64,000 nucleotides of DNA from a virus. Its lineage: Duplodnaviria; Heunggongvirae; Uroviricota; Caudoviricetes. Below, one piece after another: positions 1 to 64,000 of this stretch. Each line of letters opens with the position of its first letter. The first letter of the stretch is position 1. The stretch is from the IMG/VR virus record IMGVR_UViG_3300006145_000006, positions 2,480 to 66,479 of that record; one strand, given 5' to 3'. The notes beneath the pieces were generated by a model. The model saw nothing but the letters and a program-made list of their open reading frames with translations. It was not told the DNA's origin and made no database searches. The position numbers were made by a program, and so were the translations under genes.

Positions 1-253
1 GTCGAAATCTCGCGGCCGGTAGGAGGCCGTGTGTTGCGTTGTGTGAAAACAAAAGGAGCCGCCGAAGCGACTCCAATTGTTCCGATATAAGAATCGGTGG
101 GGAACTATCTAGGAAGTTCCCAAACTAAGAAAGTTCATAGGCCCACGAACAATCTCGATAGACAACATATGTACTTGGTACATTCGCTGTATAGCTCGAA
201 AGGTGGGCAATATAGCGGTGTTCGTCCCGCAGTCTTATTATAGCATTATCTAT

Positions 254-712
254 CTACACTTGTAAAGCCCTTTTTATGCGTTTTGTAAGATTTTTCATGT
301 CGACAGGGTCAACATGGTCGATATACTTTCCCAGTCGGATTTTACTAATGCATCTAATGTCTTCACATTGGGCGGCGGAGTCATACTTGAGCTTGTATTT
401 ACTTTTGTAGAGAACATAGTGCCAATCATATTGAAGCAGTTTCTTTGCTTTGTCCGCCCACTTAACATTTTTAGACAATGGGATCACCACTATATTCCCA
501 CTTCGACCATTAATTTGGTCAATCGATACAACGACACAAGGCCTAGGTTCAAGTCGGCTCTTTTCATGGCCTATATTTTGGCCGAGGAAACAAGCATATA
601 TGTCGCCGCGTTTAACTTTTGTTGGCGGGATCGGTGTCATTATGAACCTGTCTTGTAATTTAATCGAATATGCGAGCCAACGGGCAAGATTTTCAACAAC
701 ATTAACTGGCAC
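254..712 (-). CDS. MazF/PemK-family endoribonuclease toxin (GTG start at 710-712)
   Basis: 152 aa. N-terminus VKRGDIY...RPCVVVS matches the MazF/EndoA motif (VKRGDVYFADL...VRPVLVI). No MazE-like small ORF lies in the 115-nt gap upstream. Confidence 0.7.
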   Translation of the reverse strand: MPVNVVENLARWLAYSIKLQDRFIMTPIPPTKVKRGDIYACFLGQNIGHEKSRLEPRPCVVVSIDQINGRSGNIVVIPLSKNVKWADKAKKLLQYDWHYVLYKSKYKLKYDSAAQCEDIRCISKIRLGKYIDHVDPVDMKNLTKRIKRALQV

Positions 713-827
713 ACTAGCATCTTCTCTCTATATCGTATGTTTTGGTGATGGTTTTGTTACCACATATACCCACACTTGTTGCACCTGAATTGTGCTCTGC
801 TCTCTGGGGCAAAGCCGCCGATTATAT

Positions 828-1274
828 TCAATCTGGATATTGCAACGGAATAAAACCGTACTTGCATATCCTGAATTCTAGCTTCATTGCACTTTCATGC
901 GATATTCCAGTAATCTGTTCTATCATCTCCATAGCAGTACTGTGGTCGTGCTTGAGGGAAAAAGGCAAAACGGAAGACAAATCAAATTTTACTCCGTAAA
1001 TAATGCACTCTCCAGGTTCGACTTGCTCTTTGCTTTCAGTGTCTGGTGTCTCCGTGTCATACGCCGACATACCGAATCTAAACGACCGCCGTTCTCTTTC
1101 CTCACGCTCTATATCGTCCAAAACGGCGGCGGTAAAGGCGTGGTCGATCCAGTCTGTTCCGGTGGGCTGAAACAGTGGCTTACCGAAGAAGTCATTCATA
1201 TGGCCCATACTGATCTCCTCCAAGGATTGGTTGTGGTTATCATAACACACATCATGTAGATTTGCAATTACCAA
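828..1274 (-). CDS. hypothetical protein upstream of (co-oriented with) the MazF-like gene; possible partner/antitoxin
   Basis: 148-aa acidic ORF with no recognisable domain. Position only. Confidence 0.35.
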   Translation of the reverse strand: MVIANLHDVCYDNHNQSLEEISMGHMNDFFGKPLFQPTGTDWIDHAFTAAVLDDIEREERERRSFRFGMSAYDTETPDTESKEQVEPGECIIYGVKFDLSSVLPFSLKHDHSTAMEMIEQITGISHESAMKLEFRICKYGFIPLQYPD

Positions 1275-4200
1275 CCAAGCTCTCCGCCATTGGGACTCTT
1301 ACGTCTATTTTTGCCAATAACACTCAAAATGCGTCTGCACAGGTCTCGCAATTGGCAGGCGCATTCTCTGTATTAACTCCGGCGCAAATCGCCAACTATG
1401 CTTCACTCCAAAAACTAACAGAACAACAATTACTGGAAATTTTAGATTTGGCAACTTTGAGCAAAGAACAAAAAGACCAGATTATGAACATGTATTTAGC
1501 TGCCACGGCAACGAACACATATACCGGTGCTGCCGGCGGGGCAACTGTTGCTACTGGTGGTCTTGCGGCTGGGCTCAAAGGGCTGACCGCAGTAATTGCG
1601 GCAAATCCGTGGGGCTTTGTCATTACGGCTCTCGCGACCATAATTACCCTATCTATCTCTTGGCAGAAGGCGCAGGAAAAGGCCTTTCAAGAAGCAATCG
1701 ACAATGCTAAAAAGCTTCAGAACGAGTATGAAGCAACTGTTGATACGCTTAAAGATAATATGGAGGCTGTTCAATCTCTAAGTACAGAGTTTTCCAAACT
1801 TTCTGTCGGCGTTGACGATAAGGGAAATAATATTTCACTGACAAACGAGCAATATGACAGGTATCTTGAAATTGTCAACAAGCTAGTTGGGATCAACCCA
1901 AGCCTCGTAAAAGGTTGGGACGACGAAAACCAGGCGATTATAGACAAGAACTCTGCTATTGCAAGTACGATTGAGCTTCTCAAACAGCAAAGGCAGCTCG
2001 AACTGCAAAAGGTAACCACCGCCGACAACAACTGGGACATTCTTGAGGGGTTGTCGAATCAATACTCCAAAGAGATGGATGCCGTCGAAGACGAAGTCAA
2101 CAAAATACGTAATGCTTTTGTCGGCAACATCGAGTTTAATAAGGGTTACAAGGACAACCATGTATTTGGAAACAAAGATTCATGGGCGGCCCTGTTCGAC
2201 CAAATAGCCGAGGCGTATGGCTTAGATCCCGCTAAGGTCGTTGGCTTTGACAGCAAAACAATGCAAAGCGGCTGGGCGGCTTTGTATAAGGCTCTGTTCG
2301 GTGTAGACATGGCAAAACAGGCGAACTTCACCGAGCAGGAGCTAAGGAAGCTCGCAAGCTTTGATTATACTAAACTGTTTGGTATACTCGATAACGACAT
2401 CTACTCTCAGTTTGAGAATGCCACAAACAGAGCCAGGCTTGCCGTCTCTCAGTTAGATAATGCGGCCAATGCGTATCAATCTCAGCTCCAGAGAATTGCA
2501 CAGGCTTCAACCGGTTGGGATAAGCTAAGCGATGGGTCTCAGTCATTTATCAACACATGGATCACGACCATGAAGATTGGTGAGAAAGAGACTGAGTCCA
2601 GCGCTCAGGCAATGACAGACAACCTACAGACCATGATAACCCTGCTGTCCAGCGGGACGGAAGACGGGAATCTACTGCAAAGCAAAATTGATTCGCTATT
2701 CGCTCTCGACTTCAGTAAAATGAATGCGAATCAAGTTGAGCAATGGTATGATGTTGCGGAAAATGCAATTGGCGACATTCAAGAAATTCTCAGCCACTAT
2801 GGTAAGTCTTTATCAGATGACGATATTGCAGCTATCCGGGCTTCCATTGGCCTTGACCTCAACTTTGAGATTAATGGTCAGCCTGCAACTCCGGCGACGC
2901 TTGTTGATGCCGTCAAGGCCAAGTTCAAAGAGCGTGGCTGGAATGAGGATGATGTCAACGGCCTCAATCTCGGAGAGCTGAAGGCGTTCTTTACAGCAGA
3001 TCTTACTGTATATTCGTCTGCCGCAGATGCAAAAGAGGGGTTGTTCCCCCCGCAGACCGTTGATAACGTCAACTCCCTCAAGACCGCCCTCGCCGGGCTA
3101 TCCGATGAAACGACAGTTTTACGGGATGCGATGGCGAAGCTGGACGAGGGGTCTGCGGCCTTTGACAAGTGGATCGGCTCTGACGATAACCTGAAATCCC
3201 TGCTGGATAAGTTCCCCGATCTGCGGGATGAGCTGGAGGCATATAACAACGCCCTGGCCGCCGGGGAGGACCCGCAGAAGGCCTTTATTACCCTCCAGCG
3301 GGCGATGAACGCCGCGCTACAGGACTTCAACACCGACGCGATCTATGATGGCATCAACGATGTTGTCTCGGCCTGCGACACCTATGGAGCCTCTTCCAAC
3401 CAGGTTTTACAGGCCGTGCAGAACCTGGACCGCTTCATCCCGGGGCTGGTCGATAAGCTGTACACCGAGGAGAACGGACTACTCACCGTTGCTTCGGGGG
3501 CGAATTTCAGCGCCGCAGCGATCTATAACGCAGCCAAGGAAACAATCGAGCTGGAGAAGGTCGTCGGTAAGGCAAAGTTTGACGTGTTTGTGGCAGAGGT
3601 GGACAACGTTTCCGACGCCCTCATGAGAATGGGCGGCACAGCAGCCATTGCCGTCGGTGGGCTGAACCCCTACAAGTCGCTCCAAGAAGCAAAAGATCAA
3701 TACATCAAGGATCTCGACTCTCTTCTTGCATCTCTGAACGGAGCATATCGCCGCATCAACAGTAACAACAAAAAGAGTAAGAGCGAGAAAGAGGTCTATG
3801 TCCCGGATGTAGATCCGCTGTATCAGTATCTGCAAGCCGTTGAGGATATCAACGACGAGCTCGACGGGCTGGACATCGACGAGAAGCTTCTGGACGAGGA
3901 CGATTTTGAGGGCAAAAATCGTCTCATTGGAGACCGCATTGAGAAGCTGGAGGAGCTGAAAACCGCCCTCCACGAGCTGAACAATGCCAGAGATGTGGAG
4001 ATCCACACCGCTGTCGGGAAGCTGAATGGCTACGGTGACTTCCAGGCCACCTATGATGCGGAGAGCGGGCAAGCGCTCATCAACAACATGGACGCTCTCA
4101 AGCACTTGACCGGAGATACGGCGAAAGCCGCCGAGGAGCTTATTTCTACCATTGAGAACGGAAGCAAGGCGGCTATCTCTACATCCAAGGAATATATGGA

Positions 4201-6094
4201 GGCACTAGTCGAGCAAAACGCCATGCTGAAAGAGCAGAGGGAGCTGCAAGGGGGAGCAAGCGATGACCGCATCGAGCGGCACAGCAACGCCATCAGCCTG
4301 CTCAAAAACCAGCAGAGCGTTTATGAGGGCAACCTTGACTATCAGGCCGCCGTCCAGTCGCTCAAGGAGCAGAAATCTCACTGGGTAGAGATCCAGAATA
4401 TCGCACACCAGATGGCGGAGGATATCAGAGCCGCCCACCCCGGCATCACCAACGATGACCCCCTACTGAAGAAGTGGATCGATACTTGGTGGGAGGCCAA
4501 CGGTGAGATCAAGACCGCCAACGAGAGGTTTGTGGAGGACAGTCTTGCCCGGCTGGACAGCTTCATCCAGCAGGCGGACAACTTTAACTGGTGGGACCAC
4601 ATCGACACCACCAAGGTGGATATGCTGGAAAAGAAGCTGGCGACCATCCACCAGCTCTACGCAGACGGCATTATTCCAGACGCCGCCACCTACAAGAAGC
4701 TGGTTGACGAGACGGCCAAGGAGATCTATGACGAAAAGCTCAACGCCATTGAGAGGGTCATTGACTACACCAAGAAGCTGATCGAGGAGGAAGTTCGGCT
4801 TCGCAAGGAGGAGCTGGAGGAGCAGGTCGACGACTATAAGAAAATCGTTGACCTGAAGAAGGAGTCCCTCCGGGTAAGCAAGGACGAGGCGGACTACCAG
4901 AGGTCGGTTGCGGAGAAAACGAAGGCCATCGCCAAGCTCCAGCAACAGATCAACACTTTGTCTCTGTCCGACGACCGTCGAGATATCGCAGAGCGCAAAA
5001 AGCTGGAGGAGGAGCTGGCGGAGCTGCAAGGCGAGCTGGCGGATACTCAGGCTGACCACACTCTGGAGGCGCAGGAAAAGGCTCTGGACGACAGCTATAA
5101 TGCCTTTGAGCAGGAGAAGAACGACGAGATCAAGAAGCTGGAGGCCACCATCGACACCGAAGGCAAGCTCTATGCCCTGGCGATCAATCGCATTGACAGA
5201 GACTGGAACACCCTGTATGACGACCTGATGCAGATGAACTCCCTATATTGGGACGGAATCGCAGGCGAGGCCGGGATCAAGGGTGCATGGGATACAGCCA
5301 AGCAAGCTGCCGAGGGTTATAAGGGCACCTTGGAGACCATCCAGGGCATCGAGAAGGAACGGGCAGCCGTATCCGGCACGGGGACTTCGGTGGGAAGCTC
5401 TGTTGTTTCCGATAAGAGCGCCGCCTATCTCACCGGGGACATCGACAAACAGAAGAAACTCCAAGCTATCGGTGCGGAGATGCAGACCAATAGCCAGATG
5501 TGGCACACGGCTTACAACGCCAACAACAAGGGGCAGATGGAGGCTCTGCAAAAGGCTAACCAGAGGCTTGCCAAACAAGTCAAGGATTTGACGGGGCAGG
5601 AACCTGTGTTTGACTCCAGGGACGGGTATTGGAAGCTCGCCAACGGTGAACACTTCTATGAGGTGTATCATGGCGGCACAAAGGCCGTAGGCTCCAACGA
5701 GCCGTGGAATCTCAAGTCTGATGAGATCATGGCCAAGTTGCAACGAGAAGAGGCTGTCATCCCGAAAGATCAGGTACGGCCTACGCTCAAGTTCCTTGAA
5801 TGGGGTAACTCCATGGCAAGCAAAGCCCGAGGACTGTTCTCCGGGGGCGGGCTTATCGCCTCCGCTATGGGCAACGCCGTCAAGGGCGCTCCTCTCTCCC
5901 CCGCTGCCGGGGCTATTGTGAACAACAACGCCCCCAGTTTTGCTCCCAACATCAACGTTGAGGTCAAGTATGACGGCTCTGCCAGCCCTGCGGACGCCAA
6001 GCGCTTTGGGGAGAACATTACCGCCGGCATCAACGAGGCATTCCGCCGTAAGGGCTTTGGTACTGGGGCCAACCCGCTGGGGGTTACCATCTAA
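1262..6094 (+). CDS. phage tail tape measure protein (TMP); start codon uncertain (TTG, no clear SD)
   Basis: 1610 aa with long coiled-coil stretches. N-terminal Gly/Ala-rich TM segments (AAGGATVATGGLAAGLKGL...ITALATIITLSI). Lies immediately upstream of the tail tip protein. Sharp GC shift near 3.0 kb inside the gene. Confidence 0.8.
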   Translation: MQLPTKLSAIGTLTSIFANNTQNASAQVSQLAGAFSVLTPAQIANYASLQKLTEQQLLEILDLATLSKEQKDQIMNMYLAATATNTYTGAAGGATVATGGLAAGLKGLTAVIAANPWGFVITALATIITLSISWQKAQEKAFQEAIDNAKKLQNEYEATVDTLKDNMEAVQSLSTEFSKLSVGVDDKGNNISLTNEQYDRYLEIVNKLVGINPSLVKGWDDENQAIIDKNSAIASTIELLKQQRQLELQKVTTADNNWDILEGLSNQYSKEMDAVEDEVNKIRNAFVGNIEFNKGYKDNHVFGNKDSWAALFDQIAEAYGLDPAKVVGFDSKTMQSGWAALYKALFGVDMAKQANFTEQELRKLASFDYTKLFGILDNDIYSQFENATNRARLAVSQLDNAANAYQSQLQRIAQASTGWDKLSDGSQSFINTWITTMKIGEKETESSAQAMTDNLQTMITLLSSGTEDGNLLQSKIDSLFALDFSKMNANQVEQWYDVAENAIGDIQEILSHYGKSLSDDDIAAIRASIGLDLNFEINGQPATPATLVDAVKAKFKERGWNEDDVNGLNLGELKAFFTADLTVYSSAADAKEGLFPPQTVDNVNSLKTALAGLSDETTVLRDAMAKLDEGSAAFDKWIGSDDNLKSLLDKFPDLRDELEAYNNALAAGEDPQKAFITLQRAMNAALQDFNTDAIYDGINDVVSACDTYGASSNQVLQAVQNLDRFIPGLVDKLYTEENGLLTVASGANFSAAAIYNAAKETIELEKVVGKAKFDVFVAEVDNVSDALMRMGGTAAIAVGGLNPYKSLQEAKDQYIKDLDSLLASLNGAYRRINSNNKKSKSEKEVYVPDVDPLYQYLQAVEDINDELDGLDIDEKLLDEDDFEGKNRLIGDRIEKLEELKTALHELNNARDVEIHTAVGKLNGYGDFQATYDAESGQALINNMDALKHLTGDTAKAAEELISTIENGSKAAISTSKEYMEALVEQNAMLKEQRELQGGASDDRIERHSNAISLLKNQQSVYEGNLDYQAAVQSLKEQKSHWVEIQNIAHQMAEDIRAAHPGITNDDPLLKKWIDTWWEANGEIKTANERFVEDSLARLDSFIQQADNFNWWDHIDTTKVDMLEKKLATIHQLYADGIIPDAATYKKLVDETAKEIYDEKLNAIERVIDYTKKLIEEEVRLRKEELEEQVDDYKKIVDLKKESLRVSKDEADYQRSVAEKTKAIAKLQQQINTLSLSDDRRDIAERKKLEEELAELQGELADTQADHTLEAQEKALDDSYNAFEQEKNDEIKKLEATIDTEGKLYALAINRIDRDWNTLYDDLMQMNSLYWDGIAGEAGIKGAWDTAKQAAEGYKGTLETIQGIEKERAAVSGTGTSVGSSVVSDKSAAYLTGDIDKQKKLQAIGAEMQTNSQMWHTAYNANNKGQMEALQKANQRLAKQVKDLTGQEPVFDSRDGYWKLANGEHFYEVYHGGTKAVGSNEPWNLKSDEIMAKLQREEAVIPKDQVRPTLKFLEWGNSMASKARGLFSGGGLIASAMGNAVKGAPLSPAAGAIVNNNAPSFAPNINVEVKYDGSASPADAKRFGENITAGINEAFRRKGFGTGANPLGVTI

Positions 6095-6096
6095 CA

Positions 6097-6135
6097 AATC
6101 TCCCCTCCGGACGTCCGGCGGGGAGATTTCTCATA
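6097..6135. terminator. GC-rich hairpin after the TMP (TCTCCCCTCCGGACG/CGTCCGGCGGGGAGA), bidirectional terminator candidate
   Basis: Near-perfect inverted repeat directly after the TMP stop, followed by TTTCTCAT. Confidence 0.45.
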
Positions 6136-6189
6136 AAACCGTCATTTTATTGACAACGAGGGATAGCCTGGGCAACGCCGGGGGTCCGC

Positions 6190-6264
6190 TTACTTGCGGA
6201 CGACCACACGGCGCTTCACGGTCGTTTTGACCGCTACTTTGACAGTGACATGCACCTTCGCCAT
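6190..6264 (-). CDS. tiny 24-aa highly basic peptide (MAKVHVTVKVAVKTTVKRRVVVRK)
   Basis: ATG preceded by a perfect SD (AAAGGAGGTG) at 6-nt spacing. Antisense in the TMP-Tal intergenic gap, ending at the shared hairpin. Confidence 0.35.
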   Translation of the reverse strand: MAKVHVTVKVAVKTTVKRRVVVRK

Positions 6265-6494
6265 AGCAAACACCTCCTTTCGGTCATACCACCCTTCCGT
6301 AAAAGCGGTCCGTCTGGTGTTGCAGACGGGGTGGGATGGTCGAGAGCCAAATGCTCTATGGTCAAAGACCGACCGACAAGAAGATAATCAAAGCGCCCAG
6401 GCTATCCGGTTCCATTTTACCATAGTTCGATATAAAGTCAAGCTCATGGTCGTAGCCATAGCCCCGGAGGTCGAAGGACTTCCGGGGTTTTACT

Positions 6495-9400
6495 ATGCCC
6501 ATGAACAATAACGATCTGGAGGTGAACGGTTTGGTCATTGACCTTTCTCAGTTTGATTTTAAGAAGAAGCCCACGCTGATCCTGCGCAACCCGGATGGGA
6601 CTGCCGTTGGCGTGTTGGGTACGGCCTACAACGTTAAGCTCGACCCGCACTACAACGAGGTGTCCGCGCTGGAATTTGACCTGTCGGCCTACGACGCGGT
6701 CATGCGGACGCCGCACTATGACCAGGTCATCGGGCTACGGATCGTTGACCTCAAGGGAATCGGGCAGTTTGTACTGAACAACCCGAAAACCATCAACGCC
6801 GGGGCGTGGGAAAGCAAGCACTGCACGGCGTATTCTCTGGAGCGGGAGTTTGTCCGCAAGGACGTTTATCTGGAGAAGAATGTCTACAACTTCTGGAACC
6901 CGGTATCCCCGGAGGGGACCGTGCTGGGAATCATCATGGAGAAGTTTCCCAACTGGTCTGTGGGCAAGGTAGACAGCGACCTCATTGGGAAATACCGTTC
7001 TCTGGACGACACGGACGGCAACGCTTACAACGTGATGAAGTCCACCCTTCAGGAGGCCTACGGCTGTATCTTCGACTTTGACACCTACAAGCGCAAGGTA
7101 AACGTGGTATCCGCCGCCAGCGATCCCGCTTCCCTACCCATGTTATTCTCCCTGGACAACCTCATTAAGCAGCTTGAAATCGAGGAGGATGACGAGAACA
7201 TCGCTACCTGTCTAGGAGTTTACGGAGCTGACGGGCTGAGCATCGTAGACGTGAATCCTATGGGCGGCGCAAAGCTTTACAACTTTGACTACTTCATGAA
7301 CGAGACCAACTTCGCCACAGAGGCCATTGAGAAGTACCAAGCATGGAAAGCTCACTTCAGGGCGATGCAGGAGCCGTTCTATCACCTCACGGTGGAGCAG
7401 GCGCTCAAGGAGTCTCAGGTGGCGGCGGAGGGCGCGCGGCTCACAGACCTGCAAGGGGAGCTGAAGGCGCTGGAGGGCGTTCAGGCCACTTGGGTGGAGC
7501 TGCTGGCCAGCCATGACTACTCCGGCAAGACACTGGAGGACGGTACGCCTGCCGACGAAAAGGGCGTTCAGAAGGAACTGGACAGGGTCAACGGACTGAT
7601 CCGAGATAAGAAACAGGAGATCGACACCCGGCAGGCCGTGGTGGACAGTGCGAAGGCCAAGGCCGACCAGCTCCAATCGGAACGGCAGCACATAGTGGAT
7701 AGCTGCCAATTTGATATGTTTTTCTCCGAGGAGGAAATCCTCCAGCTTGACCACTATATCATGGAAAACCGCATTGATGAGAGTTCCTTTGTTGCATCCG
7801 ATGTCAAGAACTACAATACTAAGGACACCAGCCTAATCATTAGCAACGCCACCGCCGCCCTGTATGGAAGCTATAGCGACAAGGGCACGATTTCCTTTGC
7901 TGAGTTGCCCGCTATTTCCCAAGCTGATGTGAACGCCGTCTATTATATTGCCTCCGGGGAGAAGCACCACTGGGATTCTGTGCTGACCCGTGCTATCACG
8001 CCGTCTCTCAAGAAAGAGGCGACCGCCATTGTCAACAAGACGGCAGATACTCAAGGCCATGAGTTGAGCGCGGAGTTTACTTCCTTTGTGAAGACGGCGC
8101 GGGACATCTATGTGGAGAACGCCGACGGCGAGGTGGTGGATGACTCCCCTGCCTCGATCCGCTATCTGGCGAAGGGTATTCTCACCGTGGGGCAACGCAC
8201 AGAGAGCCTGACTACGGAGACCTACTTTCTGACCACGGCGGACTTTGTGGACGGCGCGTGGGTTGTGTATCCCGCCGGGGTGAGCGTGGCCGTGCAGGGC
8301 ACAGGCCGGAGCAAGAAATACAAGGTGTTGCCTGCTGATTTCGTCCTGGCAGAGGAATCGGCCATCACAACCATTCAGCGGGACAACAGCACCATCTATT
8401 CTCTGTCCGGCGGGCGGTTCAGTCTTTCCGCCGGGGACACAGAGCTGGATGCCGATGTGGTACGGGCATCCGTGGAGATCATGAAGGATAAGACTTTTAC
8501 CCTGAGCGCATACCTGAACGGCGGTACGCTGGGCGAAACCGCCTTCCCAAGCGGGACGGTAGTCCTGACAGGCGACAGCAGCTCCGCTACCGCAGAGAGT
8601 GCTAAGCTAACCATGAATATCAAAGAGGCGCGCTTCTACTTCACCCAGAACCTGACCGAGTGGGAGCGGCGGAGCGTAGCCTGGGACTTGTTCCAGTATG
8701 GGCAGGAGGTTTTGGAGAAGGTTTCTCAGCCCAGCTACAGCTTCACGGTGGACTCCGCCGACTTCCTGGTGATGGACGAATTTGAGGCGTTCAAGAACGC
8801 CCTGTCCCTGGGCAAGCGGGTCTATCTCAAGCTGGACGACGGGCGTGTACTCACTCCCCTGCTCCTTGGCTTCTCCCACACCTTCGACGAGGAAAGCGGC
8901 CTGACGCTGGAGTTCTCCAACAAGTTCACCAGCAATGATGAGAACGACCGCCTGGTTGGCCTCCTGGAGCAAAGCGTGAGCATGGGCAAGAAGCTGGAAC
9001 TGAACCGGGAAATCAACTCCTTTACCCAGAGCCACGCCAACACGGCCATCCACGACTTTATGAATGGCGCGCTAGACGTTGCCAAAAACTCCATCCTGTC
9101 CACCACTGGGCAGGCCATTTCCTGGGACGAGAACGGCCTGCGGCTGCGGAAGTGGAACAGCGGCCGCACAGGGTATGAGGACGAGCAGATCTGGATGAAG
9201 GACAACCTGATCGTCTTTACCGAGGACGCATGGCAGCACGCCAAGATGGCCATCGGGCATATCCATGACGAGGAGCTTGGCGACCTGTGGGGCGTGATCG
9301 CGGACAGCATTGTGGGCAAGCTGCTGGCAGGTGAAAACCTCATTATCATGGGGACAGACGCCACGGGCAAGAAAACCCTGTTCCGGGTGGACGGCAGCGG

Positions 9401-10211
9401 GATGTACGCCTACAACAGCCGCTTCTGGATGGAGAGCCCCAACGGCGGGGCGTTTGCTATCGACCCGTCCTTTGGGTTGGGTCTTGGGCAGGGCAACCCG
9501 TTCACGGTTGGCTCTGACGGCACCATCGTGCCCAAGTGCATTGACGCGGCGACCGGGGAGCTGAAGTTGGACAAGGAAGGTTTCCCTGTGGGGATGAACT
9601 TCTGGGCTGGGATGGATGGGCAGGTTTATGTGCGAGGCAATATCTACGCCACCGACGGTGTGTTTAACGGCATAGTGAAAGCGAAGGACTTCCAGCTCCC
9701 CAGCGGAGACAGCATGGTGTCCATCCTGAACAACGACAAGAAGATCAAGTCTGATTGGCTTGACCTGATGGGGATCAACGTAAAAGACGAGAATGGCAAT
9801 ACCGTTATGACCATAGACGGCACAAACGGTATCACCATTCAAAAGGGTTCTATTAAGTGGAGTGATGTTTCAGGGCGGCCGAGTATCCCTAGACTGCCAG
9901 GGTACATTCAAAGCACCTACATTGATGCGACCAAGGTGGAGAGCTTTCACATTAAAGGTAACAAAGTCGAGGCAGTAATTCCAAAAGCAAGCAACGGGGA
10001 TGATGATACCGGGTTTATACTTACCGGTACATACGGGCAGAACGATTATCGCTATCTCCGTATTTATTCTTTTGCGGGAGACGAGGCTCTCACTGTGTTC
10101 ACATCTCCGGCGAGGACAACTGCAAGTTGGAGTTTTCCTATCACCAGATTTCATGGGCTTCTTGATTTCAGCAATGCTACGACGTACGGACTGCACTTAA
10201 CTTTGGCATAA
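6495..10211 (+). CDS. tail tip / tail-associated (Tal-like, phage minor structural protein N-terminal family) protein
   Basis: 1238 aa directly after the TMP. N-terminus (ILRNPDGTAVGVLG...RIVDLKGIGQFVLNNP) resembles the Tal/prophage-tail N-domain. The last ~110 codons have distinctly lower GC. Confidence 0.7.
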   Translation: MPMNNNDLEVNGLVIDLSQFDFKKKPTLILRNPDGTAVGVLGTAYNVKLDPHYNEVSALEFDLSAYDAVMRTPHYDQVIGLRIVDLKGIGQFVLNNPKTINAGAWESKHCTAYSLEREFVRKDVYLEKNVYNFWNPVSPEGTVLGIIMEKFPNWSVGKVDSDLIGKYRSLDDTDGNAYNVMKSTLQEAYGCIFDFDTYKRKVNVVSAASDPASLPMLFSLDNLIKQLEIEEDDENIATCLGVYGADGLSIVDVNPMGGAKLYNFDYFMNETNFATEAIEKYQAWKAHFRAMQEPFYHLTVEQALKESQVAAEGARLTDLQGELKALEGVQATWVELLASHDYSGKTLEDGTPADEKGVQKELDRVNGLIRDKKQEIDTRQAVVDSAKAKADQLQSERQHIVDSCQFDMFFSEEEILQLDHYIMENRIDESSFVASDVKNYNTKDTSLIISNATAALYGSYSDKGTISFAELPAISQADVNAVYYIASGEKHHWDSVLTRAITPSLKKEATAIVNKTADTQGHELSAEFTSFVKTARDIYVENADGEVVDDSPASIRYLAKGILTVGQRTESLTTETYFLTTADFVDGAWVVYPAGVSVAVQGTGRSKKYKVLPADFVLAEESAITTIQRDNSTIYSLSGGRFSLSAGDTELDADVVRASVEIMKDKTFTLSAYLNGGTLGETAFPSGTVVLTGDSSSATAESAKLTMNIKEARFYFTQNLTEWERRSVAWDLFQYGQEVLEKVSQPSYSFTVDSADFLVMDEFEAFKNALSLGKRVYLKLDDGRVLTPLLLGFSHTFDEESGLTLEFSNKFTSNDENDRLVGLLEQSVSMGKKLELNREINSFTQSHANTAIHDFMNGALDVAKNSILSTTGQAISWDENGLRLRKWNSGRTGYEDEQIWMKDNLIVFTEDAWQHAKMAIGHIHDEELGDLWGVIADSIVGKLLAGENLIIMGTDATGKKTLFRVDGSGMYAYNSRFWMESPNGGAFAIDPSFGLGLGQGNPFTVGSDGTIVPKCIDAATGELKLDKEGFPVGMNFWAGMDGQVYVRGNIYATDGVFNGIVKAKDFQLPSGDSMVSILNNDKKIKSDWLDLMGINVKDENGNTVMTIDGTNGITIQKGSIKWSDVSGRPSIPRLPGYIQSTYIDATKVESFHIKGNKVEAVIPKASNGDDDTGFILTGTYGQNDYRYLRIYSFAGDEALTVFTSPARTTASWSFPITRFHGLLDFSNATTYGLHLTLA

Positions 10212-10214
10212 ATG

Positions 10215-10883
10215 TTAGTAGCGGCAGTCAAACCATCCTAAATAGCAACCAGGTGTCATCCCCCATTCTGTCAATTCTTTAGCTGTATCATTGTAAAACC
10301 ACAAAGTCGTATAACCATATTCGTCTTTTAATTCTGCCCCAAGGCGGTATAGAAAGCCAGCTTCCTTTGCTTGGTCTATTTCATTTTTGAGGCCTTCATC
10401 GCTGATATTCTCTTTACTAATGCAGGCAAATGAAACACCACTTATTCCATTGGATTCGCCGGTCCATCTCACCTTGTATTCCCACATGGACTTGAACTCC
10501 TGATAGGCGGCTTGCTTTTCATCGCTCCAGGTGGAGGTATCATGTGCTGAGTCCCGCTTTTCCTGTTCCACAAACTCCTCCGTCTCCACAACCACAGCCC
10601 CATCCCAATCGATGGTCACCCCGGCCAGCTCACCAATCCGGCGGACGGGAAGGTAGGTCGTGCCGCCGCCCTTCTCGTCGGTGTAGGTGATGCTGGCAGG
10701 AGCCACGCAACCGTTGGGGAGGGTGTAGTCCTCGCCCGCTTCGGAGATGACCTGGCCGTTGAACTTAATGGCGGAGAGGTTGAATGAGACGTTGCCGGAG
10801 GCGGCGAGGGCGGCAACGGATGCCGAGAAAACCAGAGCAGAGGCCAGCACGCCGGTAATGAGACCGGAGAGATACTTTTTCAT
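10215..10883 (-). CDS. secreted protein with copper-amine-oxidase N-terminal-like (stalk) domain; signal peptide MKKYLSGLITGVLASALVFSASVAALAA
   Basis: Internal ATG at 10883 preceded by a GGAGTG SD. Signal peptide present. Motif YLPVRRIGELAGVTIDWDG is typical of the Cu_amine_oxidN1 domains of Clostridial surface proteins. Antisense to the tail genes. Confidence 0.6.
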   Translation of the reverse strand: MKKYLSGLITGVLASALVFSASVAALAASGNVSFNLSAIKFNGQVISEAGEDYTLPNGCVAPASITYTDEKGGGTTYLPVRRIGELAGVTIDWDGAVVVETEEFVEQEKRDSAHDTSTWSDEKQAAYQEFKSMWEYKVRWTGESNGISGVSFACISKENISDEGLKNEIDQAKEAGFLYRLGAELKDEYGYTTLWFYNDTAKELTEWGMTPGCYLGWFDCRY

Positions 10884-10968
10884 AGAAATGCACTCCTTTG
10901 GAAGATTAAATGTAGATAAAGACCTTTTGAGGCTATTCACGCAATAACATTTTAGAAGGAGAATAGTA

Positions 10969-11199
10969 ATGGTATTCAAACGCAACGAACAGCTCGTATA
11001 TAAGCAAAGGATTCCGCCCCTTGGCGGAGATTACTACCATCCATATACTCTTTCAGAGGACAAGATGATGGATGCAGCGGATAAAATCGTTAAATTTCTG
11101 TTGAAGGAAGGTGTTTCAATCAGGGACGCTCTATGGATCCTCGATGTGGCCAAGGAACGTGTCTTAGATTTTCCCTTCGATGAAGTCAATGCCATCTGA
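10969..11199 (+). CDS. hypothetical small protein
   Basis: 76 aa; AAGGAGA SD 6 nt upstream of the ATG. Confidence 0.45.
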   Translation: MVFKRNEQLVYKQRIPPLGGDYYHPYTLSEDKMMDAADKIVKFLLKEGVSIRDALWILDVAKERVLDFPFDEVNAI

Positions 11200-11439
11200 A
11201 CTAAACGTAAAGGTGCGTTTAACATGTTCGTGGCTTTCCACGACGATTGGCATATTGTCGGTTAAATAGCCTTTGCCGTTGATGTAACACAGCGCTCGGT
11301 TGTAGTCTGATATCTTAAGTCCAGTGCTACCCATCATCGTGGAATCGTCCGTTTCCACTGAGAGTGTTCCATCGTTCTCTTCTAACAGCGAATGGAGACA
11401 CGTAAGAATTTTGCGAGCATCTTTTGCAATTGTAAGCAT
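11164..11439 (-). CDS. hypothetical small protein (start at MLTIAKD, SD AAAGGAGA)
   Basis: Converges on and overlaps the preceding + ORF by 36 nt. Start chosen from the SD; no domain recognised. Confidence 0.4.
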   Translation of the reverse strand: MLTIAKDARKILTCLHSLLEENDGTLSVETDDSTMMGSTGLKISDYNRALCYINGKGYLTDNMPIVVESHEHVKRTFTFSSDGIDFIEGKI

Positions 11440-11484
11440 TTGAAGTTCTCCTTTACTTTTCATTTGTATGAATCGAGGTATCGC

Positions 11485-11760
11485 ATGAAAGTTATCAACA
11501 TCCCCCGCAACTGGGGAAAGACAACTGAGTTGATCCGTCAGTCAGCCCAAACGGGCTATCCCATTGTCACGCCGACAGGGCAGGCGTTGATTTATCGCAG
11601 GAAGGCCGAGGAGATGGGGTTGCCTGTCCCGGTTATTCTGACGGCAGAGGAGCTGAAAAAGAGCGATTACAAGAGGGTCTATGTTGACGAGGCAGGGTAT
11701 TTGCTGGAGCAGCTCCTTGGGGTCGAGGTCGAGGCGTTTACCATCAGCGGGGATGGTTAA
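11485..11760 (+). CDS. hypothetical protein, first gene of the rSAM cassette (starts MKVINIPRNWGKTTE)
   Basis: Internal ATG with a GAGGT SD. Contains a P-loop-like GKTTE element. Co-oriented immediately upstream of the radical SAM gene. Confidence 0.45.
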   Translation: MKVINIPRNWGKTTELIRQSAQTGYPIVTPTGQALIYRRKAEEMGLPVPVILTAEELKKSDYKRVYVDEAGYLLEQLLGVEVEAFTISGDG

Positions 11761-11980
11761 GGTGGTGAAAGAATTTGTTCAATCATTATTCTGAGTGGCC
11801 TTCGGAGCCCAAGTTGGAGATGGTGGAGGAGAGTTTTGCGTGCCCGCAGGAACGCCCTCTTTGGATTGCCCTAGGTATTGTATCTGTACTTTTAATTCTG
11901 ACTGCTGTTGTGTTTGGGTAATATTTGGGACGGTTGTATTATACCACACTTTCCCGAAAATGGCAAGGAGGTGACGCGCG

Positions 11981-13132
11981 GTGGCTCTGCCAAAAATCAC
12001 CTCGGCGTTCTTAAATTTGACCAACGCCTGCTGTCTGGCCTGCAAGTATTGCTTTGTGCATCAAAGTCCAGAGCATATGACATTGCAGGTCGCCAAGGAC
12101 GCGGCGGATTTTTTAGCCGCAAACGCAAAAGCACAGGGAGAAATTCCATCGATTAATTTCTTCGGCGGAGAGCCGATGCTTCGATATGAACAGGTGATCG
12201 TGCCGCTGACCCTTTACATCCGGGATACCTATGGGGATCATTTTAACCTTAGCATGACGAGCAACGGAATGTTATTTACGGAAGACCGTCTGTCCTTTAT
12301 GAGGAAGCATGGGGTCTCTCTTCTTTTCTCCATGGATGGCGGACGCGAGGTGCAAGACATGAACCGCCCAAGGGTTGATGGAGGTTCCAGTTTTGAGACG
12401 CTGGAGAAAACCATACCCTTGATTTTGCAATATTACCCGGAGGTCATGTTCCGCGCGACGGTGAACGAAGAAACGCAGGATAAGCTTTTTGACAGCATTC
12501 TGTTTGCAGAACGCCACGGGTTCAAAACCTTTTTTGTGATGCCGGACTGTTTTGCCGTTTGGAAAACCACACACGGACTTGACAGAGAAATGCGGAAGTA
12601 TTCCGATCACTACATCGACTGTTTGCGAGGTAGCGTTACACCCATTTACTTCTCGCAGTTGGAAAAATACTTCTCAAGAATCAGGCAATATAACCGTACC
12701 GTTATCAACAACTCCATGCGAGACTTCGATGGGTGCAAAGCCTGCGGAAAGTGCGGGCTCGGGTCAAACAAGTTTGCCGGCATCAACATCAACGGAGATG
12801 TTACCTCATGTCAAGAGTTCTTCTCTCGCACGGACGACAAGTTCTTGATCGGCAACATCTATACCGGGATCAACGACAATCTCCGGGCGCAGCTTATTGA
12901 GGAATTTGATTCCTCACCTGTCTATGGGAACAATTGCGAGGCTTGCCCGCTCAACAGGATTTGTGTTGGTGGTTGTGTTGCAAACAACTATATGATTACA
13001 GGAGACATACACCACGTTCCTGATATTTATTGCCATTGGGAGCGGCTTCTCTTCGGAGAGGCCGTTTATATTATGCAGGTTCTGGGTGAGGAGCGAAACG
13101 AGGCGTTTGCTCAAAGATGGTGCATGGCATGA
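11981..13132 (+). CDS. radical SAM / SPASM-domain peptide-modifying enzyme (ScfB/anSME-like maturase)
   Basis: GTG start with an AAGGAGGTG SD. Canonical CxxxCxxC (NACCLACKYCF). C-terminal SPASM cysteines (CKACGKCG...CEACPLNRICVGGCVANN). Confidence 0.85.
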   Translation: MALPKITSAFLNLTNACCLACKYCFVHQSPEHMTLQVAKDAADFLAANAKAQGEIPSINFFGGEPMLRYEQVIVPLTLYIRDTYGDHFNLSMTSNGMLFTEDRLSFMRKHGVSLLFSMDGGREVQDMNRPRVDGGSSFETLEKTIPLILQYYPEVMFRATVNEETQDKLFDSILFAERHGFKTFFVMPDCFAVWKTTHGLDREMRKYSDHYIDCLRGSVTPIYFSQLEKYFSRIRQYNRTVINNSMRDFDGCKACGKCGLGSNKFAGININGDVTSCQEFFSRTDDKFLIGNIYTGINDNLRAQLIEEFDSSPVYGNNCEACPLNRICVGGCVANNYMITGDIHHVPDIYCHWERLLFGEAVYIMQVLGEERNEAFAQRWCMA

Positions 13133-14004
13133 TGGATGAACTAATCAAAATCCCATCCTTCCTATCTGCCGACGATGATGCAGGAACACAAGCCACCGCA
13201 TGCTCTTTTTGTAGTGAGGTTGCCTGTGAAACAAGTGCAGAGCTTGGATGTAGCGGTTGCGAAGGAGACTGCGAGCACACGAGCCAAGGATGCACCTCAA
13301 CCTGCGAGAATGCATGCCAAACCAGTTGCCAAACCGGGTGTCAGTCCGCTTGCGAGACAAGCACGCAAGGCTCACCCCCTTCTTCTACGGTTTCTTTTTC
13401 GGTCAACGCGACGGGTGCGACCACGCTTCGTGTATCATGGAATAGTGTTGCTGGGGCGACGGACTATCAAATTGCATACAGGCCATCAGCATCAGGTTCA
13501 TCTTCCACGGTATACAAATCTGTTTCTGGAACTGCGTACACAATTTCTGGTCTCCAACCAGAAACGGAATATACGGTCAATGTTCGAGCTCACAATTCTT
13601 ATGGTTATGGGTCATTTAATTCCACAGGGAAAACGGCCACCACCTTGTCCGCAAGGCCGAAATACTGGTCATGGACAAATGGGCTGGTTGCATCCAAGCC
13701 GGCAATTGGTGCGTTATCCCCTGGGGACGATATCCCAGAGTACCTATCCGCCTCTGGGTGGACGTTGTTCGTGCAGAACATTAAGGACGTATATCAGTAT
13801 CGCATAGGTACGAGCTATTCTGGTAGTTTGAGCGATGGCGGCAACGGCACGACAAAGCTGTCTGCCGCTATGGTAAATCAGGCTATTACGGCCATTGGGA
13901 CAATGACCTCGACGTATCTGCCGGGGCAAACGGCATCCGGCACAACAAAACTCTCGGCCAGCCTGTTGAACGGACTGGCTGATTCTTTGAACGGCATTCC
14001 TTAA
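13117..14004 (+). CDS. SCIFF-like Cys-rich repeat (CxxxC x ~10) fused to a fibronectin type III domain protein; candidate rSAM substrate
   Basis: N-terminal ~25-aa leader-like segment. Core is CSFCSEVACETSAELGCSGCEGDCEHTSQGCTSTCENACQTSCQTGCQSACETS (compare SCIFF CQTSCQSACKTSC). An Fn3-like domain follows (VSWNSVAGATDYQIAYRP...EYTVNVRAHN) plus a C-terminal domain. Overlaps the rSAM stop. Confidence 0.7.
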   Translation: MVHGMMDELIKIPSFLSADDDAGTQATACSFCSEVACETSAELGCSGCEGDCEHTSQGCTSTCENACQTSCQTGCQSACETSTQGSPPSSTVSFSVNATGATTLRVSWNSVAGATDYQIAYRPSASGSSSTVYKSVSGTAYTISGLQPETEYTVNVRAHNSYGYGSFNSTGKTATTLSARPKYWSWTNGLVASKPAIGALSPGDDIPEYLSASGWTLFVQNIKDVYQYRIGTSYSGSLSDGGNGTTKLSAAMVNQAITAIGTMTSTYLPGQTASGTTKLSASLLNGLADSLNGIP

Positions 14005-14053
14005 GACACGATATCGCGTAAAAAATTTTTGCTTAGTATGCGTTCTAAAAATC

Positions 14054-14082
14054 TTGCCACATTCTCCCCTTTATTGTATAAT
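14054..14082 (+). promoter_or_regulatory. sigma70-like promoter TTGCCA-17nt-TATAAT
   Basis: Near-consensus -35/-10 hexamers with a 17-nt spacer, ~10 nt upstream of the SD/start of the following gene. Confidence 0.55.
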
Positions 14083-14093
14083 AATCGGGAAAG

Positions 14094-15035
14094 GTGGCGA
14101 TAACTGTGAGGTTATCTGAAGTGTACTTTATATGTAAAAACGCGTTAAACAATTGGGTTAGACCAGAATTCAAGGAGCACGTGCGCAACGGGACTTCTAC
14201 TGATTATTCCATTCAAAACATTGAAGCATTGAGGGGGATGATTGATCCCTTACGGGAAGTAGACTGTCTTCAGGAAACGATTGCCGCCATTGGGGAAGAT
14301 TTCCACGATTTAGATAAGCCACCATATCATGAATATTTCAACAGCGCCACAAAAATACACGGAGACGGTCTAATCCGTCACTTGATGTCCCAAATAGCCA
14401 CTATTTGTGATTTATACGAAAGCATGGGGTTGTCTATTGAAGATAATCGAACGGGGTTTGATGTAAAGTTGCCTGCCAGCATTTCGCTGGAGGAAATCAG
14501 CCGGTGTACGCACGACCTCGACCTTCTACTTAACAAGTGCCCAATTTTCTCTGGTATTGACAGCACCGTCTCATTTGAGCGCACCGATGTTGGATCTGTC
14601 TGGCTTACCTTTGTTGTTGTTGGAACGGCGGCTGTTGGTTTCTTGGGGGCTCTCGCCCATTTGATTGACAAAGCTATTATTGTCCGTTCCCATCATCTCA
14701 CCGTAAAAGAGCATGAGATTCGTGTTCGGGAGTTGGAGCTTAGTGCGGAGGCAGCAGAATCTCTCACAAAAGCATATACAGAGATGAATGAAAAGCTGCT
14801 TGAGAAAACTGTACAGGAGTTAGCACAAGAACATGATGTTACAAGCCCTGAAGATCAAGAACGAGTCCGTGCGGCTATTAAGACGTTGAGCGATTGGATG
14901 GATAAGGGGCTTCAAATCTATCCGTCCTTAAGCGCTCCGCAAGAGGTAAAGGCTGTGTTTCCTCCGTTGGAACGTCAGTCGCTCAAGGAGTCTGAAATCA
15001 AAATGCTGACATCTTCCGCCCAGGAAGAGTCTTAA
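14094..15035 (+). CDS. moron-encoded membrane protein with central TM helix and C-terminal coiled coil (probable start GTG 14106 with AAGGTGG SD)
   Basis: 313 aa. TM segment VWLTFVVVGTAAVGFLGALAHLI. Has its own promoter and terminator. No known domain. Confidence 0.6.
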   Translation: MAITVRLSEVYFICKNALNNWVRPEFKEHVRNGTSTDYSIQNIEALRGMIDPLREVDCLQETIAAIGEDFHDLDKPPYHEYFNSATKIHGDGLIRHLMSQIATICDLYESMGLSIEDNRTGFDVKLPASISLEEISRCTHDLDLLLNKCPIFSGIDSTVSFERTDVGSVWLTFVVVGTAAVGFLGALAHLIDKAIIVRSHHLTVKEHEIRVRELELSAEAAESLTKAYTEMNEKLLEKTVQELAQEHDVTSPEDQERVRAAIKTLSDWMDKGLQIYPSLSAPQEVKAVFPPLERQSLKESEIKMLTSSAQEES

Positions 15036-15064
15036 CAGACGAATCAAAATTGAACATATCATTG

Positions 15065-15107
15065 AATCCCTGCTTGATCCGAATGGATCAAGCAGGGATT
15101 GTTTTAT
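15065..15107 (+). terminator. rho-independent terminator (16-bp perfect stem AATCCCTGCTTGATCC + GTTTTAT)
   Basis: Perfect inverted repeat with a 4-nt loop followed by a T-run. Confidence 0.7.
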
Positions 15108-15146
15108 CCTGCGGTGAATATTTCAAGACGATAAAAGGGGTATTTT

Positions 15147-15323
15147 ATGGACTTTTCTAATTTGAAGAACGTCTTGTCCGCGATCCAACAGGGGCTAGAT
15201 GGCATTGAAGTCAAGGGGCAGAGCGCCCGCAATTTGGTTGGCGTGATGCAGATGACACAATTTGCTGTCCAGGAGATCGAGAAGCTGGAGCTGACCGACA
15301 CAGAGCAAAAGGACGAGGAATAA
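15147..15323 (+). CDS. small 58-aa coiled-coil protein (not in ORF track)
   Basis: ATG with an AAAGGGG SD at 7 nt. Ends 20 nt before the Dit-like gene. Confidence 0.4.
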   Translation: MDFSNLKNVLSAIQQGLDGIEVKGQSARNLVGVMQMTQFAVQEIEKLELTDTEQKDEE

Positions 15324-15343
15324 TCGCATAAGGAGGTGAGCAA

Positions 15344-16180
15344 ATGGCATTCACAGCATACGAGTTCACCTTTAATGGGCGCTCCTGCCGGGAGTTTGGT
15401 CTCATCCTGTGCGACTTCAACGGATCTGACCGTGAGGGCGGAACACACACAGCGGGCGGAAAGCCACAGGTGGAGACGGTGTTCCGGCAATACCGTTCTT
15501 TGCTGAGAGGGATGGAGGACGAAGAAAAGCTCTCGTTCCCGCTATCCTTTTGGCTTTGTCCGGATAGGATGGAGCGGCGGCAATTTCTGGACCGCTTTGA
15601 GATCGAAGCAATCTCCTCCTGGCTCACCGGGCATCGCGACTGGGGGTGGCTGACTATTGTGCAGGACGACCTGTCACATGTGCGGTATCGCTGTATGATC
15701 ACCGAGCTAAAGGAGGTCTCCAGCGGATGGGACACCTACGGCTTTACATGCACGGTGCAGTGCGACTCCCATTATGCCTATATGCTCCCGCAGGAATACA
15801 AGTATCACTGTGTTGACACGCTGAATCTCGACTTCTTCAATCGGAGTTCTATGAACGACCCCTACTTCCCTGCTTTGGCCATTGAGCCGCTGGGAAGCGG
15901 GGGCGTTTCCATTGTGAATCAGTCCCTTGACGGGACCGGTCCGGCCTGGGGTGATCTGGCCTATGTGAGCGGGGCAAAACTTGATCCCCTTCCCTCTTTG
16001 GCTCAGCTCAGGATCGAGCTTGATGAGAATGGAGTGCTAGCAAACTCCGAGGGGTTGAACCTGTACCCATACTATAACTTCGAGAGATTGGGGCTTGCTC
16101 GGGGCAAAAACAGGCTGGTCGTAACGGGAAAATGTAATTTGACGATCCGGTGCGAATTTCCGGTGGATGTGGGGGTGTAA
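15344..16180 (+). CDS. siphovirus tail component, Dit-like (distal tail protein family N-terminus)
   Basis: N-terminus FTFNGRSCREFGLILCDFNG matches the Sipho_tail family hallmark (FNGxxSxxFGLxv). 278 aa. Confidence 0.55.
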   Translation: MAFTAYEFTFNGRSCREFGLILCDFNGSDREGGTHTAGGKPQVETVFRQYRSLLRGMEDEEKLSFPLSFWLCPDRMERRQFLDRFEIEAISSWLTGHRDWGWLTIVQDDLSHVRYRCMITELKEVSSGWDTYGFTCTVQCDSHYAYMLPQEYKYHCVDTLNLDFFNRSSMNDPYFPALAIEPLGSGGVSIVNQSLDGTGPAWGDLAYVSGAKLDPLPSLAQLRIELDENGVLANSEGLNLYPYYNFERLGLARGKNRLVVTGKCNLTIRCEFPVDVGV

Positions 16181-16185
16181 GCAAA

Positions 16186-16560
16186 ATGGCACGTTGTTAT
16201 TGTTTGGAAAATAACGGGAGCTTTAGTATGGTTGCCGGAGAGGGTGGAGCAATCACCTTCCACATGGTAGATGGACAAAGCAAGATCCCGCTTGATATCA
16301 CTGGATATAACGCTGAGTTCACGGCGGTGGATTGTACCAATCAAGATACGGTACAAATCTCCAAAAAGCCCAGTGAGATCAAGGTGATAGATGACCTCGT
16401 CATTGTCCGATTAGAACCAAACGACACAAGCAAGCTCCTGCCGGGCAAATATCTATACCAGCTTGAAATTTGGAGTAATGACGCGGGCCCGGAGGTCGTT
16501 TCAGAAGGATCTATCTTCATCAGAAGAAATTATAAGGGGGTGAGTCCTGTTGAGTATTAA
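16186..16560 (+). CDS. hypothetical tail-associated small protein
   Basis: ATG 6 nt after the Dit stop; 124 aa, beta-rich. Confidence 0.45.
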   Translation: MARCYCLENNGSFSMVAGEGGAITFHMVDGQSKIPLDITGYNAEFTAVDCTNQDTVQISKKPSEIKVIDDLVIVRLEPNDTSKLLPGKYLYQLEIWSNDAGPEVVSEGSIFIRRNYKGVSPVEY

Positions 16561-17701
16561 CTTTACTGGGCGTGAGGGTTGCCCACATGTAGGCGCCAGC
16601 GCATCCGGTCTGGTGCTTGAAAAAGTTCTGGGCGCCCTTGATGAATCAAGAGAGAACCTACAAAATGCGCAAGAGATCAAGGATGAGACTCTGAAAATCA
16701 AAGAGGATGCCGAAGCCGCCGAAACTGGCGCATTGGCGGCTAAAAATACCGCAGAACGTGCGGTTCAAGATGCGCAGGCCGCCAAATCCGACGCTCAAGA
16801 CGCAAAGGGCGGTGCAGAGGACGCACTTGAGAAAGCCTTGGAAGCGCAAGGAAATGCAGAAGCCGCAAGAGATGGTGCGCTGGCGGCGAAAGGCGATGCC
16901 ATTGAAGCCAGAGATGAAGCCCGTAACGCCAGAGATACTGCAAAGCAGTACAGCGGAAAGCCCGCCAAAGCCATTGATGGCACGTGGTGGATCTGGAACG
17001 CCGAGACGGGAGAATATGAGGACAGCGGAGCATCCTCCGTATTGTCTATTCAGCACAGCTACCCCAGTATTGTTGCAATGGATGCTGATTTTGACAACAC
17101 CAATAGGAATGACATGGCTATCATCTCTTCCTCCGTTGAGAAAGAGGACACCGCGAAGCTATACATCAACAACGGCACGGAATGGGTTTACCTATGTGAT
17201 CTGTCCGGCGTGCAGGGCGCGAAGGGTGACGCGGCCACGGTAACGGTAGGGACGGTGACCGCCGGAGATGCTGGGTCTGATCCATTGGTCACAAATGCAG
17301 GAACCCCCGCCGCCGCGGTACTTAACTTCGTGATTCCCAAGGGAGATAAGGGTGACAAAGGGGATCCCGGCGTCGGAATCAGCAGTATTACTCTTACATC
17401 TGGAAACCACACTCCAGGAACGGAAGACACCTACACGGTGCGGCTTACTGATGGAAAGGAATTTAGTTTCCAGGTCTATAACGGCACAAACGGAAGTGGC
17501 GCGGGCGATTTGATGGCAGACGGTTCTGTGTCCATGACAGGTGACTTAAACGCCGGCGGGCACAAGGTGACAAATTTAGCGGCCCCAGAGGCCGATGTCG
17601 ACGCTGTGCGAAAGGCTGATTTGGACAGTCTGATCATCACCAGCGCAACCCAGCCGTCCAGTCAGTCCACAAACGGGATTTGGTACAAGGTTCTATCGTA
17701 A
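16550..17701 (+). CDS. tail fiber protein with collagen-like GDKGDKGDPG repeat and Ala/Glu-rich coiled-coil N-region
   Basis: TTG start with an AAGGGGG SD. Collagen triplet repeat; typical phage fiber composition. Confidence 0.7.
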   Translation: MSINFTGREGCPHVGASASGLVLEKVLGALDESRENLQNAQEIKDETLKIKEDAEAAETGALAAKNTAERAVQDAQAAKSDAQDAKGGAEDALEKALEAQGNAEAARDGALAAKGDAIEARDEARNARDTAKQYSGKPAKAIDGTWWIWNAETGEYEDSGASSVLSIQHSYPSIVAMDADFDNTNRNDMAIISSSVEKEDTAKLYINNGTEWVYLCDLSGVQGAKGDAATVTVGTVTAGDAGSDPLVTNAGTPAAAVLNFVIPKGDKGDKGDPGVGISSITLTSGNHTPGTEDTYTVRLTDGKEFSFQVYNGTNGSGAGDLMADGSVSMTGDLNAGGHKVTNLAAPEADVDAVRKADLDSLIITSATQPSSQSTNGIWYKVLS

Positions 17702-17716
17702 TCGAGGTGACAAAAC

Positions 17717-18280
17717 GTGTATGTAATCAAAATGGCGAATGACAAGAGCCTGGTCAACACCATAAAATCAACGATTTATCGGGGTGAGCTGAATGCGAAT
17801 CGCATTCTATTTCTGCTCCCGAACGAGTGGGATGAGCATTTGATGGCCGACTATGGTGTGCGTCTGGACTATATCACTCCAGACGGCGTGGGCAACTCAG
17901 AAATGCTGTGTGCTGAGCAGGACAGCTATAAGGGGTATCTCCAGTTCTATGTTCCGGTCGGTTGCCCAATGACTGATCAGGGCGGAGCCGTAGAGCTTTG
18001 GCTCTCTATTCTTGACCGAGATGGTACGGTAGTCATCAAGACCGGGAGCAATTATCTGTTCGTCGAGGAGCGCAAGACGGTCTCAGACTATTACCCCGCC
18101 GAAAAACGGGAGCTTTTGGACGCCTTGGCTGCTGATGTGGAGACCTTGAAACGCACAAAGGCAGATAATTTGGTTTATAACGCAGAGGACAATTTCCTTC
18201 AGCTATCAGCCGAGGGGGAACCGATTGGAGATAAAGTTATGATGTCTGATGACGGCGCAACGTCCGAAGATGCAGAGTAA
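17717..18280 (+). CDS. hypothetical protein between fiber genes (fiber assembly/chaperone candidate)
   Basis: GTG start with a GAGGTGA SD; 187 aa. Confidence 0.45.
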   Translation: MYVIKMANDKSLVNTIKSTIYRGELNANRILFLLPNEWDEHLMADYGVRLDYITPDGVGNSEMLCAEQDSYKGYLQFYVPVGCPMTDQGGAVELWLSILDRDGTVVIKTGSNYLFVEERKTVSDYYPAEKRELLDALAADVETLKRTKADNLVYNAEDNFLQLSAEGEPIGDKVMMSDDGATSEDAE

Positions 18281-18294
18281 AGCGAGGTGATAAA

Positions 18295-19386
18295 ATGGCT
18301 GTTTTACGTGTTCAGGAAAATATCAAGAAAGAAGACGGAACTTATGATACAGTACATAAGGAAACTGAGGCCAGCTTGGTTTTGTTTGATGATAATGAAA
18401 CATTCCAGCAAAAATATGATTCTGGGGAGTTGACTGGGACAGACGGCTCTAGTGGCAAGTCCGCCTACCAGCAAGCGGTTGAGGGTGGCTATACTGGGAC
18501 GGAGTCGGAATTTAACGCCATACTGGCGAGCGGACCGTGGTTGCCGACAGCAGGAGGAAATATGTCTGGGAAAATTTCTCTTCCAAGTGGAAAACCTGGT
18601 CTTAGCGGTGGGCTTTCCAATATTACGTTTGGAACAGGCCCAGACGGTGAAGACATTTTTATTGAAACATATCACGGTGGCGGGACTGTTGATATCGATG
18701 GTAAAGTTGAAGCAAAATCGATACAGCTCAAGGATGAAAACGTTGTAACTTCTTCCAGCCCAAGTAGCATATTGACAACCAAAAAGTATGTGGATGAAAA
18801 TAGAGGACTCCCAATTTTGGGTGGAGATATGCAAGGTATGATTGATATGACCAATCATGCTATCACCGGGTTACCTAGCCCCACAGCCCCTAGTGATGCA
18901 GTAAACTATCACCAACTGGTTTTGGGACAGCTTAGATGTACTCCTTTATTATTAGAGTTTTATATGGAAGAGGAGTATAGTCAAGCAAAGACACTTGCTT
19001 TCAGAGATGTAGTTTATGGAACTCTTAATAATCTAGGCTACTCCTATGATAGTAAACATGCTATTATTCTAGATATTTTTTATGGTAATACAGGCTTTTT
19101 GCTTTTTGGCAACCAAGGCATTAGGTGGAAAAGTATTCGTATATATGCTCCTAATTATGCAACTATATTTTCAGAGTGGAGTGTAGGAGGTAGTGCTTTA
19201 ACTGCTGAATATAACTCAAGCTCTACTGGCGGATTAAAACAGAAAACTTTTGTAGGTAAATATCAAGCTCCGTACTTATATGTAGACATTTCTGACTTTA
19301 ACTATGCGGCAGCTGGATTAAAAATAAGTGGTAAAATGCCTGTATTTTATGGTTCAGAATATACAGATTGGAGTGCATCCTTGTGA
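18295..19386 (+). CDS. tail fiber / receptor-binding protein (mosaic: AT-rich C-terminal third)
   Basis: Phage fiber motifs GKSAYQQAVEGGYTGTESEFNAILAS, LPTAGGNMSGKISLP and TTKKYVDE. GC drops sharply after ~18.9 kb. Confidence 0.7.
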   Translation: MAVLRVQENIKKEDGTYDTVHKETEASLVLFDDNETFQQKYDSGELTGTDGSSGKSAYQQAVEGGYTGTESEFNAILASGPWLPTAGGNMSGKISLPSGKPGLSGGLSNITFGTGPDGEDIFIETYHGGGTVDIDGKVEAKSIQLKDENVVTSSSPSSILTTKKYVDENRGLPILGGDMQGMIDMTNHAITGLPSPTAPSDAVNYHQLVLGQLRCTPLLLEFYMEEEYSQAKTLAFRDVVYGTLNNLGYSYDSKHAIILDIFYGNTGFLLFGNQGIRWKSIRIYAPNYATIFSEWSVGGSALTAEYNSSSTGGLKQKTFVGKYQAPYLYVDISDFNYAAAGLKISGKMPVFYGSEYTDWSASL

Positions 19387-20138
19387 TCAAATTAGGAGCT
19401 GTTTTACTTATTCGTGATGAGAATGAATACCTCCCTGAGTGGCTAAAGTGGCACGCGGCCCAGGGGGTAGAGCATTTCTATATCTATGATGACAGCAGGG
19501 AGTCCTCTGTACCGGACGTGCTGGGGGAGTACGCTACCATGTGTACGGTGCGGGACGCGACGCGGTATCAGTATCACCTTCAATTTGAGGCATACATCGA
19601 TGCGTTGCGACGATTCGGTCACGAGACTGAGTGGATGGCGTTTATCGATACCGACGAATTCCTACGTAGCGTAAATGGAATGGCTATTACCAGCATTTTG
19701 GATGACACGCCAGATAACGCGGCAGCGGTATTGTGCCCGTGGGTAGTTTACAACGCCAACGGGCATGTGACTCAAACAAGCGGAGCGGTGCGGGAACGAT
19801 TTACACAAACTGTCGATTGGCCACTAAAGAACCCCTGCTGGAAGAGCATTGTGCGACCCACGCTGGTTCAGGCAATGTCGGCACACATCCCTATCAGGAT
19901 GTCGAGTGGGGCGATTATAGTAGACACTAATGGCGTAGAGGTCGAAGATAGATACACACTGCCATCGGACAAGCTAGTAATTGACCACTACTATACTAAA
20001 AGCTATGAAGAGTGGGTAGAGCGTTTAGCTAAGGGAAGTTGTGACCCTTACAGTGCTAGAGAAATGGAGTGGTTTACCCAGCTCAATCCCGACTTGGAGG
20101 ATGAGGTGGCAACCTATGAGGAAGGTGTTAACGTTTGA
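19383..20138 (+). CDS. glycosyltransferase, GT92/DUF23-like (GT-A fold)
   Basis: HFYIYDD and FIDTDEF motifs. GTG start with a GGAGTG SD (the ORF track begins at 19368). Confidence 0.6.
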   Translation: MIKLGAVLLIRDENEYLPEWLKWHAAQGVEHFYIYDDSRESSVPDVLGEYATMCTVRDATRYQYHLQFEAYIDALRRFGHETEWMAFIDTDEFLRSVNGMAITSILDDTPDNAAAVLCPWVVYNANGHVTQTSGAVRERFTQTVDWPLKNPCWKSIVRPTLVQAMSAHIPIRMSSGAIIVDTNGVEVEDRYTLPSDKLVIDHYYTKSYEEWVERLAKGSCDPYSAREMEWFTQLNPDLEDEVATYEEGVNV

Positions 20139-20307
20139 AAGACCATGTTTGGGAACACAACAACCGATACCGACTTGTTAAAGTAGATGGGCAGCAAGAT
20201 CAGTACGACCTTATTCCTGTTCCTGAAACGGTGTACCAGGTTGGGCACCTATTAATAAGGCGATGCCGACGCAGATTTTGAGTTGTAGCAAAAAGATGCA
20301 TAAGGAC

Positions 20308-20343
20308 ACAGAAAGCGACACATCTGAACAGATGTGTCGCTTT
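20308..20343 (+). terminator. 16-bp perfect hairpin (GAAAGCGACACATCTG-aac-CAGATGTGTCGCTTTC) abutting the lysin SD
   Basis: Perfect inverted repeat followed by ACATTTTGGAGGTG. Terminator or translational control element. Confidence 0.45.
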
Positions 20344-20362
20344 CACATTTTGGAGGTGAACA

Positions 20363-21229
20363 ATGAATCATAAAGATCTTACAGTCAAGCGTTTGCTGGA
20401 CACCGCATCGGATGAGGTGGGCTATCTGGAAAAGAAGTCCGCCGCCAATCTGGACGATAAGACCGCCAACGCCGGGAACAAGAACTACACCAAGTATGCC
20501 AGCGACCTGGATGCCATCAAGGGGTTCTACAACGGGCGCAAGCAGGGGAGCTCTTGGTGCGACGTGTTTGTGGACTGGTGCTTTGTGCAAGCCTTTGGGG
20601 TGGAGGTGGCCCTGAAGCTCCTGTGTCAGGTCATGGGCGGCTGCGGGGCGGGGGTAAAGTACTCCGCCCAGTATTTCAAGGCGAAAGGACAGTTTATTTT
20701 CAAAGACCCAAGCCCCGGCGACCAGATTTTCTTTGTGCGGCGGGACAAGGCGGGCAACATCGCCGCATGGCTTCACACGGGCATTGTAGAGAAGGTAGCG
20801 GGCGGGTATGTCTACACCATTGAAGGCAACACCGGCGGCACGTCCGGGGTGGTGAGCAACGGCGGCGGGGTGTGTCGCAAGAGGTACACGCTGAACAGCT
20901 CCAGCATAGGGGGGTATGGCCGCCCGGACTGGAGCTTGGTGCCGCAGGAGATAACCGCGCCACCCAGACAAGACAAAATGGAGGATGATGACATGATGGA
21001 TGTGACCAAGTTCGAGGAGCTTTTTAACGAGATGCGTCACGAGCTTCAGGACAATGACAGCGGCAAGTGGAGCGAAGAAGCTCGGCGGTGGGCGATTTCC
21101 TCTGGTCTAGTGGCCGGGAACGGCACTCAAATCAGCGGGGAGCCCAACTACATGTGGGAAGATATTCTCACCAGAGAGCAGCTTGTGACAGTGCTCTACC
21201 GCTTTGCAAAGTTGATTGGACAAGCATAA
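20363..21229 (+). CDS. endolysin: N-terminal CHAP peptidase + C-terminal SLH-like wall-binding domain
   Basis: CHAP motifs (NYTKYA...GSSWCDVFVDWCF...HTGIV...YTIEGNT). SD GGAGGTG. Confidence 0.8.
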   Translation: MNHKDLTVKRLLDTASDEVGYLEKKSAANLDDKTANAGNKNYTKYASDLDAIKGFYNGRKQGSSWCDVFVDWCFVQAFGVEVALKLLCQVMGGCGAGVKYSAQYFKAKGQFIFKDPSPGDQIFFVRRDKAGNIAAWLHTGIVEKVAGGYVYTIEGNTGGTSGVVSNGGGVCRKRYTLNSSSIGGYGRPDWSLVPQEITAPPRQDKMEDDDMMDVTKFEELFNEMRHELQDNDSGKWSEEARRWAISSGLVAGNGTQISGEPNYMWEDILTREQLVTVLYRFAKLIGQA

Positions 21230-21528
21230 TGCAAAATAACAAGAAAGAGTATTCAAAGAAGCTGATTTCCGATATCCGGTGGCTACTTTGGATCGTGACG
21301 GTAGGCGGTATTTTCCTTGCCGCCTTTTGTATTCGTGAGGGGTATGTGGGATCCTTACCCTGGCTATCTGCCATGGTTGGACTTCCTTGGTCGGCGCACG
21401 GCGTGGTTTGTGCCTTTTATCTTAACATGGCTAAGTCCGACCACAAAGAGGGTGGAATTACATTTGAGACCGCAAAAGCGGCTGGATTTTCAGAGACGAT
21501 TTCCTCTGACGACAGCCCGATGATTTAG
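21229..21528 (+). CDS. holin-like small membrane protein (2 TM), ATG overlapping the lysin stop (TAATG)
   Basis: 100 aa with two hydrophobic helices (WLLWIVTVGGIFLAAFCI; WLSAMVGLPWSAHGVVCAFYL). Confidence 0.55.
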   Translation: MQNNKKEYSKKLISDIRWLLWIVTVGGIFLAAFCIREGYVGSLPWLSAMVGLPWSAHGVVCAFYLNMAKSDHKEGGITFETAKAAGFSETISSDDSPMI

Positions 21529-21545
21529 CATAAGGAGAATACAAT

Positions 21546-21890
21546 ATGAGTGAATTTCTGAGCATTGTGATCAAGTGTGTTGGTGTGATCGCGGTTGCCG
21601 TTGTCACCTACGTGGTCGTTCCTGCCATCAAGGAATGGCGCAACAACAAGCTGACTGCCTCCCAGCAAAACCAGCTTACCTTCTGGGTGGAGACTGGCGT
21701 TCTGTGGGCAAAGCAGTGGCTCCAGAGTGAGACAGGGGAGCAGAAAAAGGCGCAGGTTATGGATTGGGTACGGTTTAAGGTCAACGAGCTTGGCCTACCC
21801 TTCTCTGACGAAGATATCGATAAGTGCATCGAGGCAGTCTACAGCACCGTGAAGGATGTTGTGGATGTGACTACCGGAAATGTCGCCTAA
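21546..21890 (+). CDS. phage holin family protein (1 N-terminal TM + charged C-terminus)
   Basis: SD TAAGGAGAA. TM segment VIKCVGVIAVAVVTYVVVPAI. Confidence 0.6.
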   Translation: MSEFLSIVIKCVGVIAVAVVTYVVVPAIKEWRNNKLTASQQNQLTFWVETGVLWAKQWLQSETGEQKKAQVMDWVRFKVNELGLPFSDEDIDKCIEAVYSTVKDVVDVTTGNVA

Positions 21891-21908
21891 TTAGGAGGTT
21901 GCCCCGTT

Positions 21909-22352
21909 ATGGAACCGATGGAAGTAATCACACGCGCACTAAGCGTACTTGCAAAGATAGGCACTGTCCTCGGAGCCCTGTCTGTCTTTATTGAAATCAC
22001 GCCCATCAAGGTAAACCCAATATCGTGGTTCTTTCGCAAGATAGGGCGTGCGTTTAACGCAGAGTTGATCCAGCGTATTACGGCACTGGAGAGCGAGGTC
22101 ACAACGATGAAAAGAGACGAAGACGAAAGGGACGCAAAGGAAAGCCGCAAGGAGATCCTCAAATTCGGTGATGAGTTGCTACACGGTATGAGGCACAGCA
22201 AAGAAAACTTTGATCGGATCTTGATGTGTATTACCGAGTACGCACAATATTGCGACTCTCACAAGGCGTTCAAAAACAACGTAACCGAGGAAACGACAAG
22301 GCATATTCTGAGTACTTATGAGAAGTGTATGGAAGAGCACAGCTTTTTATAA
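21909..22352 (+). CDS. membrane-anchored protein of the lysis cassette (function unknown)
   Basis: SD AGGAGGT; N-terminal TM; 147 aa. Confidence 0.5.
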   Translation: MEPMEVITRALSVLAKIGTVLGALSVFIEITPIKVNPISWFFRKIGRAFNAELIQRITALESEVTTMKRDEDERDAKESRKEILKFGDELLHGMRHSKENFDRILMCITEYAQYCDSHKAFKNNVTEETTRHILSTYEKCMEEHSFL

Positions 22353-22374
22353 GCTCTGAGCAACAGGCACAGAA

Positions 22375-22413
22375 GAGGAAGTTGGCCCATAAGGGCCAAC
22401 TTCCTCTTTTTTT
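22375..22413 (+). terminator. rho-independent terminator ending the late operon (GAGGAAGTTGGCCC-ataa-GGGCCAACTTCCTC + T7)
   Basis: 14-bp perfect stem followed by TTTTTTT. Confidence 0.8.
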
Positions 22414-22441
22414 ACAAAAACAGCTGAGTCAAAAGCTTCTG

Positions 22442-22726
22442 TCAAAACGGCCGTGGGGTCCCGTCCTCCATGATACCAACAGAATTACACTTCTTGGATG
22501 TAAGTACAAACGCGGGCATTTGATGGGTCCCGTCCTCCATCGTAAAACTGCGCCCGTGCGAAGGCAGTTTCCAAATCGGCACTCCTTCGCCGTCAACAAT
22601 GTCGGGGTATAGCTCAGATGCCTTTGCCCGAATCAGACCGATATCTGAACTTCGCCCGGTTGCTTCATAAATCTCAACGATTTGATCTTCTGTAAAATAT
22701 GTGTGGCGTTCCTTTATGTCGATCAT
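22442..22726 (-). CDS. hypothetical protein between lysis module and attP (lysogenic-conversion position); internal MEDGT repeat
   Basis: Start MIDIKE with a GGAGGT SD. Contains two 16-bp direct repeats (GGGTCCCGTCCTCCAT) 61 bp apart. Confidence 0.45.
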   Translation of the reverse strand: MIDIKERHTYFTEDQIVEIYEATGRSSDIGLIRAKASELYPDIVDGEGVPIWKLPSHGRSFTMEDGTHQMPAFVLTSKKCNSVGIMEDGTPRPF

Positions 22727-23220
22727 AGACACTACCTCCACAATCGTTTATAGCCTTTCTATATTGCTTTGCATTATAACATAATTTTGTTAAAATCACA
22801 AGTATGCATATGGGGGTTGTGTTGGTGGCAATACCAACTTAGCTCTTATTTTTACGTTTTTTTACCCGATAATCAGTTGTTCCGTTGTGAGGTAAGGTGG
22901 TTTTTAGACCTGGATAAATCTTCTTCCTTCTTAGCCATAACTATCCCCTCTGTTGAATTACATCAGCGCATAGTGCCCCTATGCGTTCATGTGATTTAAC
23001 AGATTGTACCACAACTTTCTGGTAACGGCAAGGATGGGACAAAACTTCCTAACCAAATTGTAGCAGTCAGGCCCGCTGTCCTTAGAGATTCAGTCATTTA
23101 GCTAGCATGAGTTTCCTAACCGTTTGCTAACCAAAGCATGAATTTTTACATTTTGGACGAACCACTTGCACCGCAAGAACTTCCCAATTCAAAACCCCGA
23201 AAGCGTTGAAAATAAAAGGA

Positions 23221-23250
23221 TTGACAGTACACATGGCATCATGATATAAT
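23221..23250 (+). promoter_or_regulatory. sigma70-like promoter TTGACA-18nt-TATAAT reading into the att core
   Basis: Consensus hexamers; a short transcript would end at the terminator 23338-23369. Confidence 0.4.
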
Positions 23251-23301
23251 ACCACACAACACAGGGTAGCATCTATGAGGTTAGACTCTGACTCTGTTTG
23301 T

Positions 23302-23329
23302 GAGGGTTCGAATCCTTCTCCCGCTGCCA
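23302..23329 (+). other. attP core candidate: tRNA 3'-end-like segment (T-arm GAGGGTTCGAATCCTTC + acceptor 3' strand + GCCA), not a complete tRNA
   Basis: T-loop/acceptor/CCA signature without a matching 5' acceptor strand. Flanked on both sides by TTCCTAACC repeats and adjacent to xis-int. Confidence 0.5.
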
Positions 23330-23337
23330 ACGGAAAA

Positions 23338-23369
23338 CCACCTTTTTCTTCGGAGAAGGGTGGTTTTTT
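23338..23369. terminator. hairpin + T6 terminator between the att core and the convergent int gene
   Basis: 10-bp stem (2 G-U) followed by TTTTTT. Also plausible as the int terminator on the - strand. Confidence 0.5.
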
Positions 23370-23421
23370 GTATCTTTTGGCGCGGATTAAGCTTTTCTGC
23401 CGAGAGCTTCCTAACCATTTC

Positions 23422-24588
23422 CTAACCGTTTGCTATGCTTTTGTCTGGAGAGCCCAACACGGAGTCCAAAATTTGAGCGGGGACAATTTTTGCCTCGGCC
23501 AGCAAACCGCCGTAGTATTCATCTGTAGTGGCGTAGCTTTCATGGCCCAACCAGTTTTGGACTGACTGCATGGTGGCTCCGTTGGAGAGAAGCAGAACGG
23601 CGTTGGTGTGCCTGAGATCATGGAAGCGGATCACACGCAAGCTGTTTTTTCGCAGGAACTTTGGGAAGTTCCAGGAGATATAGCCCGGGGTAATGAGGTT
23701 TCCGATCTTGTCCACACAAACAAAGTTTTCCCATTTGGTATTATAGCTCTCACCGCACAAAAGGCGTTGTTCCATCTGCGCTATCTTCCAATGTCGAAGA
23801 ACTCTACACTGTTCATCGGTCAGAGGGAATATCCGTTCCCCAGCCTTGGACTTTGGATGATCCCGGTAACTGTACTGACTGGAAGTCCCTTCCTGCACAA
23901 TGACGCCGGTGATCGACATGGTCTTCCTGGCGAAGTCAATATCCTTCCAGCGTAGTCCTGTGGCCTCACCACGACGCAAGCCAAACCAACAGGCCAGATA
24001 GACGGGGCGTTCCAGTTTTGTACCCACAGTGGCACTCAAAAGCGCCTGGGATTCCTCGGCGGTATAAAAGCTACCTTGAAATTTTTTGACTTTTGGGAGG
24101 ATGACTCGCTCGGCCGGATTACTTGCCACCACACCTAAACGAACAGCGTCCTTCAGAGCGGAATAGATAGCGGCTTGGTAGTGGCTGATAGTATTGGCTG
24201 ATACTCCGTCCTTTGTCTGCTTGTAGCGGTAGAAGCTCTCAATTTCGGCTACTCCGCAGTCTTGAAGGGCAATGCCACATTCGTCAAAATAGGGGGAAAT
24301 GACATTATCTATCATTTTCCTGTAGCTTCGGTACGTACTATCCTCAATACTGGGCTTCTTTCTTTCCAGCCAATCCTTCAGAAATGCAGCAAAAGACATT
24401 TCCTTGTAGTTTGGACATATTTTCTGCTTCCATTCAGCTAAAGTTTGCTCTTTTACCGCTTCTCCCGCTCGTTTTCCGTATTTGATTGGTAAGTCCGTGG
24501 GAATCCACTTCTGCTTCCTCTTGGTGCCTTGTTTCCAATTCAAGACAACATATACGGTATCGTTTTTCATTTGCAGGCTTGCTGTCAA
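23422..24588 (-). CDS. int: tyrosine integrase (phage integrase family)
   Basis: C-terminal catalytic R...HDLRHT...LGHESYATTDEYY signature. N-terminal SAM-like DNA-binding domain. Confidence 0.9.
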   Translation of the reverse strand: MTASLQMKNDTVYVVLNWKQGTKRKQKWIPTDLPIKYGKRAGEAVKEQTLAEWKQKICPNYKEMSFAAFLKDWLERKKPSIEDSTYRSYRKMIDNVISPYFDECGIALQDCGVAEIESFYRYKQTKDGVSANTISHYQAAIYSALKDAVRLGVVASNPAERVILPKVKKFQGSFYTAEESQALLSATVGTKLERPVYLACWFGLRRGEATGLRWKDIDFARKTMSITGVIVQEGTSSQYSYRDHPKSKAGERIFPLTDEQCRVLRHWKIAQMEQRLLCGESYNTKWENFVCVDKIGNLITPGYISWNFPKFLRKNSLRVIRFHDLRHTNAVLLLSNGATMQSVQNWLGHESYATTDEYYGGLLAEAKIVPAQILDSVLGSPDKSIANG

Positions 24589-24836
24589 AGCACATACACT
24601 CCTTCCTCGTGACAGCTTGGATTAGCCTGACTGCTACATGGTCCATTATGACATATGCCAGCAGACTTTTCAACATATTCCATCAACGCAGCTTTGGGAA
24701 TGCGGATAGCATTCCCAACCCTAAAATACCTGATTTTATTATTTCCAATCAATTTGTAGGCTGTGCTTCTTCCTATTTTTAGTATCTCCTGTAAATTGTT
24801 TATTGTTAAAATGTCTGGGATATTATTTGTGTTCAA
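24585..24836 (-). CDS. xis: excisionase/HTH_17-family DNA-binding protein
   Basis: LTINNLQEILKIGRSTAYKLIGNNKIRYFRVGNAIRIPKAAL is a winged-helix Xis/MerR-like fold. TTG start with an AGGAGG SD. Overlaps int by 4 nt. Confidence 0.7.
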   Translation of the reverse strand: MNTNNIPDILTINNLQEILKIGRSTAYKLIGNNKIRYFRVGNAIRIPKAALMEYVEKSAGICHNGPCSSQANPSCHEEGVYVL

Positions 24837-24857
24837 TGCTATCCTCCTGTGTTAGCA

Positions 24858-24887
24858 AATAGGGCGGCCGTAATTGGCCGCCCTATT
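24858..24887 (-). terminator. 12-bp perfect hairpin (AATAGGGCGGCC-gtaatt-GGCCGCCCTATT) then UUUGCU on the - strand; separates the nucleotide operon from xis-int
   Basis: Perfect inverted repeat; modest U-tract in the - orientation. Confidence 0.4.
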
Positions 24888-24921
24888 CATCATTGTAAAT
24901 TGATGCGAGAGAACTCCCCTA

Positions 24922-25122
24922 TTAAATAGAAAAGGTATCTTCAAACATTTCGCTCATGGTTTCAGCATAGAAGTAATCCACTTCTTCGTTTGTTGCACAA
25001 TCCATGCACACAAATTCCTCTTCGATATAATATGCTTTATCGTAATCGTACAATTCCGTTCCGCAACGAGAACACCTTCCATATTCGTCATCAGAATGGA
25101 TGTTATTGTACCCATATAACAT
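24922..25122 (-). CDS. small zinc-ribbon protein downstream of nrdD
   Basis: 66 aa with CSRCG...CMDC. Confidence 0.45.
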   Translation of the reverse strand: MLYGYNNIHSDDEYGRCSRCGTELYDYDKAYYIEEEFVCMDCATNEEVDYFYAETMSEMFEDTFSI

Positions 25123-27299
25123 TATAAGTGAAGCACCCGCTCCTTAATTTCCTGTACACGGCCTTGGTTCCAGTCGTTTGTGCCGATATATCCACAGGTT
25201 CTTCGCGCCACGTTCATCTTATCCTTGTCCCGGTTGCCGCAGTTGGGGCACTGCCACACCAGCTTGCCGTTATCGTCTTCCACGGCTTCGATCTCACCGT
25301 CCCAGCCACAGATCTGGCAGTAGTCGCTCTTTGTATTGAGCTCGGCGTACATGATGTTGTCGTAGATAAACCGGATGACGCTAAGGACGGCCTGGATATT
25401 GTCCTGCATATTCGGGACCTCTATATAACTGATGGCCCCGCCGGGACTGAGCGCCTGGAACTGCGCCTCAAACGCCAGCTTGGAGAATGCGTCTATCTCC
25501 TCTGTCACATGGACGTGGTAGGAATTGGTGATGTAGTTCTTGTCGGTCACGCCCTCGATAACGCCGAACCGCTTCTTGAGGCACTTGGCAAACTTGTAGG
25601 TGGTGGACTCGATAGGCGTTCCATAGAGGCTATAGTCAATATTTTCTGCCGACTTCCACCGGGCGCACTTATCGTTCATGTACTGCATGACCGCAAGCGC
25701 AAATTCCTTGCCACGCTCCGATGTATGGCTCTCCCCCGTCATGGCCTTGACACACTCATACAGCCCGGCATAGCCCAGGGAAATGGTGGAGTACCCGCCG
25801 TAGAGCAGCCTATCAATAGGCTCTCCTTTTTGCAAGCGGGCCAACGCCCCGTGCTGCCAGTGGATAGGAGACACATCGGACAAAGTTCCCTTCAGTCGCT
25901 CGTGGCGGATGCGCAACGCCCGGTGACACAGCTCCAGTCGCTCGTCAAAGATACGCCAGAAGGTATCGAAGTCCCCGTGAGCAGAGAGGCCAACGTCGGG
26001 GAGGTTGATGGTGACCACACCCTGGTTAAAGCGACCGTAGTACTTGTGCTCGCCCGGAACGCAGTTTCCAGCGTTGGCAATGTTGCCCACACCGGTCTCG
26101 GTAAAGCGGTCGGGGGTGAGGAAGGAGCGGCAACCCATGCATGTGTAAACATCGCCTTTCAGATCCCTCATGACCTTTGCAGAGATGTAGTCGGGGACCA
26201 TTCGCTTGGCGGTACACTTGGCCGCCAGCTCCGTCAGGTAGAAATACGGTGCCCCGTCGTTTACGTTGTCATCATCCAACACATAGATGAGTTTTGGGAA
26301 GGCCGGCGTCACCCACGCGCTGGTCTCATTTTTTACGCCCTTGATGCGCTGACTCAAGACCTCCTCGATAATAATGGCAAGGTCTCTCTTTTCTTGCTCG
26401 TTCTTGGCTTCGCCAAGGTTCATATACACGGTGATAAAGGGAGCCTGACCGTTGGTGGTCATCAAAGTGACCACCTGATATTGGATGGTCTGTACCCCGC
26501 GCTTGACCTCCGCTCTCAAGCGGCGTTCCACAGTGGCATCTCTGATATCCCCATAATCCACGTCATATGTTCCGTGCGCAAGATTGAGTTCGCAATCAAC
26601 CTCCTGACGGATCTTCTGGCGAGACACATTGACAAACGGGGCCAAGTGAGTCAAAGAGATGGACTGCCCGCCGTACTGGTTGGAGGCCACCTGGGCGATG
26701 ATCTGAGTGGCGATGTTGCAGGCGGTGGAGAAGCTGTGGGGCCGCTCGATCATGGTGCCGGTGATAACGGTGCCGTTTTGGAGCATGTCCTCCAAATTGA
26801 CAAGACAACAGTTGATCGTGTGGTGGATGAAGTAATCTCCGTCGTGGAAGTGGATGACACCCTGCTCATGCGCCTGCCGGATGTCATCTGGGAGCAGGGA
26901 CTTTTCTGTGATGTATCTGGAGACCTCTCCGGCTACATAGTCACGCTGTGTAGAGGCGATCACCGGGTTTTTGTTTGAGTTCTCCTTGTTCGCTTCTTCG
27001 CTCTTCCCGTCCACGATTGTCATGACCCTCTGGATCAGCGCATCCTCCTCGCGGTAGTTTGTTCGCGTCTGGCGGTAGCGGATATATACCTTGGCAAGCT
27101 CATAGGCATCATGAGCCAGCAGCTCGTTCTCCACCATATCCTGGATATCCTCCACAGACACGGCATAACCCAACGATGCGCACTTGGTCTCAATGCTGTC
27201 GGCAATTTGCAGGATGATTTCCTCTGACACTCTGTTGTCCTGGTCAACATCAGAGCACGCCCCCCGGACAGCCGCGATGATTTTGTCCTTGCGGAACAC
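25122..27299 (-). CDS. nrdD: anaerobic ribonucleoside-triphosphate reductase (class III RNR) NrdD
   Basis: C-terminal glycyl-radical motif RRTCGYIG and Zn ribbon CQICG...CPNCG; 725 aa. Confidence 0.9.
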   Translation of the reverse strand: MFRKDKIIAAVRGACSDVDQDNRVSEEIILQIADSIETKCASLGYAVSVEDIQDMVENELLAHDAYELAKVYIRYRQTRTNYREEDALIQRVMTIVDGKSEEANKENSNKNPVIASTQRDYVAGEVSRYITEKSLLPDDIRQAHEQGVIHFHDGDYFIHHTINCCLVNLEDMLQNGTVITGTMIERPHSFSTACNIATQIIAQVASNQYGGQSISLTHLAPFVNVSRQKIRQEVDCELNLAHGTYDVDYGDIRDATVERRLRAEVKRGVQTIQYQVVTLMTTNGQAPFITVYMNLGEAKNEQEKRDLAIIIEEVLSQRIKGVKNETSAWVTPAFPKLIYVLDDDNVNDGAPYFYLTELAAKCTAKRMVPDYISAKVMRDLKGDVYTCMGCRSFLTPDRFTETGVGNIANAGNCVPGEHKYYGRFNQGVVTINLPDVGLSAHGDFDTFWRIFDERLELCHRALRIRHERLKGTLSDVSPIHWQHGALARLQKGEPIDRLLYGGYSTISLGYAGLYECVKAMTGESHTSERGKEFALAVMQYMNDKCARWKSAENIDYSLYGTPIESTTYKFAKCLKKRFGVIEGVTDKNYITNSYHVHVTEEIDAFSKLAFEAQFQALSPGGAISYIEVPNMQDNIQAVLSVIRFIYDNIMYAELNTKSDYCQICGWDGEIEAVEDDNGKLVWQCPNCGNRDKDKMNVARRTCGYIGTNDWNQGRVQEIKERVLHL

Positions 27300-27432
27300 G
27301 GCCTCCGAGCCATCTCGCTTGATAATATTGATAGGTCACACCTCCATTCCTTTGCTGAGTTTCTGGATGTATTCATATACATCCTGCCAATTCTTGGCTC
27401 TGACCGCACCTATCTTCCGTTCATCCAACGTC

Positions 27433-27753
27433 CTAATACCTATATTGCATGGTATCAGGGTGCGCCGCTGTCACTACATACACATCGTGCCCCTCGTCAA
27501 TCAGACGTTTCAAATACTCTCGCGCACCACTCTTTGGTCGCACCTTCGCCCACACATCATAGTCTGATAGGACCGCTCTGATTTCGAGCGGCGTCAGCTC
27601 CGGGAACAGATGGTCAAAATTCCACTTCGTAACATCTCCTACAAATACATTCCTCCCACATTTCTCGTTGAGAGCTTCGATCCAAGCAGGAAGGAGGTCC
27701 TCCATCACATCGTCCATGTCAACCAGAACAGTAAGCTTTACGGAGTCTGGCAT
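27433..27753 (-). CDS. 5'(3')-deoxyribonucleotidase-like HAD phosphatase
   Basis: VLVDMDDVMEDL (DxDxV nucleophile motif), NT5C-like. Confidence 0.6.
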   Translation of the reverse strand: MPDSVKLTVLVDMDDVMEDLLPAWIEALNEKCGRNVFVGDVTKWNFDHLFPELTPLEIRAVLSDYDVWAKVRPKSGAREYLKRLIDEGHDVYVVTAAHPDTMQYRY

Positions 27754-28310
27754 ACTATCGCCTCCTCAAACTTAACCTCGCGTCCTCCTGTCAACTCAAC
27801 AGCCAGGTCGATGATATGCCTTCGCAGGTCTTCCACTGTCCCGTCATTGATAAGAGCGTAGTCGTAGTCGTATGTATCAAGCGCTGTCTCCGACGGGTGT
27901 GCCTGCTGCTCCGGGCTGAGTGGGCTGTCGAAGTTTGTACGGAACACACGAACGTGGGTGGTATCAAAGCTGCGTTTCATAGCGTCAACCTCATTCGGGA
28001 AACGGGTATCGGCAATGATCACATATTCCCACTCGTCCGGGAACAGCCCCAGAACACTTTTAATGAAGTCAACCCAGAAATCCGGCTGTTTGGCTCGCAC
28101 AACATCAGTTCCCACATACTGGAGGATCTGACGGCCAATATCATCCTTTTCGCCGTTCCACTCAAAGAACGTCTTACACATAAACTTGAGCAGGTCCGCA
28201 TAGTGTACGACCTTGACGCTGTGACCGTCGCCCTCCAAGACATCGCGCAGCATCTCGGCCACTGTGTCCTTCCCGTGCCTCGCCTTCCCGGATACCGCTA
28301 TGACCTTCAT
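27738..28310 (-). CDS. deoxynucleoside monophosphate kinase (T4 gp1-like)
   Basis: P-loop VSGKARHGKDT matches the phage dNMP kinase GxxxSGKDT motif. Confidence 0.65.
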   Translation of the reverse strand: MKVIAVSGKARHGKDTVAEMLRDVLEGDGHSVKVVHYADLLKFMCKTFFEWNGEKDDIGRQILQYVGTDVVRAKQPDFWVDFIKSVLGLFPDEWEYVIIADTRFPNEVDAMKRSFDTTHVRVFRTNFDSPLSPEQQAHPSETALDTYDYDYALINDGTVEDLRRHIIDLAVELTGGREVKFEEAIVCQTP

Positions 28311-28975
28311 ACATTGACCCCCTCAAGAGCGCCTTGTTGTGTCAGGCCGTCTACGACATCCTGGAACAGAAGCGGGCACTCGCTATAAAATTGTTTGAGT
28401 AGCATAGCCGCTACCTCTCGCATCTGCGGATGCGCGGCATTGGCACACCGCAGCTTAAAGAAGTGCCTCCACTCCCTGATGTTGGCCGTCATGACCACCT
28501 CGGTCTTGAGGCTGTTGGGCAAGACTGCCCGGGCCTCCTGTGGAGTGCATCCGCTTCCAAGCATATCGAAGTAGTGACGCTCGGCGTCTGAACACGCTTG
28601 AAGCCAGTGTGTGTAAGCCGGAGACTCGTCGGCCTTATCTAAGTAGCACGGCTCTATGACCGTGATTTCGTTTCCAAAGCCGTCCTTGGAGTAGTTGCAG
28701 TACCGGGTGCTCTCCTGGCAGTAGCTCGCCAGGCGGTGGCGGACAATTTCGTGGCTGACACCGCGGTCACATACGAACTTTGCCGTGACGTTGAAGTGTT
28801 CCAGAACCGCCTCGTGGCCTCGCTTAATGATATTGGAAAGAAGCCTCTCGGCACTGCCGTCCGCTATCTTGTCCTCGGACTTGTAGCAGACACGTCCACA
28901 CTGCTCCAGGTGGCGCATCACGTCTTGTCCGTTGAACGGCGAGATGATCGTTGTGCTCGGCTTGATGACCTTCAT
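28307..28975 (-). CDS. thyX: flavin-dependent thymidylate synthase ThyX (start MKVIKP, SD AAGGAGAAG)
   Basis: ThyX signature RHRLASYCQESTRY (RHRxxSxxxxSxRY). Confidence 0.8.
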   Translation of the reverse strand: MKVIKPSTTIISPFNGQDVMRHLEQCGRVCYKSEDKIADGSAERLLSNIIKRGHEAVLEHFNVTAKFVCDRGVSHEIVRHRLASYCQESTRYCNYSKDGFGNEITVIEPCYLDKADESPAYTHWLQACSDAERHYFDMLGSGCTPQEARAVLPNSLKTEVVMTANIREWRHFFKLRCANAAHPQMREVAAMLLKQFYSECPLLFQDVVDGLTQQGALEGVNV

Positions 28976-28985
28976 ATACTTCTCC

Positions 28986-29531
28986 TTAGTAACAAAATAC
29001 ATGACCGCCAATGCGATCGTATGTGGTTCGATTCCGAAACCCATTAGGACTGAAGAACATAACATCAACGTCAAGGATAGGCTCGCTCTCGTTCAGGACC
29101 ATCTCAATCGCTTCGTACTCCTCTTTGGTCGGTTTGGCAACAGACAGGTTCTTCGCCGTGGTGAACTGGTTTTTCTGAAAAATGACATCGCGTACCGTGT
29201 TCGGGAACTCGTCAGACAAGATGCGGTTAAAAATGACTTCTACGACTGCCCGCTTACCGGTCATCGATTGATTGCCTGCCTCAAGCAAGGTAATGCCGGC
29301 GATGAGATCGATCTCCTCCTGCGTGATGGTACTTGCGATATCCTTATAGTAAGGAGAGCACCCATCATCCCGCTCTATGTAAACTGTTTCAATTTTGGGC
29401 GTTGGAATCAGCCTTTCTATGTAAATAGGTTCAGGCTTCTGTACTTTAAAAGCTATACAAACAGCCATCGATACAGCCAATGCGAAGACGGCAAAACGCC
29501 ACAAAAATATTTTTATTTCGAGCCCTCCCAT
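28986..29531 (-). CDS. membrane-anchored SleB/CwlJ-like cell wall hydrolase (Hydrolase_2 family)
   Basis: N-terminal TM. Motif LIAGITLLEAGNQSMTGKRAVVEVIFNRI...FPNTVRDVIFQKNQFT. Confidence 0.65.
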   Translation of the reverse strand: MGGLEIKIFLWRFAVFALAVSMAVCIAFKVQKPEPIYIERLIPTPKIETVYIERDDGCSPYYKDIASTITQEEIDLIAGITLLEAGNQSMTGKRAVVEVIFNRILSDEFPNTVRDVIFQKNQFTTAKNLSVAKPTKEEYEAIEMVLNESEPILDVDVMFFSPNGFRNRTTYDRIGGHVFCY

Positions 29532-29800
29532 CGAACCGCATCCAGCAAGTTCTTACCAGGCTTGAATACTGGCTTATTTTGTGGAGGAATTTTTACAACT
29601 GTGTTGTCTTTTGGGTTCCTTCCAATGCGAGCAGCTCTCTGCTTAACTGCGAATTCGCCGAATCCAACAAACTTTACGTTTTCCCCTTTGCTGAGCATTT
29701 CATATAGGGTGTCGGAACAGGCATCCATATACATCTGAATTTTGTTTTTCGGTAAGCCGTGTTTATTGCTGACTTCTTGAATAAATTCCGCTTTATTAAT
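29513..29800 (-). CDS. hup: HU/IHF-family DNA-binding protein; apparent ATT start codon
   Basis: ...KAEFIQEVSNKHGLPKNKIQ...GFGEFAVKQRAARIGRNPKDNTVVKIPPQNKPVFKPGK matches the HU arm. The N-terminus extends beyond the ATG of the ORF track. The only in-frame initiator downstream of the SD (GAAAGGAG) is ATT. Confidence 0.6.
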   Translation of the reverse strand: MNKAEFIQEVSNKHGLPKNKIQMYMDACSDTLYEMLSKGENVKFVGFGEFAVKQRAARIGRNPKDNTVVKIPPQNKPVFKPGKNLLDAVRWEGSK

Positions 29801-29877
29801 ACCTTATGACTCCTTTCGAGAGTTTTTTCACGATGTATTGTTTATAATCAGCATATCAATTCATCGGAGGGATAGAT

Positions 29878-30132
29878 ATGCCGCGTTGGCCAAAATCAAC
29901 AGGGGACTTTGATACAAAGATCGATTTGATTGACGCAAAGATTCAACGTCATCAAGAGCAAATCGACAAACTGGAAGAGGAGCGTTCCGAACTCATCTCC
30001 CAGAAACGTGACTTCGAGATGCAAGAGCTCTATGACTTCATGCAAAGCTCTGGCATGACGGCAAGGGGAATCCTTGACGTGGTGGAACCCGCCGTTGCCG
30101 CCATGAGCCAAGAGCAGCCAGAAGAAGTTTGA
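29878..30132 (+). CDS. small coiled-coil protein on the opposite strand to the surrounding operon
   Basis: SD GGAGGG; 84 aa; followed by its own terminator. Confidence 0.5.
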   Translation: MPRWPKSTGDFDTKIDLIDAKIQRHQEQIDKLEEERSELISQKRDFEMQELYDFMQSSGMTARGILDVVEPAVAAMSQEQPEEV

Positions 30133-30137
30133 TGGAT

Positions 30138-30166
30138 AACCCGCCTATTTTGGCGGGTTATTTTTA
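30138..30166. terminator. bidirectional rho-independent terminator (AACCCGCC-tatttt-GGCGGGTT + ATTTTTATT)
   Basis: 8-bp GC stem plus T-run, between convergent genes. Confidence 0.65.
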
Positions 30167-30194
30167 TTGGGTAATGCCTCATCAAATCAGTATT

Positions 30195-30569
30195 TTATGG
30201 TGTTAGTAGTGGGGCAACAGTTTTTGGACTTACAAAGGCCAGAAGGACATCGAGAGGTAGATACCCTCTAAACTTATCTCTCAAATCGTCAGCCGTCCTC
30301 TTGTCCCGCAGATACAGTCCTTTAACACCGTCGCACTCACTCTCAACAAAGAAGTCGGAGTAATATTCAAGCATGGCGTATGTCCTATCCCTATCCAAAA
30401 GCAGAATGCAGTGTTTACCCCCCTCTGCGTTTTGGTTCAACACATCCGCAACTCTTTCCCCATACCACTGCAAATCAATATAGGAGATAAACCGACGTGC
30501 CGGATTTGATTGTAATACCTCAATGAAAGCGTTTGCCGCCAAATCTTCTATCTCTAAATATCTCGCCAC
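30195..30569 (-). CDS. hypothetical protein
   Basis: 124-aa ORF in the operon; no recognisable domain. Confidence 0.45.
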   Translation of the reverse strand: MARYLEIEDLAANAFIEVLQSNPARRFISYIDLQWYGERVADVLNQNAEGGKHCILLLDRDRTYAMLEYYSDFFVESECDGVKGLYLRDKRTADDLRDKFRGYLPLDVLLAFVSPKTVAPLLTP

Positions 30570-30602
30570 ACTGCTACACCTCCTCCTTATAAAATGTTGC
30601 TT

Positions 30603-31265
30603 TTACTGGGTTCCTTCCTTCTCAATCTCGTCTAACCTCTCACGGCACACATCGAAATAGCCAGGGTCAATTTCCCAGCCTATGTAGTGGCGCCCTGTCT
30701 TGGCGGCAGCGACAGCCGTTGTACCGCTCCCCATGAAGGGGTCACAAATCACCTGCCCAGGCTCGCTGAATTGCTCCAGCAGCATTTGAACCAGTTCGGT
30801 CGGTTTCTGTGTGGGGTGATACCGCTTGTCTTTGCTGTCTCGAATGAACCCTTGTTGTCTGAATACAATCCGTTTTACAGGCTTTTTGAACGTGGTATAA
30901 ATCAGCTCTCCGTCTGCAAACGGGTTTTGAAAGGCCGTATCGCCTTTCTTGTCCCAGAATATCCAACAGTTAGACGGAGGGAGATTATTGGAGAAGTAGT
31001 TCCCACCAAAAACGATTAAGTTCTTGGCGACTCGGAACATCTCCTTGAACAATTCGGGAGGCGGGGCTTTGGAGTCCCAGCCGCCATCATAACGACGATT
31101 TTTGGCAGCACCAAATCCATTAGTCCCCTTGTCTGCCCTTTTTCCATACGGGGGGTCAGTCAAAATTAAGTCGATGGATTTGTCAGGTAACGTCTTCAGC
31201 CCAGCCATGGCATCTCCATTGTAAATCACGTCAAGCGCCATGTTGTTTTTGTTCTCTGTTGTCAT
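30603..31265 (-). CDS. DNA amino-methyltransferase (beta-class N6A/N4C, DPPY motif), orphan
   Basis: TDPPYG motif IV near the N-terminus and C-terminal FMGSGTT (motif I). Confidence 0.8.
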   Translation of the reverse strand: MTTENKNNMALDVIYNGDAMAGLKTLPDKSIDLILTDPPYGKRADKGTNGFGAAKNRRYDGGWDSKAPPPELFKEMFRVAKNLIVFGGNYFSNNLPPSNCWIFWDKKGDTAFQNPFADGELIYTTFKKPVKRIVFRQQGFIRDSKDKRYHPTQKPTELVQMLLEQFSEPGQVICDPFMGSGTTAVAAAKTGRHYIGWEIDPGYFDVCRERLDEIEKEGTQ

Positions 31266-31304
31266 GTTTTCTCCTCATAGAATGCCGCTTTACTGGGTTT
31301 AGAT

Positions 31305-31535
31305 TTATGAATACCACTTATATGTATCTTGGAACACTTGCACCCCTTCAGAGTATCCTAAAGATTCCAGCAAATCAGCCATGGCATTGTCCATTGCGAT
31401 GTGAACAAATTCGATATCATTTGAGTTATCGTCTGAACCTTTTCTCTGAATATAACGCATTTGTTCAGCGAATTCTGCTGGGGTTTTAATGGTATTTTCC
31501 ATTACCGGGTCTCCCGAAGGATGAGGGGAGGGCAT
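31305..31535 (-). CDS. hypothetical small protein
   Basis: ORF in the operon; likely internal start MENTIK. Confidence 0.4.
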   Translation of the reverse strand: MPSPHPSGDPVMENTIKTPAEFAEQMRYIQRKGSDDNSNDIEFVHIAMDNAMADLLESLGYSEGVQVFQDTYKWYS

Positions 31536-32449
31536 TAGCCCTCTCCCCCGCCAATGGTCACAAACGGATTAACAGAGTTGCCCATGACCTGGGGCCACTC
31601 CCCGTTCCATTTATCAACCATCTGGAGCTTGGTATATTCGGGGCTATTGGCGAGCTGTTCCTGGATCATCTGGATAGAATAGGCTTCCGCCTCGGCCTCA
31701 ATTCGAACAACATCAGCCTCTGCGTTCGCCCGAACAATGGCAGTCTCAGCATTAATTTCCGCAACCTGCTTATCCTTCTCGGCCTGAACCTTGGCAGTCT
31801 GCGCCTCGATATTAGCAAGCTCAAGTTCCTGCTGGGCAGTGACCTTCTTCTGAATGGCAGCAGCAGTCTCGGTGTCCACCGAAATGTCTGTGAAGTTTAC
31901 AGTGTCAATGATAATGCCATAATGGTCAAACTTCTCACGTAGATAAATATCCAGCTCAGCGTTGATGGCGGTACGCTTATCGCCAAAGATGTCAGTTACA
32001 GGGTAATTGGCGGAAACTTCTTGAGTCCAAGCGATGACCTTGGGCTTGATAAAGGTGTCCTTAATCTCTTCTCCGGACTTGCCCTTAAAGGTCGTAAAGG
32101 TTGTAGCAACTCGGTCAGGATCAAAGCGGTAGGAGAACTCCAGATTTACTCGAACGGTTTTACCATCAGAGGTAGGAATGCTGAAGCTCTCATCGTTCTT
32201 TGAATCGCCCTTGTCATCGGAGGTCAGGTAAGACTGCTCAATACCGACAGAGTATGTAGTAACCTTTTTCGTAGGAGATACCACGTGCCAGCCCTGCGAG
32301 AGGACCTCGCCATCAACGCCACCGTTCATGTTGTATACCACGCCAACATAACCGGCAGGGATCCGCTTTGTACACATCAGCAGCAGAATCAGACCAAGCA
32401 CAATACAAACCGCAAAAACAATGCCGCCGATAAAACCCTTCTTTTTCAT
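31535..32449 (-). CDS. SPFH/band-7 (prohibitin/HflKC-like) membrane protein
   Basis: N-terminal TM + SPFH core (PAGYVGVV...RVNLEFSYRFD...) + Ala/Glu-rich coiled-coil tail. Confidence 0.8.
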   Translation of the reverse strand: MKKKGFIGGIVFAVCIVLGLILLLMCTKRIPAGYVGVVYNMNGGVDGEVLSQGWHVVSPTKKVTTYSVGIEQSYLTSDDKGDSKNDESFSIPTSDGKTVRVNLEFSYRFDPDRVATTFTTFKGKSGEEIKDTFIKPKVIAWTQEVSANYPVTDIFGDKRTAINAELDIYLREKFDHYGIIIDTVNFTDISVDTETAAAIQKKVTAQQELELANIEAQTAKVQAEKDKQVAEINAETAIVRANAEADVVRIEAEAEAYSIQMIQEQLANSPEYTKLQMVDKWNGEWPQVMGNSVNPFVTIGGGEG

Positions 32450-32609
32450 TACACATTCTCCTTTTTATCATCAGAATTATTGGTTGAATCTTCTTCGTTC
32501 ATAGCGTCCTTCGCATCCGTGAGCAACCGAGCAACAAACTTACCCAGCGGGACAAAAACAAAGGAACAGCATAACCATAGGAGTGCGGCTCCTAAGATTA
32601 CCAAGATAA
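32450..32609 (-). CDS. 53-aa membrane peptide immediately upstream of the SPFH gene (not in ORF track)
   Basis: MPAFFILVILGAALLWLCCSFVFVPLGKF... Its stop abuts the SPFH start codon. Confidence 0.45.
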
Positions 32610-32639
32610 AAAACGCCGGCATTTACATTCTCCTTATAT

Positions 32640-32999
32640 TTAGATTTCATCATAAAACGGGTCGTTCGTCTCATCGTAATAGTCTGGTGCCTCCGTGGCG
32701 TTATACCAACAGAACTCAACAAGTCTGACTTTGTTCATATCTACGTCCGGGATAATCTTGGCCCATGTTGCGTGATATTTTTCCTGTTCTTTTTCTGACA
32801 GTGCTCTTGTCTTTCCATATTCGCCGTCCGCATCCCGATCACATTCAAGGACAAAATCAATAAACCCTTTTGTGGTAGGAGCAATTTGAAACTTACCGGG
32901 TTCGCCCCAGCTAAACAAATCCTGATACTTCTCTTCAAATGTTTCAAGGTCACCGTCCATCGGATACCGTAGGACTTTTTCTCTAATGTATGTACTCAT
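32640..32999 (-). CDS. hypothetical protein (start MSTYIRE, SD GGAGG)
   Basis: Start chosen from the SD; no domain. Confidence 0.45.
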   Translation of the reverse strand: MSTYIREKVLRYPMDGDLETFEEKYQDLFSWGEPGKFQIAPTTKGFIDFVLECDRDADGEYGKTRALSEKEQEKYHATWAKIIPDVDMNKVRLVEFCWYNATEAPDYYDETNDPFYDEI

Positions 33000-33132
33000 G
33001 TTGCCTCCAAAATGTTTTCTGGTTTGATTTCGTCCGAAGTCCGATTTTTCGGTCACTTTTTATGACGAAACTACTTGATAATTCTGTGAATCTAGCAGGA
33101 TTTTACCTGATAAAATGCTGGTTTTATTGGGT

Positions 33133-33420
33133 TCACAACGTGCCGTATGTCCGCTCAATCGCATTCTTGATGTCTTCAAGAACGTCAACTGTGTCGCGAA
33201 ACTCCCCATTTTCGTCTCTAACAGATATTCCATATTTCTCTATCTCCGACAAGACACTATCGTGTTTTGCCTGGCCCAATTTATCTATGAGGCCCTTTAC
33301 GCCGCCACCTCTCATGTCTTCGGTCTTCTGGTTACAGACCTCATCACATGGCTTGTCTACTCTGGTACACCATCCGCACGGCGCATAATACCGACATAGT
33401 TCTTTAGCTACCATACACAC
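33133..33420 (-). CDS. hypothetical small Cys-containing protein
   Basis: ORF in a co-oriented early gene string. Confidence 0.4.
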   Translation of the reverse strand: MCMVAKELCRYYAPCGWCTRVDKPCDEVCNQKTEDMRGGGVKGLIDKLGQAKHDSVLSEIEKYGISVRDENGEFRDTVDVLEDIKNAIERTYGTL

Positions 33421-33429
33421 CTCATAAAA

Positions 33430-33822
33430 CTATTCTTTTACTGACTCTGCGCATTTCTTGAAAATCTCAAGTATCTGCTCACTGGTCAGATTTTCGGTCA
33501 TATAGCTGTCTCTGAACGGGTACTTGTACCACCGAATTTCGAAGCCGGTAGGCTTGTAAAGGAAGTTTGGAGCTTCACACTCGACCTCATTATCTTCATC
33601 GCCCCACCAATACGGCCTAATGGAAAACACATCATTCTCATACCCACCGCGGTCATTTTCACTGGCGCAGTCTGTGTATCCGTAGCAGTCTGACTTGGTG
33701 GCCTCTAATAGGCCTTGCCACTCCGCCGAGTCAACTAGCTCTCTGTCCGGGAACTCATACTCGCCACGACTATATCCAAAGAGCAGATTACCAAGCTCTA
33801 TATCAGGATGTTTCAGCATCAA
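33430..33822 (-). CDS. hypothetical protein
   Basis: 130-aa ORF in the early string. Confidence 0.4.
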   Translation of the reverse strand: MMLKHPDIELGNLLFGYSRGEYEFPDRELVDSAEWQGLLEATKSDCYGYTDCASENDRGGYENDVFSIRPYWWGDEDNEVECEAPNFLYKPTGFEIRWYKYPFRDSYMTENLTSEQILEIFKKCAESVKE

Positions 33823-34015
33823 CCCATGTCACCTCGTCTTCTGCTGGAGCAGCGTGTGCGCCATCCTTATACCCTTCTTCATACCCGCGTTCATGTTCTA
33901 CAGTTTTGAGGTCTTCAAGAAGTTCTTCGAAATGCCGCCTGGCATCCGGCCCCATATACTCCTCAATCAAATTGGCAAACGCTCGGTTTCCTCTATCACC
34001 TATCAGCACTTCCAT
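33803..34015 (-). CDS. hypothetical small protein
   Basis: 70 aa. Confidence 0.35.
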   Translation of the reverse strand: MEVLIGDRGNRAFANLIEEYMGPDARRHFEELLEDLKTVEHERGYEEGYKDGAHAAPAEDEVTWVDAETS

Positions 34016-34077
34016 CTTTTCTTTTCCGTACTTAGGCTCTATGTATAGCGTCTCGGCTATTGTGGGTCACCTCTCTT

Positions 34078-34377
34078 TTAGTAGAATGGGTGGATCTCGA
34101 CTTCTACTCGCTCGAAATCTCTCGCCGTATTCTTAACAACAGCGATGCATTCTCCATTGCACTTTGCTTCTACGACCTGCCGAAGAAAACGGCATGCACC
34201 GCCCGCAGTTAATGCTCCAGCAAGGGGCGCGACAATCTCCAAGAGGTCAGCACAGTCATCCAGCGATAGGGGATAGTTCTGCACTACCTTTTCAATTCTT
34301 CTGGCCGCCTCGGGAGCAAATTCAAATTCCGTCATTTTGCACCTCATTGCCGCCGACTTCTGTATCATTGCTGTCAC
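34078..34377 (-). CDS. hypothetical small protein
   Basis: 99 aa. Confidence 0.4.
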   Translation of the reverse strand: MTAMIQKSAAMRCKMTEFEFAPEAARRIEKVVQNYPLSLDDCADLLEIVAPLAGALTAGGACRFLRQVVEAKCNGECIAVVKNTARDFERVEVEIHPFY

Positions 34378-34660
34378 TGTGTCGCTTCATCTTGGAATCA
34401 AACAGAGATGAAAACAAATCACCGAAGTCCATTTTTTCATACTCCTCAATTTCTTTGATGGCCTTATCATATTCGGCCATTCTGCCTTTAAAATAGTCTG
34501 TTTTCAATACAGCTTTCCGTGATTCTTGAAGCTCTTCATTTGTGAGAATCCCTTTGTTCAGCAAAACATTCTGAAGCGCATCAACAAATGCCATCGCTGT
34601 GACAACGCCTCGCTGAAACTCAATAAATTCTTTTGAAGCCTGTATACTGCTGTCGAGCAT
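34322..34660 (-). CDS. hypothetical small protein
   Basis: 112 aa. Confidence 0.4.
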   Translation of the reverse strand: MLDSSIQASKEFIEFQRGVVTAMAFVDALQNVLLNKGILTNEELQESRKAVLKTDYFKGRMAEYDKAIKEIEEYEKMDFGDLFSSLFDSKMKRHSDSNDTEVGGNEVQNDGI

Positions 34661-34687
34661 CGTGTCACTCCTTACAAAATTAGGATT

Positions 34688-34870
34688 CTACTGGCCCGGC
34701 TGTTTAAGCACTATCGCTTCGCCGTTTAAATACTTCCGTAGCCACATACCGCAGGAGACACACAACTCCTTCTGGTCAAGGTCTCCCCGGCCACCGACCG
34801 ATACATGAACAGCAGATCCGGGCGGGTTAATTGGCTCACGACATCTATCACAGATTTTGATTGTTGCCAT
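34688..34870 (-). CDS. small zinc-ribbon protein
   Basis: CDRC...CVSCG. Confidence 0.4.
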   Translation of the reverse strand: MATIKICDRCREPINPPGSAVHVSVGGRGDLDQKELCVSCGMWLRKYLNGEAIVLKQPGQ

Positions 34871-35269
34871 ACCTGTTCCCCTTCCTCATCCATCATGGTC
34901 CATGATAGCTTCCATCACAATCTCAAGCTGCCGATTGGTTTCTTGGATAATTGCGGCGTACACTTTAGCCAAGTCAACTGGGGTAATCGCCTGCCCCATC
35001 CATTCTTGGATCATGCCTTCCATATCTTCAATACTGATGTTAATGACTGCTCCATCTCCTTCCGTCTACTGGTTCAAATCGGTGTTGGTCAAGCCAATAT
35101 GAGGGGCACCTTCCGAATAGCGCATACCTGAACCAGTCACCTTGGCGGTCGGCGTGCCCACATCCGGCCCCTAAGCTGCGGCCATACAAGCAGGTGGAGC
35201 AATTTTCAGGGACTTGCTTCTTCTCAAAAACCTCCATAAACACCTCATAGAATTAATATTTCATCGGGT

Positions 35270-36028
35270 TCAGTAATCAGGACAGGGATAGCTGTTATCG
35301 AAAAACCGCAACTCCTCTTCGTCAATGATGACCGGAGTCTTGTTGTAGTAGCACTGAACAAGCAGTTGCTCCACGTCGTTGAGGTATCCAAGCTGCGCCT
35401 TGCAGTCAATCGGGCTCCCATCAAACATTAGGCTGGTGATATGATATGGGACGTTGTCTCCATAACCGCCATACAGCCGGAACGAAATTTCTTTGTCCCC
35501 GGTGGGGTTTGCATCCTTGTCAAAGGCAACCTTGGCCCAGTGTTCATCTGTCGGATCGTAGTATGCAAGGAATTCGTCACCGCTGTGGTGGTCGTCGTAG
35601 TCCATCTCTGAAATGGCATACTTCCGATATGCCTCAAAAATCTCAGACAGCCTGATAGACTCTCGCTTGGTCACGAACAGGCTCTCCAGCATCTCTGTGG
35701 TCTTATTTGCCACATCGTCTCCTGCGTAAGAATTGATGATTTCACGCATCCTCTTCACCATAATGGCGTTATAGCTGGAAAAATCCAAGACACCGACAGC
35801 ATCACTAATCTGTTTCTCAACCTTCTCCTGGATTTCTCGCTTGATTTTGTAGCTGTCTATGGCATCTTTGATTGCAGAAAGCAGAGACTTTTCCACGGTC
35901 TCTTCGATAGCCTTCTGAACCACACCGTCTTCATCGAGTTGCCGGAGCTTTTCCCCAACGATAGCGTCTACGTCAATGTTCAATCTGTTACCTCCATTAA
36001 AACAGTCCCCACTCGGCGAACCTCTCAA
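35270..36028 (-). CDS. hypothetical protein
   Basis: 252-aa ORF downstream of the MetK-like gene. Confidence 0.45.
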   Translation of the reverse strand: MRGSPSGDCFNGGNRLNIDVDAIVGEKLRQLDEDGVVQKAIEETVEKSLLSAIKDAIDSYKIKREIQEKVEKQISDAVGVLDFSSYNAIMVKRMREIINSYAGDDVANKTTEMLESLFVTKRESIRLSEIFEAYRKYAISEMDYDDHHSGDEFLAYYDPTDEHWAKVAFDKDANPTGDKEISFRLYGGYGDNVPYHITSLMFDGSPIDCKAQLGYLNDVEQLLVQCYYNKTPVIIDEEELRFFDNSYPCPDY

Positions 36029-36812
36029 AGCCGCCTACGGACTTGATGTAGTTTTGGGCGATCTCCACGATTTCGGAGTAGGGACGACCATCCACCGTGT
36101 CGTCGCCGATAGCGCAGCACAACTCCACCGGAGAGCCAGTCTCCTGTGCCTTCAGGAAGGCGTAGATATTGACCGACACATCGGCCTTGGAGAGATCCTT
36201 GCCATGGAGACCACCGCCGGTGACGGAGTCCGCCATGTCCGAGCCGAGTTTTCGGTTCGTAGCACCGGTGTCCACGTCCGTTCCTCCTGTCCAGTCGCCC
36301 AGCGGGTTGGCCGTCGCCCCAGGATACTCCGCCATGAGAGCGCCGCTGTCTGCGTTGCTCTGACAAATGATGAGGTGGTCGCCGTCAAGGATGTACTTGC
36401 CGTCCGCGGGGTACTTGGCATAGATGTTCCTGGCGATGTCGGACAGCCTATTCTGTTCCTCAGTCAGCGGCATCCCCTTGAAGATGCCGTTGTCACCGCA
36501 CTTGACTTTACCGAGCTGGTTGTCCGCAAGGTGCTTGTCCTGCGGGACAAGGACAATGTCCGGGATCGTGTGGTCTCCTGTAATTCTGCGAATTGCATCG
36601 TAAATATCGGAGCATTGCAAATCGGCAGAAGTCTCTGCAATCACATGACAGACACCGTGTCCGATCAAGACCTCAACGGCGATTTTCGGATCGTCCTCGC
36701 GCTGGTAGGCCAGGTCAACAATAGCGCCGGCAATCCTGTCTGCCACCTTATCAGGATGGCAGGGGTTTACTTTCTCAATCATACGATCAATCCTCCTGTC
36801 GGCAGCGCCCAC
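35997..36812 (-). CDS. compact S-adenosylmethionine synthetase (MetK)-like protein
   Basis: MetK motifs: CHPDKVADRIAGAIVD (GHPDKIADQISDAVLD), GDNGIFKG (GDQGLMFGYA), GGGLHGKDLSKADVS (GGGAFSGKDPSKVDRS). Only 271 aa. Overlaps the MTase by 34 nt. Confidence 0.65.
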   Translation of the reverse strand: MGAADRRIDRMIEKVNPCHPDKVADRIAGAIVDLAYQREDDPKIAVEVLIGHGVCHVIAETSADLQCSDIYDAIRRITGDHTIPDIVLVPQDKHLADNQLGKVKCGDNGIFKGMPLTEEQNRLSDIARNIYAKYPADGKYILDGDHLIICQSNADSGALMAEYPGATANPLGDWTGGTDVDTGATNRKLGSDMADSVTGGGLHGKDLSKADVSVNIYAFLKAQETGSPVELCCAIGDDTVDGRPYSEIVEIAQNYIKSVGGFERFAEWGLF

Positions 36813-38206
36813 CCGTCCTCCCGGACCTGGAACGCATCGCCAAGCTGAATTGTATTAGGGTAGTTCTCCATCGTGGTTTTGATGGCGTACTTGTCGATCT
36901 CCGTGGCGTAGTACTTGGTGACATTGGCTCCCAGCTTGTCCAGAGCGATATGGCCACAGCTCATTCCATCGTACATAGACAGCACCTCGATGGGGTCTGC
37001 GTCAATACCGGGCACATAGGACAGAATGTGGGAGATGACGTCACACGTCCACCCATTCCCCAGCATTTTGTAGGCTTGTGTGGGACTCACCGGGAAGATA
37101 TAGGTCTCCGGCACGGTCTGGAGCCGCATACACTCCAATACGGTCAGTTTGCGGATGATGTAGTAGCCATCGGCCAGCTTGATGGGATACTGCTTGTCCT
37201 TAATTGTGATAAGGCCGTCTTTCACCTCGTAAACAGGATGGGTCTTACCATCCCAGGACTCGCAAACCAACCGACTTTGGTGCCCACCGATGACAGCATT
37301 AGATTTCTCGTCACTGCGGATCTCCCAGCACTGGTTCCGCTCATGACCGCCTCTGCGAGCTGCACCACACGGCACGGCATAAAGCCCTGTCTTGGCCCCA
37401 ACGCCACCGCCCTGACCGCAGATGGTCACGCTCTTACCGTCAGGAGAGTACACACGATACTGCTGGCTGTCGAAATTCTTATTTGCTGAGTTATTCTCGA
37501 TAGTTCCAATACGGATCGGCTCAGCCACACAGGTCTTGCGGTCTACGGTGTTGCCCACCATGTTGCGGATACCGTCCTTATAATATGTAGCCCGGAGGCA
37601 TTGAGCTTTGCCGTCTGCGGTGACATTGACTGGCTCGGCCACCATGTTTCTCTGGTGCCGTTTTACGCAATCCTCCGGTGTAGCAAATCCGCATCTGGTA
37701 GATAGTGCATACGCTTTCCCGTCCTCAGTCGTTCCTACAGGCTCTGCCGCCATAAGTCTTGAATAAGACCGTTGCTTCTTGGGGTTAAACACTCCTGCGG
37801 TCTTGTAGTAGTGGGCATCTAAGGTGTATGCTTTCTCGTTCCAGGTTGTGCCGCTCTCCAGCACATCCCGAAGTAGTATACCTCTATCCTCCGGTTGCTC
37901 TACGCTGGGGATATTTGTCCAGTAAAGACGCTGGCGGTTTTGTGCGGACACCTTCGCCGAATTGATAAGGATGGGTTCTACTCCAAGTTCCTTGGTGATC
38001 TGCTCCCTGATTGCGGGAGCCATACTTTTGTTGTTCTCGTACAGAAAATAATCTGGCTGATACTTCTCCTTGGCGATTCGATAGTTCTTGAACAACTCCC
38101 AGCCGATGCCGGATGGTTCAGTTTCACGATCTTTGGTCTGTGCTATCGACCAATGTGTGCAGGGGCTTCCACCCATTAACAGCTTGATTATATGTATTCC
38201 TCCCAC
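36779..38206 (-). CDS. DNA (cytosine-5)-methyltransferase with circularly permuted motif order (IV-X then I-III)
   Basis: N-terminus LLMGGSPCTHWS (PC motif IV), then ENN (VI), variable region, LECMRLQTVPETY...YKMLGNGWTCDVISHIL (IX/X). The extreme C-terminus is VLSMYDGMSCGHIALDKLG...YYATEIDKYA...NYPNT (motifs I-III). GTG start with no SD. Confidence 0.75.
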   Translation of the reverse strand: MGGIHIIKLLMGGSPCTHWSIAQTKDRETEPSGIGWELFKNYRIAKEKYQPDYFLYENNKSMAPAIREQITKELGVEPILINSAKVSAQNRQRLYWTNIPSVEQPEDRGILLRDVLESGTTWNEKAYTLDAHYYKTAGVFNPKKQRSYSRLMAAEPVGTTEDGKAYALSTRCGFATPEDCVKRHQRNMVAEPVNVTADGKAQCLRATYYKDGIRNMVGNTVDRKTCVAEPIRIGTIENNSANKNFDSQQYRVYSPDGKSVTICGQGGGVGAKTGLYAVPCGAARRGGHERNQCWEIRSDEKSNAVIGGHQSRLVCESWDGKTHPVYEVKDGLITIKDKQYPIKLADGYYIIRKLTVLECMRLQTVPETYIFPVSPTQAYKMLGNGWTCDVISHILSYVPGIDADPIEVLSMYDGMSCGHIALDKLGANVTKYYATEIDKYAIKTTMENYPNTIQLGDAFQVREDGWALPTGGLIV

Positions 38207-38288
38207 GTCTGGGAGGTGTCCGGACTTTAATGGCCAACCTCACTGTCAAATTTGTAAAGTCAATAAAATAAGAATTTTATGTTGAATT

Positions 38289-38510
38289 TTGGCGAAAAGC
38301 GTGTATACTAAATATTACCTCCATGGTTCTATCTTAGAGCTGGGAGGCGATCGTGTGTCTATTGTACCCGTACTAGCAGATTATGCGACACTTATCATGT
38401 TTGGTGGTGTTGTTATTCCGTGGGCTATAAAGAAAGTCGTCATATGGATTTCTCAGATTGTGGACGAAAGTCGCAAGAAGAAAAATCCAGGCGATGGCTC
38501 TCCTGAATAG
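38289..38510 (+). CDS. small membrane protein (opposite strand; weak signals)
   Basis: TTG start; one TM helix. Confidence 0.3.
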   Translation: MAKSVYTKYYLHGSILELGGDRVSIVPVLADYATLIMFGGVVIPWAIKKVVIWISQIVDESRKKKNPGDGSPE

Positions 38511-38624
38511 TACACGGGAGGAAAGGAGGCTGGTCCGGCTTATCGACGAACGGCGCCTTCACATGGAGGGAGAGCTTTCCAGCTCGGGTGGCCTGCCGAT
38601 AAAATGCGGCAGGCCACTTTTTAT

Positions 38625-38891
38625 TCACTTCCAGAATTCCCACCTTGTCAGTGCCTCAACTGCAAGGCGAGCATATTCTGCTACCTCTGGTGAGAAGATA
38701 TCCTCGTCGATTCCCTTTTTATAGTAGACAATGGCAGCTCGTATATCAGGTACGTTCTTGGCTCTCTCCCTGACCTCTGGATAAAAGTCGCACCGCGAAC
38801 AATTCCCACCGCATCGACACTCATCCACTTCCTTCGTCGCTAAGCAACGAAAAGTATTACCATAAACAGTCCACGACTTGCATCTATCCAT
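38625..38891 (-). CDS. hypothetical Cys-rich small protein
   Basis: CRCGGNCSRC. Confidence 0.4.
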   Translation of the reverse strand: MDRCKSWTVYGNTFRCLATKEVDECRCGGNCSRCDFYPEVRERAKNVPDIRAAIVYYKKGIDEDIFSPEVAEYARLAVEALTRWEFWK

Positions 38892-38909
38892 TCAAATATC
38901 CCCTCCTAT

Positions 38910-39596
38910 TTACCATGCCAATAATGCATTTCGAACTTTGTCCGGCAATCGATACTCAAGTTCATATTCCGCAATGGAACTACGGATATAATTTCTTTTT
39001 GCGGTTTCATGAGCAATTGCCGCTTCCTCAGCACTATCAAAAGTACCCAAATAATTGCGGTTAAACTCAACTACATATTTGTTTGAAGTTCTTGTTCTAT
39101 GGACACCGCACGGAAGATCAGCGTCAACGGACCTCTCCTTGCTCATAAAAATCATGTTAAATCGTTGGGGAATGAGGATACATTTTTCGGGAGAGTACAC
39201 TTTGTTCCCTTTCACAAGTATGTCTTTGTCAATATGGAGCCTGCCTTCGCATGGATACCAATTATCGTTATACCATCTTGCAAATGCTTGATAATTGAAC
39301 CACTCTTTACAGACCGTGCAGATGTGATAATATGTGCGGTATCTATCTCGTTCTCTTGGACTATAACAACGGTCAAGGATGCTATCCCAGGTGTCATAGG
39401 CGTCTGTGAGTTTTCCGTCCACTCGCGTCTTATAAGGGCCTTCTCCTAAATATCCAACACCACGCACCGTGATATCATATGGGTTTCTTACAGACCCCCG
39501 TTTAAAATTTTGATATGTGGTGCGAACAACCACGCCATGTTCATCGAGAAAACGAACATCTATATCTCTATTGCCACGAAAGCCTACAATCTTCAT
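38910..39596 (-). CDS. HNH homing endonuclease with AP2-type DNA-binding domain (start MKIVGFRG)
   Basis: HNH_3-like H-N-H region (RLHIDKD...NL) and AP2 (KYVVEFNRNYLGTFDSAEEAAIAHETAKRNYI). Confidence 0.65.
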   Translation of the reverse strand: MKIVGFRGNRDIDVRFLDEHGVVVRTTYQNFKRGSVRNPYDITVRGVGYLGEGPYKTRVDGKLTDAYDTWDSILDRCYSPRERDRYRTYYHICTVCKEWFNYQAFARWYNDNWYPCEGRLHIDKDILVKGNKVYSPEKCILIPQRFNMIFMSKERSVDADLPCGVHRTRTSNKYVVEFNRNYLGTFDSAEEAAIAHETAKRNYIRSSIAEYELEYRLPDKVRNALLAW

Positions 39597-39643
39597 CTCC
39601 GTTCCTTTACTATTCTTGTTCGTCTCTCCAATCGCATCTTTGC

Positions 39644-40042
39644 TCATCGAGTACTTTCGTCCACCTTTTTCAAGTCTCCGGTCCAGAACAACCACTTCGG
39701 CACGGTCGGATCCTCTGCCAAACACACAAGTCCAGAGTTTCCCTTTCGAGCCTTGTCATACTCTACGGTAAATGTGCGACCAGCATTGCTCTCACAGAAC
39801 TCTCGGTATTCTAGCCGTCTGTCCTGCCAGCCCGGGTGCCCCTTGATTCTCTCTATATCGAGCTGAACCTTATCTTCGGCCTGAAGCGTTGGCTGTGAGT
39901 CTTGAGCCTCCTTGAGCTTGATAACCGTTTGAACGTCCTCTTTGGACATTCCATTCTTGCGAAGGCGTGAGGATAAATCTCTGCGTTGCTGTCTGTTCAA
40001 TCTCGATCCTCCGATACCTGAAAGTTCTTCACATGGCTCCAA
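39644..40042 (-). CDS. hypothetical protein
   Basis: 132-aa ORF. Confidence 0.4.
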   Translation of the reverse strand: MEPCEELSGIGGSRLNRQQRRDLSSRLRKNGMSKEDVQTVIKLKEAQDSQPTLQAEDKVQLDIERIKGHPGWQDRRLEYREFCESNAGRTFTVEYDKARKGNSGLVCLAEDPTVPKWLFWTGDLKKVDESTR

Positions 40043-40224
40043 AAATGGTCAATCCAATCATAGCCGAGCATGACGATGCCGACCCATGCGCCGGCGGCAC
40101 ACAGGCCGCCCCAGATGGTTTCCGCAGGAGTCAGTGCAGTAGTATTGCAACCAAAGTAGATAGTCTCGACAACATTGACCACCAGGGCCACCAGCAGGAT
40201 AATTAAAGCCCTATACTTCTTCAT
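39997..40224 (-). CDS. small membrane protein (2 TM)
   Basis: SD GGAGGT; 75 aa. Confidence 0.5.
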   Translation of the reverse strand: MKKYRALIILLVALVVNVVETIYFGCNTTALTPAETIWGGLCAAGAWVGIVMLGYDWIDHFWSHVKNFQVSEDRD

Positions 40225-40270
40225 GTTGTACCTCCATCAGTCTATAAAACATCTCTTTCATCAGGTTTAA

Positions 40271-40708
40271 TCAATAGTCCTTTGGTGCCTCGAAAGTTAC
40301 ATGTACGGGCATCTTATAAAACTGAGTAGACTGCTGTGCCATACACTGCAAAAATGCAGCGGCGGTATCCTTCTTAAACTTTTTCGTGTCGAGCTGCCGA
40401 ATAATTTCCGTTTCAAACTCAGTCGAGTGCTCCTCAATGTACTTGGTGATACAATCACGGACAGTATCCTTTACGGTTTTGTTTGCAAGCCACTGCAAAT
40501 ACGGAGTCTCATAACTATATCCATGGCCTGGTTTTCCTTCACTATTTACCTTCTGGTTAATGACATTATCTACGCACTCTTTAACGATTGTGGACGGATT
40601 ACCAAGAGCCTGAACAATTCCAGCTCTGACAATTTCCTCAACAGATTCTTTGATTAAATCCTGATCGATGTTCAAATTCAAACCAACTAAATTCTTACCT
40701 TCGTTCAT
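40271..40708 (-). CDS. hypothetical protein
   Basis: 145-aa ORF. Confidence 0.45.
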   Translation of the reverse strand: MNEGKNLVGLNLNIDQDLIKESVEEIVRAGIVQALGNPSTIVKECVDNVINQKVNSEGKPGHGYSYETPYLQWLANKTVKDTVRDCITKYIEEHSTEFETEIIRQLDTKKFKKDTAAAFLQCMAQQSTQFYKMPVHVTFEAPKDY

Positions 40709-40741
40709 ATATTACACTCCAATCTCAATAAAAGAATAATT

Positions 40742-41218
40742 TTACTGGGTAACCTCCGCCTGATCCGGACTACGGAACACGACTATCATACTGGGGAATG
40801 GTGCCGCATCCCCCGCCTCGCCGTTGGTTTCAAACCGCAGACGGCCACGAAGAAATCGAATTTCAACGCCAGGCTTCTTGTATATGTAGTCATGAAAGCT
40901 GGCTCGGTCAGTTCGGGCCGGGATAAGGAGCACCACGGTGGTTCCGTTCTTGCGAGACTCATCGTAGCATTTCTTGGTCCACACGCCAGTTTCCTTGTTG
41001 CCATACGGAGGATTGCAAAACACGGTCTCTCCACCCCAGTTGTGGGAAAGCCCATCAGTCTGGGCCGTATAGTACCTGTCGCATTTATGGTTTGTATCGC
41101 TTGCGGCAGCGTCAAGCGTGAAATGGAATTCATTGTCTAACTGGTTATATAGGCTCTGCGGAGTCTCCCAGTCGTTCTTGTCGCTGCTGAACATTACTCT
41201 TGCCGTCAAATTATTCAT
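40742..41218 (-). CDS. phage Dam-like DNA N6-adenine methyltransferase (NPPY)
   Basis: WETPQSLYNQLDNEFHFTLDAAAS...FCNPPYG matches the phage N-6-adenine MTase family. Confidence 0.75.
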   Translation of the reverse strand: MNNLTARVMFSSDKNDWETPQSLYNQLDNEFHFTLDAAASDTNHKCDRYYTAQTDGLSHNWGGETVFCNPPYGNKETGVWTKKCYDESRKNGTTVVLLIPARTDRASFHDYIYKKPGVEIRFLRGRLRFETNGEAGDAAPFPSMIVVFRSPDQAEVTQ

Positions 41219-41235
41219 TTGTCCTTATTACCATC

Positions 41236-41550
41236 CTATGTGAATTCATGTCCTGTGAACTCATATCCCTCTGCGTCTTTCCAGTAGTCATCCCGATATC
41301 GGCCATCCTCATACAAGAAATGGGATATGGCCGAGCCTGCACTGCAATCATCGAGATCTCCGGTTTCTGGCAACTCTTTATTAAAGTCCAAGACTCTGCT
41401 CTTGAAGCCCGCCCAGTCGTAACACGTACCATACTCGTCAACAATCTTGCAGTCAGGGATGTCCTCATAGGCCTGTTTCATCAGAGCAACGCTATTAATT
41501 CGTTTGTGACCTTGAAAGAGCGGTAGCCACCCGCCGGATGTCTTTGCCAC
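41236..41550 (-). CDS. hypothetical protein
   Basis: 104-aa ORF. Confidence 0.4.
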   Translation of the reverse strand: MAKTSGGWLPLFQGHKRINSVALMKQAYEDIPDCKIVDEYGTCYDWAGFKSRVLDFNKELPETGDLDDCSAGSAISHFLYEDGRYRDDYWKDAEGYEFTGHEFT

Positions 41551-41658
41551 ATGGACTTCATAACCGAATTCTGGGGGAATCCGTCAGACGCACTTCCTCG
41601 TCCGAGAACCACTTCATCTTTCCGGCCCTATCTTGAAACAGAAAGTAGAAATTCGTTC

Positions 41659-42306
41659 CTATGTCACACCGCCTCCAAGCGCTTTCTTATATCCATTATT
41701 GACCCACCACAAGATTCTTCGCCAACGCTTCTCATTAAAAAACTGTTGTTTGCGATACCATTCAGACACATCATACTGCCTTTTTGAGCTATTACATTGT
41801 ACACATGCTGGAACACAATTCTCTATACCATCGCTTCCAAACGCATCGACGTGATCTCTGTGTAGCCTTTGTCCAAACATCTTAATATGCTCTATTTCTG
41901 ATATGCCGCAATACGCACATGACCTATCAAATTCATCTAATACCATTTGATATTGTTTTTCAGAAATGTGATGATCATGATGATTCTTATAGTACTCTCT
42001 CAGCCTGTCTGGGTTATCTCTTCTCCACTGAGTCATATATCCAGACCCGTTACGCTTCCTGTAATATGGACGCCTACGCTCCACAATACGATCGCGATTT
42101 ATATGCTGATATCTCTTATCCATTGCTTTCTTTTCTGCTGGGTGACTATGCACCCATTCTATTGTTTTCCCTCTCAAACATCGCTTGCATTGTGAAGTAA
42201 ATCCGAGTTCTGGTTTTTGTTTATTCTTGTAGTAAAAATTTTCATATGTGTTTGGATATGCGTTTCCGCAATTAGAACACCTTTTTAGCTCTGCGCCCGA
42301 ATCCAT
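41659..42306 (-). CDS. HNH endonuclease (Zn-finger rich)
   Basis: HRDHVDAFGSDGIENCVPACVQCNSSK HNH motif plus several CxxC pairs. Confidence 0.7.
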   Translation of the reverse strand: MDSGAELKRCSNCGNAYPNTYENFYYKNKQKPELGFTSQCKRCLRGKTIEWVHSHPAEKKAMDKRYQHINRDRIVERRRPYYRKRNGSGYMTQWRRDNPDRLREYYKNHHDHHISEKQYQMVLDEFDRSCAYCGISEIEHIKMFGQRLHRDHVDAFGSDGIENCVPACVQCNSSKRQYDVSEWYRKQQFFNEKRWRRILWWVNNGYKKALGGGVT

Positions 42307-42334
42307 GATTAGAAATCCTCATTTGCCGCTCGTT

Positions 42335-42823
42335 TTATAGGGTGCACATCCTTCTCTTGAAGTCCATATACTCCTGATCATCTACCTGGGCCAAGTCGAG
42401 TCTCTCCATCACATTACCCTTTTCGCTGATTCGGATATAGAGATTGCCGCACTTACTGAGATAACAGGTTTGGGTGGTTGCCGGAACATTGTAATCGCAA
42501 TCAGACGGCACCCAGATATGCTCCGATGTTCCATTGTCGTATGTAATATCAACCGAGGTAATGTCCGCATATATAGTGATCCTATCGAATGGGGACGTGG
42601 GATCATCGTAAAACGGTGTCTCCTGTGGGACATTTGCGGACGAAAACAGCTCAAGGAAAAACTCATCGCACTCTGTATAGTCCGTAATGCAGTTACACCC
42701 AAGGCTGGATACCGACTCGCGAATCCCAACGCAGTCAAAATCGCCAATGTCCTTGCGGTCGAACTCCCACACTTCGCAGTTTTCCATTCCAAGCGCGATC
42801 TTCGTTACTTCAGCCATCTTCAC
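42335..42823 (-). CDS. hypothetical protein
   Basis: 162-aa ORF. Confidence 0.45.
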   Translation of the reverse strand: MKMAEVTKIALGMENCEVWEFDRKDIGDFDCVGIRESVSSLGCNCITDYTECDEFFLELFSSANVPQETPFYDDPTSPFDRITIYADITSVDITYDNGTSEHIWVPSDCDYNVPATTQTCYLSKCGNLYIRISEKGNVMERLDLAQVDDQEYMDFKRRMCTL

Positions 42824-43106
42824 TTACCTCCTGAAATTTCTGAGGAGCATCCCACTCCCAATAATCACCCGTGGCCAATTCCTTTGCAGCGAACCTGTTG
42901 CAACGAAAACAGGGTCTTGATTGGTTAAAGTCATCGTAGAATTTACAGTGCTGACAGTCGCCGCTGACCTGGCGGAACAGCTCCGCAATCATGGCAACCG
43001 CTTCTTTAATGTCGTCTGGCAGCGTGATTGGCACTTCCCAGATATTTGCCTCTGCCCATTCAGCCCACTGGAGTAAGTCGGCCTTGAGCGTTTCGATGTC
43101 CTTCAA
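42810..43106 (-). CDS. hypothetical small protein
   Basis: 98 aa. Confidence 0.4.
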   Translation of the reverse strand: MKDIETLKADLLQWAEWAEANIWEVPITLPDDIKEAVAMIAELFRQVSGDCQHCKFYDDFNQSRPCFRCNRFAAKELATGDYWEWDAPQKFQEVSEDG

Positions 43107-43420
43107 CCTCGCATTACCTCCGACTTTCTCTGTTGCAATTTATCTGCCTGCGCCCAATACCGGTTAGGCAGATGCAAGACGGTTATGAGCTTGTCTTCCC
43201 GGAACAGATATAGCATTCTGTTATAAGCCCTCATATTGGTTGGTCGATAATTCAACAGGAATACGCCGTTCATGTATTGACAGAGCTTCCCGGTGGCTTC
43301 CTTATGGGAGACCCCATAGTTCAGTGCCTTCTGCGCTTGTTTCTCAACGCTCTTTTTGTTTAGACCGAGTCGTTGCCTGATGCGCTTTGTTCCATGCTTT
43401 GTAACATATGCTTCACCCAC
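43103..43420 (-). CDS. hypothetical small basic protein
   Basis: 105 aa. Confidence 0.4.
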   Translation of the reverse strand: MGEAYVTKHGTKRIRQRLGLNKKSVEKQAQKALNYGVSHKEATGKLCQYMNGVFLLNYRPTNMRAYNRMLYLFREDKLITVLHLPNRYWAQADKLQQRKSEVMRG

Positions 43421-43642
43421 AGCCGCTCACCTCCATTCACCGTAAAATCGTAGTTTTATTGGGTTTGGTCTTTATAATTAAGACCATGCCTCCACTCGAA
43501 ATCTGTGCACCTATTCCAATAATTCTTTGTGCTCATTGTTCTCCTGCAAATGTCTCCATCATATGTGCATGAGTGCCCATCCACATGAACATGGCCAAAG
43601 AACTGGCAGTGCTCACATTTAATGTTACTGTCCTTGCTCTTA

Positions 43643-44110
43643 TCAATAGCTCTCATTGAAACCTCTCCATATCATCCAATGGTCTTGTACTGGCTGACAC
43701 TTTTGGAATAGGGAGCCAAGTGTCAATCCGTTGTGTTTGGCAAGGTCTGTCGTTACCGCAGATACGTTCTTATCTGTGGACGCACCAAGCTCTTCTGCCA
43801 TATAATCTAAGAGACTACAATACGACCTATCTGGACGCACTGGCTTCCCTGGATTGAAGTCCCACGCCAACAGCTTGTGCCCGTTGATGGTATACTCGGC
43901 ATTTGGGTCACCTAAATTAGATCCTTCCGAATGTATCCACCAGCCCCAGGTGCCGACCCAATCGGCGTCATCGATGTTACAGATAACATCAAAGTCCTTG
44001 TCGCTAAGCTCCCACACCTCATACCGCAGAGAGGAATATGTTCGTTTTGCTGTAGAGCAGAGTCGCCTGAGTGCGTTTTTTAAACCTTCTCCGCCAAGAA
44101 TCTCTTTCAT
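43643..44110 (-). CDS. hypothetical protein
   Basis: 155 aa. Confidence 0.4.
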   Translation of the reverse strand: MKEILGGEGLKNALRRLCSTAKRTYSSLRYEVWELSDKDFDVICNIDDADWVGTWGWWIHSEGSNLGDPNAEYTINGHKLLAWDFNPGKPVRPDRSYCSLLDYMAEELGASTDKNVSAVTTDLAKHNGLTLGSLFQKCQPVQDHWMIWRGFNESY

Positions 44111-44151
44111 GTCCCGCCTCCAAAGTCAATAAAACTAGGGTTTTATCTGGT

Positions 44152-44544
44152 CTAACAGTTCTCCCAGCAGTAGTCCACAAACTGGTCCCAGTTCATGGCG
44201 AGCTGCTCATAGACATCGATTTTCACCATTTTGTCTCGCTCCTCATGGTACGGCCACGGGGCGAGCTGAATCTCCCACTCACACTTGCTCCAGAAGCGGT
44301 ACATCATCTCACGGTTGATCTCAGCAGCAAAGTCCCGCTTCTCTGTGAATCGCTTCTTGGTCTTTTTAAGGAAGTCCTTCATACCGGACAGCACATTGTA
44401 AGGCTCGATTTTGTTGGAAGCGTAGTTGCGGTAGTACACATACCAGCACAGTTCCTTTTGTGATTGGTCACACCACCATTTCGTAGCGGTACAGATACCA
44501 GTAACCGCTCTTATTCTTTTGAACGTCGCTCGCATAGATGACAT
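44152..44544 (-). CDS. hypothetical protein
   Basis: 130 aa. Confidence 0.4.
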   Translation of the reverse strand: MSSMRATFKRIRAVTGICTATKWWCDQSQKELCWYVYYRNYASNKIEPYNVLSGMKDFLKKTKKRFTEKRDFAAEINREMMYRFWSKCEWEIQLAPWPYHEERDKMVKIDVYEQLAMNWDQFVDYCWENC

Positions 44545-47500
44545 CGTTTTCTTTCACAGGTTGTCGGTCATACAGGTTTGAGCGGAGTGTCAGACGGGAA
44601 CGTTTCCCGGATCCGATAGACCTTGTAAATAGAGCGTATGCCCACACGCCGCCATTATCTTTGCTCTTGAGCGGCACACAATCCTCTATATACAGCTTCC
44701 TTCGGTCCTCCTCCCTGTTGGTCGTCAGCTCTATGTAGCCCAGGATTTCCTTCTGGTTCTGCATTTTCACCTTGTAGCTGGCATCAGGGAGATTCAAACT
44801 CTTTACCTCATCCTCCAGGGCATGAAGCAGACCGTCCATGTCGGTGATGGTGTAGGACTTTACCTCATTCCCCTTTGCATTCTTATCGGTAGCATACTCC
44901 CGGAGGATTTCCTCCACTCTTGAGCCGGCCACATTTTCCTTCTTGATGGTCTTGGCCTTTCCCTGCTTGAACATGTCAAACAGACTGAGGATCCTGGATA
45001 ACTCCACACAGTTCCCAAACGACGCAAAGTAATCAATCAGGATGAGCGGCTTGACCTTGGCAGCCTTAATACTCATGGCATCAAGATCCCGAAGGGCATC
45101 CACGAAATAGGTGCGGTGGTTCTGCCCAGCCTTGTGAAGCTGGTCGCACACCGCCTTGCCGTAGCCTTTAATCGATGAAGTTCCCTTCGAGATGACCCCG
45201 GCATCCTTGTCATAGGTATAGTCAGACATGGAAAACTCGAACCGCGGTGGTGTGATTTGAATACCATAAACCTTAGCAAGCTCCGTACCGCCCGTGATAT
45301 CAGAGTCGTTCTTTGCGTGGTTCAGGTATGTCGTAATAAACTCATACGGATAGTAACATCTGAGCCAAGCGCATATATACCCAATAAGGCAGTAGGCTAT
45401 TGAGTGGTTATACCCAAACTGGTAGCTGGCACTGTCCTCAAGGATCTGGATAAATTCCTTGGCTTCCTGCTCTGCGACCTCTCTTGGCTGGCTTGATTTG
45501 TCGCAATATCCATTCAAGATATCGGGAAGTGCCCTCTCCAGGCGGTCTTTGTCTTTACGTCCAATTGCCCGACGTACATTGTCCGCCTCCGACCCGGACA
45601 ATCCACAAATTTGTTGAAGGAACTTGATGGTGTCCTCCTGGTAGATCAGGTATCCGTTGTTGTCCTTCAATAGTTCATCGATCAGAGGAGATGGGTTGTG
45701 GTGCGGAAGGCGGGCAATGAGGTCATTTCGATAGGAGGTTCCGGATGGGCGGATGCAGGCCGTTACCAAAGACATGTCGAAGATGGACTTTGTCCCGAAG
45801 TCCTTGAGCAGCTTAAAAGCAAAATCGCCTTCCATTTGGAAAATTCCCACCGGGGATCGCATCATGTCTTGCCAGACCTTCTGGTCATCAAATTCTATCT
45901 CATGGGTCTTTGGGTATGGGATGCCGGCAAGCTCGCAGGTGTCCCGAATGATCCCAATGTTGTTCAGTACCAGCAGGTCAAACTTGACCAGAGATACCTC
46001 ATGGATCTCTTCCATGTCGATGTTGATGACCAGCTCCCCGTCCTTCCAAAAGCAGCCATAGTTATCCGGGAGCGTGACCGGGCTGACAACCATCCCGGCG
46101 GCATGAACGCTTTGTGAGACTTTGGTGCCAAGGATCCCATCGTAGTAATAGAAAATGTCCTCATGATCCCGCCTCGCCTGCTCTTGGTCAGAGGCAAATT
46201 CCTTTTTCACACGCTCGCAGACCTTGACGCTGTATGGGTTTGCAGGATCAATTTTGTCTGCTCTTGGATTACCGTGCTCTCTTTCCCAGCGGTTACGAAG
46301 CCCCATGCAGATGACCTCAATGGCGTTGGTGTCAGCGGCCGTCCCCCATGTCGGGGCGCGGGCAGTATAATCCTGGCCAAATCGTTTAATGAGATATTTG
46401 AAAATCTTTGGGCGGTCAGTATCAATGACATCTACGTCAATGTCTCCGACCTCTTTCCGGTCCTCGTTTGCAAACCGGGAGAACACTGTCCCCCACCGCT
46501 CCGGGTCGAGGTCAATAATGTCTGTGACATAGGCCACGCGGGAACCGCCAACAGAACCGCGGGCCGGGCCTATAGGAATGTTGTTATCCCAACACCAGCT
46601 AATGAGTTCCGACATACACAGGATGTAACCGGACATATCAATCTTCTCGAAAACCCGCAGCTCCTCTGGAAGGGCGGCTTCAAATCCCGCCCGCTCGCTT
46701 TCTGGGATGATTTGTTTGTCCAACTTCTCCTGGAGCTTTTTGTATGTGACCTCGGTTAGTTTTGCACGGTCAGCCTCGCTACTGCCGTATAGCTTTGGAT
46801 ACTTGAGCGACATATCAAGATCAAAGTCCTCTACGGAGTCTGCAAGCACATTTGTGTTCTGGATTGCCTCCATCCACAGCTCCTCTGGGATAGCGTCCTG
46901 CTGGCGGAAGGCATCTACCAGCTCGTCGTAGCTTTTATAGGTCAGGTCAAAGCTGTCCTCGTCGCCGTAGGACTGCTTTTTTGCGTCCATCAGAATACTG
47001 CGGCACTCAGCTTTATAGCTGTTCAGACTGTGGGTGTCTGTCCCGGCGATGAGCGGCTTGCCATACTTTTCAGACAGCACAGCCAGGTAACGATTAAAAG
47101 CGATTTGGTCTGGATGGTTATGCGGCTGAATCTCAAGGTAGTCGTACCGCATGACCAGTTTCTCATACCACGGGTCATCCAAAGGCAGTTTGTTGAGCGG
47201 TGAGGCAAGACAGGCACTGGTTGTGATCACATGGTCTGACAGCGCAAGAAATTCCTCAAAGGAGATACGGTTTTTGTAGTACATGTGCTCCTCATCGGTA
47301 GAGGTCGAAATGGCCTGGTTGATCTCCCGCACTCCCTGCTCGTCCTTTGCGATTAGGATGGTGTGGTAGTTGTCCCGCACCTTCTTAGGTTCTCCCGTTT
47401 CCGGGTCTGGCTGAAGGAGAGATTTTGTCAGGTAGCACTCCACTCCGAATAGGAAGCGAATTCCCTTTTTGTCACAGTACATCTTCTTGCGGACCCACTG

Positions 47501-47662
47501 CTTAGTGTTGCCATGCTCGGTACAGGCGATTGCCTTTTGTCCTAACTCTACGGCTCTATCCACATATCGCTCAAAATCTGTGCAACTATCCAATAGGGAA
47601 ATGTCACTATGGACATGGATCGCAACGTAGTTATCCGGCGTCTGATTTTTTGATTTTCCCAT
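44468..47662 (-). CDS. DNA polymerase III alpha subunit (DnaE/PolC-like, PHP domain); likely start M59 of the ORF
   Basis: PHP motif VAIHVHSDISLLDSC...ACTEHGN; Pol III alpha core. Start chosen at MGKSKNQ (SD GAGGAAG) to avoid a 200-nt overlap with the primase. Confidence 0.85.
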   Translation of the reverse strand: MGKSKNQTPDNYVAIHVHSDISLLDSCTDFERYVDRAVELGQKAIACTEHGNTKQWVRKKMYCDKKGIRFLFGVECYLTKSLLQPDPETGEPKKVRDNYHTILIAKDEQGVREINQAISTSTDEEHMYYKNRISFEEFLALSDHVITTSACLASPLNKLPLDDPWYEKLVMRYDYLEIQPHNHPDQIAFNRYLAVLSEKYGKPLIAGTDTHSLNSYKAECRSILMDAKKQSYGDEDSFDLTYKSYDELVDAFRQQDAIPEELWMEAIQNTNVLADSVEDFDLDMSLKYPKLYGSSEADRAKLTEVTYKKLQEKLDKQIIPESERAGFEAALPEELRVFEKIDMSGYILCMSELISWCWDNNIPIGPARGSVGGSRVAYVTDIIDLDPERWGTVFSRFANEDRKEVGDIDVDVIDTDRPKIFKYLIKRFGQDYTARAPTWGTAADTNAIEVICMGLRNRWEREHGNPRADKIDPANPYSVKVCERVKKEFASDQEQARRDHEDIFYYYDGILGTKVSQSVHAAGMVVSPVTLPDNYGCFWKDGELVINIDMEEIHEVSLVKFDLLVLNNIGIIRDTCELAGIPYPKTHEIEFDDQKVWQDMMRSPVGIFQMEGDFAFKLLKDFGTKSIFDMSLVTACIRPSGTSYRNDLIARLPHHNPSPLIDELLKDNNGYLIYQEDTIKFLQQICGLSGSEADNVRRAIGRKDKDRLERALPDILNGYCDKSSQPREVAEQEAKEFIQILEDSASYQFGYNHSIAYCLIGYICAWLRCYYPYEFITTYLNHAKNDSDITGGTELAKVYGIQITPPRFEFSMSDYTYDKDAGVISKGTSSIKGYGKAVCDQLHKAGQNHRTYFVDALRDLDAMSIKAAKVKPLILIDYFASFGNCVELSRILSLFDMFKQGKAKTIKKENVAGSRVEEILREYATDKNAKGNEVKSYTITDMDGLLHALEDEVKSLNLPDASYKVKMQNQKEILGYIELTTNREEDRRKLYIEDCVPLKSKDNGGVWAYALFTRSIGSGKRSRLTLRSNLYDRQPVKENDVIYASDVQKNKSGYWYLYRYEMVV

Positions 47663-49526
47663 ACACTTCCTCGTCCGCGGCACGCTCCTCGGCAAGCTGT
47701 CTTGGCAGCGCCAGCGGGTTGTCGCTGTAGTCGTTTCTGTCCCAGGAGAATTTCCTGTCATATTCCGCCATATCACAGAAGAAACGGCGTGATAAGGAGT
47801 CGTAATATAGCCCCTCGTCAATGTTCTGCCGCCCAAACATACGGTCCTTGATGATCGTGGCGATCACATCGTACTTGAGAAGTCTCTGGCGACGCTCTGA
47901 AAACCGTGCGCTGTTATCCCGTTCCTCATCCGTGATACGGCGAAGGCCGATGGTGCGGTGAGCGAGATTAACGATGTTGCTGGTTCCTGCGATGTCGTAG
48001 ATCCCGACGTTCGTGCTGGCATCCATCTTCCGCGGATGGCAGACCAGGACCACCGCCGCCTGATATTTCTTTGCGAACTCAATGAGCCGCTTAATGGTGA
48101 TGGTCTGGCTCCTCAGCTCCTCCTCGGTCTGTTCGGTGTCGATGCACATGAAGTTGTCAAGGATGAGGCATCGCACTCCATATTTCCTTACAGCATCCGT
48201 CATGGACTCTATGAGGCCGTCAAGGGTGTTATCATAGTCATCCCGGTAGATATACCACTGCCCCTTGTAAGTTGTATTGATTGCCCCAATGGTAGCGGAG
48301 GAGATTTTCTTATAGGGGTTTCCTTTACGGGAGATAGCATCTTCGATGTTCCTCGGGCCGGCGAATATGTAGTTGAACCAGCTTTTCTCAACGCCGTTAG
48401 GGAGTTCACCTGAAAACAGCCATGACCGGATCCCGTTGTCAATGGCATTACACATGAGCTGCGTCAGAAGGCTGCTCTTCCCTGCCCCTGGCTGGCCGCT
48501 GATAATAGTAAGCGTCCCAAAGAAAAGGCGCATCAGCTCTCCGTCCAGGTTTTTCAGCCCAAAGGTCACACCGTCCACGTCTTCATACTCCGTTGGGCTG
48601 ACCTCCGATAGGTCGATGACAGACGGAACAGGGGTGTCCGCAGCGTTGGCGATGATCTCAGCAACCTTTTCTCTCCCGTAGTAAAATAAGGTTTCGTTGA
48701 CATCCTTGATTGACACTTTCTTGCCATCCTCAGCCTCGTAAAGTTCAGGGCAACTTGCGATCTTACACCGCCAGGAGCCAAGACGCGGGACTACCTCCTT
48801 GACAAATTTGTTGCCTGCCTGGTCATTATCCGGTGTCAAGATGATCTCGTTGAACTGCTCCAGAAAGTCCCAGCATTCTTCGATCCAGTGGGTGTTGCCG
48901 TCCCCTAGCGGGATGCTGACCGCGTTTTGGATACCGGACTCGATGAGTGCGGCACAGTCCAGTTCGCCACAGCAAATCACAAGGGGTTGGAGCGGGTTGA
49001 TGCGATTCATGTTAAACAGCAGCGGCGTAGTATCCGCTCCTTGCTGGCACCAAACCTTGTTTTCTCCCTTCCTCACCCTGCGACTTGGCCTGTACTTCAC
49101 CATAGTCAACACGTCGTTCAGGTCGTAATAGTTGAAAACTAGGTTCCCTTCCTTATCCTGTCGGATATCCAGGTAGTCAGCGGTATCTTGGCTGATTTTC
49201 CTTGCCTTCATGTATTTGTACGCCTTTGATTTGTCTTCACACTCTACAGGCTTTGGGTAGCGGTACTGTCTGCGGGTCTGCACCCGATGTTCCCCAAAGC
49301 TGTGCTGGATCCCAGCCGTTTCAAAGAGCTTCTCTGTAGCCTCGATGAAGGTTGCGTTGCGGCCTTTCATGTAGGCGTCAATAAAATCGGCATTTGCTTG
49401 GCATCCAAAACAGTGGCATTCATAGGTTTTGGGGTTATAAATGAATGACGGTGTATCTTCCTCATGGAAGGGGCAAAGGCAACGCTGGCGGGTCTCATCG
49501 TAATCCTCCACCCCAAGGAACTCCAT
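47631..49526 (-). CDS. bifunctional primase-helicase (DnaG-like CHC2 zinc finger/toprim + DnaB-like helicase)
   Basis: CPFHEEDTPSF...CHCFGC zinc finger; Walker A GQPGAGKSSLL in the C-terminal half. Confidence 0.85.
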   Translation of the reverse strand: MEFLGVEDYDETRQRCLCPFHEEDTPSFIYNPKTYECHCFGCQANADFIDAYMKGRNATFIEATEKLFETAGIQHSFGEHRVQTRRQYRYPKPVECEDKSKAYKYMKARKISQDTADYLDIRQDKEGNLVFNYYDLNDVLTMVKYRPSRRVRKGENKVWCQQGADTTPLLFNMNRINPLQPLVICCGELDCAALIESGIQNAVSIPLGDGNTHWIEECWDFLEQFNEIILTPDNDQAGNKFVKEVVPRLGSWRCKIASCPELYEAEDGKKVSIKDVNETLFYYGREKVAEIIANAADTPVPSVIDLSEVSPTEYEDVDGVTFGLKNLDGELMRLFFGTLTIISGQPGAGKSSLLTQLMCNAIDNGIRSWLFSGELPNGVEKSWFNYIFAGPRNIEDAISRKGNPYKKISSATIGAINTTYKGQWYIYRDDYDNTLDGLIESMTDAVRKYGVRCLILDNFMCIDTEQTEEELRSQTITIKRLIEFAKKYQAAVVLVCHPRKMDASTNVGIYDIAGTSNIVNLAHRTIGLRRITDEERDNSARFSERRQRLLKYDVIATIIKDRMFGRQNIDEGLYYDSLSRRFFCDMAEYDRKFSWDRNDYSDNPLALPRQLAEERAADEEVYGKIKKSDAG

Positions 49527-49609
49527 GATATAGCGAAAGTTTTCGTCCCCGAGTTTCTCCTTTGCCTGTTTGATTTTCTCTTGCTCAATTAGTATATCTT
49601 GTCACCGCC

Positions 49610-50167
49610 TCAATGCTCCGGCCAAAGTCCGTGAATAAGACAGTATGCCTTATACTCTAAGGCCGGCAGGTAGATTTCGTTGATCCATTTTTCGTCATAT
49701 TCGATAGGGTGGGTGCTAAGCCGCCCCGTGTCTATTGGAGCATAGAAATTGCGGTAGTCTGCGTCGGTCAGCCCGTAGGCGTCGATTTGGGCTCCAGCAA
49801 TCCCAGATACGAATTGCTGGACCCAAACCTGCTCCCTATATTTTTTCGGAACCTTAAATCCTTTTTCGTATTTGTAGGTCTTCACTTCATGGATCATGTT
49901 CGGTGTGTTGCCGTCCAAGTTCACTCGGAGGCGGAGCGGCTCAATTAGGATTTGTCTGTCCTTCTCCAGCCCCGGGATATGAAGTGCGTCTAAAATACGA
50001 TGTTCAAAATATGTACCGGCAAGCATGGCGGTGTTTGTGAAGTCGTTTTTCGCAATGCCCAGCTTGACCAGCCACCAGTTTTCAAAGGATTTCGTGTTGA
50101 TGTTTCCGATGATATATGGCGTATCCGATGCACCAAACCAACCGCTGCGGTCCTTTGACGCAATCAA
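49610..50167 (-). CDS. YqaJ/lambda-Exo-like recombination exonuclease (PD-(D/E)xK) candidate
   Basis: N-terminus SGWFGASDTPYIIGN resembles the YqaJ motif. Upstream SSAP partner. Confidence 0.5.
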   Translation of the reverse strand: MIASKDRSGWFGASDTPYIIGNINTKSFENWWLVKLGIAKNDFTNTAMLAGTYFEHRILDALHIPGLEKDRQILIEPLRLRVNLDGNTPNMIHEVKTYKYEKGFKVPKKYREQVWVQQFVSGIAGAQIDAYGLTDADYRNFYAPIDTGRLSTHPIEYDEKWINEIYLPALEYKAYCLIHGLWPEH

Positions 50168-50802
50168 ATTGCGGTCAGCTTCTTCTCAAAACGGTCAATC
50201 AGATCGAAATAGGTGAAGACCATCTTGACTTCATCCTCTGTCATCTCCAGCTTCTGGGCAAGGTCAGCGGTAGACAGCTTTCCCTTGCCCTTCTTGAGAG
50301 CCTGTGTGTACTCCTCCTGGAGCCGCTGCTTAACGGCGAAGATATTGTGTTTGGACAGATCCTCGGTCCCGTCGTCAAGCTCAAAATCCCTGCTCCAGAG
50401 GTCAAACCCGAGGCCTGTGCGGATTGCGACACCTTTTACGAAAGCACGGGTCTGCGCATTCCATACACGCTGCTGTGTGAGAGAGTTGTCCTTGACGGGA
50501 TTGGAACCGTTCATAAGCGGTGTCCGCATAGTAAACACATCATCGTCAATGGTAATCTTAACCGCCACCTCGTAGCAGCAGTTCTTATTCCCCTTGCTAT
50601 CAGTAAACTCTCGGTCGGACTTCCAAAGGCTGCTACCATCATTCGGATTCTGAAGAGGCTCAAAGTACACTCTCTCAGCACCGTTCTCGTGAAGCAAATC
50701 AACGCACTTTGCCCAATTCAGATACTCCAGCTTATCGTCACGAGTGTCCAGATACTTAGACACATCGATTTTCCTCATTTCGTCCCAGCTTTTCAGTGCC
50801 AT
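50164..50802 (-). CDS. Rad52/Sak-like single-strand annealing protein candidate
   Basis: YLDTRDDKLEYLNWAKCVDLLHENGAERVYFEP resembles the DUF1071/Sak N-terminal core. Positioned between SSB and Exo. Confidence 0.45.
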   Translation of the reverse strand: MALKSWDEMRKIDVSKYLDTRDDKLEYLNWAKCVDLLHENGAERVYFEPLQNPNDGSSLWKSDREFTDSKGNKNCCYEVAVKITIDDDVFTMRTPLMNGSNPVKDNSLTQQRVWNAQTRAFVKGVAIRTGLGFDLWSRDFELDDGTEDLSKHNIFAVKQRLQEEYTQALKKGKGKLSTADLAQKLEMTEDEVKMVFTYFDLIDRFEKKLTAI

Positions 50803-50814
50803 ACTTGATCCTCC

Positions 50815-51264
50815 TTAAAACGGCAAATCGCCCTCAACGTCCAGTTCTTCCATATCGTCGGGCTTCTTAGCCTTTGAGGTTTTCTTCGCGGCAGATGCTT
50901 TCTTAGATACGGGCTCATCCTCTTCGTCATCGTTGCTCTTCGTCTGAGAGTCTCCAAAATAGACGCTTTCGGCAACCACCTCTGTAGCAATACGCTTATT
51001 GCCTTCCTTGTCGGTGTAGTTTCTCACCTGAAGCCGCCCTTCCACGATGGCCATACGTCCCTTAGTGAAGTACTTAGAGACGAACTCGGCGGTGTTGCGC
51101 CACGCCTGAATGTTGATGAAGTCGGTTTCCTTTTCTCCGGTCTCTTTGTTCTTAAAATCCCTATCAACCGCCAGTGTGAAATTTGCAACAGCCGCGCCGC
51201 TTGGGGTGTTCCGCAGCTCAGGGTCACGCACCAGGCGCCCCATCAAGACAATTTTATTAAGCAA
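50815..51264 (-). CDS. ssb: single-stranded DNA-binding protein SSB
   Basis: OB-fold N-domain (IVLMGRLVRDPELR...) and acidic C-terminal tail ending DLPF. Confidence 0.85.
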   Translation of the reverse strand: MLNKIVLMGRLVRDPELRNTPSGAAVANFTLAVDRDFKNKETGEKETDFINIQAWRNTAEFVSKYFTKGRMAIVEGRLQVRNYTDKEGNKRIATEVVAESVYFGDSQTKSNDDEEDEPVSKKASAAKKTSKAKKPDDMEELDVEGDLPF

Positions 51265-51515
51265 TTCGTTTCCTCCCGTTATGTATTTTGAATACTTAAA
51301 CCTACATTTTAGTACTCTACATACTGTCCAAACCTATAAATTACATATACTGGACCATACTTTTGTACAATTTGTGTGTCTCTGTTGTATTCTTTGGCGG
51401 CAGAAAACGCCGCCTTCTTGCTGTTATATTTCGTGCTACTGTACAGACATCCGTCAAACCCTAATTGCCAATAATTAATACTTGCCAAGCATCTTTACCA
51501 GATAGAACTCCAATT

Positions 51516-51794
51516 TTACAGGCTCCATAGGAGATTCCAAAGTTCGGACGAAGTTTTCCATGGACTGCTCGGATAGTCGTTGAGAAACTGACGGTATAAA
51601 TCTCTGTACACCTTGCCGGCATTAACTACCTCATCCCATCGCTTATCTTTTTCCTGATTCAGTTTCTCTCGCCGGAGTCGTTCCTCCTCCGCTCGTTTCT
51701 TCTCCTCGCACTCAAGCACACAATGCGCCATAGCTTTAGGCGTATCGTACTCGGTGCCACACAGGGGGCACACATACTTCATCTTTTCTTCCAT
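51516..51794 (-). CDS. small zinc-ribbon/coiled-coil protein
   Basis: CPLCG...CVLEC. Confidence 0.4.
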   Translation of the reverse strand: MEEKMKYVCPLCGTEYDTPKAMAHCVLECEEKKRAEEERLRREKLNQEKDKRWDEVVNAGKVYRDLYRQFLNDYPSSPWKTSSELWNLLWSL

Positions 51795-51847
51795 GCACTT
51801 ACCTACCTTTCTTTTATATTTTGCGTTTTGGATATGCTCTTGCGAGC

Positions 51848-51922
51848 TGGTGGGCCTTGTCGGACTCGAACCGACAACTACACGCTTATGAGGCGTGCCT
51901 TCCGCCGTTGAATTAAAGGCCC
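51848..51922 (-). tRNA. tRNA-Met (anticodon CAT)
   Basis: Manual fold: 7-bp acceptor stem GGGCCTT/AAGGCCC; anticodon stem CACGC/GCGTG with loop CTCATAA; T-arm GTCGG-TTCGAGT-CCGAC; 3' ACCA. Confidence 0.8.
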
Positions 51923-51983
51923 ATATACTCTGTGTGGTATTTCAAATACCAAACACAAATATTATTGTGTAAAGAAAAGCCAC

Positions 51984-52916
51984 TTATGTGGCTTTTCTCG
52001 TCTCCCGAAGAAGACAATACGCAGTAAATGTTTTCTTCCATCCCTGCATTTGATATGTGTCATAGGTTCTTCTTTTAAATCTCAATGCATCCAAAAATTG
52101 CTCATCTTCAAAAGTCTCCCACGGTTCATAAAGATGATATAGCATTCCGGCAATCTGCGTTAAGTGAATCGCAATTTTGCGTTCTACTCCTGTCATCTGC
52201 TCATATTTCCTCGCGACATTGGAAACAGACACAGTTAGTTTGCGGGGGTCAACTTGATGCTCTGTTGTCGCACTAAAACAGTCCGTTGATTTAATCAACC
52301 ATTCCCCCGACAACTTATATATCTGTCTTCCGCTCCCTCTATTGGGAATAACCTCTGAATCTGTATCGCAATACTTTTTTAGAACTCTCCATAGCGGATC
52401 AGGAACATGAGTACCGCACAATGCATGTTTGTCAAAATCGATATCACTTTCTTTGAGTCGAGCCATATCCGGCGTTTTATACCCCATCCACGCAAGACAC
52501 AGGCACGGGGCAGCTATGTTAATGGTTTTATCTCCAAGTGCCGTGACAATGATAGACTCTAACTCGCCTGGGGTCAGCGGAGCATCCAAGATTTCCTGCA
52601 TTTCTTTACTATTGAAAAGTTCATCCCGCTGCAAGGGTTGCTCCATATATGGCTCGAAAATCTTTCTCCATCCAATATAATCATATAGGTGCGACATAAT
52701 GGTTTCATACTGGGCAGGATAGGTTTTTTTAATCGTTGCCCCAGCAATGGCGGCCTGTTCTTGCGTCAAATTGCATACATCATTTTTCGTAACGTCTTCA
52801 ACCAGTCGAAAACTCCTCACTAATGTAATAGCATCCTCTTTTTCAATCCCACAGGACACTAACATCTGAACGTATCTGGTTTTCCAGAAAGGATCAAATA
52901 TAAATTGTATCTCCAT
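51984..52916 (-). CDS. hypothetical protein
   Basis: 310-aa ORF. Confidence 0.45.
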   Translation of the reverse strand: MEIQFIFDPFWKTRYVQMLVSCGIEKEDAITLVRSFRLVEDVTKNDVCNLTQEQAAIAGATIKKTYPAQYETIMSHLYDYIGWRKIFEPYMEQPLQRDELFNSKEMQEILDAPLTPGELESIIVTALGDKTINIAAPCLCLAWMGYKTPDMARLKESDIDFDKHALCGTHVPDPLWRVLKKYCDTDSEVIPNRGSGRQIYKLSGEWLIKSTDCFSATTEHQVDPRKLTVSVSNVARKYEQMTGVERKIAIHLTQIAGMLYHLYEPWETFEDEQFLDALRFKRRTYDTYQMQGWKKTFTAYCLLRETRKAT

Positions 52917-52972
52917 AAGGCAAGCCCCTTTCCAGGTTCTGTCTTATATAATAACACGCCCTATCAGGATTG

Positions 52973-53227
52973 TCAATACCATTCGCAAATTTTAATGAAC
53001 TTTTTTTCGTCCTCCTCAAGTGTCATATCGCCACCCAGCACAATCGGGTGCGGAATTGCGGGGTCATCCTCGTCATAGAAGCAGAAACGGTATCTATCTC
53101 CTCCGTTGTATGTAACCATCATATGCGGCCTATAACTAAAGGTCCTGAGCCGCAAGATTCTGAGCAGCGGCTCACACTCGTTGATTGGCCCTGTCAGCGT
53201 AAACTCCCCTAACCCCTTAATAATCAT
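52973..53227 (-). CDS. hypothetical small protein
   Basis: 84 aa. Confidence 0.4.
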   Translation of the reverse strand: MIIKGLGEFTLTGPINECEPLLRILRLRTFSYRPHMMVTYNGGDRYRFCFYDEDDPAIPHPIVLGGDMTLEEDEKKFIKICEWY

Positions 53228-53317
53228 TTTGCATCACTCCTAGACTTTCATCTTCGCATCGGGGATTATCGAACTTTCGTTCTATAATATAACACCGCCG
53301 TTCCGGTTTGTCAAGCC

Positions 53318-53518
53318 CTAACCATCCGGAAAAACTTCGCCGATTGTTTTCCCCATCGCCCTACAAATCGCATAAGCAACCGGAACCGTTGGGATACGGT
53401 AGCCCTGCTCAATCTTCCATAGATGCCCCTTACTCACACCACTTAGATGAGACAATTCCGATAACGACATATTCAGTTGGTATCTGAGCTGCGCCAGGTT
53501 GTTCTTCATCAGAACCAC
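53318..53518 (-). CDS. XRE-family HTH transcriptional regulator (Cro/CI-like)
   Basis: LSELSHLSGVSKGHLWKIEQG helix-turn-helix. Confidence 0.7.
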   Translation of the reverse strand: MVLMKNNLAQLRYQLNMSLSELSHLSGVSKGHLWKIEQGYRIPTVPVAYAICRAMGKTIGEVFPDG

Positions 53519-53543
53519 TCCTGGGGTAGTATTCTCGATCCAA

Positions 53544-53750
53544 CTAAATATTAACAGTATTGGTGTATCCTATGGGACACGCTTGTTGACACAGCTTGAC
53601 AAAATCAGTCATGCCGATATGGTCTACATATGGGCCATAACCCATACATCTTTCGCAAAATTCGTTATCCTGGCTCATCACAATGTTGGCTCGGTCGTAC
53701 TCGTCCGGGCAACAAGTCTCAAGGAAACATTTCAAACACAGCTCCGCCAA
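53544..53750 (-). CDS. Cys-rich small protein
   Basis: 68 aa with 9 Cys. Confidence 0.4.
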   Translation of the reverse strand: MAELCLKCFLETCCPDEYDRANIVMSQDNEFCERCMGYGPYVDHIGMTDFVKLCQQACPIGYTNTVNI

Positions 53751-53784
53751 CCTGCACCTCCATCAAATCAGTCTTTTATCGGGT

Positions 53785-54138
53785 TCATCTAATCCGAAGG
53801 CCGTGTGCCCGCACCATGACTTCATCATTGTCTCCGATGTAAACAGCTTTTTGAATGTCGTCCGCATTTAAAGCGAGACCGCTATACCCAGCAAAGTCTC
53901 CAGTAGCAACGGTGCATTCCAAATAGTCCCCCATTTCGCACTCAACAACCTTATAATCTTGAATGCGGTCACCAGTTCCAATCATCCTACTCTGAATGTT
54001 GGAAGGTAGTAGATCCAAAGTAACAACAATGATATCGTCTGGAGATGTGTGTCCAATCACATTGTCGTCTTCATCATATATAGGATATTCAGCGTTTACC
54101 TTAAAGGCCCTTCCTCGAAGGGTGGAGTATTCTATCAT
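53785..54138 (-). CDS. hypothetical protein
   Basis: 117 aa. Confidence 0.4.
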   Translation of the reverse strand: MIEYSTLRGRAFKVNAEYPIYDEDDNVIGHTSPDDIIVVTLDLLPSNIQSRMIGTGDRIQDYKVVECEMGDYLECTVATGDFAGYSGLALNADDIQKAVYIGDNDEVMVRAHGLRIR

Positions 54139-54153
54139 AGCCAGATCCTCCTT

Positions 54154-54630
54154 TTATTCAGAATCTAATTCCGCAAGCGCTTCCTTGTATCTTTCCATCA
54201 GCGAATCAGGAAGGCTATACAAGCAACGCTCTTGCATCATATTGTGGAGCAAATCAGCTCTTTTAACGGCGGCTGCAATTTTGTTTCGCTTGACACGATC
54301 TATGTACTCCATATACGGCTCCCCATCTATCCGGGTAATGGCTTCAACCGCATCTAAAACTTCCTGCGAAAAGAACTCTGTATCCTCCAGTCCTTCCAGT
54401 GTCCAGTCCGTGTCCTCCACCACATCGTGGAGCAACGCAACCACTACCTCACTCTCGTTATGAAATTGCTCCGCCAGGTGGGCGGGATGGAAGATATAAG
54501 GGACGCCGTCCTTATCCTTTTGATCTCTGTGCGCTTCATACGCAATAATCATAGCGTGATTCACCATCGATGTGTAGACCATTTTATCACCTCTTACGTC
54601 TCGTTGTATTTCGGATCCTTCTTCAACCAC
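54154..54630 (-). CDS. HD-domain small alarmone hydrolase (SpoT/Mesh1-like (p)ppGpp/ppApp hydrolase)
   Basis: AYEAHRDQKDKDGVPYIFHPAHLA...LLHDVVEDT matches the RelA/SpoT HD hydrolase motifs. Only ~150 aa, so stand-alone. Confidence 0.7.
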   Translation of the reverse strand: MVEEGSEIQRDVRGDKMVYTSMVNHAMIIAYEAHRDQKDKDGVPYIFHPAHLAEQFHNESEVVVALLHDVVEDTDWTLEGLEDTEFFSQEVLDAVEAITRIDGEPYMEYIDRVKRNKIAAAVKRADLLHNMMQERCLYSLPDSLMERYKEALAELDSE

Positions 54631-55436
54631 CAGCCAATCCGCTCATGTTCCGGGCGGTCGCTGCGCCATCGCTCCCAGATTTCCTGAAGGTCCTCCATGT
54701 AATGGTACAGCATTTCCACCCTCGGCCTCACCAGGCGGTCATCGTGGTAGTGGGCAAAGAGCCAGACCTTCCAACTACAAGTATCCTTTACGACATCAAG
54801 CCATTTCTCCATGCTCTTGTCCACCTGCGACTGGTCAATGCCTCCAAGGAACAAATCGGTCGGCTCCCATGGCAGTGGGCAGGTGTGGGTCAGGATGAAA
54901 TCATACTCGTGGCCTTTACAGCGCTCCATGATGTTCGCCATCTCTCCCGGCGTAAGCTGTTCTTCTGGGAACCATCCAGCGTGTTTCGCTATGTAGCCGG
55001 CGTCCATGACCTCGGTGCAGTCGGCACGTGCCAGCCGATACCATTTGTCCACCGAATAGGCACCACCAATGGTCAGTACAGAGTGTCCGCCAACAATGTA
55101 TTTCTCTCCGTCTTTAAAGTAGCTGACGTTGGGGAACTCAGGTTCGCGCCAAACCTCGCCAGCGACATCAGAGTCCGACACCAGCTCCATTCCCGGAATC
55201 AGTTCCGGCCGTTGCTCGTGGTTTCCTCTCACGGCGTAGAAGTGGAAGCCTGTGTTCATCAGATTTCGCTTCTTGTTTCTATCTGTCTTGTTGAGGAAGA
55301 AATTGACCCCAAAATCTCCAAGGACAATGATTCCAGTTTCCTCCGGCGGATATTGCTTGGTATCAATGTTGTCGAACCGACTCATGTTACCGTGAGTATC
55401 CCCTGTCACAAGCCAATGTTTAATCATTTGGGCCAC
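54594..55436 (-). CDS. calcineurin-like metallophosphoesterase
   Basis: GDTHG...GDFG...RGNHE metallophosphatase motifs. Confidence 0.75.
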   Translation of the reverse strand: MAQMIKHWLVTGDTHGNMSRFDNIDTKQYPPEETGIIVLGDFGVNFFLNKTDRNKKRNLMNTGFHFYAVRGNHEQRPELIPGMELVSDSDVAGEVWREPEFPNVSYFKDGEKYIVGGHSVLTIGGAYSVDKWYRLARADCTEVMDAGYIAKHAGWFPEEQLTPGEMANIMERCKGHEYDFILTHTCPLPWEPTDLFLGGIDQSQVDKSMEKWLDVVKDTCSWKVWLFAHYHDDRLVRPRVEMLYHYMEDLQEIWERWRSDRPEHERIGWWLKKDPKYNET

Positions 55437-55483
55437 CTCCTCGCCCTATATTCTCGCACAGCATGCGTCCCATAAAGTAGACT

Positions 55484-55720
55484 TTATCCAACTCCGTCAA
55501 CTTCCTTGAGCTTGTCCATCAACTCATCAAACAGGTCCCCGGCCTCTTCTAATGTGCCAACTGCACGTTCCATATCGTCATACCGATCAGAGCTTTGCAT
55601 ATTCTCCGGCATGTTTTCCATTGCCTCTTCTTCATCATCCCTGACGGTGGAGACTTCCTCCTGCAAATCCGAAAGAGCTTCGCACACCTTTATCAAAGTC
55701 GCCCTGCGAGTCTTGTTCAT
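55484..55720 (-). CDS. small acidic protein
   Basis: 78 aa, highly acidic (anti-DNA-binding/mimic-like composition). Confidence 0.35.
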   Translation of the reverse strand: MNKTRRATLIKVCEALSDLQEEVSTVRDDEEEAMENMPENMQSSDRYDDMERAVGTLEEAGDLFDELMDKLKEVDGVG

Positions 55721-56006
55721 TTACGTTCCTCCAGTATACCTATTTTTATATCTCTCGTCAAATTAGACTTTTATGTTGATAGCTCTTCGATGATCCCTTG
55801 ATAAAAGTCTGCTATCTGACAAATCTCAAGGTCGTGGCTTCGGAGAGACTCCCGTGCCCCCATGTCTTCCACCTCATCGATATACTCCTGCAAACACTGA
55901 ATGATAAAAGCTCGTCGATCCTCTGCTCTTATTCCGTCAAGATCCCAAGACTCCACAATATCACCTCCAAAATTATATTTTTTGAAGTCACTATAAAATA
56001 CGGGTT

Positions 56007-56306
56007 TTATTGGGTCTCACACTCTAAGCCCATCTTCGCCCCGCAGTTGGGGCAGTAAGGCCACTCATGGTGAGTTCTCCATCCGCCGCTTTCATCTTTC
56101 ATGGGCGGGTACCGCTTGCACTCGCTGCAAACGAGCTTCCCCGCATACTTGATCCACCGCCCATGCCGCACCAGCTCCACGTCGGCGGCTGGTATGCTAT
56201 AGATAGAAATGTCATCTGTGCAGTAGCCGCAATTCTCACCATTCGAAATAATTTGGGCTGATTCAATCATTGTTGCAACTGCGTCACGCTCAATATACTC
56301 AGTCAT
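56007..56306 (-). CDS. zinc-ribbon protein
   Basis: CGYC...CSEC...CPNCG. Confidence 0.4.
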   Translation of the reverse strand: MTEYIERDAVATMIESAQIISNGENCGYCTDDISIYSIPAADVELVRHGRWIKYAGKLVCSECKRYPPMKDESGGWRTHHEWPYCPNCGAKMGLECETQ

Positions 56307-56544
56307 CTCTACTCACCTCATAAAAGACATGTTTTATCTGGTTTTAGCCGCCTGCACTGCGTCCATCCCATCCATTCTAGCATGACAAAACGGACACTCT
56401 TTCATAGCTATTCTTACTGTCTCTCCACATCTAGAGCAAACATAATATGCCTCCCAATGACCATGTTTCATCCGAACTTTCTCTGCTCCTTCGTTGTAGT
56501 TTTTGCATTTCATTTTATCACCACCAAACTACCATTTTATTAAG

Positions 56545-56847
56545 TTAATTCCAGTGAATCTCGTCTTTTTTCCACATGAACAGTTTCTTGCCAGAAGAAA
56601 GGCTGCGGAGAGCTGTATGAATCATCGGCCCAGATGACCAAGGCTCCACATCCACAACTTCCGCATAGGTCTTGGTGAGTGGGACTCCGCACTCTTCCCC
56701 AACATCGACCTCATAAATGTTCCCCATTACATCCTCATTCCCAATCCCTGTTGTCATCTTCCATGAGCCAATAATTTTGTTCTTGTGCTTACCCAAAAAC
56801 TCTAACGCAGACGGGCTAAGCCCAATATATTGTGTAAACCGAGCCAT
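56545..56847 (-). CDS. hypothetical protein
   Basis: 100 aa. Confidence 0.4.
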   Translation of the reverse strand: MARFTQYIGLSPSALEFLGKHKNKIIGSWKMTTGIGNEDVMGNIYEVDVGEECGVPLTKTYAEVVDVEPWSSGPMIHTALRSLSSGKKLFMWKKDEIHWN

Positions 56848-56961
56848 ATCAATTTCTCCTTTTCAACCTGATAAAATGTAGATTTGCTTTTTGAAAAATC
56901 ATATGCTATAATGTAAATATCCCCATTGCCCATATGCACAGAAAAGAAAGGAGTGTTTATA

Positions 56962-57156
56962 ATGGCAGATGACAGAGAGCGCATGGATCACATTGAGGTT
57001 TTTGGCCCAAACACCCCGTATAGCGTAATACACGACCGGCCGCACAAAGGGCTTGATCCACACGCCCATTCAATCGGAGATGATAAAGTTCACGGGGAGG
57101 GGCGTCCGTTAACACCAGATGAACAAGCGGCATATGATAGCTTCAAGAATGATTAA
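56962..57156 (+). CDS. small His/Asp-rich protein on the opposite strand (start MADDRE, SD AAAGGAGTG)
   Basis: Own SD and own terminator; unknown function. Confidence 0.45.
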   Translation: MADDRERMDHIEVFGPNTPYSVIHDRPHKGLDPHAHSIGDDKVHGEGRPLTPDEQAAYDSFKND

Positions 57157-57163
57157 CACCTTT

Positions 57164-57198
57164 GGGAGGCGCAAGCAACAGCGCCTCCCTTTTATTTT
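57164..57198 (+). terminator. rho-independent terminator (GGGAGGCGC-aagcaaca-GCGCCTCCC + TTTTATTTT)
   Basis: 9-bp GC stem plus T-run. Confidence 0.7.
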
Positions 57199-57224
57199 AA
57201 GCCAATAGAACGTGAATTCTGTAC

Positions 57225-57554
57225 TCACCTTAAAAAGTTAATGCAGTCCCGCTCGATGCCACGGCGGCACCCAGATCCAAGTTCATATGTAGACCACGGA
57301 ACCCAGGGAGAGACATATTCCTCTGTCACGTCTCCGGTGATATCATATACCCGACACCCTATCTGCGTGGCAAAGTGGTTGTTCACTGGGTCGTAAACTA
57401 TCGCTCCGCCGAATCTCAGCTCCAATACCTTCGCAAACCAGTAACAACACCCGCTCGTGAACGTCTCGGCGACCTCTTGCCGTCGTCCTCCAAGCGTGAA
57501 GCAGGAAATGAAGTCAAGGACGTCGTCACACTCCAAACGCTGCCACCTGGCCAA
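57225..57554 (-). CDS. hypothetical protein
   Basis: 109 aa. Confidence 0.4.
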   Translation of the reverse strand: MARWQRLECDDVLDFISCFTLGGRRQEVAETFTSGCCYWFAKVLELRFGGAIVYDPVNNHFATQIGCRVYDITGDVTEEYVSPWVPWSTYELGSGCRRGIERDCINFLR

Positions 57555-57688
57555 TCAAATTGCGCTCCTCAGCCAATGCCATGCTAATGCGGCTGCGGAA
57601 CTCAGGGTCATTTTCCACCTTGTCCTTATAGTACGGATTCTTGCCCGCCAGGATATTCTCAAATGCGTTGGCAATCATCCGGCATTCC

Positions 57689-58747
57689 TCAAGAGTCTTC
57701 TTTGTCATGTGTCAAGCCTTCTTTCTTTTCAAATTCCTCGATTGCCTCAATACCAAGGTTAATAAAGAGGTCGATTTGTGCGAAGGTTTCCTCCTCGCCG
57801 ATATAGCGCGCCGTAGTAGATGTACTGGAGTGATTTGCCCACCTAGATGTCACCCCAGGAGGCAGTGTCCTTCTAAACAATTCGTCCGATACGTCACGCC
57901 CCGGCAACGCACCACATCCTGCGGTAATTGCTGTTTTTCTCAGGGTATGTGCAGTGATTCGATGTCCCTCGGTATCATAAAGGCCAAGCTTTTGCGCCTT
58001 CTGTTTGATGATCTCACAGATGCTATCCGGGGACAGGCCCACCGGGATATCAGAATGACGGCGTTCCCTAATCCACAATTTCCTCTGGCGGTCATAGGGC
58101 CAGTCGATGGTGGATCCATCAGTGAAGACAACGTGGATCTGATGGCGTCTGTAGTCCTCTGCGGCCGGCTCAATGCCTCTGTTGCGGTAGGCCTGTACGC
58201 GACTAGCAATTTCAAACCTTGCACTTTCGTAATCGTCACAGCGGTCTTTTTCGTCGTGGAAATAACTTTTGCGATTTCCCCTGGGCATAAAAACATAAGA
58301 GTTAAGCTCCTTTGGGGCTCCAACCCTCTGCAAATATAGGTGGGTCATACGTATAAGTGCTTCATTGCTGGTAATTCGGATGAACTTTCCCGTCTTCTGT
58401 TCCTGAAACCACCACGATGTTTTCACCATGAAATCCTCATTGAGAATGTTTTTCCACTTCAACAGAGACAAGTCGATGGCCCGGAACTTTGTGTTTAACC
58501 CAGTCACGAAGAGGAGAGCATCCCTCCACTCGCCGCAGTTCAAGAAGTCTGTCAGCATCAGATTAACTTCTTCCACAGACCGAAAAGAGTTTGCGGCCTT
58601 CTTGCCTTCTTGCTCCTGTTGAACCGTCTCTTCGCGGTCGTCCCATTTATGGACTTTCTTATTTCTAAACCGGGGTGTGCCCATACTAGGCAACAGGATG
58701 ATGTTGTTGCGCTGTTCCAGGACCGTTGCTTGCGGCATTCTCTCCAC
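57689..58747 (-). CDS. second tyrosine recombinase (phage integrase family) inside the early region
   Basis: C-terminal HTLRKTAITAG...ANHSSTSTTARYI (HxxR...Y). Confidence 0.75.
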   Translation of the reverse strand: MERMPQATVLEQRNNIILLPSMGTPRFRNKKVHKWDDREETVQQEQEGKKAANSFRSVEEVNLMLTDFLNCGEWRDALLFVTGLNTKFRAIDLSLLKWKNILNEDFMVKTSWWFQEQKTGKFIRITSNEALIRMTHLYLQRVGAPKELNSYVFMPRGNRKSYFHDEKDRCDDYESARFEIASRVQAYRNRGIEPAAEDYRRHQIHVVFTDGSTIDWPYDRQRKLWIRERRHSDIPVGLSPDSICEIIKQKAQKLGLYDTEGHRITAHTLRKTAITAGCGALPGRDVSDELFRRTLPPGVTSRWANHSSTSTTARYIGEEETFAQIDLFINLGIEAIEEFEKKEGLTHDKEDS

Positions 58748-58751
58748 CTCC

Positions 58752-59141
58752 TTAACCTACTTTTTCCATCTCGTCTCTTTCAAATCCGGGCAACACGAGC
58801 TGCACCCCCAGGCTGATGAGCATAGCCCGCTCGGCAGCGGCCATATCCTCTTTATTCAGCCGGCCAACTCGACCCTTCAGGCGCCGCTTGTCGATTGTCC
58901 TTACCTGTTCCATTAGAACTACAGAATCACAAGGCAAATTCCCTGCGCCGGCACGCAAAAAAACATGGGTCGGCAGAGGTGCCTTATTCTGCCTGGATGT
59001 GATCGACGCCGCAATTACCGTCGGGCTGTAGCGGTTGCCCACGTTGTTCTGAATGATGAGGACGGGACGCTCCCCGCCCTGCTCACTGCCGACCGGTGCG
59101 CCCAGGTCGGCGTAATAGATCTCGCCTCTCCTAATATCCAT
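58752..59141 (-). CDS. EndoA/MazF-like endoribonuclease toxin (start MDIRRGEIYY, SD AGGAGG)
   Basis: ~60% identity over the core to B. subtilis EndoA (IRRGEIYYADLGAPVGSEQGGERPVLIIQNNVGNRYSPTVIAASITS...LPTHV). No MazE/EndoAI-like ORF in the 138-nt upstream gap. Confidence 0.85.
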   Translation of the reverse strand: MDIRRGEIYYADLGAPVGSEQGGERPVLIIQNNVGNRYSPTVIAASITSRQNKAPLPTHVFLRAGAGNLPCDSVVLMEQVRTIDKRRLKGRVGRLNKEDMAAAERAMLISLGVQLVLPGFERDEMEKVG

Positions 59142-59279
59142 TTCGTCCTCCTGGCCGCACATACCACGCGGGCTTCTATTTATATTTAGTTGGTATGTAC
59201 CCCGCCGGGGGACTCGCTTTGTGTTAATCAGAGTTGGGTGCTGTCCTCCTTTTCTTTTGATTCAATATGTATGCATTCT

Positions 59280-59549
59280 TTATTGTGGCTCTTTCATTTT
59301 TCCATGCCATACCGGAGCACAGCGCTGATGTCCGCCCCGGTTATAACATCCTGTAAAAGAGCAAAAGTTACATGTATCTATGTTCTGACCGCCGCATTGC
59401 ATGATGGTCTCCAAATCGTCCAGCATCTGCGCAATCATATCGTCCTTGCTGTCAAACTCCAGCACAACAGGGTCAGGAAAAGCTCCGCAGGTATCAGGGG
59501 CTTCATCGCAGAACCATCTCCGGTCACATTCTCCGCATCTGCCTTTCAT
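59280..59549 (-). CDS. Cys-rich (double zinc-ribbon-like) small protein upstream of the EndoA-like gene
   Basis: CGECDRRWFCDEAPDTC ... CNFCSFTGCYNRGGHQRC. Confidence 0.45.
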   Translation of the reverse strand: MKGRCGECDRRWFCDEAPDTCGAFPDPVVLEFDSKDDMIAQMLDDLETIMQCGGQNIDTCNFCSFTGCYNRGGHQRCAPVWHGKMKEPQ

Positions 59550-59575
59550 ACAGCCCTCCTTATAAAATGTGTCTT

Positions 59576-60040
59576 TTATTTGGCGTTACGGAAGTGTAAC
59601 TTTTTCGCATGTTCAAAATCCTTCATCCCAAATCCATAGCATTCATCGCATTGGACAAGGTGATCGGCCAATTCCCCCATGTCTGCCTCATCGTCGAAGA
59701 TAATATAATTATCAACTTCTGGGTGCTCATTGAGCCATGCTCGAATTTCCTCACCGCGACAGGCGTTCAATCGTGGGGTTCTACCTATAATTTGAATACC
59801 ATGTCTTAGCCCGCCGTTCATAAGACATTCTGCGTAGTTATCTCCAAATCTCCATGTGCTGGTTACCACAATGTCGTATTGAAATTTTTCACAGAATTCA
59901 GACACCCATTGAACAGCCTGAAAATTATTTACCTTATTATCCATCGGGTATCCATAGTTACACCTGGCTCCACTTTTGTCCCACATGACCGTATTGACCA
60001 CACCATCATAGTCAAGAAAGAGCACATTCACTGCGACCAC
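59576..60040 (-). CDS. HAD-superfamily phosphatase
   Basis: LFLDYDGVVN (DxDGV motif I) and IIFDDEAD (motif IV). Confidence 0.6.
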   Translation of the reverse strand: MVAVNVLFLDYDGVVNTVMWDKSGARCNYGYPMDNKVNNFQAVQWVSEFCEKFQYDIVVTSTWRFGDNYAECLMNGGLRHGIQIIGRTPRLNACRGEEIRAWLNEHPEVDNYIIFDDEADMGELADHLVQCDECYGFGMKDFEHAKKLHFRNAK

Positions 60041-60473
60041 CCTCCTCCGTGTAAAAGAATCATTTTATAGTAATTCATATCTTTTCACAAAATCTGAAAT
60101 CCCGCTCACAAAGGAATCAAGCAAGCCAGATGCCTCTTTCCCCATAGGATCGCAGTATTCAATGGCATTCTGCCTTTTTTTGATATCTTCGATAAGCCAC
60201 TCAAGTTGCCTTTTGTTCCAACTTTGAGCCGCCATTACATTTTCCTCGGGAGGCCACACTTCATCACTCATCGTCTTCGTCCTCGTCGTCTTCCGTCACG
60301 ATTTCACCGTTGTAATACCCCTCGCCAATCATCTCCAGGATGTGTTCCTGGCTGCACTCGTCAAGATCCTCCCAACGAATCTCCTCACCGTCGAGCGTCA
60401 AGTCCCACTTGACATGCCACCAACCGGTCTTTGTCATATACGGCCTCCTGATAAAAGTATTATTTTACTGGGT

Positions 60474-61121
60474 TTACCCTTCCCCAGCGTGCTCACCATA
60501 TATTTGCTTCCGAACTTCTTCTGCTCTACGCCCAGCTTCATGCACATCATCGTACTTGCCAAAACAAGTATTTTTCCCATCAACCTGTAACTGAACACAC
60601 CACTTACCATCTATCCATGACACGTTCCGGTAGCCCGACTTACCGTTCCGGTTAGGCCCTTTCCTGTTGCGGCTGTTTTCGCTCACGGAGGCGAGCCTCA
60701 GATTACATTTTCTGTTGTCAAGCTGGTTGTGATTGATGTGATCCACATGAATACTTCTATCACCATCAACATTCATAATGACTCGTTGTAGAGTTAGTTT
60801 CTTCATTTTTCGATGTCCCGAAGGCCCATACCAATAGCAGGACATTACATAGTAGTTTTGCAAGTAATCAATCCACTGCACACACCAACGGGCATTCAGT
60901 TTTTTCAACCGGGGGATATCCTCGGCATCAACTATCGTCTCTACAGTAGTGCCATCCCTACGGCAGATGTAAATTGTCGCTATGTCACCATCAATACGAA
61001 ACTCATTAAACCCCTTCATCTTGCCCAATAGCATATTCCTTTCCGCAACCAGGACAGTAATACGGATAGTCTGCCTTATCGCACTCCTCATACCATTCCC
61101 ATCCGCACAATCGACAAGCAT
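60474..61121 (-). CDS. HNH homing endonuclease with AP2 domain (true start probably internal, MLLGKMKG)
   Basis: HVDHINHNQLDNRKCNLR (HNH_3) plus SGYRNVSWIDGKWCVQLQVDGKNTCFGKYDDVHEAGRRAEE (AP2). Confidence 0.7.
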   Translation of the reverse strand: MLVDCADGNGMRSAIRQTIRITVLVAERNMLLGKMKGFNEFRIDGDIATIYICRRDGTTVETIVDAEDIPRLKKLNARWCVQWIDYLQNYYVMSCYWYGPSGHRKMKKLTLQRVIMNVDGDRSIHVDHINHNQLDNRKCNLRLASVSENSRNRKGPNRNGKSGYRNVSWIDGKWCVQLQVDGKNTCFGKYDDVHEAGRRAEEVRKQIYGEHAGEG

Positions 61122-61197
61122 GTCTACGCAATTCTACCGGGTTATCTCCAACCGTTACCGCATCTGCCCACGGGAAATTCGTTTTGCGTTCCATCAA
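61006..61197 (-). CDS. small zinc-ribbon protein
   Basis: CRLCG...CPGCG. Confidence 0.35.
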   Translation of the reverse strand: MMERKTNFPWADAVTVGDNPVELRRHACRLCGWEWYEECDKADYPYYCPGCGKEYAIGQDEGV

Positions 61198-61442
61198 ATC
61201 TCACCTCGGTAAACCGTGAAGTCGTAGCTATCATCAGTCACCTCTTCAACCATAAGTTGATAGGTGGAGTCATTGCCATATTTGTCCCAAGCAATTCTCT
61301 CTGCTTCCTCCTTGCTATCAGCCAGTACTACGCCGCAGCGTTTCCCAATGTGCTCCCCCGTCCTGTGGTGGCACACAGTCATGCAAAAGAAAAATACCTT
61401 CTTGTCCACGATAAAGCCTCCGTCTATGTTTAATCCTTGCAC
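61194..61442 (-). CDS. hypothetical small protein
   Basis: 82 aa. Confidence 0.4.
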   Translation of the reverse strand: MQGLNIDGGFIVDKKVFFFCMTVCHHRTGEHIGKRCGVVLADSKEEAERIAWDKYGNDSTYQLMVEEVTDDSYDFTVYRGEI

Positions 61443-61639
61443 AACGCCAGGAAGTCATCCTTCACTTTTGCTTTAATCTCCTCTACCACATCATGATCCG
61501 CAAGCTCATGCGTCCACACGGGCCGTCCAAGCACGCCTTCAATATAATTCTGGAGATCTCCCATATCGCACATCAGCACGCCAGTATAAGCAGACACAAT
61601 CAGCTTCTCATCTTTTGTCACCGTAAAGCCTCCATCCGT

Positions 61640-62002
61640 TCAATCGGCATCGTCTATGTCCTCATCTGGATCTCGATAATCAAACATATCCTCCGCATTT
61701 TTGGTAGTTTTCAGCTCCGGGTTCAGCTCGATGTATTCAAGCACAGCCTCCTGCACCCGCTCCAATAGCGTGTCGCTGACGGCCTGTGCCACATCAGCCC
61801 CTGCTTTCCTCATCAGATAGCGGGCTGCCGGGTTGCAGGTTTCCTTTCCGTATCCCACACCGACATGATCACCGTCGTTCCAGTTTCGATAGGCAATCCG
61901 GCTGACGGCCCGTATAATCTCTCCTGCCACGGTGTCCGCATTGCCTCTAGTAGGTACAAGCTCCGCAAAAAGAATATCAATTTTCTGTTCCGTTGTGTTC
62001 AC
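61640..62002 (-). CDS. hypothetical protein
   Basis: 120 aa. Confidence 0.4.
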   Translation of the reverse strand: MNTTEQKIDILFAELVPTRGNADTVAGEIIRAVSRIAYRNWNDGDHVGVGYGKETCNPAARYLMRKAGADVAQAVSDTLLERVQEAVLEYIELNPELKTTKNAEDMFDYRDPDEDIDDAD

Positions 62003-62017
62003 CGTAAAACCTCCATT

Positions 62018-62506
62018 TTATTGTGCTCGACGATTCCACATTTCCTGTACAGTGGATTTCTGCTGAGCCCAGCCAGGATCAATGCTTGCCATACAATCAC
62101 AGCAAAGAACGCCGTACCTATCCCCAGCAAGATGTTCATATCGGAAGTACACAACCTCTGTTCCACCGCAAAATGGGCAAGGCTTTAACTCAAGGTCACT
62201 TCCAGTCTGTGGCTTATACAAATCTCTTGTATCCATCGTACTATGTGGAACATAAAGGTCATCTTCCAGCTTGGCCGGCTCTAGGTAATCTGGATGCTTA
62301 CACTCACACTTTGCGTGCCGCTCGACTTGATCAAACATACAGACACTAATGAGTGAACCATCGTCGTTATACCATTGGTGACAATCGCCGCATTTCATGT
62401 TATCACCTACCCTATAAAATCTCACTTTTATCTGGTTATGCGGGTGTGGATTTGCACCACACATGGTTGCCATCAGCATGGGCGGCAGCAACCGCTTTTT
62501 GCTCAT
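62018..62506 (-). CDS. zinc-finger protein
   Basis: Multiple CxxC pairs (CGDCHQW...CPFCGG...CCDC). Confidence 0.4.
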   Translation of the reverse strand: MSKKRLLPPMLMATMCGANPHPHNQIKVRFYRVGDNMKCGDCHQWYNDDGSLISVCMFDQVERHAKCECKHPDYLEPAKLEDDLYVPHSTMDTRDLYKPQTGSDLELKPCPFCGGTEVVYFRYEHLAGDRYGVLCCDCMASIDPGWAQQKSTVQEMWNRRAQ

Positions 62507-62573
62507 AACGAGGTCTCCAGCCCCGGCCCATTTAACACGTCTACCTATTCCGTCACCGCATATCTCTCTTCGA

Positions 62574-62906
62574 TCAGTCCCAAAAGCCGGGGCACCGTTT
62601 CGCTCCGGGCGGGACAGTTTTCAGCACAGCGTTCTGCCCGCGTGAGTTCAGATAGTACATCCCCTTGGGATAGTACTCCTTCGTCCACCCATCGATCTTG
62701 ATGGAGCCGTCACTCCAATAGCTATAGTGCGGAGCGACCATATCGCTGCCGGTGTACCAACAATCCATCTCCCGAGCTTCCTTCGTCCACTGGGCGACCT
62801 GGCTCCTCGTCATTTCTTGCCACATCTCATGGGCACGCTGATTGTCCGCCCTGACGGCAGGGGCATATAGAATGTCGCAAATTGCATTGAGCAAAAATCC
62901 CATCAA
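62574..62906 (-). CDS. hypothetical protein
   Basis: 110 aa. Confidence 0.35.
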   Translation of the reverse strand: MMGFLLNAICDILYAPAVRADNQRAHEMWQEMTRSQVAQWTKEAREMDCWYTGSDMVAPHYSYWSDGSIKIDGWTKEYYPKGMYYLNSRGQNAVLKTVPPGAKRCPGFWD

Positions 62907-63238
62907 ATGTCCTCCAGCACTTTCATCATTTTTTCAGGCAAATCCACTTCGGCAACCAAAACACCATGCGCTGCTACATACACATTCATAACCGGCTGAG
63001 CCATGATCCCCTCATAGCTCTTCAGAAAGTTTGTCAACAGATAACACTTTCCATCATCATCTTCATTGTACGCCTGAATATGTATTACATCATTTTGTGT
63101 CGCCTGACTAAGCTGCCCGAGGGTCATTCTGCTATTCATCACTGTACCTCCATTGTCTCGATTTCCCAACTCCATGACCAATCCGGCGCACACCGCTCTC
63201 CATACCAACCAAGATAGACGGAATTGTCCGCCTCCCAT
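62903..63238 (-). CDS. hypothetical protein
   Basis: 111 aa. Confidence 0.35.
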   Translation of the reverse strand: MGGGQFRLSWLVWRAVCAGLVMELGNRDNGGTVMNSRMTLGQLSQATQNDVIHIQAYNEDDDGKCYLLTNFLKSYEGIMAQPVMNVYVAAHGVLVAEVDLPEKMMKVLEDI

Positions 63239-63432
63239 GTCAGATCGTCATCCCACGGGCAGCCGCCCCATTCCTTATCGAGCCGCTCCTTAGTGTCGCT
63301 GGCCAACTCTCTCATTTCGTTTCTGGCTACCTCAATATCGCTGTGAACGCTCAGGACTTCGTAGCCCTCATCATTCTGCGTGCTCCAACGATGAGTCAAG
63401 ATATGTACTGTCATACCAATTCCCTTCCGCAC
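63139..63432 (-). CDS. hypothetical protein
   Basis: 97 aa, Trp-rich. Confidence 0.35.
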   Translation of the reverse strand: MRKGIGMTVHILTHRWSTQNDEGYEVLSVHSDIEVARNEMRELASDTKERLDKEWGGCPWDDDLTWEADNSVYLGWYGERCAPDWSWSWEIETMEVQ

Positions 63433-63614
63433 ATCGGGCAGTATTTAATGTTTACGATGTCTTGTGTGACCATTTCTCCACTACCAAGATGAAAGCATCT
63501 TGCTCGAAGTATTTCTTTATACAACGCCAATTCCAATCCAGAATAGTCTGCCGTGTCATTTAGACTCACAAACCCTCCGCTTGAATCTTCCCTGCAATAT
63601 TTGCACTCTTTCAC
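63411..63614 (-). CDS. small zinc-ribbon protein
   Basis: CKYC...CPMCG. Confidence 0.35.
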   Translation of the reverse strand: MKECKYCREDSSGGFVSLNDTADYSGLELALYKEILRARCFHLGSGEMVTQDIVNIKYCPMCGRELV

Positions 63615-63646
63615 ATTGTCCTCCTCAACCTGATAAAACAGGACTT

Positions 63647-63964
63647 TTATGGTCTGTAATCAGTATCCATCCCAAGATGCCACTTGTCCTTCTCTCCGTT
63701 GTAGAAGTGCTCGGACAGGTCGCAGAGAGACTTCTTTCCGGAAAGCAACGCATGGTAGTCAGCAATAACCATCTCATCCGTATAGCCGGCGTACTGGTTA
63801 CTACCAATGTGTAGCCGGAACGGATGACCTCCCTTAATCCAAGCGCCATCGGTTCTTTGTGCCATTGGGTAGGCTGCGATTACTAATGACGAGCTTGGCT
63901 CTGCCCAGCTCTCAAGCTGGACGTGTACTCCGTCTGGAAGGCGACCATTATCAATAACTCTCAC
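63647..63964 (-). CDS. hypothetical protein
   Basis: 105 aa. Confidence 0.35.
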   Translation of the reverse strand: MRVIDNGRLPDGVHVQLESWAEPSSSLVIAAYPMAQRTDGAWIKGGHPFRLHIGSNQYAGYTDEMVIADYHALLSGKKSLCDLSEHFYNGEKDKWHLGMDTDYRP

Positions 63965-64000
63965 CGTATCAACTCACCCCTCAAAAGCCTATAAAACCAT

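Follow-up and report, generated by a model that had tools for sequence, protein, structure and literature searches.

A gene on the minus strand of the 64-kb stretch of phage DNA analysed here (the window) very probably encodes a C5-cytosine DNA methyltransferase (MTase) that is functional as a single chain and has a circularly permuted Rossmann-type catalytic domain, for which we infer both catalysis and intramolecular assembly from sequence. The permutation itself is real and is shared by well over 100 relatives in gut phages. Counted from the listed GTG, the protein has 475 amino acids, and its motifs run IV–VIII, variable region, IX–X and I–III, which departs from the canonical order of I to X (Table 1). 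Motifs IV, VI, VIII, I–III and X, together with the Pfam score, place the putative enzyme in the C5-cytosine DNA MTase superfamily. In the arrangement that we propose, the old C terminus (the motif X helix) would lead through a linker of about 10 residues into the old N terminus (strand beta1, motif I), and the new termini come from a break in the loop that leads from motif III to strand beta4; the resulting order is a catalytic half (IV–VIII), a recognition region, IX–X and a SAM-binding half (I–III). The terminal segments would pack side by side, with beta4 beside beta1, and rebuild an ordinary active site, in which Cys16 would attack C6 of the flipped-out cytosine, Glu57 would protonate N3, and motifs I–III and X would hold SAM.

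The first-pass annotation had reported a permuted motif order within one ORF, and this is confirmed by Pfam and by alignment to solved structures. PF00145 (C-5 cytosine DNA methylase), the sole family detected in a Pfam scan of the protein, matches in three separate stretches (E = 5e-24, 85.8 bits against a cut-off of 22), and the whole-length NCBIfam dcm model TIGR00675 falls under its cut-off (74.2 against 100.65 bits), as expected for a re-ordered chain. Residues 396–460 align to DNMT3A 7–72 (motifs I–III), residues 8–106 to DNMT3A 85–188 (IV–VIII) and residues 337–396 to DNMT3A 228–286 (IX–X, with 352–395 also aligned to M.HhaI 272–315). The alignment to plant DRM2 is unbroken over residues 373–459, which means that the X-to-I junction is contiguous, as in DRM. 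The motif strings quoted earlier were found at residues 12–20 (GGSPCTHWS), 56–59 (YENN), 361–390 (RLQTVPETY...GNGWTCDV) and 409–452 (LSMYDGMSCGHIALDKLG...ATEID...NYPNT). P15 and C16 (the motif IV Pro-Cys nucleophile, aligned to the PC loop of DNMT3A), E57 (YENN) and Q89, R91 and R93 (QNRQR, all aligned to DNMT3A) are invariant in alignments A1 and A2. The SAM-binding residues are also present (YDGMSCG at 412–418, E436, D457 and the motif X GNGW at 383–386), and across alignments of 18–62 homologues the catalytic and SAM-binding residues are all invariant or nearly so.

Table 1. Features of the MTase gene and its surroundings, in window coordinates
Feature	Position	Strand	Details and basis
Circularly permuted C5-cytosine DNA methyltransferase ORF	36779..38206	-	Stop codon 36779-36781; Pfam PF00145 and thousands of full-length homologues
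Catalytic subdomain, residues 7-110	37877..38188	-	Strand beta4 and motif IV (GGSPC, Cys16), motif VI (YENN, Glu57), motif VIII (QNRQR, 89-93); aligns to DNMT3A 85-188
Variable region, residues about 118-316	37259..37855	-	Tandem short recognition-type modules: EKAYTLDAHYYK; AEPVG..GKAYALSTRCG; AEPVN..GKAQCLRATYYKDG; AEPIRIG..YRVYSPDGKSVTICGQGGG; ..DEKSNAVIGGHQSRLV
M.HhaI-like target-recognition module, residues 248-279 (QQYRVYSPDGKSVTICGQGGGVGAKTGLYAVP)	37370..37465	-	Aligns to M.HhaI 237-272 (QGERIYSTRGIAITLSAYGGGIFAKTGGYLV)
Pre-IX block and motifs IX-X, residues 317-396	37019..37258	-	..KQYPIKLADGYYIIRKLTVLECMRLQTVPETY..TQAYKMLGNGWTCDVISHIL; aligns to M.HhaI 272-315 and DNMT3A 228-286
New linker, residues 397-406 (SYVPGIDADP)	36989..37018	-	Motif X helix to strand beta1; comparison with canonical relatives and tandem fusion P0279
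C-terminal SAM-binding segment, residues 407-466	36809..36988	-	Motif I VLSMYDGMSCG, motif II ATEID (Glu436), motif III QLGDAFQVR (Asp457); aligns to DNMT3A 7-72
Hairpin CCTCCCA-GACG-TGGGAGG	38199..38216	-	3' arm is the Shine–Dalgarno GGGAGG (38199-38204); contains the listed GTG
Candidate non-canonical starts	38186..38191	-	ATA 38189-38191 (7 nt after GGAGG) or ATC 38186-38188 (10 nt after GGAGG); position of the ATG in homologues
SAM-synthetase-like gene, 261 aa	35997..36782	-	Downstream; Pfam PF00438, E = 7e-11

Purifying selection on the C-terminal I–III segment is strong. Alignment A3 (62 sequences) has 20 fully invariant columns, every one of them in this segment, whose dN/dS is 0.029 against the closest relative, with a median of 0.078 over 25 pairs; for the pre-IX/IX–X block the median is 0.10 (50 comparisons). 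These values bear on whether the gene is a decaying relic, in which a 5'-truncated MTase has become fused to the 5' end of a 3'-truncated one and I–III is the leftover of an inactive protein. Fusions and truncated fusions do occur in the same clade, and the window gene lacks a canonical start codon, but the invariant columns and low dN/dS of I–III (about 0.03–0.08), an architecture retained by 70 or more clusters at 50% identity and a plain ATG start at 44 of 69 permuted loci make such decay highly improbable.

A first AF2 run on 50 close homologues had a mean pLDDT of 47.7 and Foldseek matches only about 105 residues long; in model 2, for which the input alignment held 62 more diverse sequences, the N- and C-terminal core segments are confident (pLDDT mostly 55–93 in the catalytic subdomain and about 77–94 in the SAM-binding segment), and the variable region, below 50, is left unmodelled. 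The modelled core is DRM2-like: both terminal segments lie in one compact unit, 205 residues of which can be superposed on one DRM2 chain. Activity restricted to an obligate dimer or oligomer, in which I–III of one chain completes IV–X of another by domain swapping, is unlikely in view of this compact core, of the one gene copy in the window and of the link between the X helix and beta1, which at only about 10 residues is like that of the cis-folding DRM2. We favour a chain that would complete its own active site.

Relatives of the protein are numerous. The identical 475-residue protein (P0001) is present in a public collection as 3 member sequences on 2 contigs, and more than 8,000 homologue matches, a lower bound, were retrieved with each of the window protein and the protein of phage nd4 (44% identical). 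In bacterial genomes, 67 of the 78 loci have the complete permuted order; most of the 67 belong to Oscillospiraceae and other gut Clostridia, and the isolates with permuted loci include Oscillibacter sp. 1-3, Anaerotruncus colihominis, Acutalibacter caecimuris and Robinsoniella peoriensis. Among the best 150 cluster representatives at 50% identity, 72 are complete and permuted, 47 are fragments with the X-to-I junction and 25 are canonical, so that about 119 of the 150 have the permuted order. The earlier description of permuted C5-MTases as rare holds for the literature only and fails for sequence databases, where the family is large. A megablast search of 50,697 phage records with the 15 kb surrounding the gene returned no match; this collection does not include the phage itself.

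We looked for signs that the gene order was produced by a misjoin or a collapsed tandem duplication in the window contig. True tandem copies of such MTase genes exist at L050 and L040 and could be mis-assembled, but the identical protein is found on other contigs, in independent assemblies; close relatives on contigs of 11–29 kb have gene order in common with the window; the complete order recurs at the 67 bacterial-genome loci, isolate genomes among them; and each gene has its own start, Shine–Dalgarno sequence and stop. An assembly artefact is, on this evidence, barely credible. The first-pass annotation had also allowed for an ordinary split enzyme with motifs I–III in a separate upstream ORF. 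A tblastn search of the whole window with canonical and permuted relatives found MTase-like sequence at one locus only and no other MTase fragments, and at 69 permuted loci the reading frame opens 0–2 codons ahead of the K in KLLxGGSPC. A split gene, an intron and a homing-endonuclease insertion, which the HNH/AP2 gene upstream had brought to mind, are rejected, as there is no second MTase fragment in the window and the homologues share the start position.

Relatives of canonical order locate the break. The enzymes of Vibrio phage ICP1 (ADX88273), Proteus phage Saba (QEG09380) and Vibrio phage 1.133.O (AUR89851) and of a Ruminococcus contig (L075) resemble the window enzyme in their motifs, including the GG(S/F)PC..WS loop and ENx/QNRxR, and such canonical phage and prophage relatives have the same kind of modular variable region. 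Their I–III segments are about 50% identical to that of the window enzyme (N termini of the three phage proteins against residues 406–473), and their pre-IX/IX–X blocks are up to 86% identical (the IX–X block of L075). They differ in that I–III is N-terminal and is followed by a loop of 15–20 residues to beta4, whereas the window enzyme is open at this loop and has X connected to I. From ICP1 and L075, the break maps to the loop that connects motif III to strand beta4, and the re-joining of C terminus to N terminus that had been proposed is borne out by the corresponding sequences of ICP1 (QLGDVTKWQEWGIDWASIDLVTGGFPC) and L075 (HGNVFQADFTQYKGVDLIVGGSPC). The linker at residues 397–406 occupies the site of the C and N termini of the canonical enzyme. 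The claim that a III/IV breakpoint differs from those of M.BssHII and DRM also holds.

The permuted enzymes most likely descend from phage enzymes in the same DNMT3-like clade that had the canonical order, by a route in which an in-frame tandem fusion would have been followed by loss of the outer I–III and IV–X parts (permutation by duplication). This model predicts tandem and N-truncated fusion forms, and metagenomes contain both: tandem in-frame fusions P0279 (..THLFSFIESEKTNTVDTGFSVLSLFDG..) and P0285 (a cluster on 5 contigs), and N-truncated fusions P0291 and P0335 (4 contigs). On single versus multiple origin, neighbour-joining trees of the re-ordered, concatenated segments and then of single segments gave no clean bipartition; the segments are short and the genes mosaic, as in the window IX–X block, which is 86% identical to canonical L075 and 64% to permuted nd4. 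Motif I carries the SMYDG signature in 55 of 71 segments from permuted proteins and in none of 26 from canonical proteins, a hint, short of proof, that the permutation had one main origin.

For the three amino-methyltransferase classes (alpha, beta and gamma), circular permutation is the accepted explanation, and C5 enzymes had been regarded as almost uniform. In DRM enzymes the break lies between motifs V and VI, which gives the order VI–X, I–V. Plant DRM2 and NtDRM (PDB 7l4c, 7l4f and 4onj) are like the window enzyme in the X-to-I–III junction only; the window enzyme keeps IV–V with VI–VIII at its N terminus, with motif IV before VI, and is encoded by a phage, whereas DRM enzymes are eukaryotic, contain UBA domains and depend on RNA-directed DNA methylation for guidance. 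M.BssHII, M.Alw26I, M2.Eco31I, M.Esp3I and M2.BsaI (zeta class, Type H or topology F) are, like the window enzyme, natural prokaryotic permuted C5-MTases with a direct X-to-I junction. In the papers searched, this BssHII/Eco31I type is the only prokaryotic C5 permutation on record, and a III/IV break is recorded from engineered enzymes only (PMC5944983; bioRxiv 10.1101/2023.12.13.571470; PMC7544214). Its new termini lie in the variable region, IX–X come before I–VIII and both structural domains stay intact (PMC5944983), whereas the break in the window enzyme falls within the Rossmann domain, after motif III and ahead of beta4, and its IX–X are internal; at the 69 permuted loci the N terminus opens 0–2 codons ahead of beta4 and motif IV. 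A III/IV N terminus is shared with permutants that differ in being laboratory-made: engineered cp122M.MpeI (Type C permutants, Albert et al. 2018), with its new N terminus at or near the III/IV boundary, is weakly active (PMC5944983), and evolved cpM.HaeIII variants with an N terminus at or near the same boundary are reported to keep measurable activity (Peisajovich et al. 2006, cited in PMC5944983). The linear order of the window enzyme is also that of the class-beta amino-methyltransferases (M.PvuII, M.RsrI, M.MboIIA, CcrM and EcoP15I Mod), namely motif IV, recognition domain, motif I (PMC7544214). Class-beta enzymes differ in having (D/N/S)PP(Y/F/W) as motif IV and in acting on an exocyclic nitrogen, whereas the window enzyme has SPC and C5-type motifs VI and VIII; the likeness is a convergence of topology, not membership.

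The openly searchable methyltransferase literature contains no description of a natural C5 enzyme with a III/IV break. The 2018 survey of REBASE found variable-region permutants only and no natural enzyme of Type C topology, and concluded that nature favours routes that leave the two domains intact (PMC5944983); a 2025 classification of topologies lists just two for m5C enzymes (bioRxiv 10.1101/2023.12.13.571470). The family may equally plausibly be, or not be, a third natural C5-MTase topology (class-beta order, cut in the Rossmann domain) that is unrecorded in the searchable literature and abundant in phages of gut Clostridia, and that forms, with its canonical, tandem-fused and half-truncated relatives, a natural permutation-by-duplication series. 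The intact-domain generalization is contradicted by a large family that is under selection and has its break between motif III and beta4; such a family also indicates that the beta order can be reached with C5 chemistry. With canonical, fused, half-truncated and permuted forms side by side, the evolutionary pathway becomes testable in natural sequences; permutation by duplication is otherwise backed in the searched literature by one directed-evolution study. Topology-based annotation tools can under-score such genes, as the whole-length NCBIfam model did here. The permuted enzymes probably have a large part in shaping gut-phage methylomes, and their cassette-like modules and separated catalytic and SAM-binding halves could serve as scaffolds for split or engineered methyltransferases.

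The start of the gene had been annotated as a GTG without a Shine–Dalgarno sequence, with an uncertain N terminus. The first statement stands, because the listed GTG overlaps the Shine–Dalgarno sequence itself; the second no longer does, as the N terminus is now fixed to within a few residues. No canonical start codon lies behind the Shine–Dalgarno sequence of the window gene. Homologues read ATG at the candidate position (M-I-K-L-L or M-K-L-L), and the start codon is probably ATA or ATC, behind a Shine–Dalgarno sequence held in a conserved hairpin. This hairpin recurs without a base change in L083 and also in L086, where the protein is just 60% identical and the upstream flank is unrelated, and L028 has a similar hairpin followed by ATG. 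The 7-bp stem appears in the predicted RNA fold, and the whole leader has no extra stability over shuffled sequence (z = -0.53); the 7-bp hairpin is the one leader structure with support, which comes from conservation. Such a hairpin would lower translation, which, like the lack of a canonical start codon, counts against the reading of the gene as encoding a functional enzyme. A promoter scan upstream of the MTase on the minus strand found no sigma-70-like site.

Five TL-type modules are visible in the variable region, which phrog_17284 matches in three stretches. Homologues that are 75–90% identical over aligned positions differ by whole modules, which have been inserted, deleted or exchanged as cassettes. 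The match of one module to M.HhaI is weak (E = 0.04), and the ten lowest E-values of that PDB search all belong to M.HhaI entries. The tandem modules and the one weak M.HhaI match suggest that the enzyme may have several DNA specificities. Bacillus phages SPR, phi3T, rho11s and H2 reportedly carry C5-MTases that the Trautner laboratory proved to be multispecific. Those enzymes are likewise phage-borne orphans with tandem short recognition modules exchangeable as cassettes; they differ in having the canonical motif order and a multispecificity that is proven, where that of the window enzyme is putative.

The likely role of the MTase is self-methylation of the phage against restriction: it would methylate several sequence contexts in the phage's own DNA through its cassette-like modules and so evade host restriction, with cofactor SAM supplied by the SAM-synthetase-like gene downstream. 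The MTase stop codon overlaps the ATG of that gene (ATGA), with GGAGG 9 nt upstream of this ATG, and the two genes therefore look translationally coupled. Bacterial and eukaryotic MetK structures match just residues 3–65 of the SAM-synthetase-like protein. That the permuted enzyme acts on RNA, or transfers a non-methyl group from a cofactor made by this truncated MetK-like neighbour, is distinctly unlikely, as its recognition modules and IX–X are of DNA-methyltransferase type (the M.HhaI-like module included), the neighbour is missing in most family members and there is no sequence sign of a changed cofactor pocket. The two genes are paired at L083–L085 and L061 only, and the pair is absent from the other bacterial-genome loci; linkage to a SAM synthetase as a family trait is ruled out, being limited to the closest relatives and L061. 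Methylation of the phage DNA itself is the function that we favour. Elsewhere in the neighbourhood, a gene for a Dam-like N6-methyltransferase lies near the MTase gene, an HNH/AP2 gene lies upstream of it (38910–39725), and close relatives have a Lar restriction-alleviation gene downstream.

The phage C5-cytosine DNA methyltransferase has the motif order IV–VIII, variable region, IX–X, I–III. Its Pfam match (PF00145, E = 5e-24) is split over three separate stretches, and the ORF scores below the cut-off of the full-length NCBIfam dcm model. Because plant DRM2 aligns in one unbroken piece across residues 373–459, motif X leads straight into motif I. The motif strings quoted in the first-pass annotation were all found where it had placed them, and both its observation and its reading as a permuted C5 enzyme hold. 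P15, C16, E57, Q89, R91 and R93 are invariant catalytic residues in the closer alignments, and all 20 fully invariant columns of a 62-sequence alignment fall within residues 408–466. For the I–III segment, dN/dS is 0.029 in the comparison with the nearest relative (dS 0.89) and 0.078 as the median of 25 pairs whose dS is unsaturated; for the IX–X block it is 0.10. Judged by sequence, the C-terminal I–III segment is functional, and the gene belongs to the C5-methyltransferase superfamily through its predicted chemistry and motifs.

Positions of the methyltransferase gene, its motif segments (residues numbered from the listed GTG) and other features of the window
Feature	Position	Strand	Details
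C5-cytosine DNA methyltransferase ORF	36779-38206	-	475 aa from listed GTG
Motifs IV-VIII	residues 8-106		aligned with DNMT3A 85-188 (solved structures)
Motifs IX-X	residues 337-396		aligned with DNMT3A 228-286
Motifs IX-X	residues 352-395		aligned with M.HhaI 272-315
Motifs I-III	residues 396-460		aligned with DNMT3A 7-72
Conserved hairpin, 7 bp	38199-38216	-	anti-Shine–Dalgarno CCTCCCA pairs with the gene's own GGGAGG
SAM-synthetase-like gene	35997-36782	-	261 aa; PF00438; phrog_1569 (PHROGs: unknown function)
73-aa ORF	38289-38510	+	hydrophobic stretch; opposite strand, between methyltransferase and upstream genes
Promoter-like site of 73-aa ORF	38282-38309
Strong 13-bp terminator hairpin of 73-aa ORF	38586-38619
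HNH endonuclease	38910-39725	-	AP2-like DNA-binding domain
Dam-family N6-adenine methyltransferase	40742-41218	-	PF05869, E = 3e-28; 2.5 kb upstream of C5 gene
Second HNH endonuclease	41659-42306	-
Radical-SAM protein	11981-13132	+	among tail genes
Integrase	23422-24588	-
Anaerobic ribonucleotide reductase (NrdD)	25122-27299	-
Pol III alpha-type polymerase	44468-47836	-
Primase-helicase	47631-49526	-

The permuted gene is neither an artefact nor a split gene, the two alternatives raised by the first-pass annotation. A misassembly is excluded: an identical protein is already present in a public protein collection, together with at least 8,000 homologues spanning at least 97% of the query, and segment-wise tblastn found the complete permuted order in 67 of the 78 bacterial loci recovered from a scan of one genome per species. 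Eight further loci are contig-end fragments compatible with this order, and three (L056, L073 and L075) are canonical. The loci belong mostly to Oscillospiraceae and other gut Clostridia, and include the isolates Oscillibacter sp. 1-3, Anaerotruncus colihominis, Acutalibacter caecimuris and Robinsoniella peoriensis. A split enzyme would have motifs I–III in a second ORF; tblastn with canonical and permuted relatives as queries found no such ORF, and no other methyltransferase-like sequence, in the whole window. When a junction segment (residues 340–475) was queried against 1.84 billion cluster representatives, the best 150 comprised complete permuted proteins (72), fragments with the X-to-I junction (47), canonical-order proteins (25), complete tandem fusions (2), N-truncated fusions (2) and short fragments with the I–III segment alone (2). 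In public databases, members go by generic names: WP_016148008.1/UniRef100_R8VX88 (Butyricicoccus pullicaecorum), ‘MAG TPA: Cytosine specific methyltransferase’, ‘hypothetical protein’ (phage nd4) and, at JGI, ‘DNA (cytosine-5)-methyltransferase 3A’.

The breakpoint between motifs III and IV, proposed at first pass, is borne out by comparison with canonical-order relatives. In the cultured Vibrio phages ICP1 and 1.133.O and the Proteus phage Saba, the N-terminal 55–73 residues are 46–51% identical to window residues 406–473, and the remainder is collinear with residues 7–395. The 516-aa canonical enzyme of a Ruminococcus contig (L075) has recognition modules of the same kind and a pre-IX/IX–X block 86% identical to that of the window. 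Compared side by side, the new termini correspond to the canonical loop joining motif III to strand β4 (GDVTKWQEWGIDWASIDLVTGGFPC; GNVFQADFTQYKGVDLIVGGSPC). The permuted protein starts (M)IKLLMGGSPC and ends QLGDAFQVREDGWALPTGGLIV, and SYVPGIDADP bridges the old termini. AF2 models were of mediocre quality, with a mean pLDDT of 47.7 using 50 close homologues and 56.9 (pTM 0.59) using 62 more diverse ones. In the latter model, block means were about 55–93 for residues 1–110, below 50 for 118–310, about 55–71 for 311–390 and about 77–94 for 391–470. Strand β1 is expected to pair with β4 within one chain.

Circular permutation is a familiar theme in methyltransferases. As far as could be established, neither the III/IV breakpoint nor the abundance of the permuted family has been described. 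In REBASE, Albert et al. (2018, PMC5944983) found 27 enzymes with motif X ahead of motif I, every one of them permuted in the variable region, and of the other engineered topologies that are active they remarked that these “do not seem to occur” in nature. The same paper describes cp122M.MpeI, which has its new N-terminus at residue 122 and weak activity, and says that M.HaeIII variants beginning between motifs III and IV match its own Type B or Type C permutants more or less. Woodcock et al. (2020, PMC7544214) refer to “one alternative permutation” of the 5mC motif order; in their definition, class β runs from motif IV through the TRD to motif I. Samokhina and Alexeevski (December 2025 version, bioRxiv 10.1101/2023.12.13.571470) assign m5C enzymes only to topologies C and F. 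The window gene has the motif order of neither canonical C5 enzymes nor the BssHII or DRM groups, and shares with class-β enzymes its topology and nothing else. We found no description of its order in the literature searched, and subscription papers or REBASE notes may already record the family.

Four metagenomic homologues are the forms that a permutation-by-duplication model demands. P0279 (618 aa) and P0285 (962 aa) consist of two complete canonical enzymes fused in frame, the P0285 cluster including a near-identical 971-aa member on 4 contigs, the largest of 212 kb. P0291 and P0335 (the latter on 4 contigs from two sources) join a partial variable region and IX–X to a complete I–X, the layout of a tandem fusion from which the 5′ end has already been lost. 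The M.HaeIII experiments, as summarised in PMC5944983, yielded the same fusion and truncation forms; surviving intermediates are undescribed as far as could be established. At one bacterial locus (L050), two permuted genes stand in tandem as separate units, and each has a start and a stop of its own.

Residues 118–316 form a succession of short modules with one TL-type element each; phrog_17284 matches three times within the variable region, and residues 248–279 are similar to the M.HhaI recognition core (237–272). Among homologues 75–90% identical at aligned positions, entire modules are gained, lost or swapped between nearly identical flanks, and homologue length varies between 431 and 613 aa with no domain added. 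Bacillus phages have multispecific methyltransferases, and the resemblance of the module array to theirs suggests that the window enzyme may have several target sequences. A permuted metagenomic protein (P0361, 425 aa) is without the array, its motif VIII almost abutting the pre-IX block, and has a long, low-complexity C-terminal tail. In three others (P0270, P0287 and P0378) the IX–X block is interrupted by an unrelated insertion, which in P0270, the one sequence that was read, measures about 240 aa and separates motif IX from motif X; the insert may be an intein, an additional domain or the result of mobile-element read-through. Permuted homologues P0015, P0017, P0035 and P0046 have extra C-terminal domains after motif III (a Dam-type methyltransferase, PF02086, in P0046; a PF25680 match in P0017; extensions in P0015 and P0035), and the new C-terminus therefore tolerates fusions.

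Across 69 permuted loci the frame opens 0–2 codons before the K of KLLxGGSPC, and in 44 of these an ATG preceded by a Shine–Dalgarno sequence stands there. The first-pass annotation had considered the listed GTG to lack a Shine–Dalgarno sequence and the N-terminus to be uncertain; this was partly right: the GTG itself overlaps the GGGAGG Shine–Dalgarno sequence that forms the 3′ arm of the hairpin, and the 69 loci place the start near KLL. The window and loci L083–L085 share the start region CCTCCCAGACGTGGGAGGAATACATATAATCAAG, in which ATA stands 7 nt and ATC 10 nt after GGAGG, where the ATG of ATG-ATx-AAG or ATG-AAG is found in other homologues. Locus L086 (protein 60% identical, upstream flank unrelated) has the same hairpin, but ATC and ATT replace ATA and ATC, with the same spacing; L028 has a similar hairpin and then an ordinary ATG. 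The start codon is most likely ATA or ATC, so that the protein would begin M(I)KLLMGGSPC; starting at the internal ATG (MGGSPC) would delete strand β4. The hairpin probably throttles expression, and it may be a translational throttle that acts in combination with a non-canonical start codon.

The phage is temperate and siphovirus-like and carries its own replication genes; nothing near-identical to the window turned up in 50,697 phage records. The stop codon of the C5 gene shares bases with the ATG of the SAM-synthetase-like gene (ATGA), and GGAGG precedes that ATG by 9 nt. The SAM-synthetase-like product resembles MetK in its N-terminal domain only (PDB MetK matches cover residues 3–65) and is far shorter than the matched structures (roughly 380–430 aa). 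With the Dam-like gene and the C5 gene, the phage therefore has at least two DNA methyltransferases, and in close relatives a Lar restriction-alleviation gene lies downstream. The C5 enzyme most likely methylates the phage's own DNA to shield it from host restriction. Both HNH genes, scattered among DNA-modification and replication genes, are probably free-standing homing endonucleases. The closest relative (L083) encodes at 2532–3179 a 215-aa mini C5-methyltransferase-like protein (DLFSG..SPPC..ENP, PF00145); the window lacks this gene and has at its site an HNH gene of equal length.

Follow-up and report, generated by a model that had tools for sequence, protein, structure and literature searches.

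A near-invariant leader, mazF and a recombinase-family gene form a conserved phage cassette that may act as an mRNA regulator

The window, i.e., the whole stretch of 64,000 nucleotides that was analysed, comes from a large phage of the gut/rumen type and carries two MazF-like genes, here termed mazF1 and mazF2 (Table 1). Both had been proposed in a sequence-only reading of this DNA and proved to be real: MazF1 matched the PF02452 PemK_toxin profile with 115.3 bits (2e-33) and MazF2 with 69.1 bits (4.6e-19; cut-off 23.1), and both matched PHROG 1936, ‘MazF-like growth inhibitor’ (1.1e-30 and 1.9e-14, respectively). MazF1 additionally matched the solved structures of S. aureus MazF (7.8e-35) and B. 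subtilis EndoA (4ME7; 4e-33). Its identity to EndoA is 52% overall (59/113) and, by alignment count, about 67% in the first 60 residues, so that the earlier figure of about 60% over the core was a fair one. The strong Shine–Dalgarno (SD) sequence that had been noted was likewise found, as AGGAGG 5 nt upstream of the ATG. In MazF1, the catalytic residues Arg (in GGERPV) and Thr (in ASIT) align with EndoA R25 and T48; the Arg of the ‘RP’ pair is invariant over MazF1, the MazF2 family and EndoA, and all of them have T or S at the position of T48. None of these residues is missing from either protein, and both genes encode intact MazF/PemK nucleases. MazF1 relatives in the databases form 22 clusters that are 85–98% identical, each of 129 aa, and dN/dS of mazF ranges from 0.02 to 0.075 at a dS of 0.4–1.9. 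A PADLOC scan for known defence systems returned zero matches.

Table 1. Positions of the mazF1 cassette, its leader elements and further genes in the window.
Feature	Position	Strand	Description
mazF2	254..712	-	divergent PemK-family gene, 152 aa, conserved N-terminal extension of ~32 aa
p60	57526..57708	-	60-aa helical protein; 20-nt overlap at the Rec stop
Rec	57689..58738	-	349 aa, recombinase family; tyrosine-recombinase catalytic domain only
Rec C-terminal helix	57716..57766	-	F(I/V)NLG(I/L)EAI(E/D)EFEKKEG, past the catalytic Tyr
mazF1	58752..59141 (stop codon included)	-	EndoA/MazF-type endoribonuclease, 129 aa
Near-invariant 5' leader	59142..59250	-	from pseudo-SD (AGGAGG, 59245-59250) up to the mazF ATG
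Leader: true SD	59147-59152
Leader: stem arms	59191-59200 and 59157-59166
Leader: anti-SD	59207-59213		GUCCCCC
UACAUA site 2	59194..59199	-	-58 from ATG, in the predicted stem (5' arm)
UACAUA site 1	59266..59271	-	about -130 from ATG, 5' edge of the conserved block
Cys-rich ORF (Zn-ribbon)	59280..59549	-	89 aa; variable accessory gene outside the conserved cassette

MazF2 is only 24% identical to MazF1. Its 13 relatives in IMG/VR (55–64% identity) have the N-terminal extension in common with it, as well as the catalytic Arg and Ser/Thr, and their neighbours vary; mazF2 is a separate, stand-alone PemK-family gene from a family without a conserved neighbour. The acidic ORF of 148 aa that had been described upstream of mazF2 is present at 828-1274, but its start is more likely the ATG at 1207, which yields about 126 aa.

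The gene downstream of mazF1, Rec, encodes a protein with a disordered N-terminus (residues 1–47 predicted disordered, catalytic domain from about residue 55) and an inserted beta-rich region of about 70 aa. A SAM-like N-terminal core-binding domain was not found in Rec; a canonical integrase with such a domain lies elsewhere in the window, at 23422-24588. Rec scored 27.7 bits against PF00589, barely above the threshold of 27.1, and 1.4e-16 against phrog_216. Residues R86, D89, K115, R267, H303, and Y312 of the catalytic set are invariant, and H264 is present in nine of ten sequences; this full set argues for real recombination over a pure regulator. Using the AlphaFold2 (AF2) model (pLDDT 67), Foldseek returned Cre, XerA, lambda Int, and XerH with a probability of 1.0 and TM scores of about 0.4; the best matches were Cre, XerA, and lambda Int, at about 0.42. 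Within the 289-aa type of Rec, dN/dS is 0.06–0.09. Beyond the catalytic Tyr, a C-terminal helix is conserved across Rec types that are only 36–40% identical elsewhere; its residues are fixed while synonymous sites vary (pS 0.3–0.87), and AF2 places the helix at residues 330–339, with a mean pLDDT of 90 at residues 331–340. The helix is also retained in loci without p60. The third gene, p60, is frequent but not obligatory, with 14 clusters at 75–100% identity. AF2 predicts a helical-hairpin fold for its product (pLDDT 91), for which a fold search of the PDB gave no informative match.

According to the sequence-only reading, no MazE/EndoAI-type gene accompanies either MazF, and this holds. The gap at 59142-59279 contains no ORF of at least 20 aa on the gene strand, apart from one out-of-frame ORF of 28 aa overlapping the upstream gene at its end. 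BLAST and profile searches for EndoAI-type MazE revealed no match in the gap, in the whole window, or in the cassette loci, and no small RHH or AbrB-type MazE gene adjoins mazF1 as in type II mazEF modules, where it normally lies upstream of the toxin gene and overlaps it. The same applies to the closest metagenomic MazFs, 75 of 80 of which lack a recognisable EndoAI-type MazE. By sequence, no MazE mimic was detected in the Rec tail or in p60 using phmmer against the PDB, tblastn, and a custom profile of the EndoAI-type MazE tail. The sole match to the tail profile, ‘KGYMKMAK’ read out of frame in L112 and L113, was taken as chance. Rec is the sole invariant co-operonic protein of the mazF1 cassette.

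The arrangement around mazF1 recurs in at least 11 diverged lineages: a near-invariant leader of about 105 nt, mazF, the Rec gene 11–13 nt further on, and usually p60. That mazF1 lies next to a recombinase gene, which had struck the earlier reader as unusual, is confirmed, and it is this pairing that the locus conserves. The 11–13 nt spacing is kept in every locus that is long enough, although genes on both flanks turn over. In the window, the mazF1 stop and the Rec start are separated by 13 nt and the Rec ribosome-binding site overlaps the mazF1 stop, a position that suggests translational coupling to mazF. Rec follows mazF in every MazF1-clade cluster that was looked up. Conversely, Rec homologues make up nine clusters among 5.8e9 proteins, each beside the same mazF, and all p60 homologues on contigs reaching far enough upstream sit beside the mazF cassette. 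A deep-branching IMG/VR phage (L122) carries the same mazF→recombinase pair with a MazF of 52% identity, a Rec-like gene of 273 aa, and a gap of about 12 nt; it has no comparable long leader, as an ORF ends about 5 nt ahead of the inferred MazF start. In 50,697 GenBank phage records, Rec and p60 homologues were absent, the leader was not found in IMG/VR, and p60 was found neither in GTDB genomes nor in IMG/VR. A metagenome scan with MazF1 yielded only homologues of about 60% identity, none of which was accompanied by Rec, p60, or the leader. Taken as a whole, the cassette is a functional unit on which purifying selection acts.

The leader stands out by its conservation at the nucleotide level, with a mean column identity of 96% in ten and 93% in 15 sequences. 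Its last 63 nt are invariant except for three single-lineage changes, while synonymous sites in MazF vary (pS 0.3–0.69). Both RNAalifold and the minimum free energy (MFE) fold predict a hairpin that sequesters the SD; however, this hairpin shows zero compensatory pairs, is not more stable than shuffled sequences (z = −0.15), and two variants break a 3-bp helix. The leader contains two copies of UACAUA, and the probability of at least two such sites at early-region density is 0.003. It is known that U^ACAUA is the cleavage site of the MazF proteins of B. subtilis, L. monocytogenes, and S. aureus (bioRxiv 10.64898/2026.08.06.743204). Site 2 is found at the same distance from the ATG in ten of ten lineages scored, with its columns invariant in 15 of 15 aligned leaders; site 1 is found in nine of ten, being absent from L112, and reads UACGUA in a further fragment (L110). 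The coding sequence of the cassette (1.25–1.64 kb, ten lineages) contains zero UACAUA. No known RNA families from Rfam were found in the cassette region or in bacterial mazF leaders, and nothing convincing emerged as an antisense promoter or terminator within the leader. Other interpretations of the leader were discarded. An attP or tRNA-like core was rejected because inspection revealed no plausible tRNA 3' end, and kinship to a class of structured leaders found on clostridial mazF genes without MazE because covariance model R1 gave no match. An N-terminal coding extension was considered because the frame is open and five of six variants in columns 35–49 are synonymous; it lacks a canonical start, has an in-frame stop in L112, and its overall synonymous/nonsynonymous count (9/19) does not stand out from that of the other frames.

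UACAUA is also enriched outside the leader. On the sense strand of the early genes, we counted 24 copies versus 12.5 expected, the top rank among 4088 hexamers (z = 4.3). After masking of the leader, the motif still ranked first in the window (22 vs. 11.6), whereas it ranked eighth instead of first in a leader-masked set of four lineages. Across ten related loci it ranked first of 4096 hexamers (59 vs. 35.4), with 21 copies in the antisense control. Shuffling of synonymous codons confirmed the excess for early genes (17 observed vs. 7.1 ± 2.4, P = 0.0005); the reverse-complement control gave 9 vs. 6.5, and late genes showed no excess (2 vs. 1.6). Selective shut-off of the host, with phage transcripts spared by avoidance of the cleavage motif, is not supported by these numbers: UACAU and UACAUA are not depleted in phage transcripts but enriched in the early ones, and motif avoidance as self-immunity was rejected with 67 UACAU found versus 56 expected. 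The hexamer excess could stem from another signal at the DNA or RNA level that contains TACATA, and UACAUA specificity of MazF1 is assumed by homology.

The recombinase pairing, the near-invariant leader, and the early genes rich in cut sites argue for a built-in RNA regulator and not for an ordinary toxin–antitoxin pair. We regard the locus as a conserved phage operon and not as a decayed mazEF pair. Our best reading, which as a whole we put slightly below an even chance, is a self-limiting mRNA regulator, encoded by the phage and directed at early transcripts. MazF1 is probably an active nuclease with UACAUA-type specificity, judging by the motif statistics and by its 52–58% identity to Bacillota MazFs that have been tested. 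On balance, its main substrates would be the early transcripts of the phage itself: with UACAUA enriched in these and almost absent from late structural mRNAs, MazF would shut off or re-programme early expression. This could act like T4 RegB as an early-to-late switch or, equally, bias the choice between lysis and lysogeny as host MazF does in phi3T/SPbeta. That the leader sets MazF dosage in cis appears evenly balanced. As it carries two conserved UACAUA sites, its own message would be cleavable by MazF1 or by host MazF, and predicted sequestration of the ribosome-binding site combined with self-cutting could produce feedback of either sign. Rec would then be the likely candidate for a neutraliser or regulator of MazF. 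This step, in which the obligate downstream Rec would be the protein-level partner, is suggested by linkage and is considered less likely than not; Rec might act as a non-canonical antitoxin in toxin-first order or as a DNA-binding regulator of the cassette. It is rather unlikely, yet conceivable, that all three elements form an undescribed control circuit, in which Rec, possibly via its C-terminal helix, serves as antitoxin or regulator, the leader senses phage or host MazF via its two UACAUA sites, and the UACAUA-rich early transcriptome lets MazF execute early shut-off or a lysis–lysogeny decision. Counting against our best reading, the ‘NLGLEAI’ motif of the helix also occurs in Rec-family members beyond the loci that were read for context; the family comprises 252 representatives with E<1e-10.

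Several other explanations have to be weighed. MazF1 might be truly solitary and share nothing but an operon with Rec, being controlled by timing and the leader only and tolerated because the six-nucleotide specificity makes toxicity mild; Rec would then be a site-specific recombinase of the ordinary kind that resolves dimers, operates an inversion switch, or serves a second att site. The complete catalytic set and the Cre/Xer/Int-like fold of Rec fit this explanation, as do the many metagenomic MazFs without recognisable MazE, and distant Rec relatives without a core-binding domain lack a MazF within 2.5-kb flanks in 19 of 21 loci, so that the recombinase family has a life independent of MazF. 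In one contig of 1.25 kb (L001), mazF is intact although Rec carries a nonsense codon. The MazFs of phages Perkons, PMBT24, and NatCom_42228 have no annotated antitoxin either, and published work mentions ‘mazF only in some cases’ and portrays the B. subtilis enzyme as a regulator that is not lethal (bioRxiv 10.64898/2026.08.06.743204). On the other hand, the narrow mazF–Rec spacing is held in every lineage amid flanking-gene turnover and appears again in L122. Furthermore, a recombination site was not found: the surroundings of the cassette show no notable inverted or direct repeats, the 10-bp inverted arms of the leader, with 24 nt between them, are spaced atypically for a core site, and the window contains no second leader copy. 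We consider a solitary MazF1 somewhat unlikely.

The antitoxin could instead be the leader RNA, either ToxI-like as in type III systems or by serving as a pseudo-substrate that MazF processes at the two UACAUA sites and that is kept as inhibitor. ToxN and other type III toxins share a MazF/Kid-like fold, and the genes for their antitoxin RNAs lie directly upstream of them; the extreme conservation of the leader, which includes the 24-nt ‘loop’, and two consensus cleavage sites fixed about 72 nt apart would suit such a role. However, no tandem or direct repeats occur in the leader, in contrast to the tandem-repeat antitoxin RNA of ToxIN-like systems, and between it and the mazF ORF there is no terminator-like hairpin that would yield RNA in excess over protein. 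With one leader per mRNA, there would be too few copies to titrate many MazF dimers, L122 manages without a comparable long leader, and the covariance model of the bacterial mazF leader class found no match, which makes an RNA antitoxin improbable. As a small protein with a confident helical fold whose gene overlaps the end of Rec and is confined to the cassette in contigs extending upstream, the p60 product might be the antitoxin of a three-gene, toxin-first arrangement. This is very unlikely, since L112 and L113/114 have a DUF551 gene in place of p60 and keep mazF, leader, and Rec intact, which rules it out as an obligate antitoxin; nor does p60 resemble MazE. The earlier proposal of the upstream Cys-rich protein as antitoxin or regulator of MazF1, and of the acidic protein as partner of MazF2, relied on adjacency, which is seen in this window only. 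The 89-aa Cys-rich ORF exists as described and the middle segment of its product is acidic, but it has zero matches in Pfam, PHROG, and NCBIfam, and a Zn-ribbon gene precedes mazF only in the lineage of the window, L004/5, and L092/93. In 8 of 11 lineages this slot is taken by unrelated genes of 53–161 aa, and the acidic ORF is present in 0 of 13 MazF2-related loci. These comparative data contradict both assignments, which are thus extremely improbable.

MazF1 resembles the toxins of Bacillota MazEF systems (EndoA/EndoAI, encoded by ndoA-ndoAI, and S. aureus MazEF) in identity, catalytic residues, and conserved RNA-binding loops, and their published UACAUA site fits the motif statistics of the phage. 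In contrast to these systems, the phage has no RHH-type MazE upstream of mazF1 or elsewhere in the window; the toxin comes first, its coupled partner belongs to a recombinase family, and the leader is long and near-invariant. T4 RegB is a phage-encoded, sequence-specific RNase of toxin-like ancestry that has no antitoxin and targets the phage's own early mRNAs. The phage MazF motif, enriched in early and nearly absent from late genes, parallels this case; RegB differs in its RelE-like fold, its cleavage of GGAG in ribosome-binding sites, and the lack of a coupled recombinase.

Lysogeny of phi3T/SPbeta is favoured by the activity of host MazF, which proteins of the phage either activate or block. 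The network comprises host MazEF, the MazE mimics AimX/YosL, the MazE binders phi3T_93/YopM, and the master repressor MrpR/YopR, which has a tyrosine-recombinase fold and whose operon includes a MazE binder (PMC10769878, PMC10516654). The likeness lies in a large Bacillota-type phage that combines MazF activity and a tyrosine-recombinase-fold protein in one operon context, and in a MazF thought to act on lytic transcripts. Unlike in phi3T/SPbeta, MazF is encoded by the phage here, and no MazE-mimic helix was detected in the cassette. Rec also departs from repressors of the MrpR/YopR type, which kept the fold but lost most catalytic residues: it retains all seven, whereas MrpR retains three of seven, and it lacks the core-binding domain of MrpR. 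Neither sequence nor fold searches returned MrpR (8A0A) as a relative of Rec.

MazF is usually viewed as half of a pair that serves addiction or defence. Newer studies describe Bacillota MazF as a precise six-base RNA regulator (bioRxiv 10.64898/2026.08.06.743204) and show that SPbeta-like phages manipulate host MazF for the choice between lysis and lysogeny (PMC10769878, PMC10516654). The locus would complement the latter case with a MazF that the phage itself encodes and that is linked to a recombinase-family partner and a self-targeted leader, in a phage whose early genes seem to have evolved as targets for cleavage. It may also provide an entry point to the question of why many phage and clostridial mazF genes come without an antitoxin. 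Over 100 GenBank phage records encode MazF relatives, often without an annotated antitoxin; the phage MazFs of PHROG 1936, annotated as morons, differ from mazF1 in having a recombinase partner in 0 of 3 records inspected.

The gene that the sequence-only reading had taken for an EndoA/MazF-like nuclease, mazF1, encodes a PemK-family protein (PemK_toxin PF02452, 2e-33; phrog_1936 'MazF-like growth inhibitor', 1e-30). The solved structures of S. aureus MazF and B. subtilis EndoA were matched at about 1e-34, identity to EndoA was 52% (59/113, BLASTP), and the catalytic Arg and Thr are kept. A strong Shine–Dalgarno (SD) sequence had also been claimed and was found as AGGAGG, 5 nt upstream of the ATG. 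The locus lies within the long minus-strand block of a large tailed phage genome, which also encodes NrdD, the DNA polymerase III alpha subunit, a primase-helicase, ThyX, and a C5 methylase.

Positions of the features discussed in the text
Feature	Position	Strand	Remarks
MazF2 gene	254-712	-	PemK family
MazF2 gene and acidic ORF	254-1274	-	
Tape-measure and tail genes	1262 to about 22600	+	
Tape-measure ORF	1262-6094	+	
Long gene block	23.4-64 kb	-	dozens of small genes
Canonical integrase	23422-24588	-	SAM-like N-domain, catalytic domain
310-aa ORF	51984-52916	-	no family match
Promoter-like sequences	about 53280-53310; about 52945-52975		TTGACA-N17-TATAAT-like, near consensus
XRE-type HTH gene	53318-53509	-	
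ATACCAACTAAATAT recurrences	53469-53483; 53540-53551	-; +	
p60	57526-57708	-	60 aa, helical
Rec	57689-58738	-	349 aa
mazF1	58752-59141	-	129 aa
Open frame through leader	59142-59231	-	continuous with mazF ATG
mazF leader	59142-59250		roughly 105 nt
Zn-ribbon gene	59280-59549	-	89 aa, Cys-rich
AAAAGACACATTTTA	59563-59577	-	8 further sites
HAD_SAK_2 gene	59576-60040	-	two genes upstream of mazF

As previously proposed, no MazE/EndoAI-type antitoxin is encoded in the 138-nt gap upstream of mazF1, which holds no usable ORF; no MazE was detected anywhere in the window by tblastn with five EndoAI-type sequences (the EndoAI query being identical to 4ME7_E) or with a profile of toxin-binding tails. 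Among 80 metagenome loci (L009-L088) with a MazF 58–67% identical to MazF1, five carry a recognisable EndoAI-type MazE and 75 do not. In these loci, GATTAAA occurs at -51 to -91 in 16 of 64 unique upstream regions (about 0.7 expected), and a structured leader pairing with the SD region, including one compensatory pair, was observed in L017, L060, L069, L075, L077, and L082. This leader class has no Rfam family match, and the model built for it (R1) also matches L019. Similarity to the MazF-binding helix of MazE (RGYMEMAK; profile E = 0.004 among 3367 ORFs) was seen in a 26-aa segment (…KGYMKMAK…; L112 1925-2002, L113 1511-1588) that overlaps a 79-aa Zn-finger gene at its end; the segment is out of frame, lacks a start codon, and was regarded as a chance match.

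Homologues of the recombinase-family protein Rec, encoded downstream of mazF1, form only nine clusters in a set of 5.8 billion proteins, and every Rec-bearing contig shows the same order, i.e., a 129-aa PemK gene, 11–13 nt, Rec, and a 60-aa ORF (p60) overlapping the Rec stop. The same arrangement was recovered with p60 (14 clusters) or MazF1 (22 clusters, 85–98% identity, all 129 aa) as the starting point. The adjacency of a recombinase-family gene noted earlier is real and conserved: mazF is followed by Rec in all sufficiently long loci and in at least 11 distinct lineages. The pair is invariant and positioned for translational coupling, with Rec in the window beginning 13 nt past the mazF stop and its SD spanning that stop. 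p60 is optional, since L112 and L113/114 do without it and have a DUF551 gene after Rec instead. MazF synonymous divergence among cassette lineages is 0.4–1.9 (dN/dS 0.02–0.075), and the 349-aa and 289-aa types of Rec are 36–40% identical, while their MazF proteins are 90–98% identical. The cassette lineages are therefore old, and MazF1 is intact and strongly constrained.

The Zn-ribbon protein encoded upstream of mazF1 had been considered a non-canonical antitoxin or regulator. Its ORF is real and has no family match; the gene is limited to the window lineage, L004/5, and L092/93, and is replaced by unrelated ORFs of 53–161 aa in the other cassette lineages, so that we regard it as an accessory gene and rejected it as candidate antitoxin. 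The invariant protein partner of MazF1 is Rec. In the window, the motif AAAAGACACATTTTA (nine matches with ≤3 mismatches, 2.0 expected) lies ahead of the Zn-ribbon gene. It was also seen just upstream of the mazF leader in L002, L003, L092, L108, and L113, and lies directly 5' of the leader in relatives lacking the Zn-ribbon gene, which is positioned as though inserted between the two. Regarding other neighbours, the HAD_SAK_2 gene ('Swiss Army Knife RNA repair' HAD domain, 1.8e-23) was also called in L004 (4678-5154) and L092 (3852-4307), and an RNA ligase gene is found near the cassette in L115 (PF09414, 859-1491) and, as a weak RLIG1 match, in L002 (3910-4497). As the ends produced by MazF carry a 2',3'-cyclic phosphate and a 5'-OH, a link of these RNA-repair-type genes to MazF cleavage is conceivable.

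According to a 2026 preprint, one strict site, U^ACAUA, is common to the MazF proteins of B. subtilis, L. monocytogenes, and S. aureus; MazF is described there as a non-lethal regulator, and the Bacillota are noted to have 'mazF only in some cases' (bioRxiv 10.64898/2026.08.06.743204). On the early sense strand of the window, UACAUA occurs 24 times (12.5 expected, fourth-order Markov model) and ranks first in over-representation among 4088 hexamers (z = 4.3), also with the leader masked (22 vs. 11.6 expected). The 21.4-kb late structural region contains two sites (1.5 expected). In 10 related early-region loci, UACAUA likewise ranked first of 4096 (59 vs. 35.4 expected; antisense control 21), and eighth with leaders masked (4 lineages). 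After gene-by-gene shuffling of synonymous codons, early genes contained 7.1 ± 2.4 sites compared to 17 observed (P = 0.0005), with 9 vs. 6.5 for the reverse-complement control and 2 vs. 1.6 for late genes. Early transcripts are enriched in UACAUA via codon arrangement, and the excess in early genes is strand-specific and module-specific. Avoidance of the MazF motif by the phage is contradicted by the count of UACAU (67 vs. 56 expected).

Two consensus sites also lie in the leader, at -58 (10 of 10 lineages scored) and about -130 (9 of 10), for which the probability at local density is 0.003 (≥2 sites); the 1.25–1.64 kb of cassette coding sequence contain none in any lineage scored. The leader is 93–96% identical across 10–15 sequences, and its final 63 nt are invariant except for three single-lineage changes, while adjacent mazF synonymous sites differ at about 50%, demonstrating selection at the nucleotide level. 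A single long hairpin was predicted by both RNAfold and RNAalifold, with base-pairing of GUCCCCC to the SD and an enclosed 10-bp stem (GUACAUACCA/UGGUAUGUGC), one arm of which contains the -58 site. Support for this predicted fold is weak: no compensatory pairs were found in it, two variants are wobble-compatible and two others break a 3-bp helix, and stability does not stand out from shuffles (z = -0.15). A second AGGAGGRC copy at the 5' edge could act as a putative anti-anti-SD. The leader matched no Rfam family and contains no sigma-70-like promoter or terminator. Its 'loop' (ATACCAACTAAATAT) recurs over 12–15 nt as an inverted pair flanking the start of the XRE-type HTH gene (each match weak, E 0.4–1.6), which may be a coincidence or point to a common operator. 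Only the reading frame that runs into the mazF ATG stays open across the leader, and five of six variants in columns 35–49 of alignment A7 are synonymous in this frame; it has no ATG, GTG, or TTG start, L112 carries an in-frame TAG, and overall counts are no different from other frames. A CUG-initiated MazF isoform, 30 aa longer, would be compatible with this frame.

Rec keeps seven of seven tyrosine-recombinase catalytic positions, of which R86, D89, K115, R267, H303, and Y312 are invariant and H264 is replaced in one of 10 sequences. Its AF2 model (pLDDT 67) has disordered residues 1–47, lacks a core-binding domain, and is closest to Cre, XerA, lambda Int, and XerH. Within the 289-aa type, Rec is under purifying selection (dN/dS 0.06–0.09). 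After the catalytic Tyr, a helix F(I/V)NLG(I/L)EAI(E/D)EFEKKEG is conserved in both types, with fixed residues and varying synonymous sites, also in lineages without p60. An exhaustive profile search revealed a wider family of roughly 190–300 aa (21 representatives at E < 1e-30, 252 at E < 1e-10), whose closer members have a C-terminal 'NLGLEAI..(Y/F)' motif in common. For one such relative, genomic context was obtained: in L122, a 123-kb IMG/VR contig, a 273-aa Rec-like gene follows, after about 12 nt, the gene for a MazF 52% identical to MazF1. More distant relatives (L123-L143) lack MazF within 2.5-kb flanks in 19 of 21 loci, and lack the (I/L)EA(I/L) helix after 'NLG'. The pairing is therefore ancient within one family branch, and not a property of the whole family.

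We propose that MazF1 cuts UACAUA and would mainly target the phage's own early mRNAs, resulting in early shut-off or a lysis-lysogeny bias, that it may limit or trigger its own synthesis through the leader, and that Rec might neutralise or regulate it. That Rec acts as the antitoxin itself is possible, though we consider it less likely than not, because its tail has no detectable sequence similarity to MazE and because mazF and leader are intact in L001 despite a Rec nonsense codon. This near-identical cassette copy (JGI 3300006167 contig, 1251 nt, positions 654-1251; GAA→TAA at Rec codon 163) reflects either an assembly error or natural loss of Rec. In the main rival explanation, MazF regulates on its own, and Rec is an unrelated recombinase in a shared operon. 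A close functional precedent in the literature is phage control of host MazF in phi3T/SPbeta, where MazF activity favours lysogeny; AimX and YosL are short MazE-mimicking helices blocking host MazF, and MrpR/YopR is a master repressor with tyrosine-recombinase fold and a MazE binder in its operon (PMC10769878, PMC10516654). Unlike MrpR, Rec keeps its catalytic residues, and it is missing the core-binding domain. Phage MazF genes without annotated antitoxin (PHROG 1936) and MazE-less mazF in Bacillota (bioRxiv 10.64898/2026.08.06.743204) are already catalogued. Neither the conserved mazF-recombinase operon nor the near-invariant self-targeted leader was described in the literature searched or matched in PADLOC, Rfam, or GenBank phages, and no description of MazF-site enrichment in early transcripts was found in that literature. 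The mazF-Rec-leader locus offers a testable mechanism, with the proposed role of Rec as one key step.

The second MazF/PemK gene reported earlier, MazF2, is a genuine, distant family member (PF02452, 4.6e-19; 24% identical to MazF1). Relatives with 55–64% identity were identified in 13 IMG/VR phage contigs of 30–166 kb, all sharing an N-terminal extension of ~32 aa (…ENLxRW…K(L/I)QDRF…) and the catalytic Arg and Ser/Thr; given this extension, the 152-aa GTG-initiated ORF is the likely product. The upstream acidic protein, previously suggested as partner, was dismissed, as its ORF is absent from all 13 related loci, where neighbours vary; MazF2 is a stand-alone family. MazF2-type and other phage MazF genes are located in tail modules by tape-measure genes in the window, L098-L100, L105, and the Enterocloster phage PMBT24 (L120), whose MazF adjoins the tape-measure gene. 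In the window, MazF2 and the acidic ORF abut the start of the tape-measure ORF on the opposite strand.

Regarding other genes of the minus-strand block, the 310-aa ORF faintly resembles the Arg-I box of the Tn1549 integrase (E about 1), with Lys replacing Arg. It is preceded by two promoter-like sequences and the XRE-type HTH gene, and could be a candidate degenerate recombinase-fold regulator of the MrpR kind. Finally, on the whole sense strands of the window, no pentamers are more depleted than GGACC (23 vs. 69.7 expected) and GGTCC (18 vs. 41.4 expected), i.e., GGWCC, as if an AvaII/Sau96I-type restriction site were being avoided.
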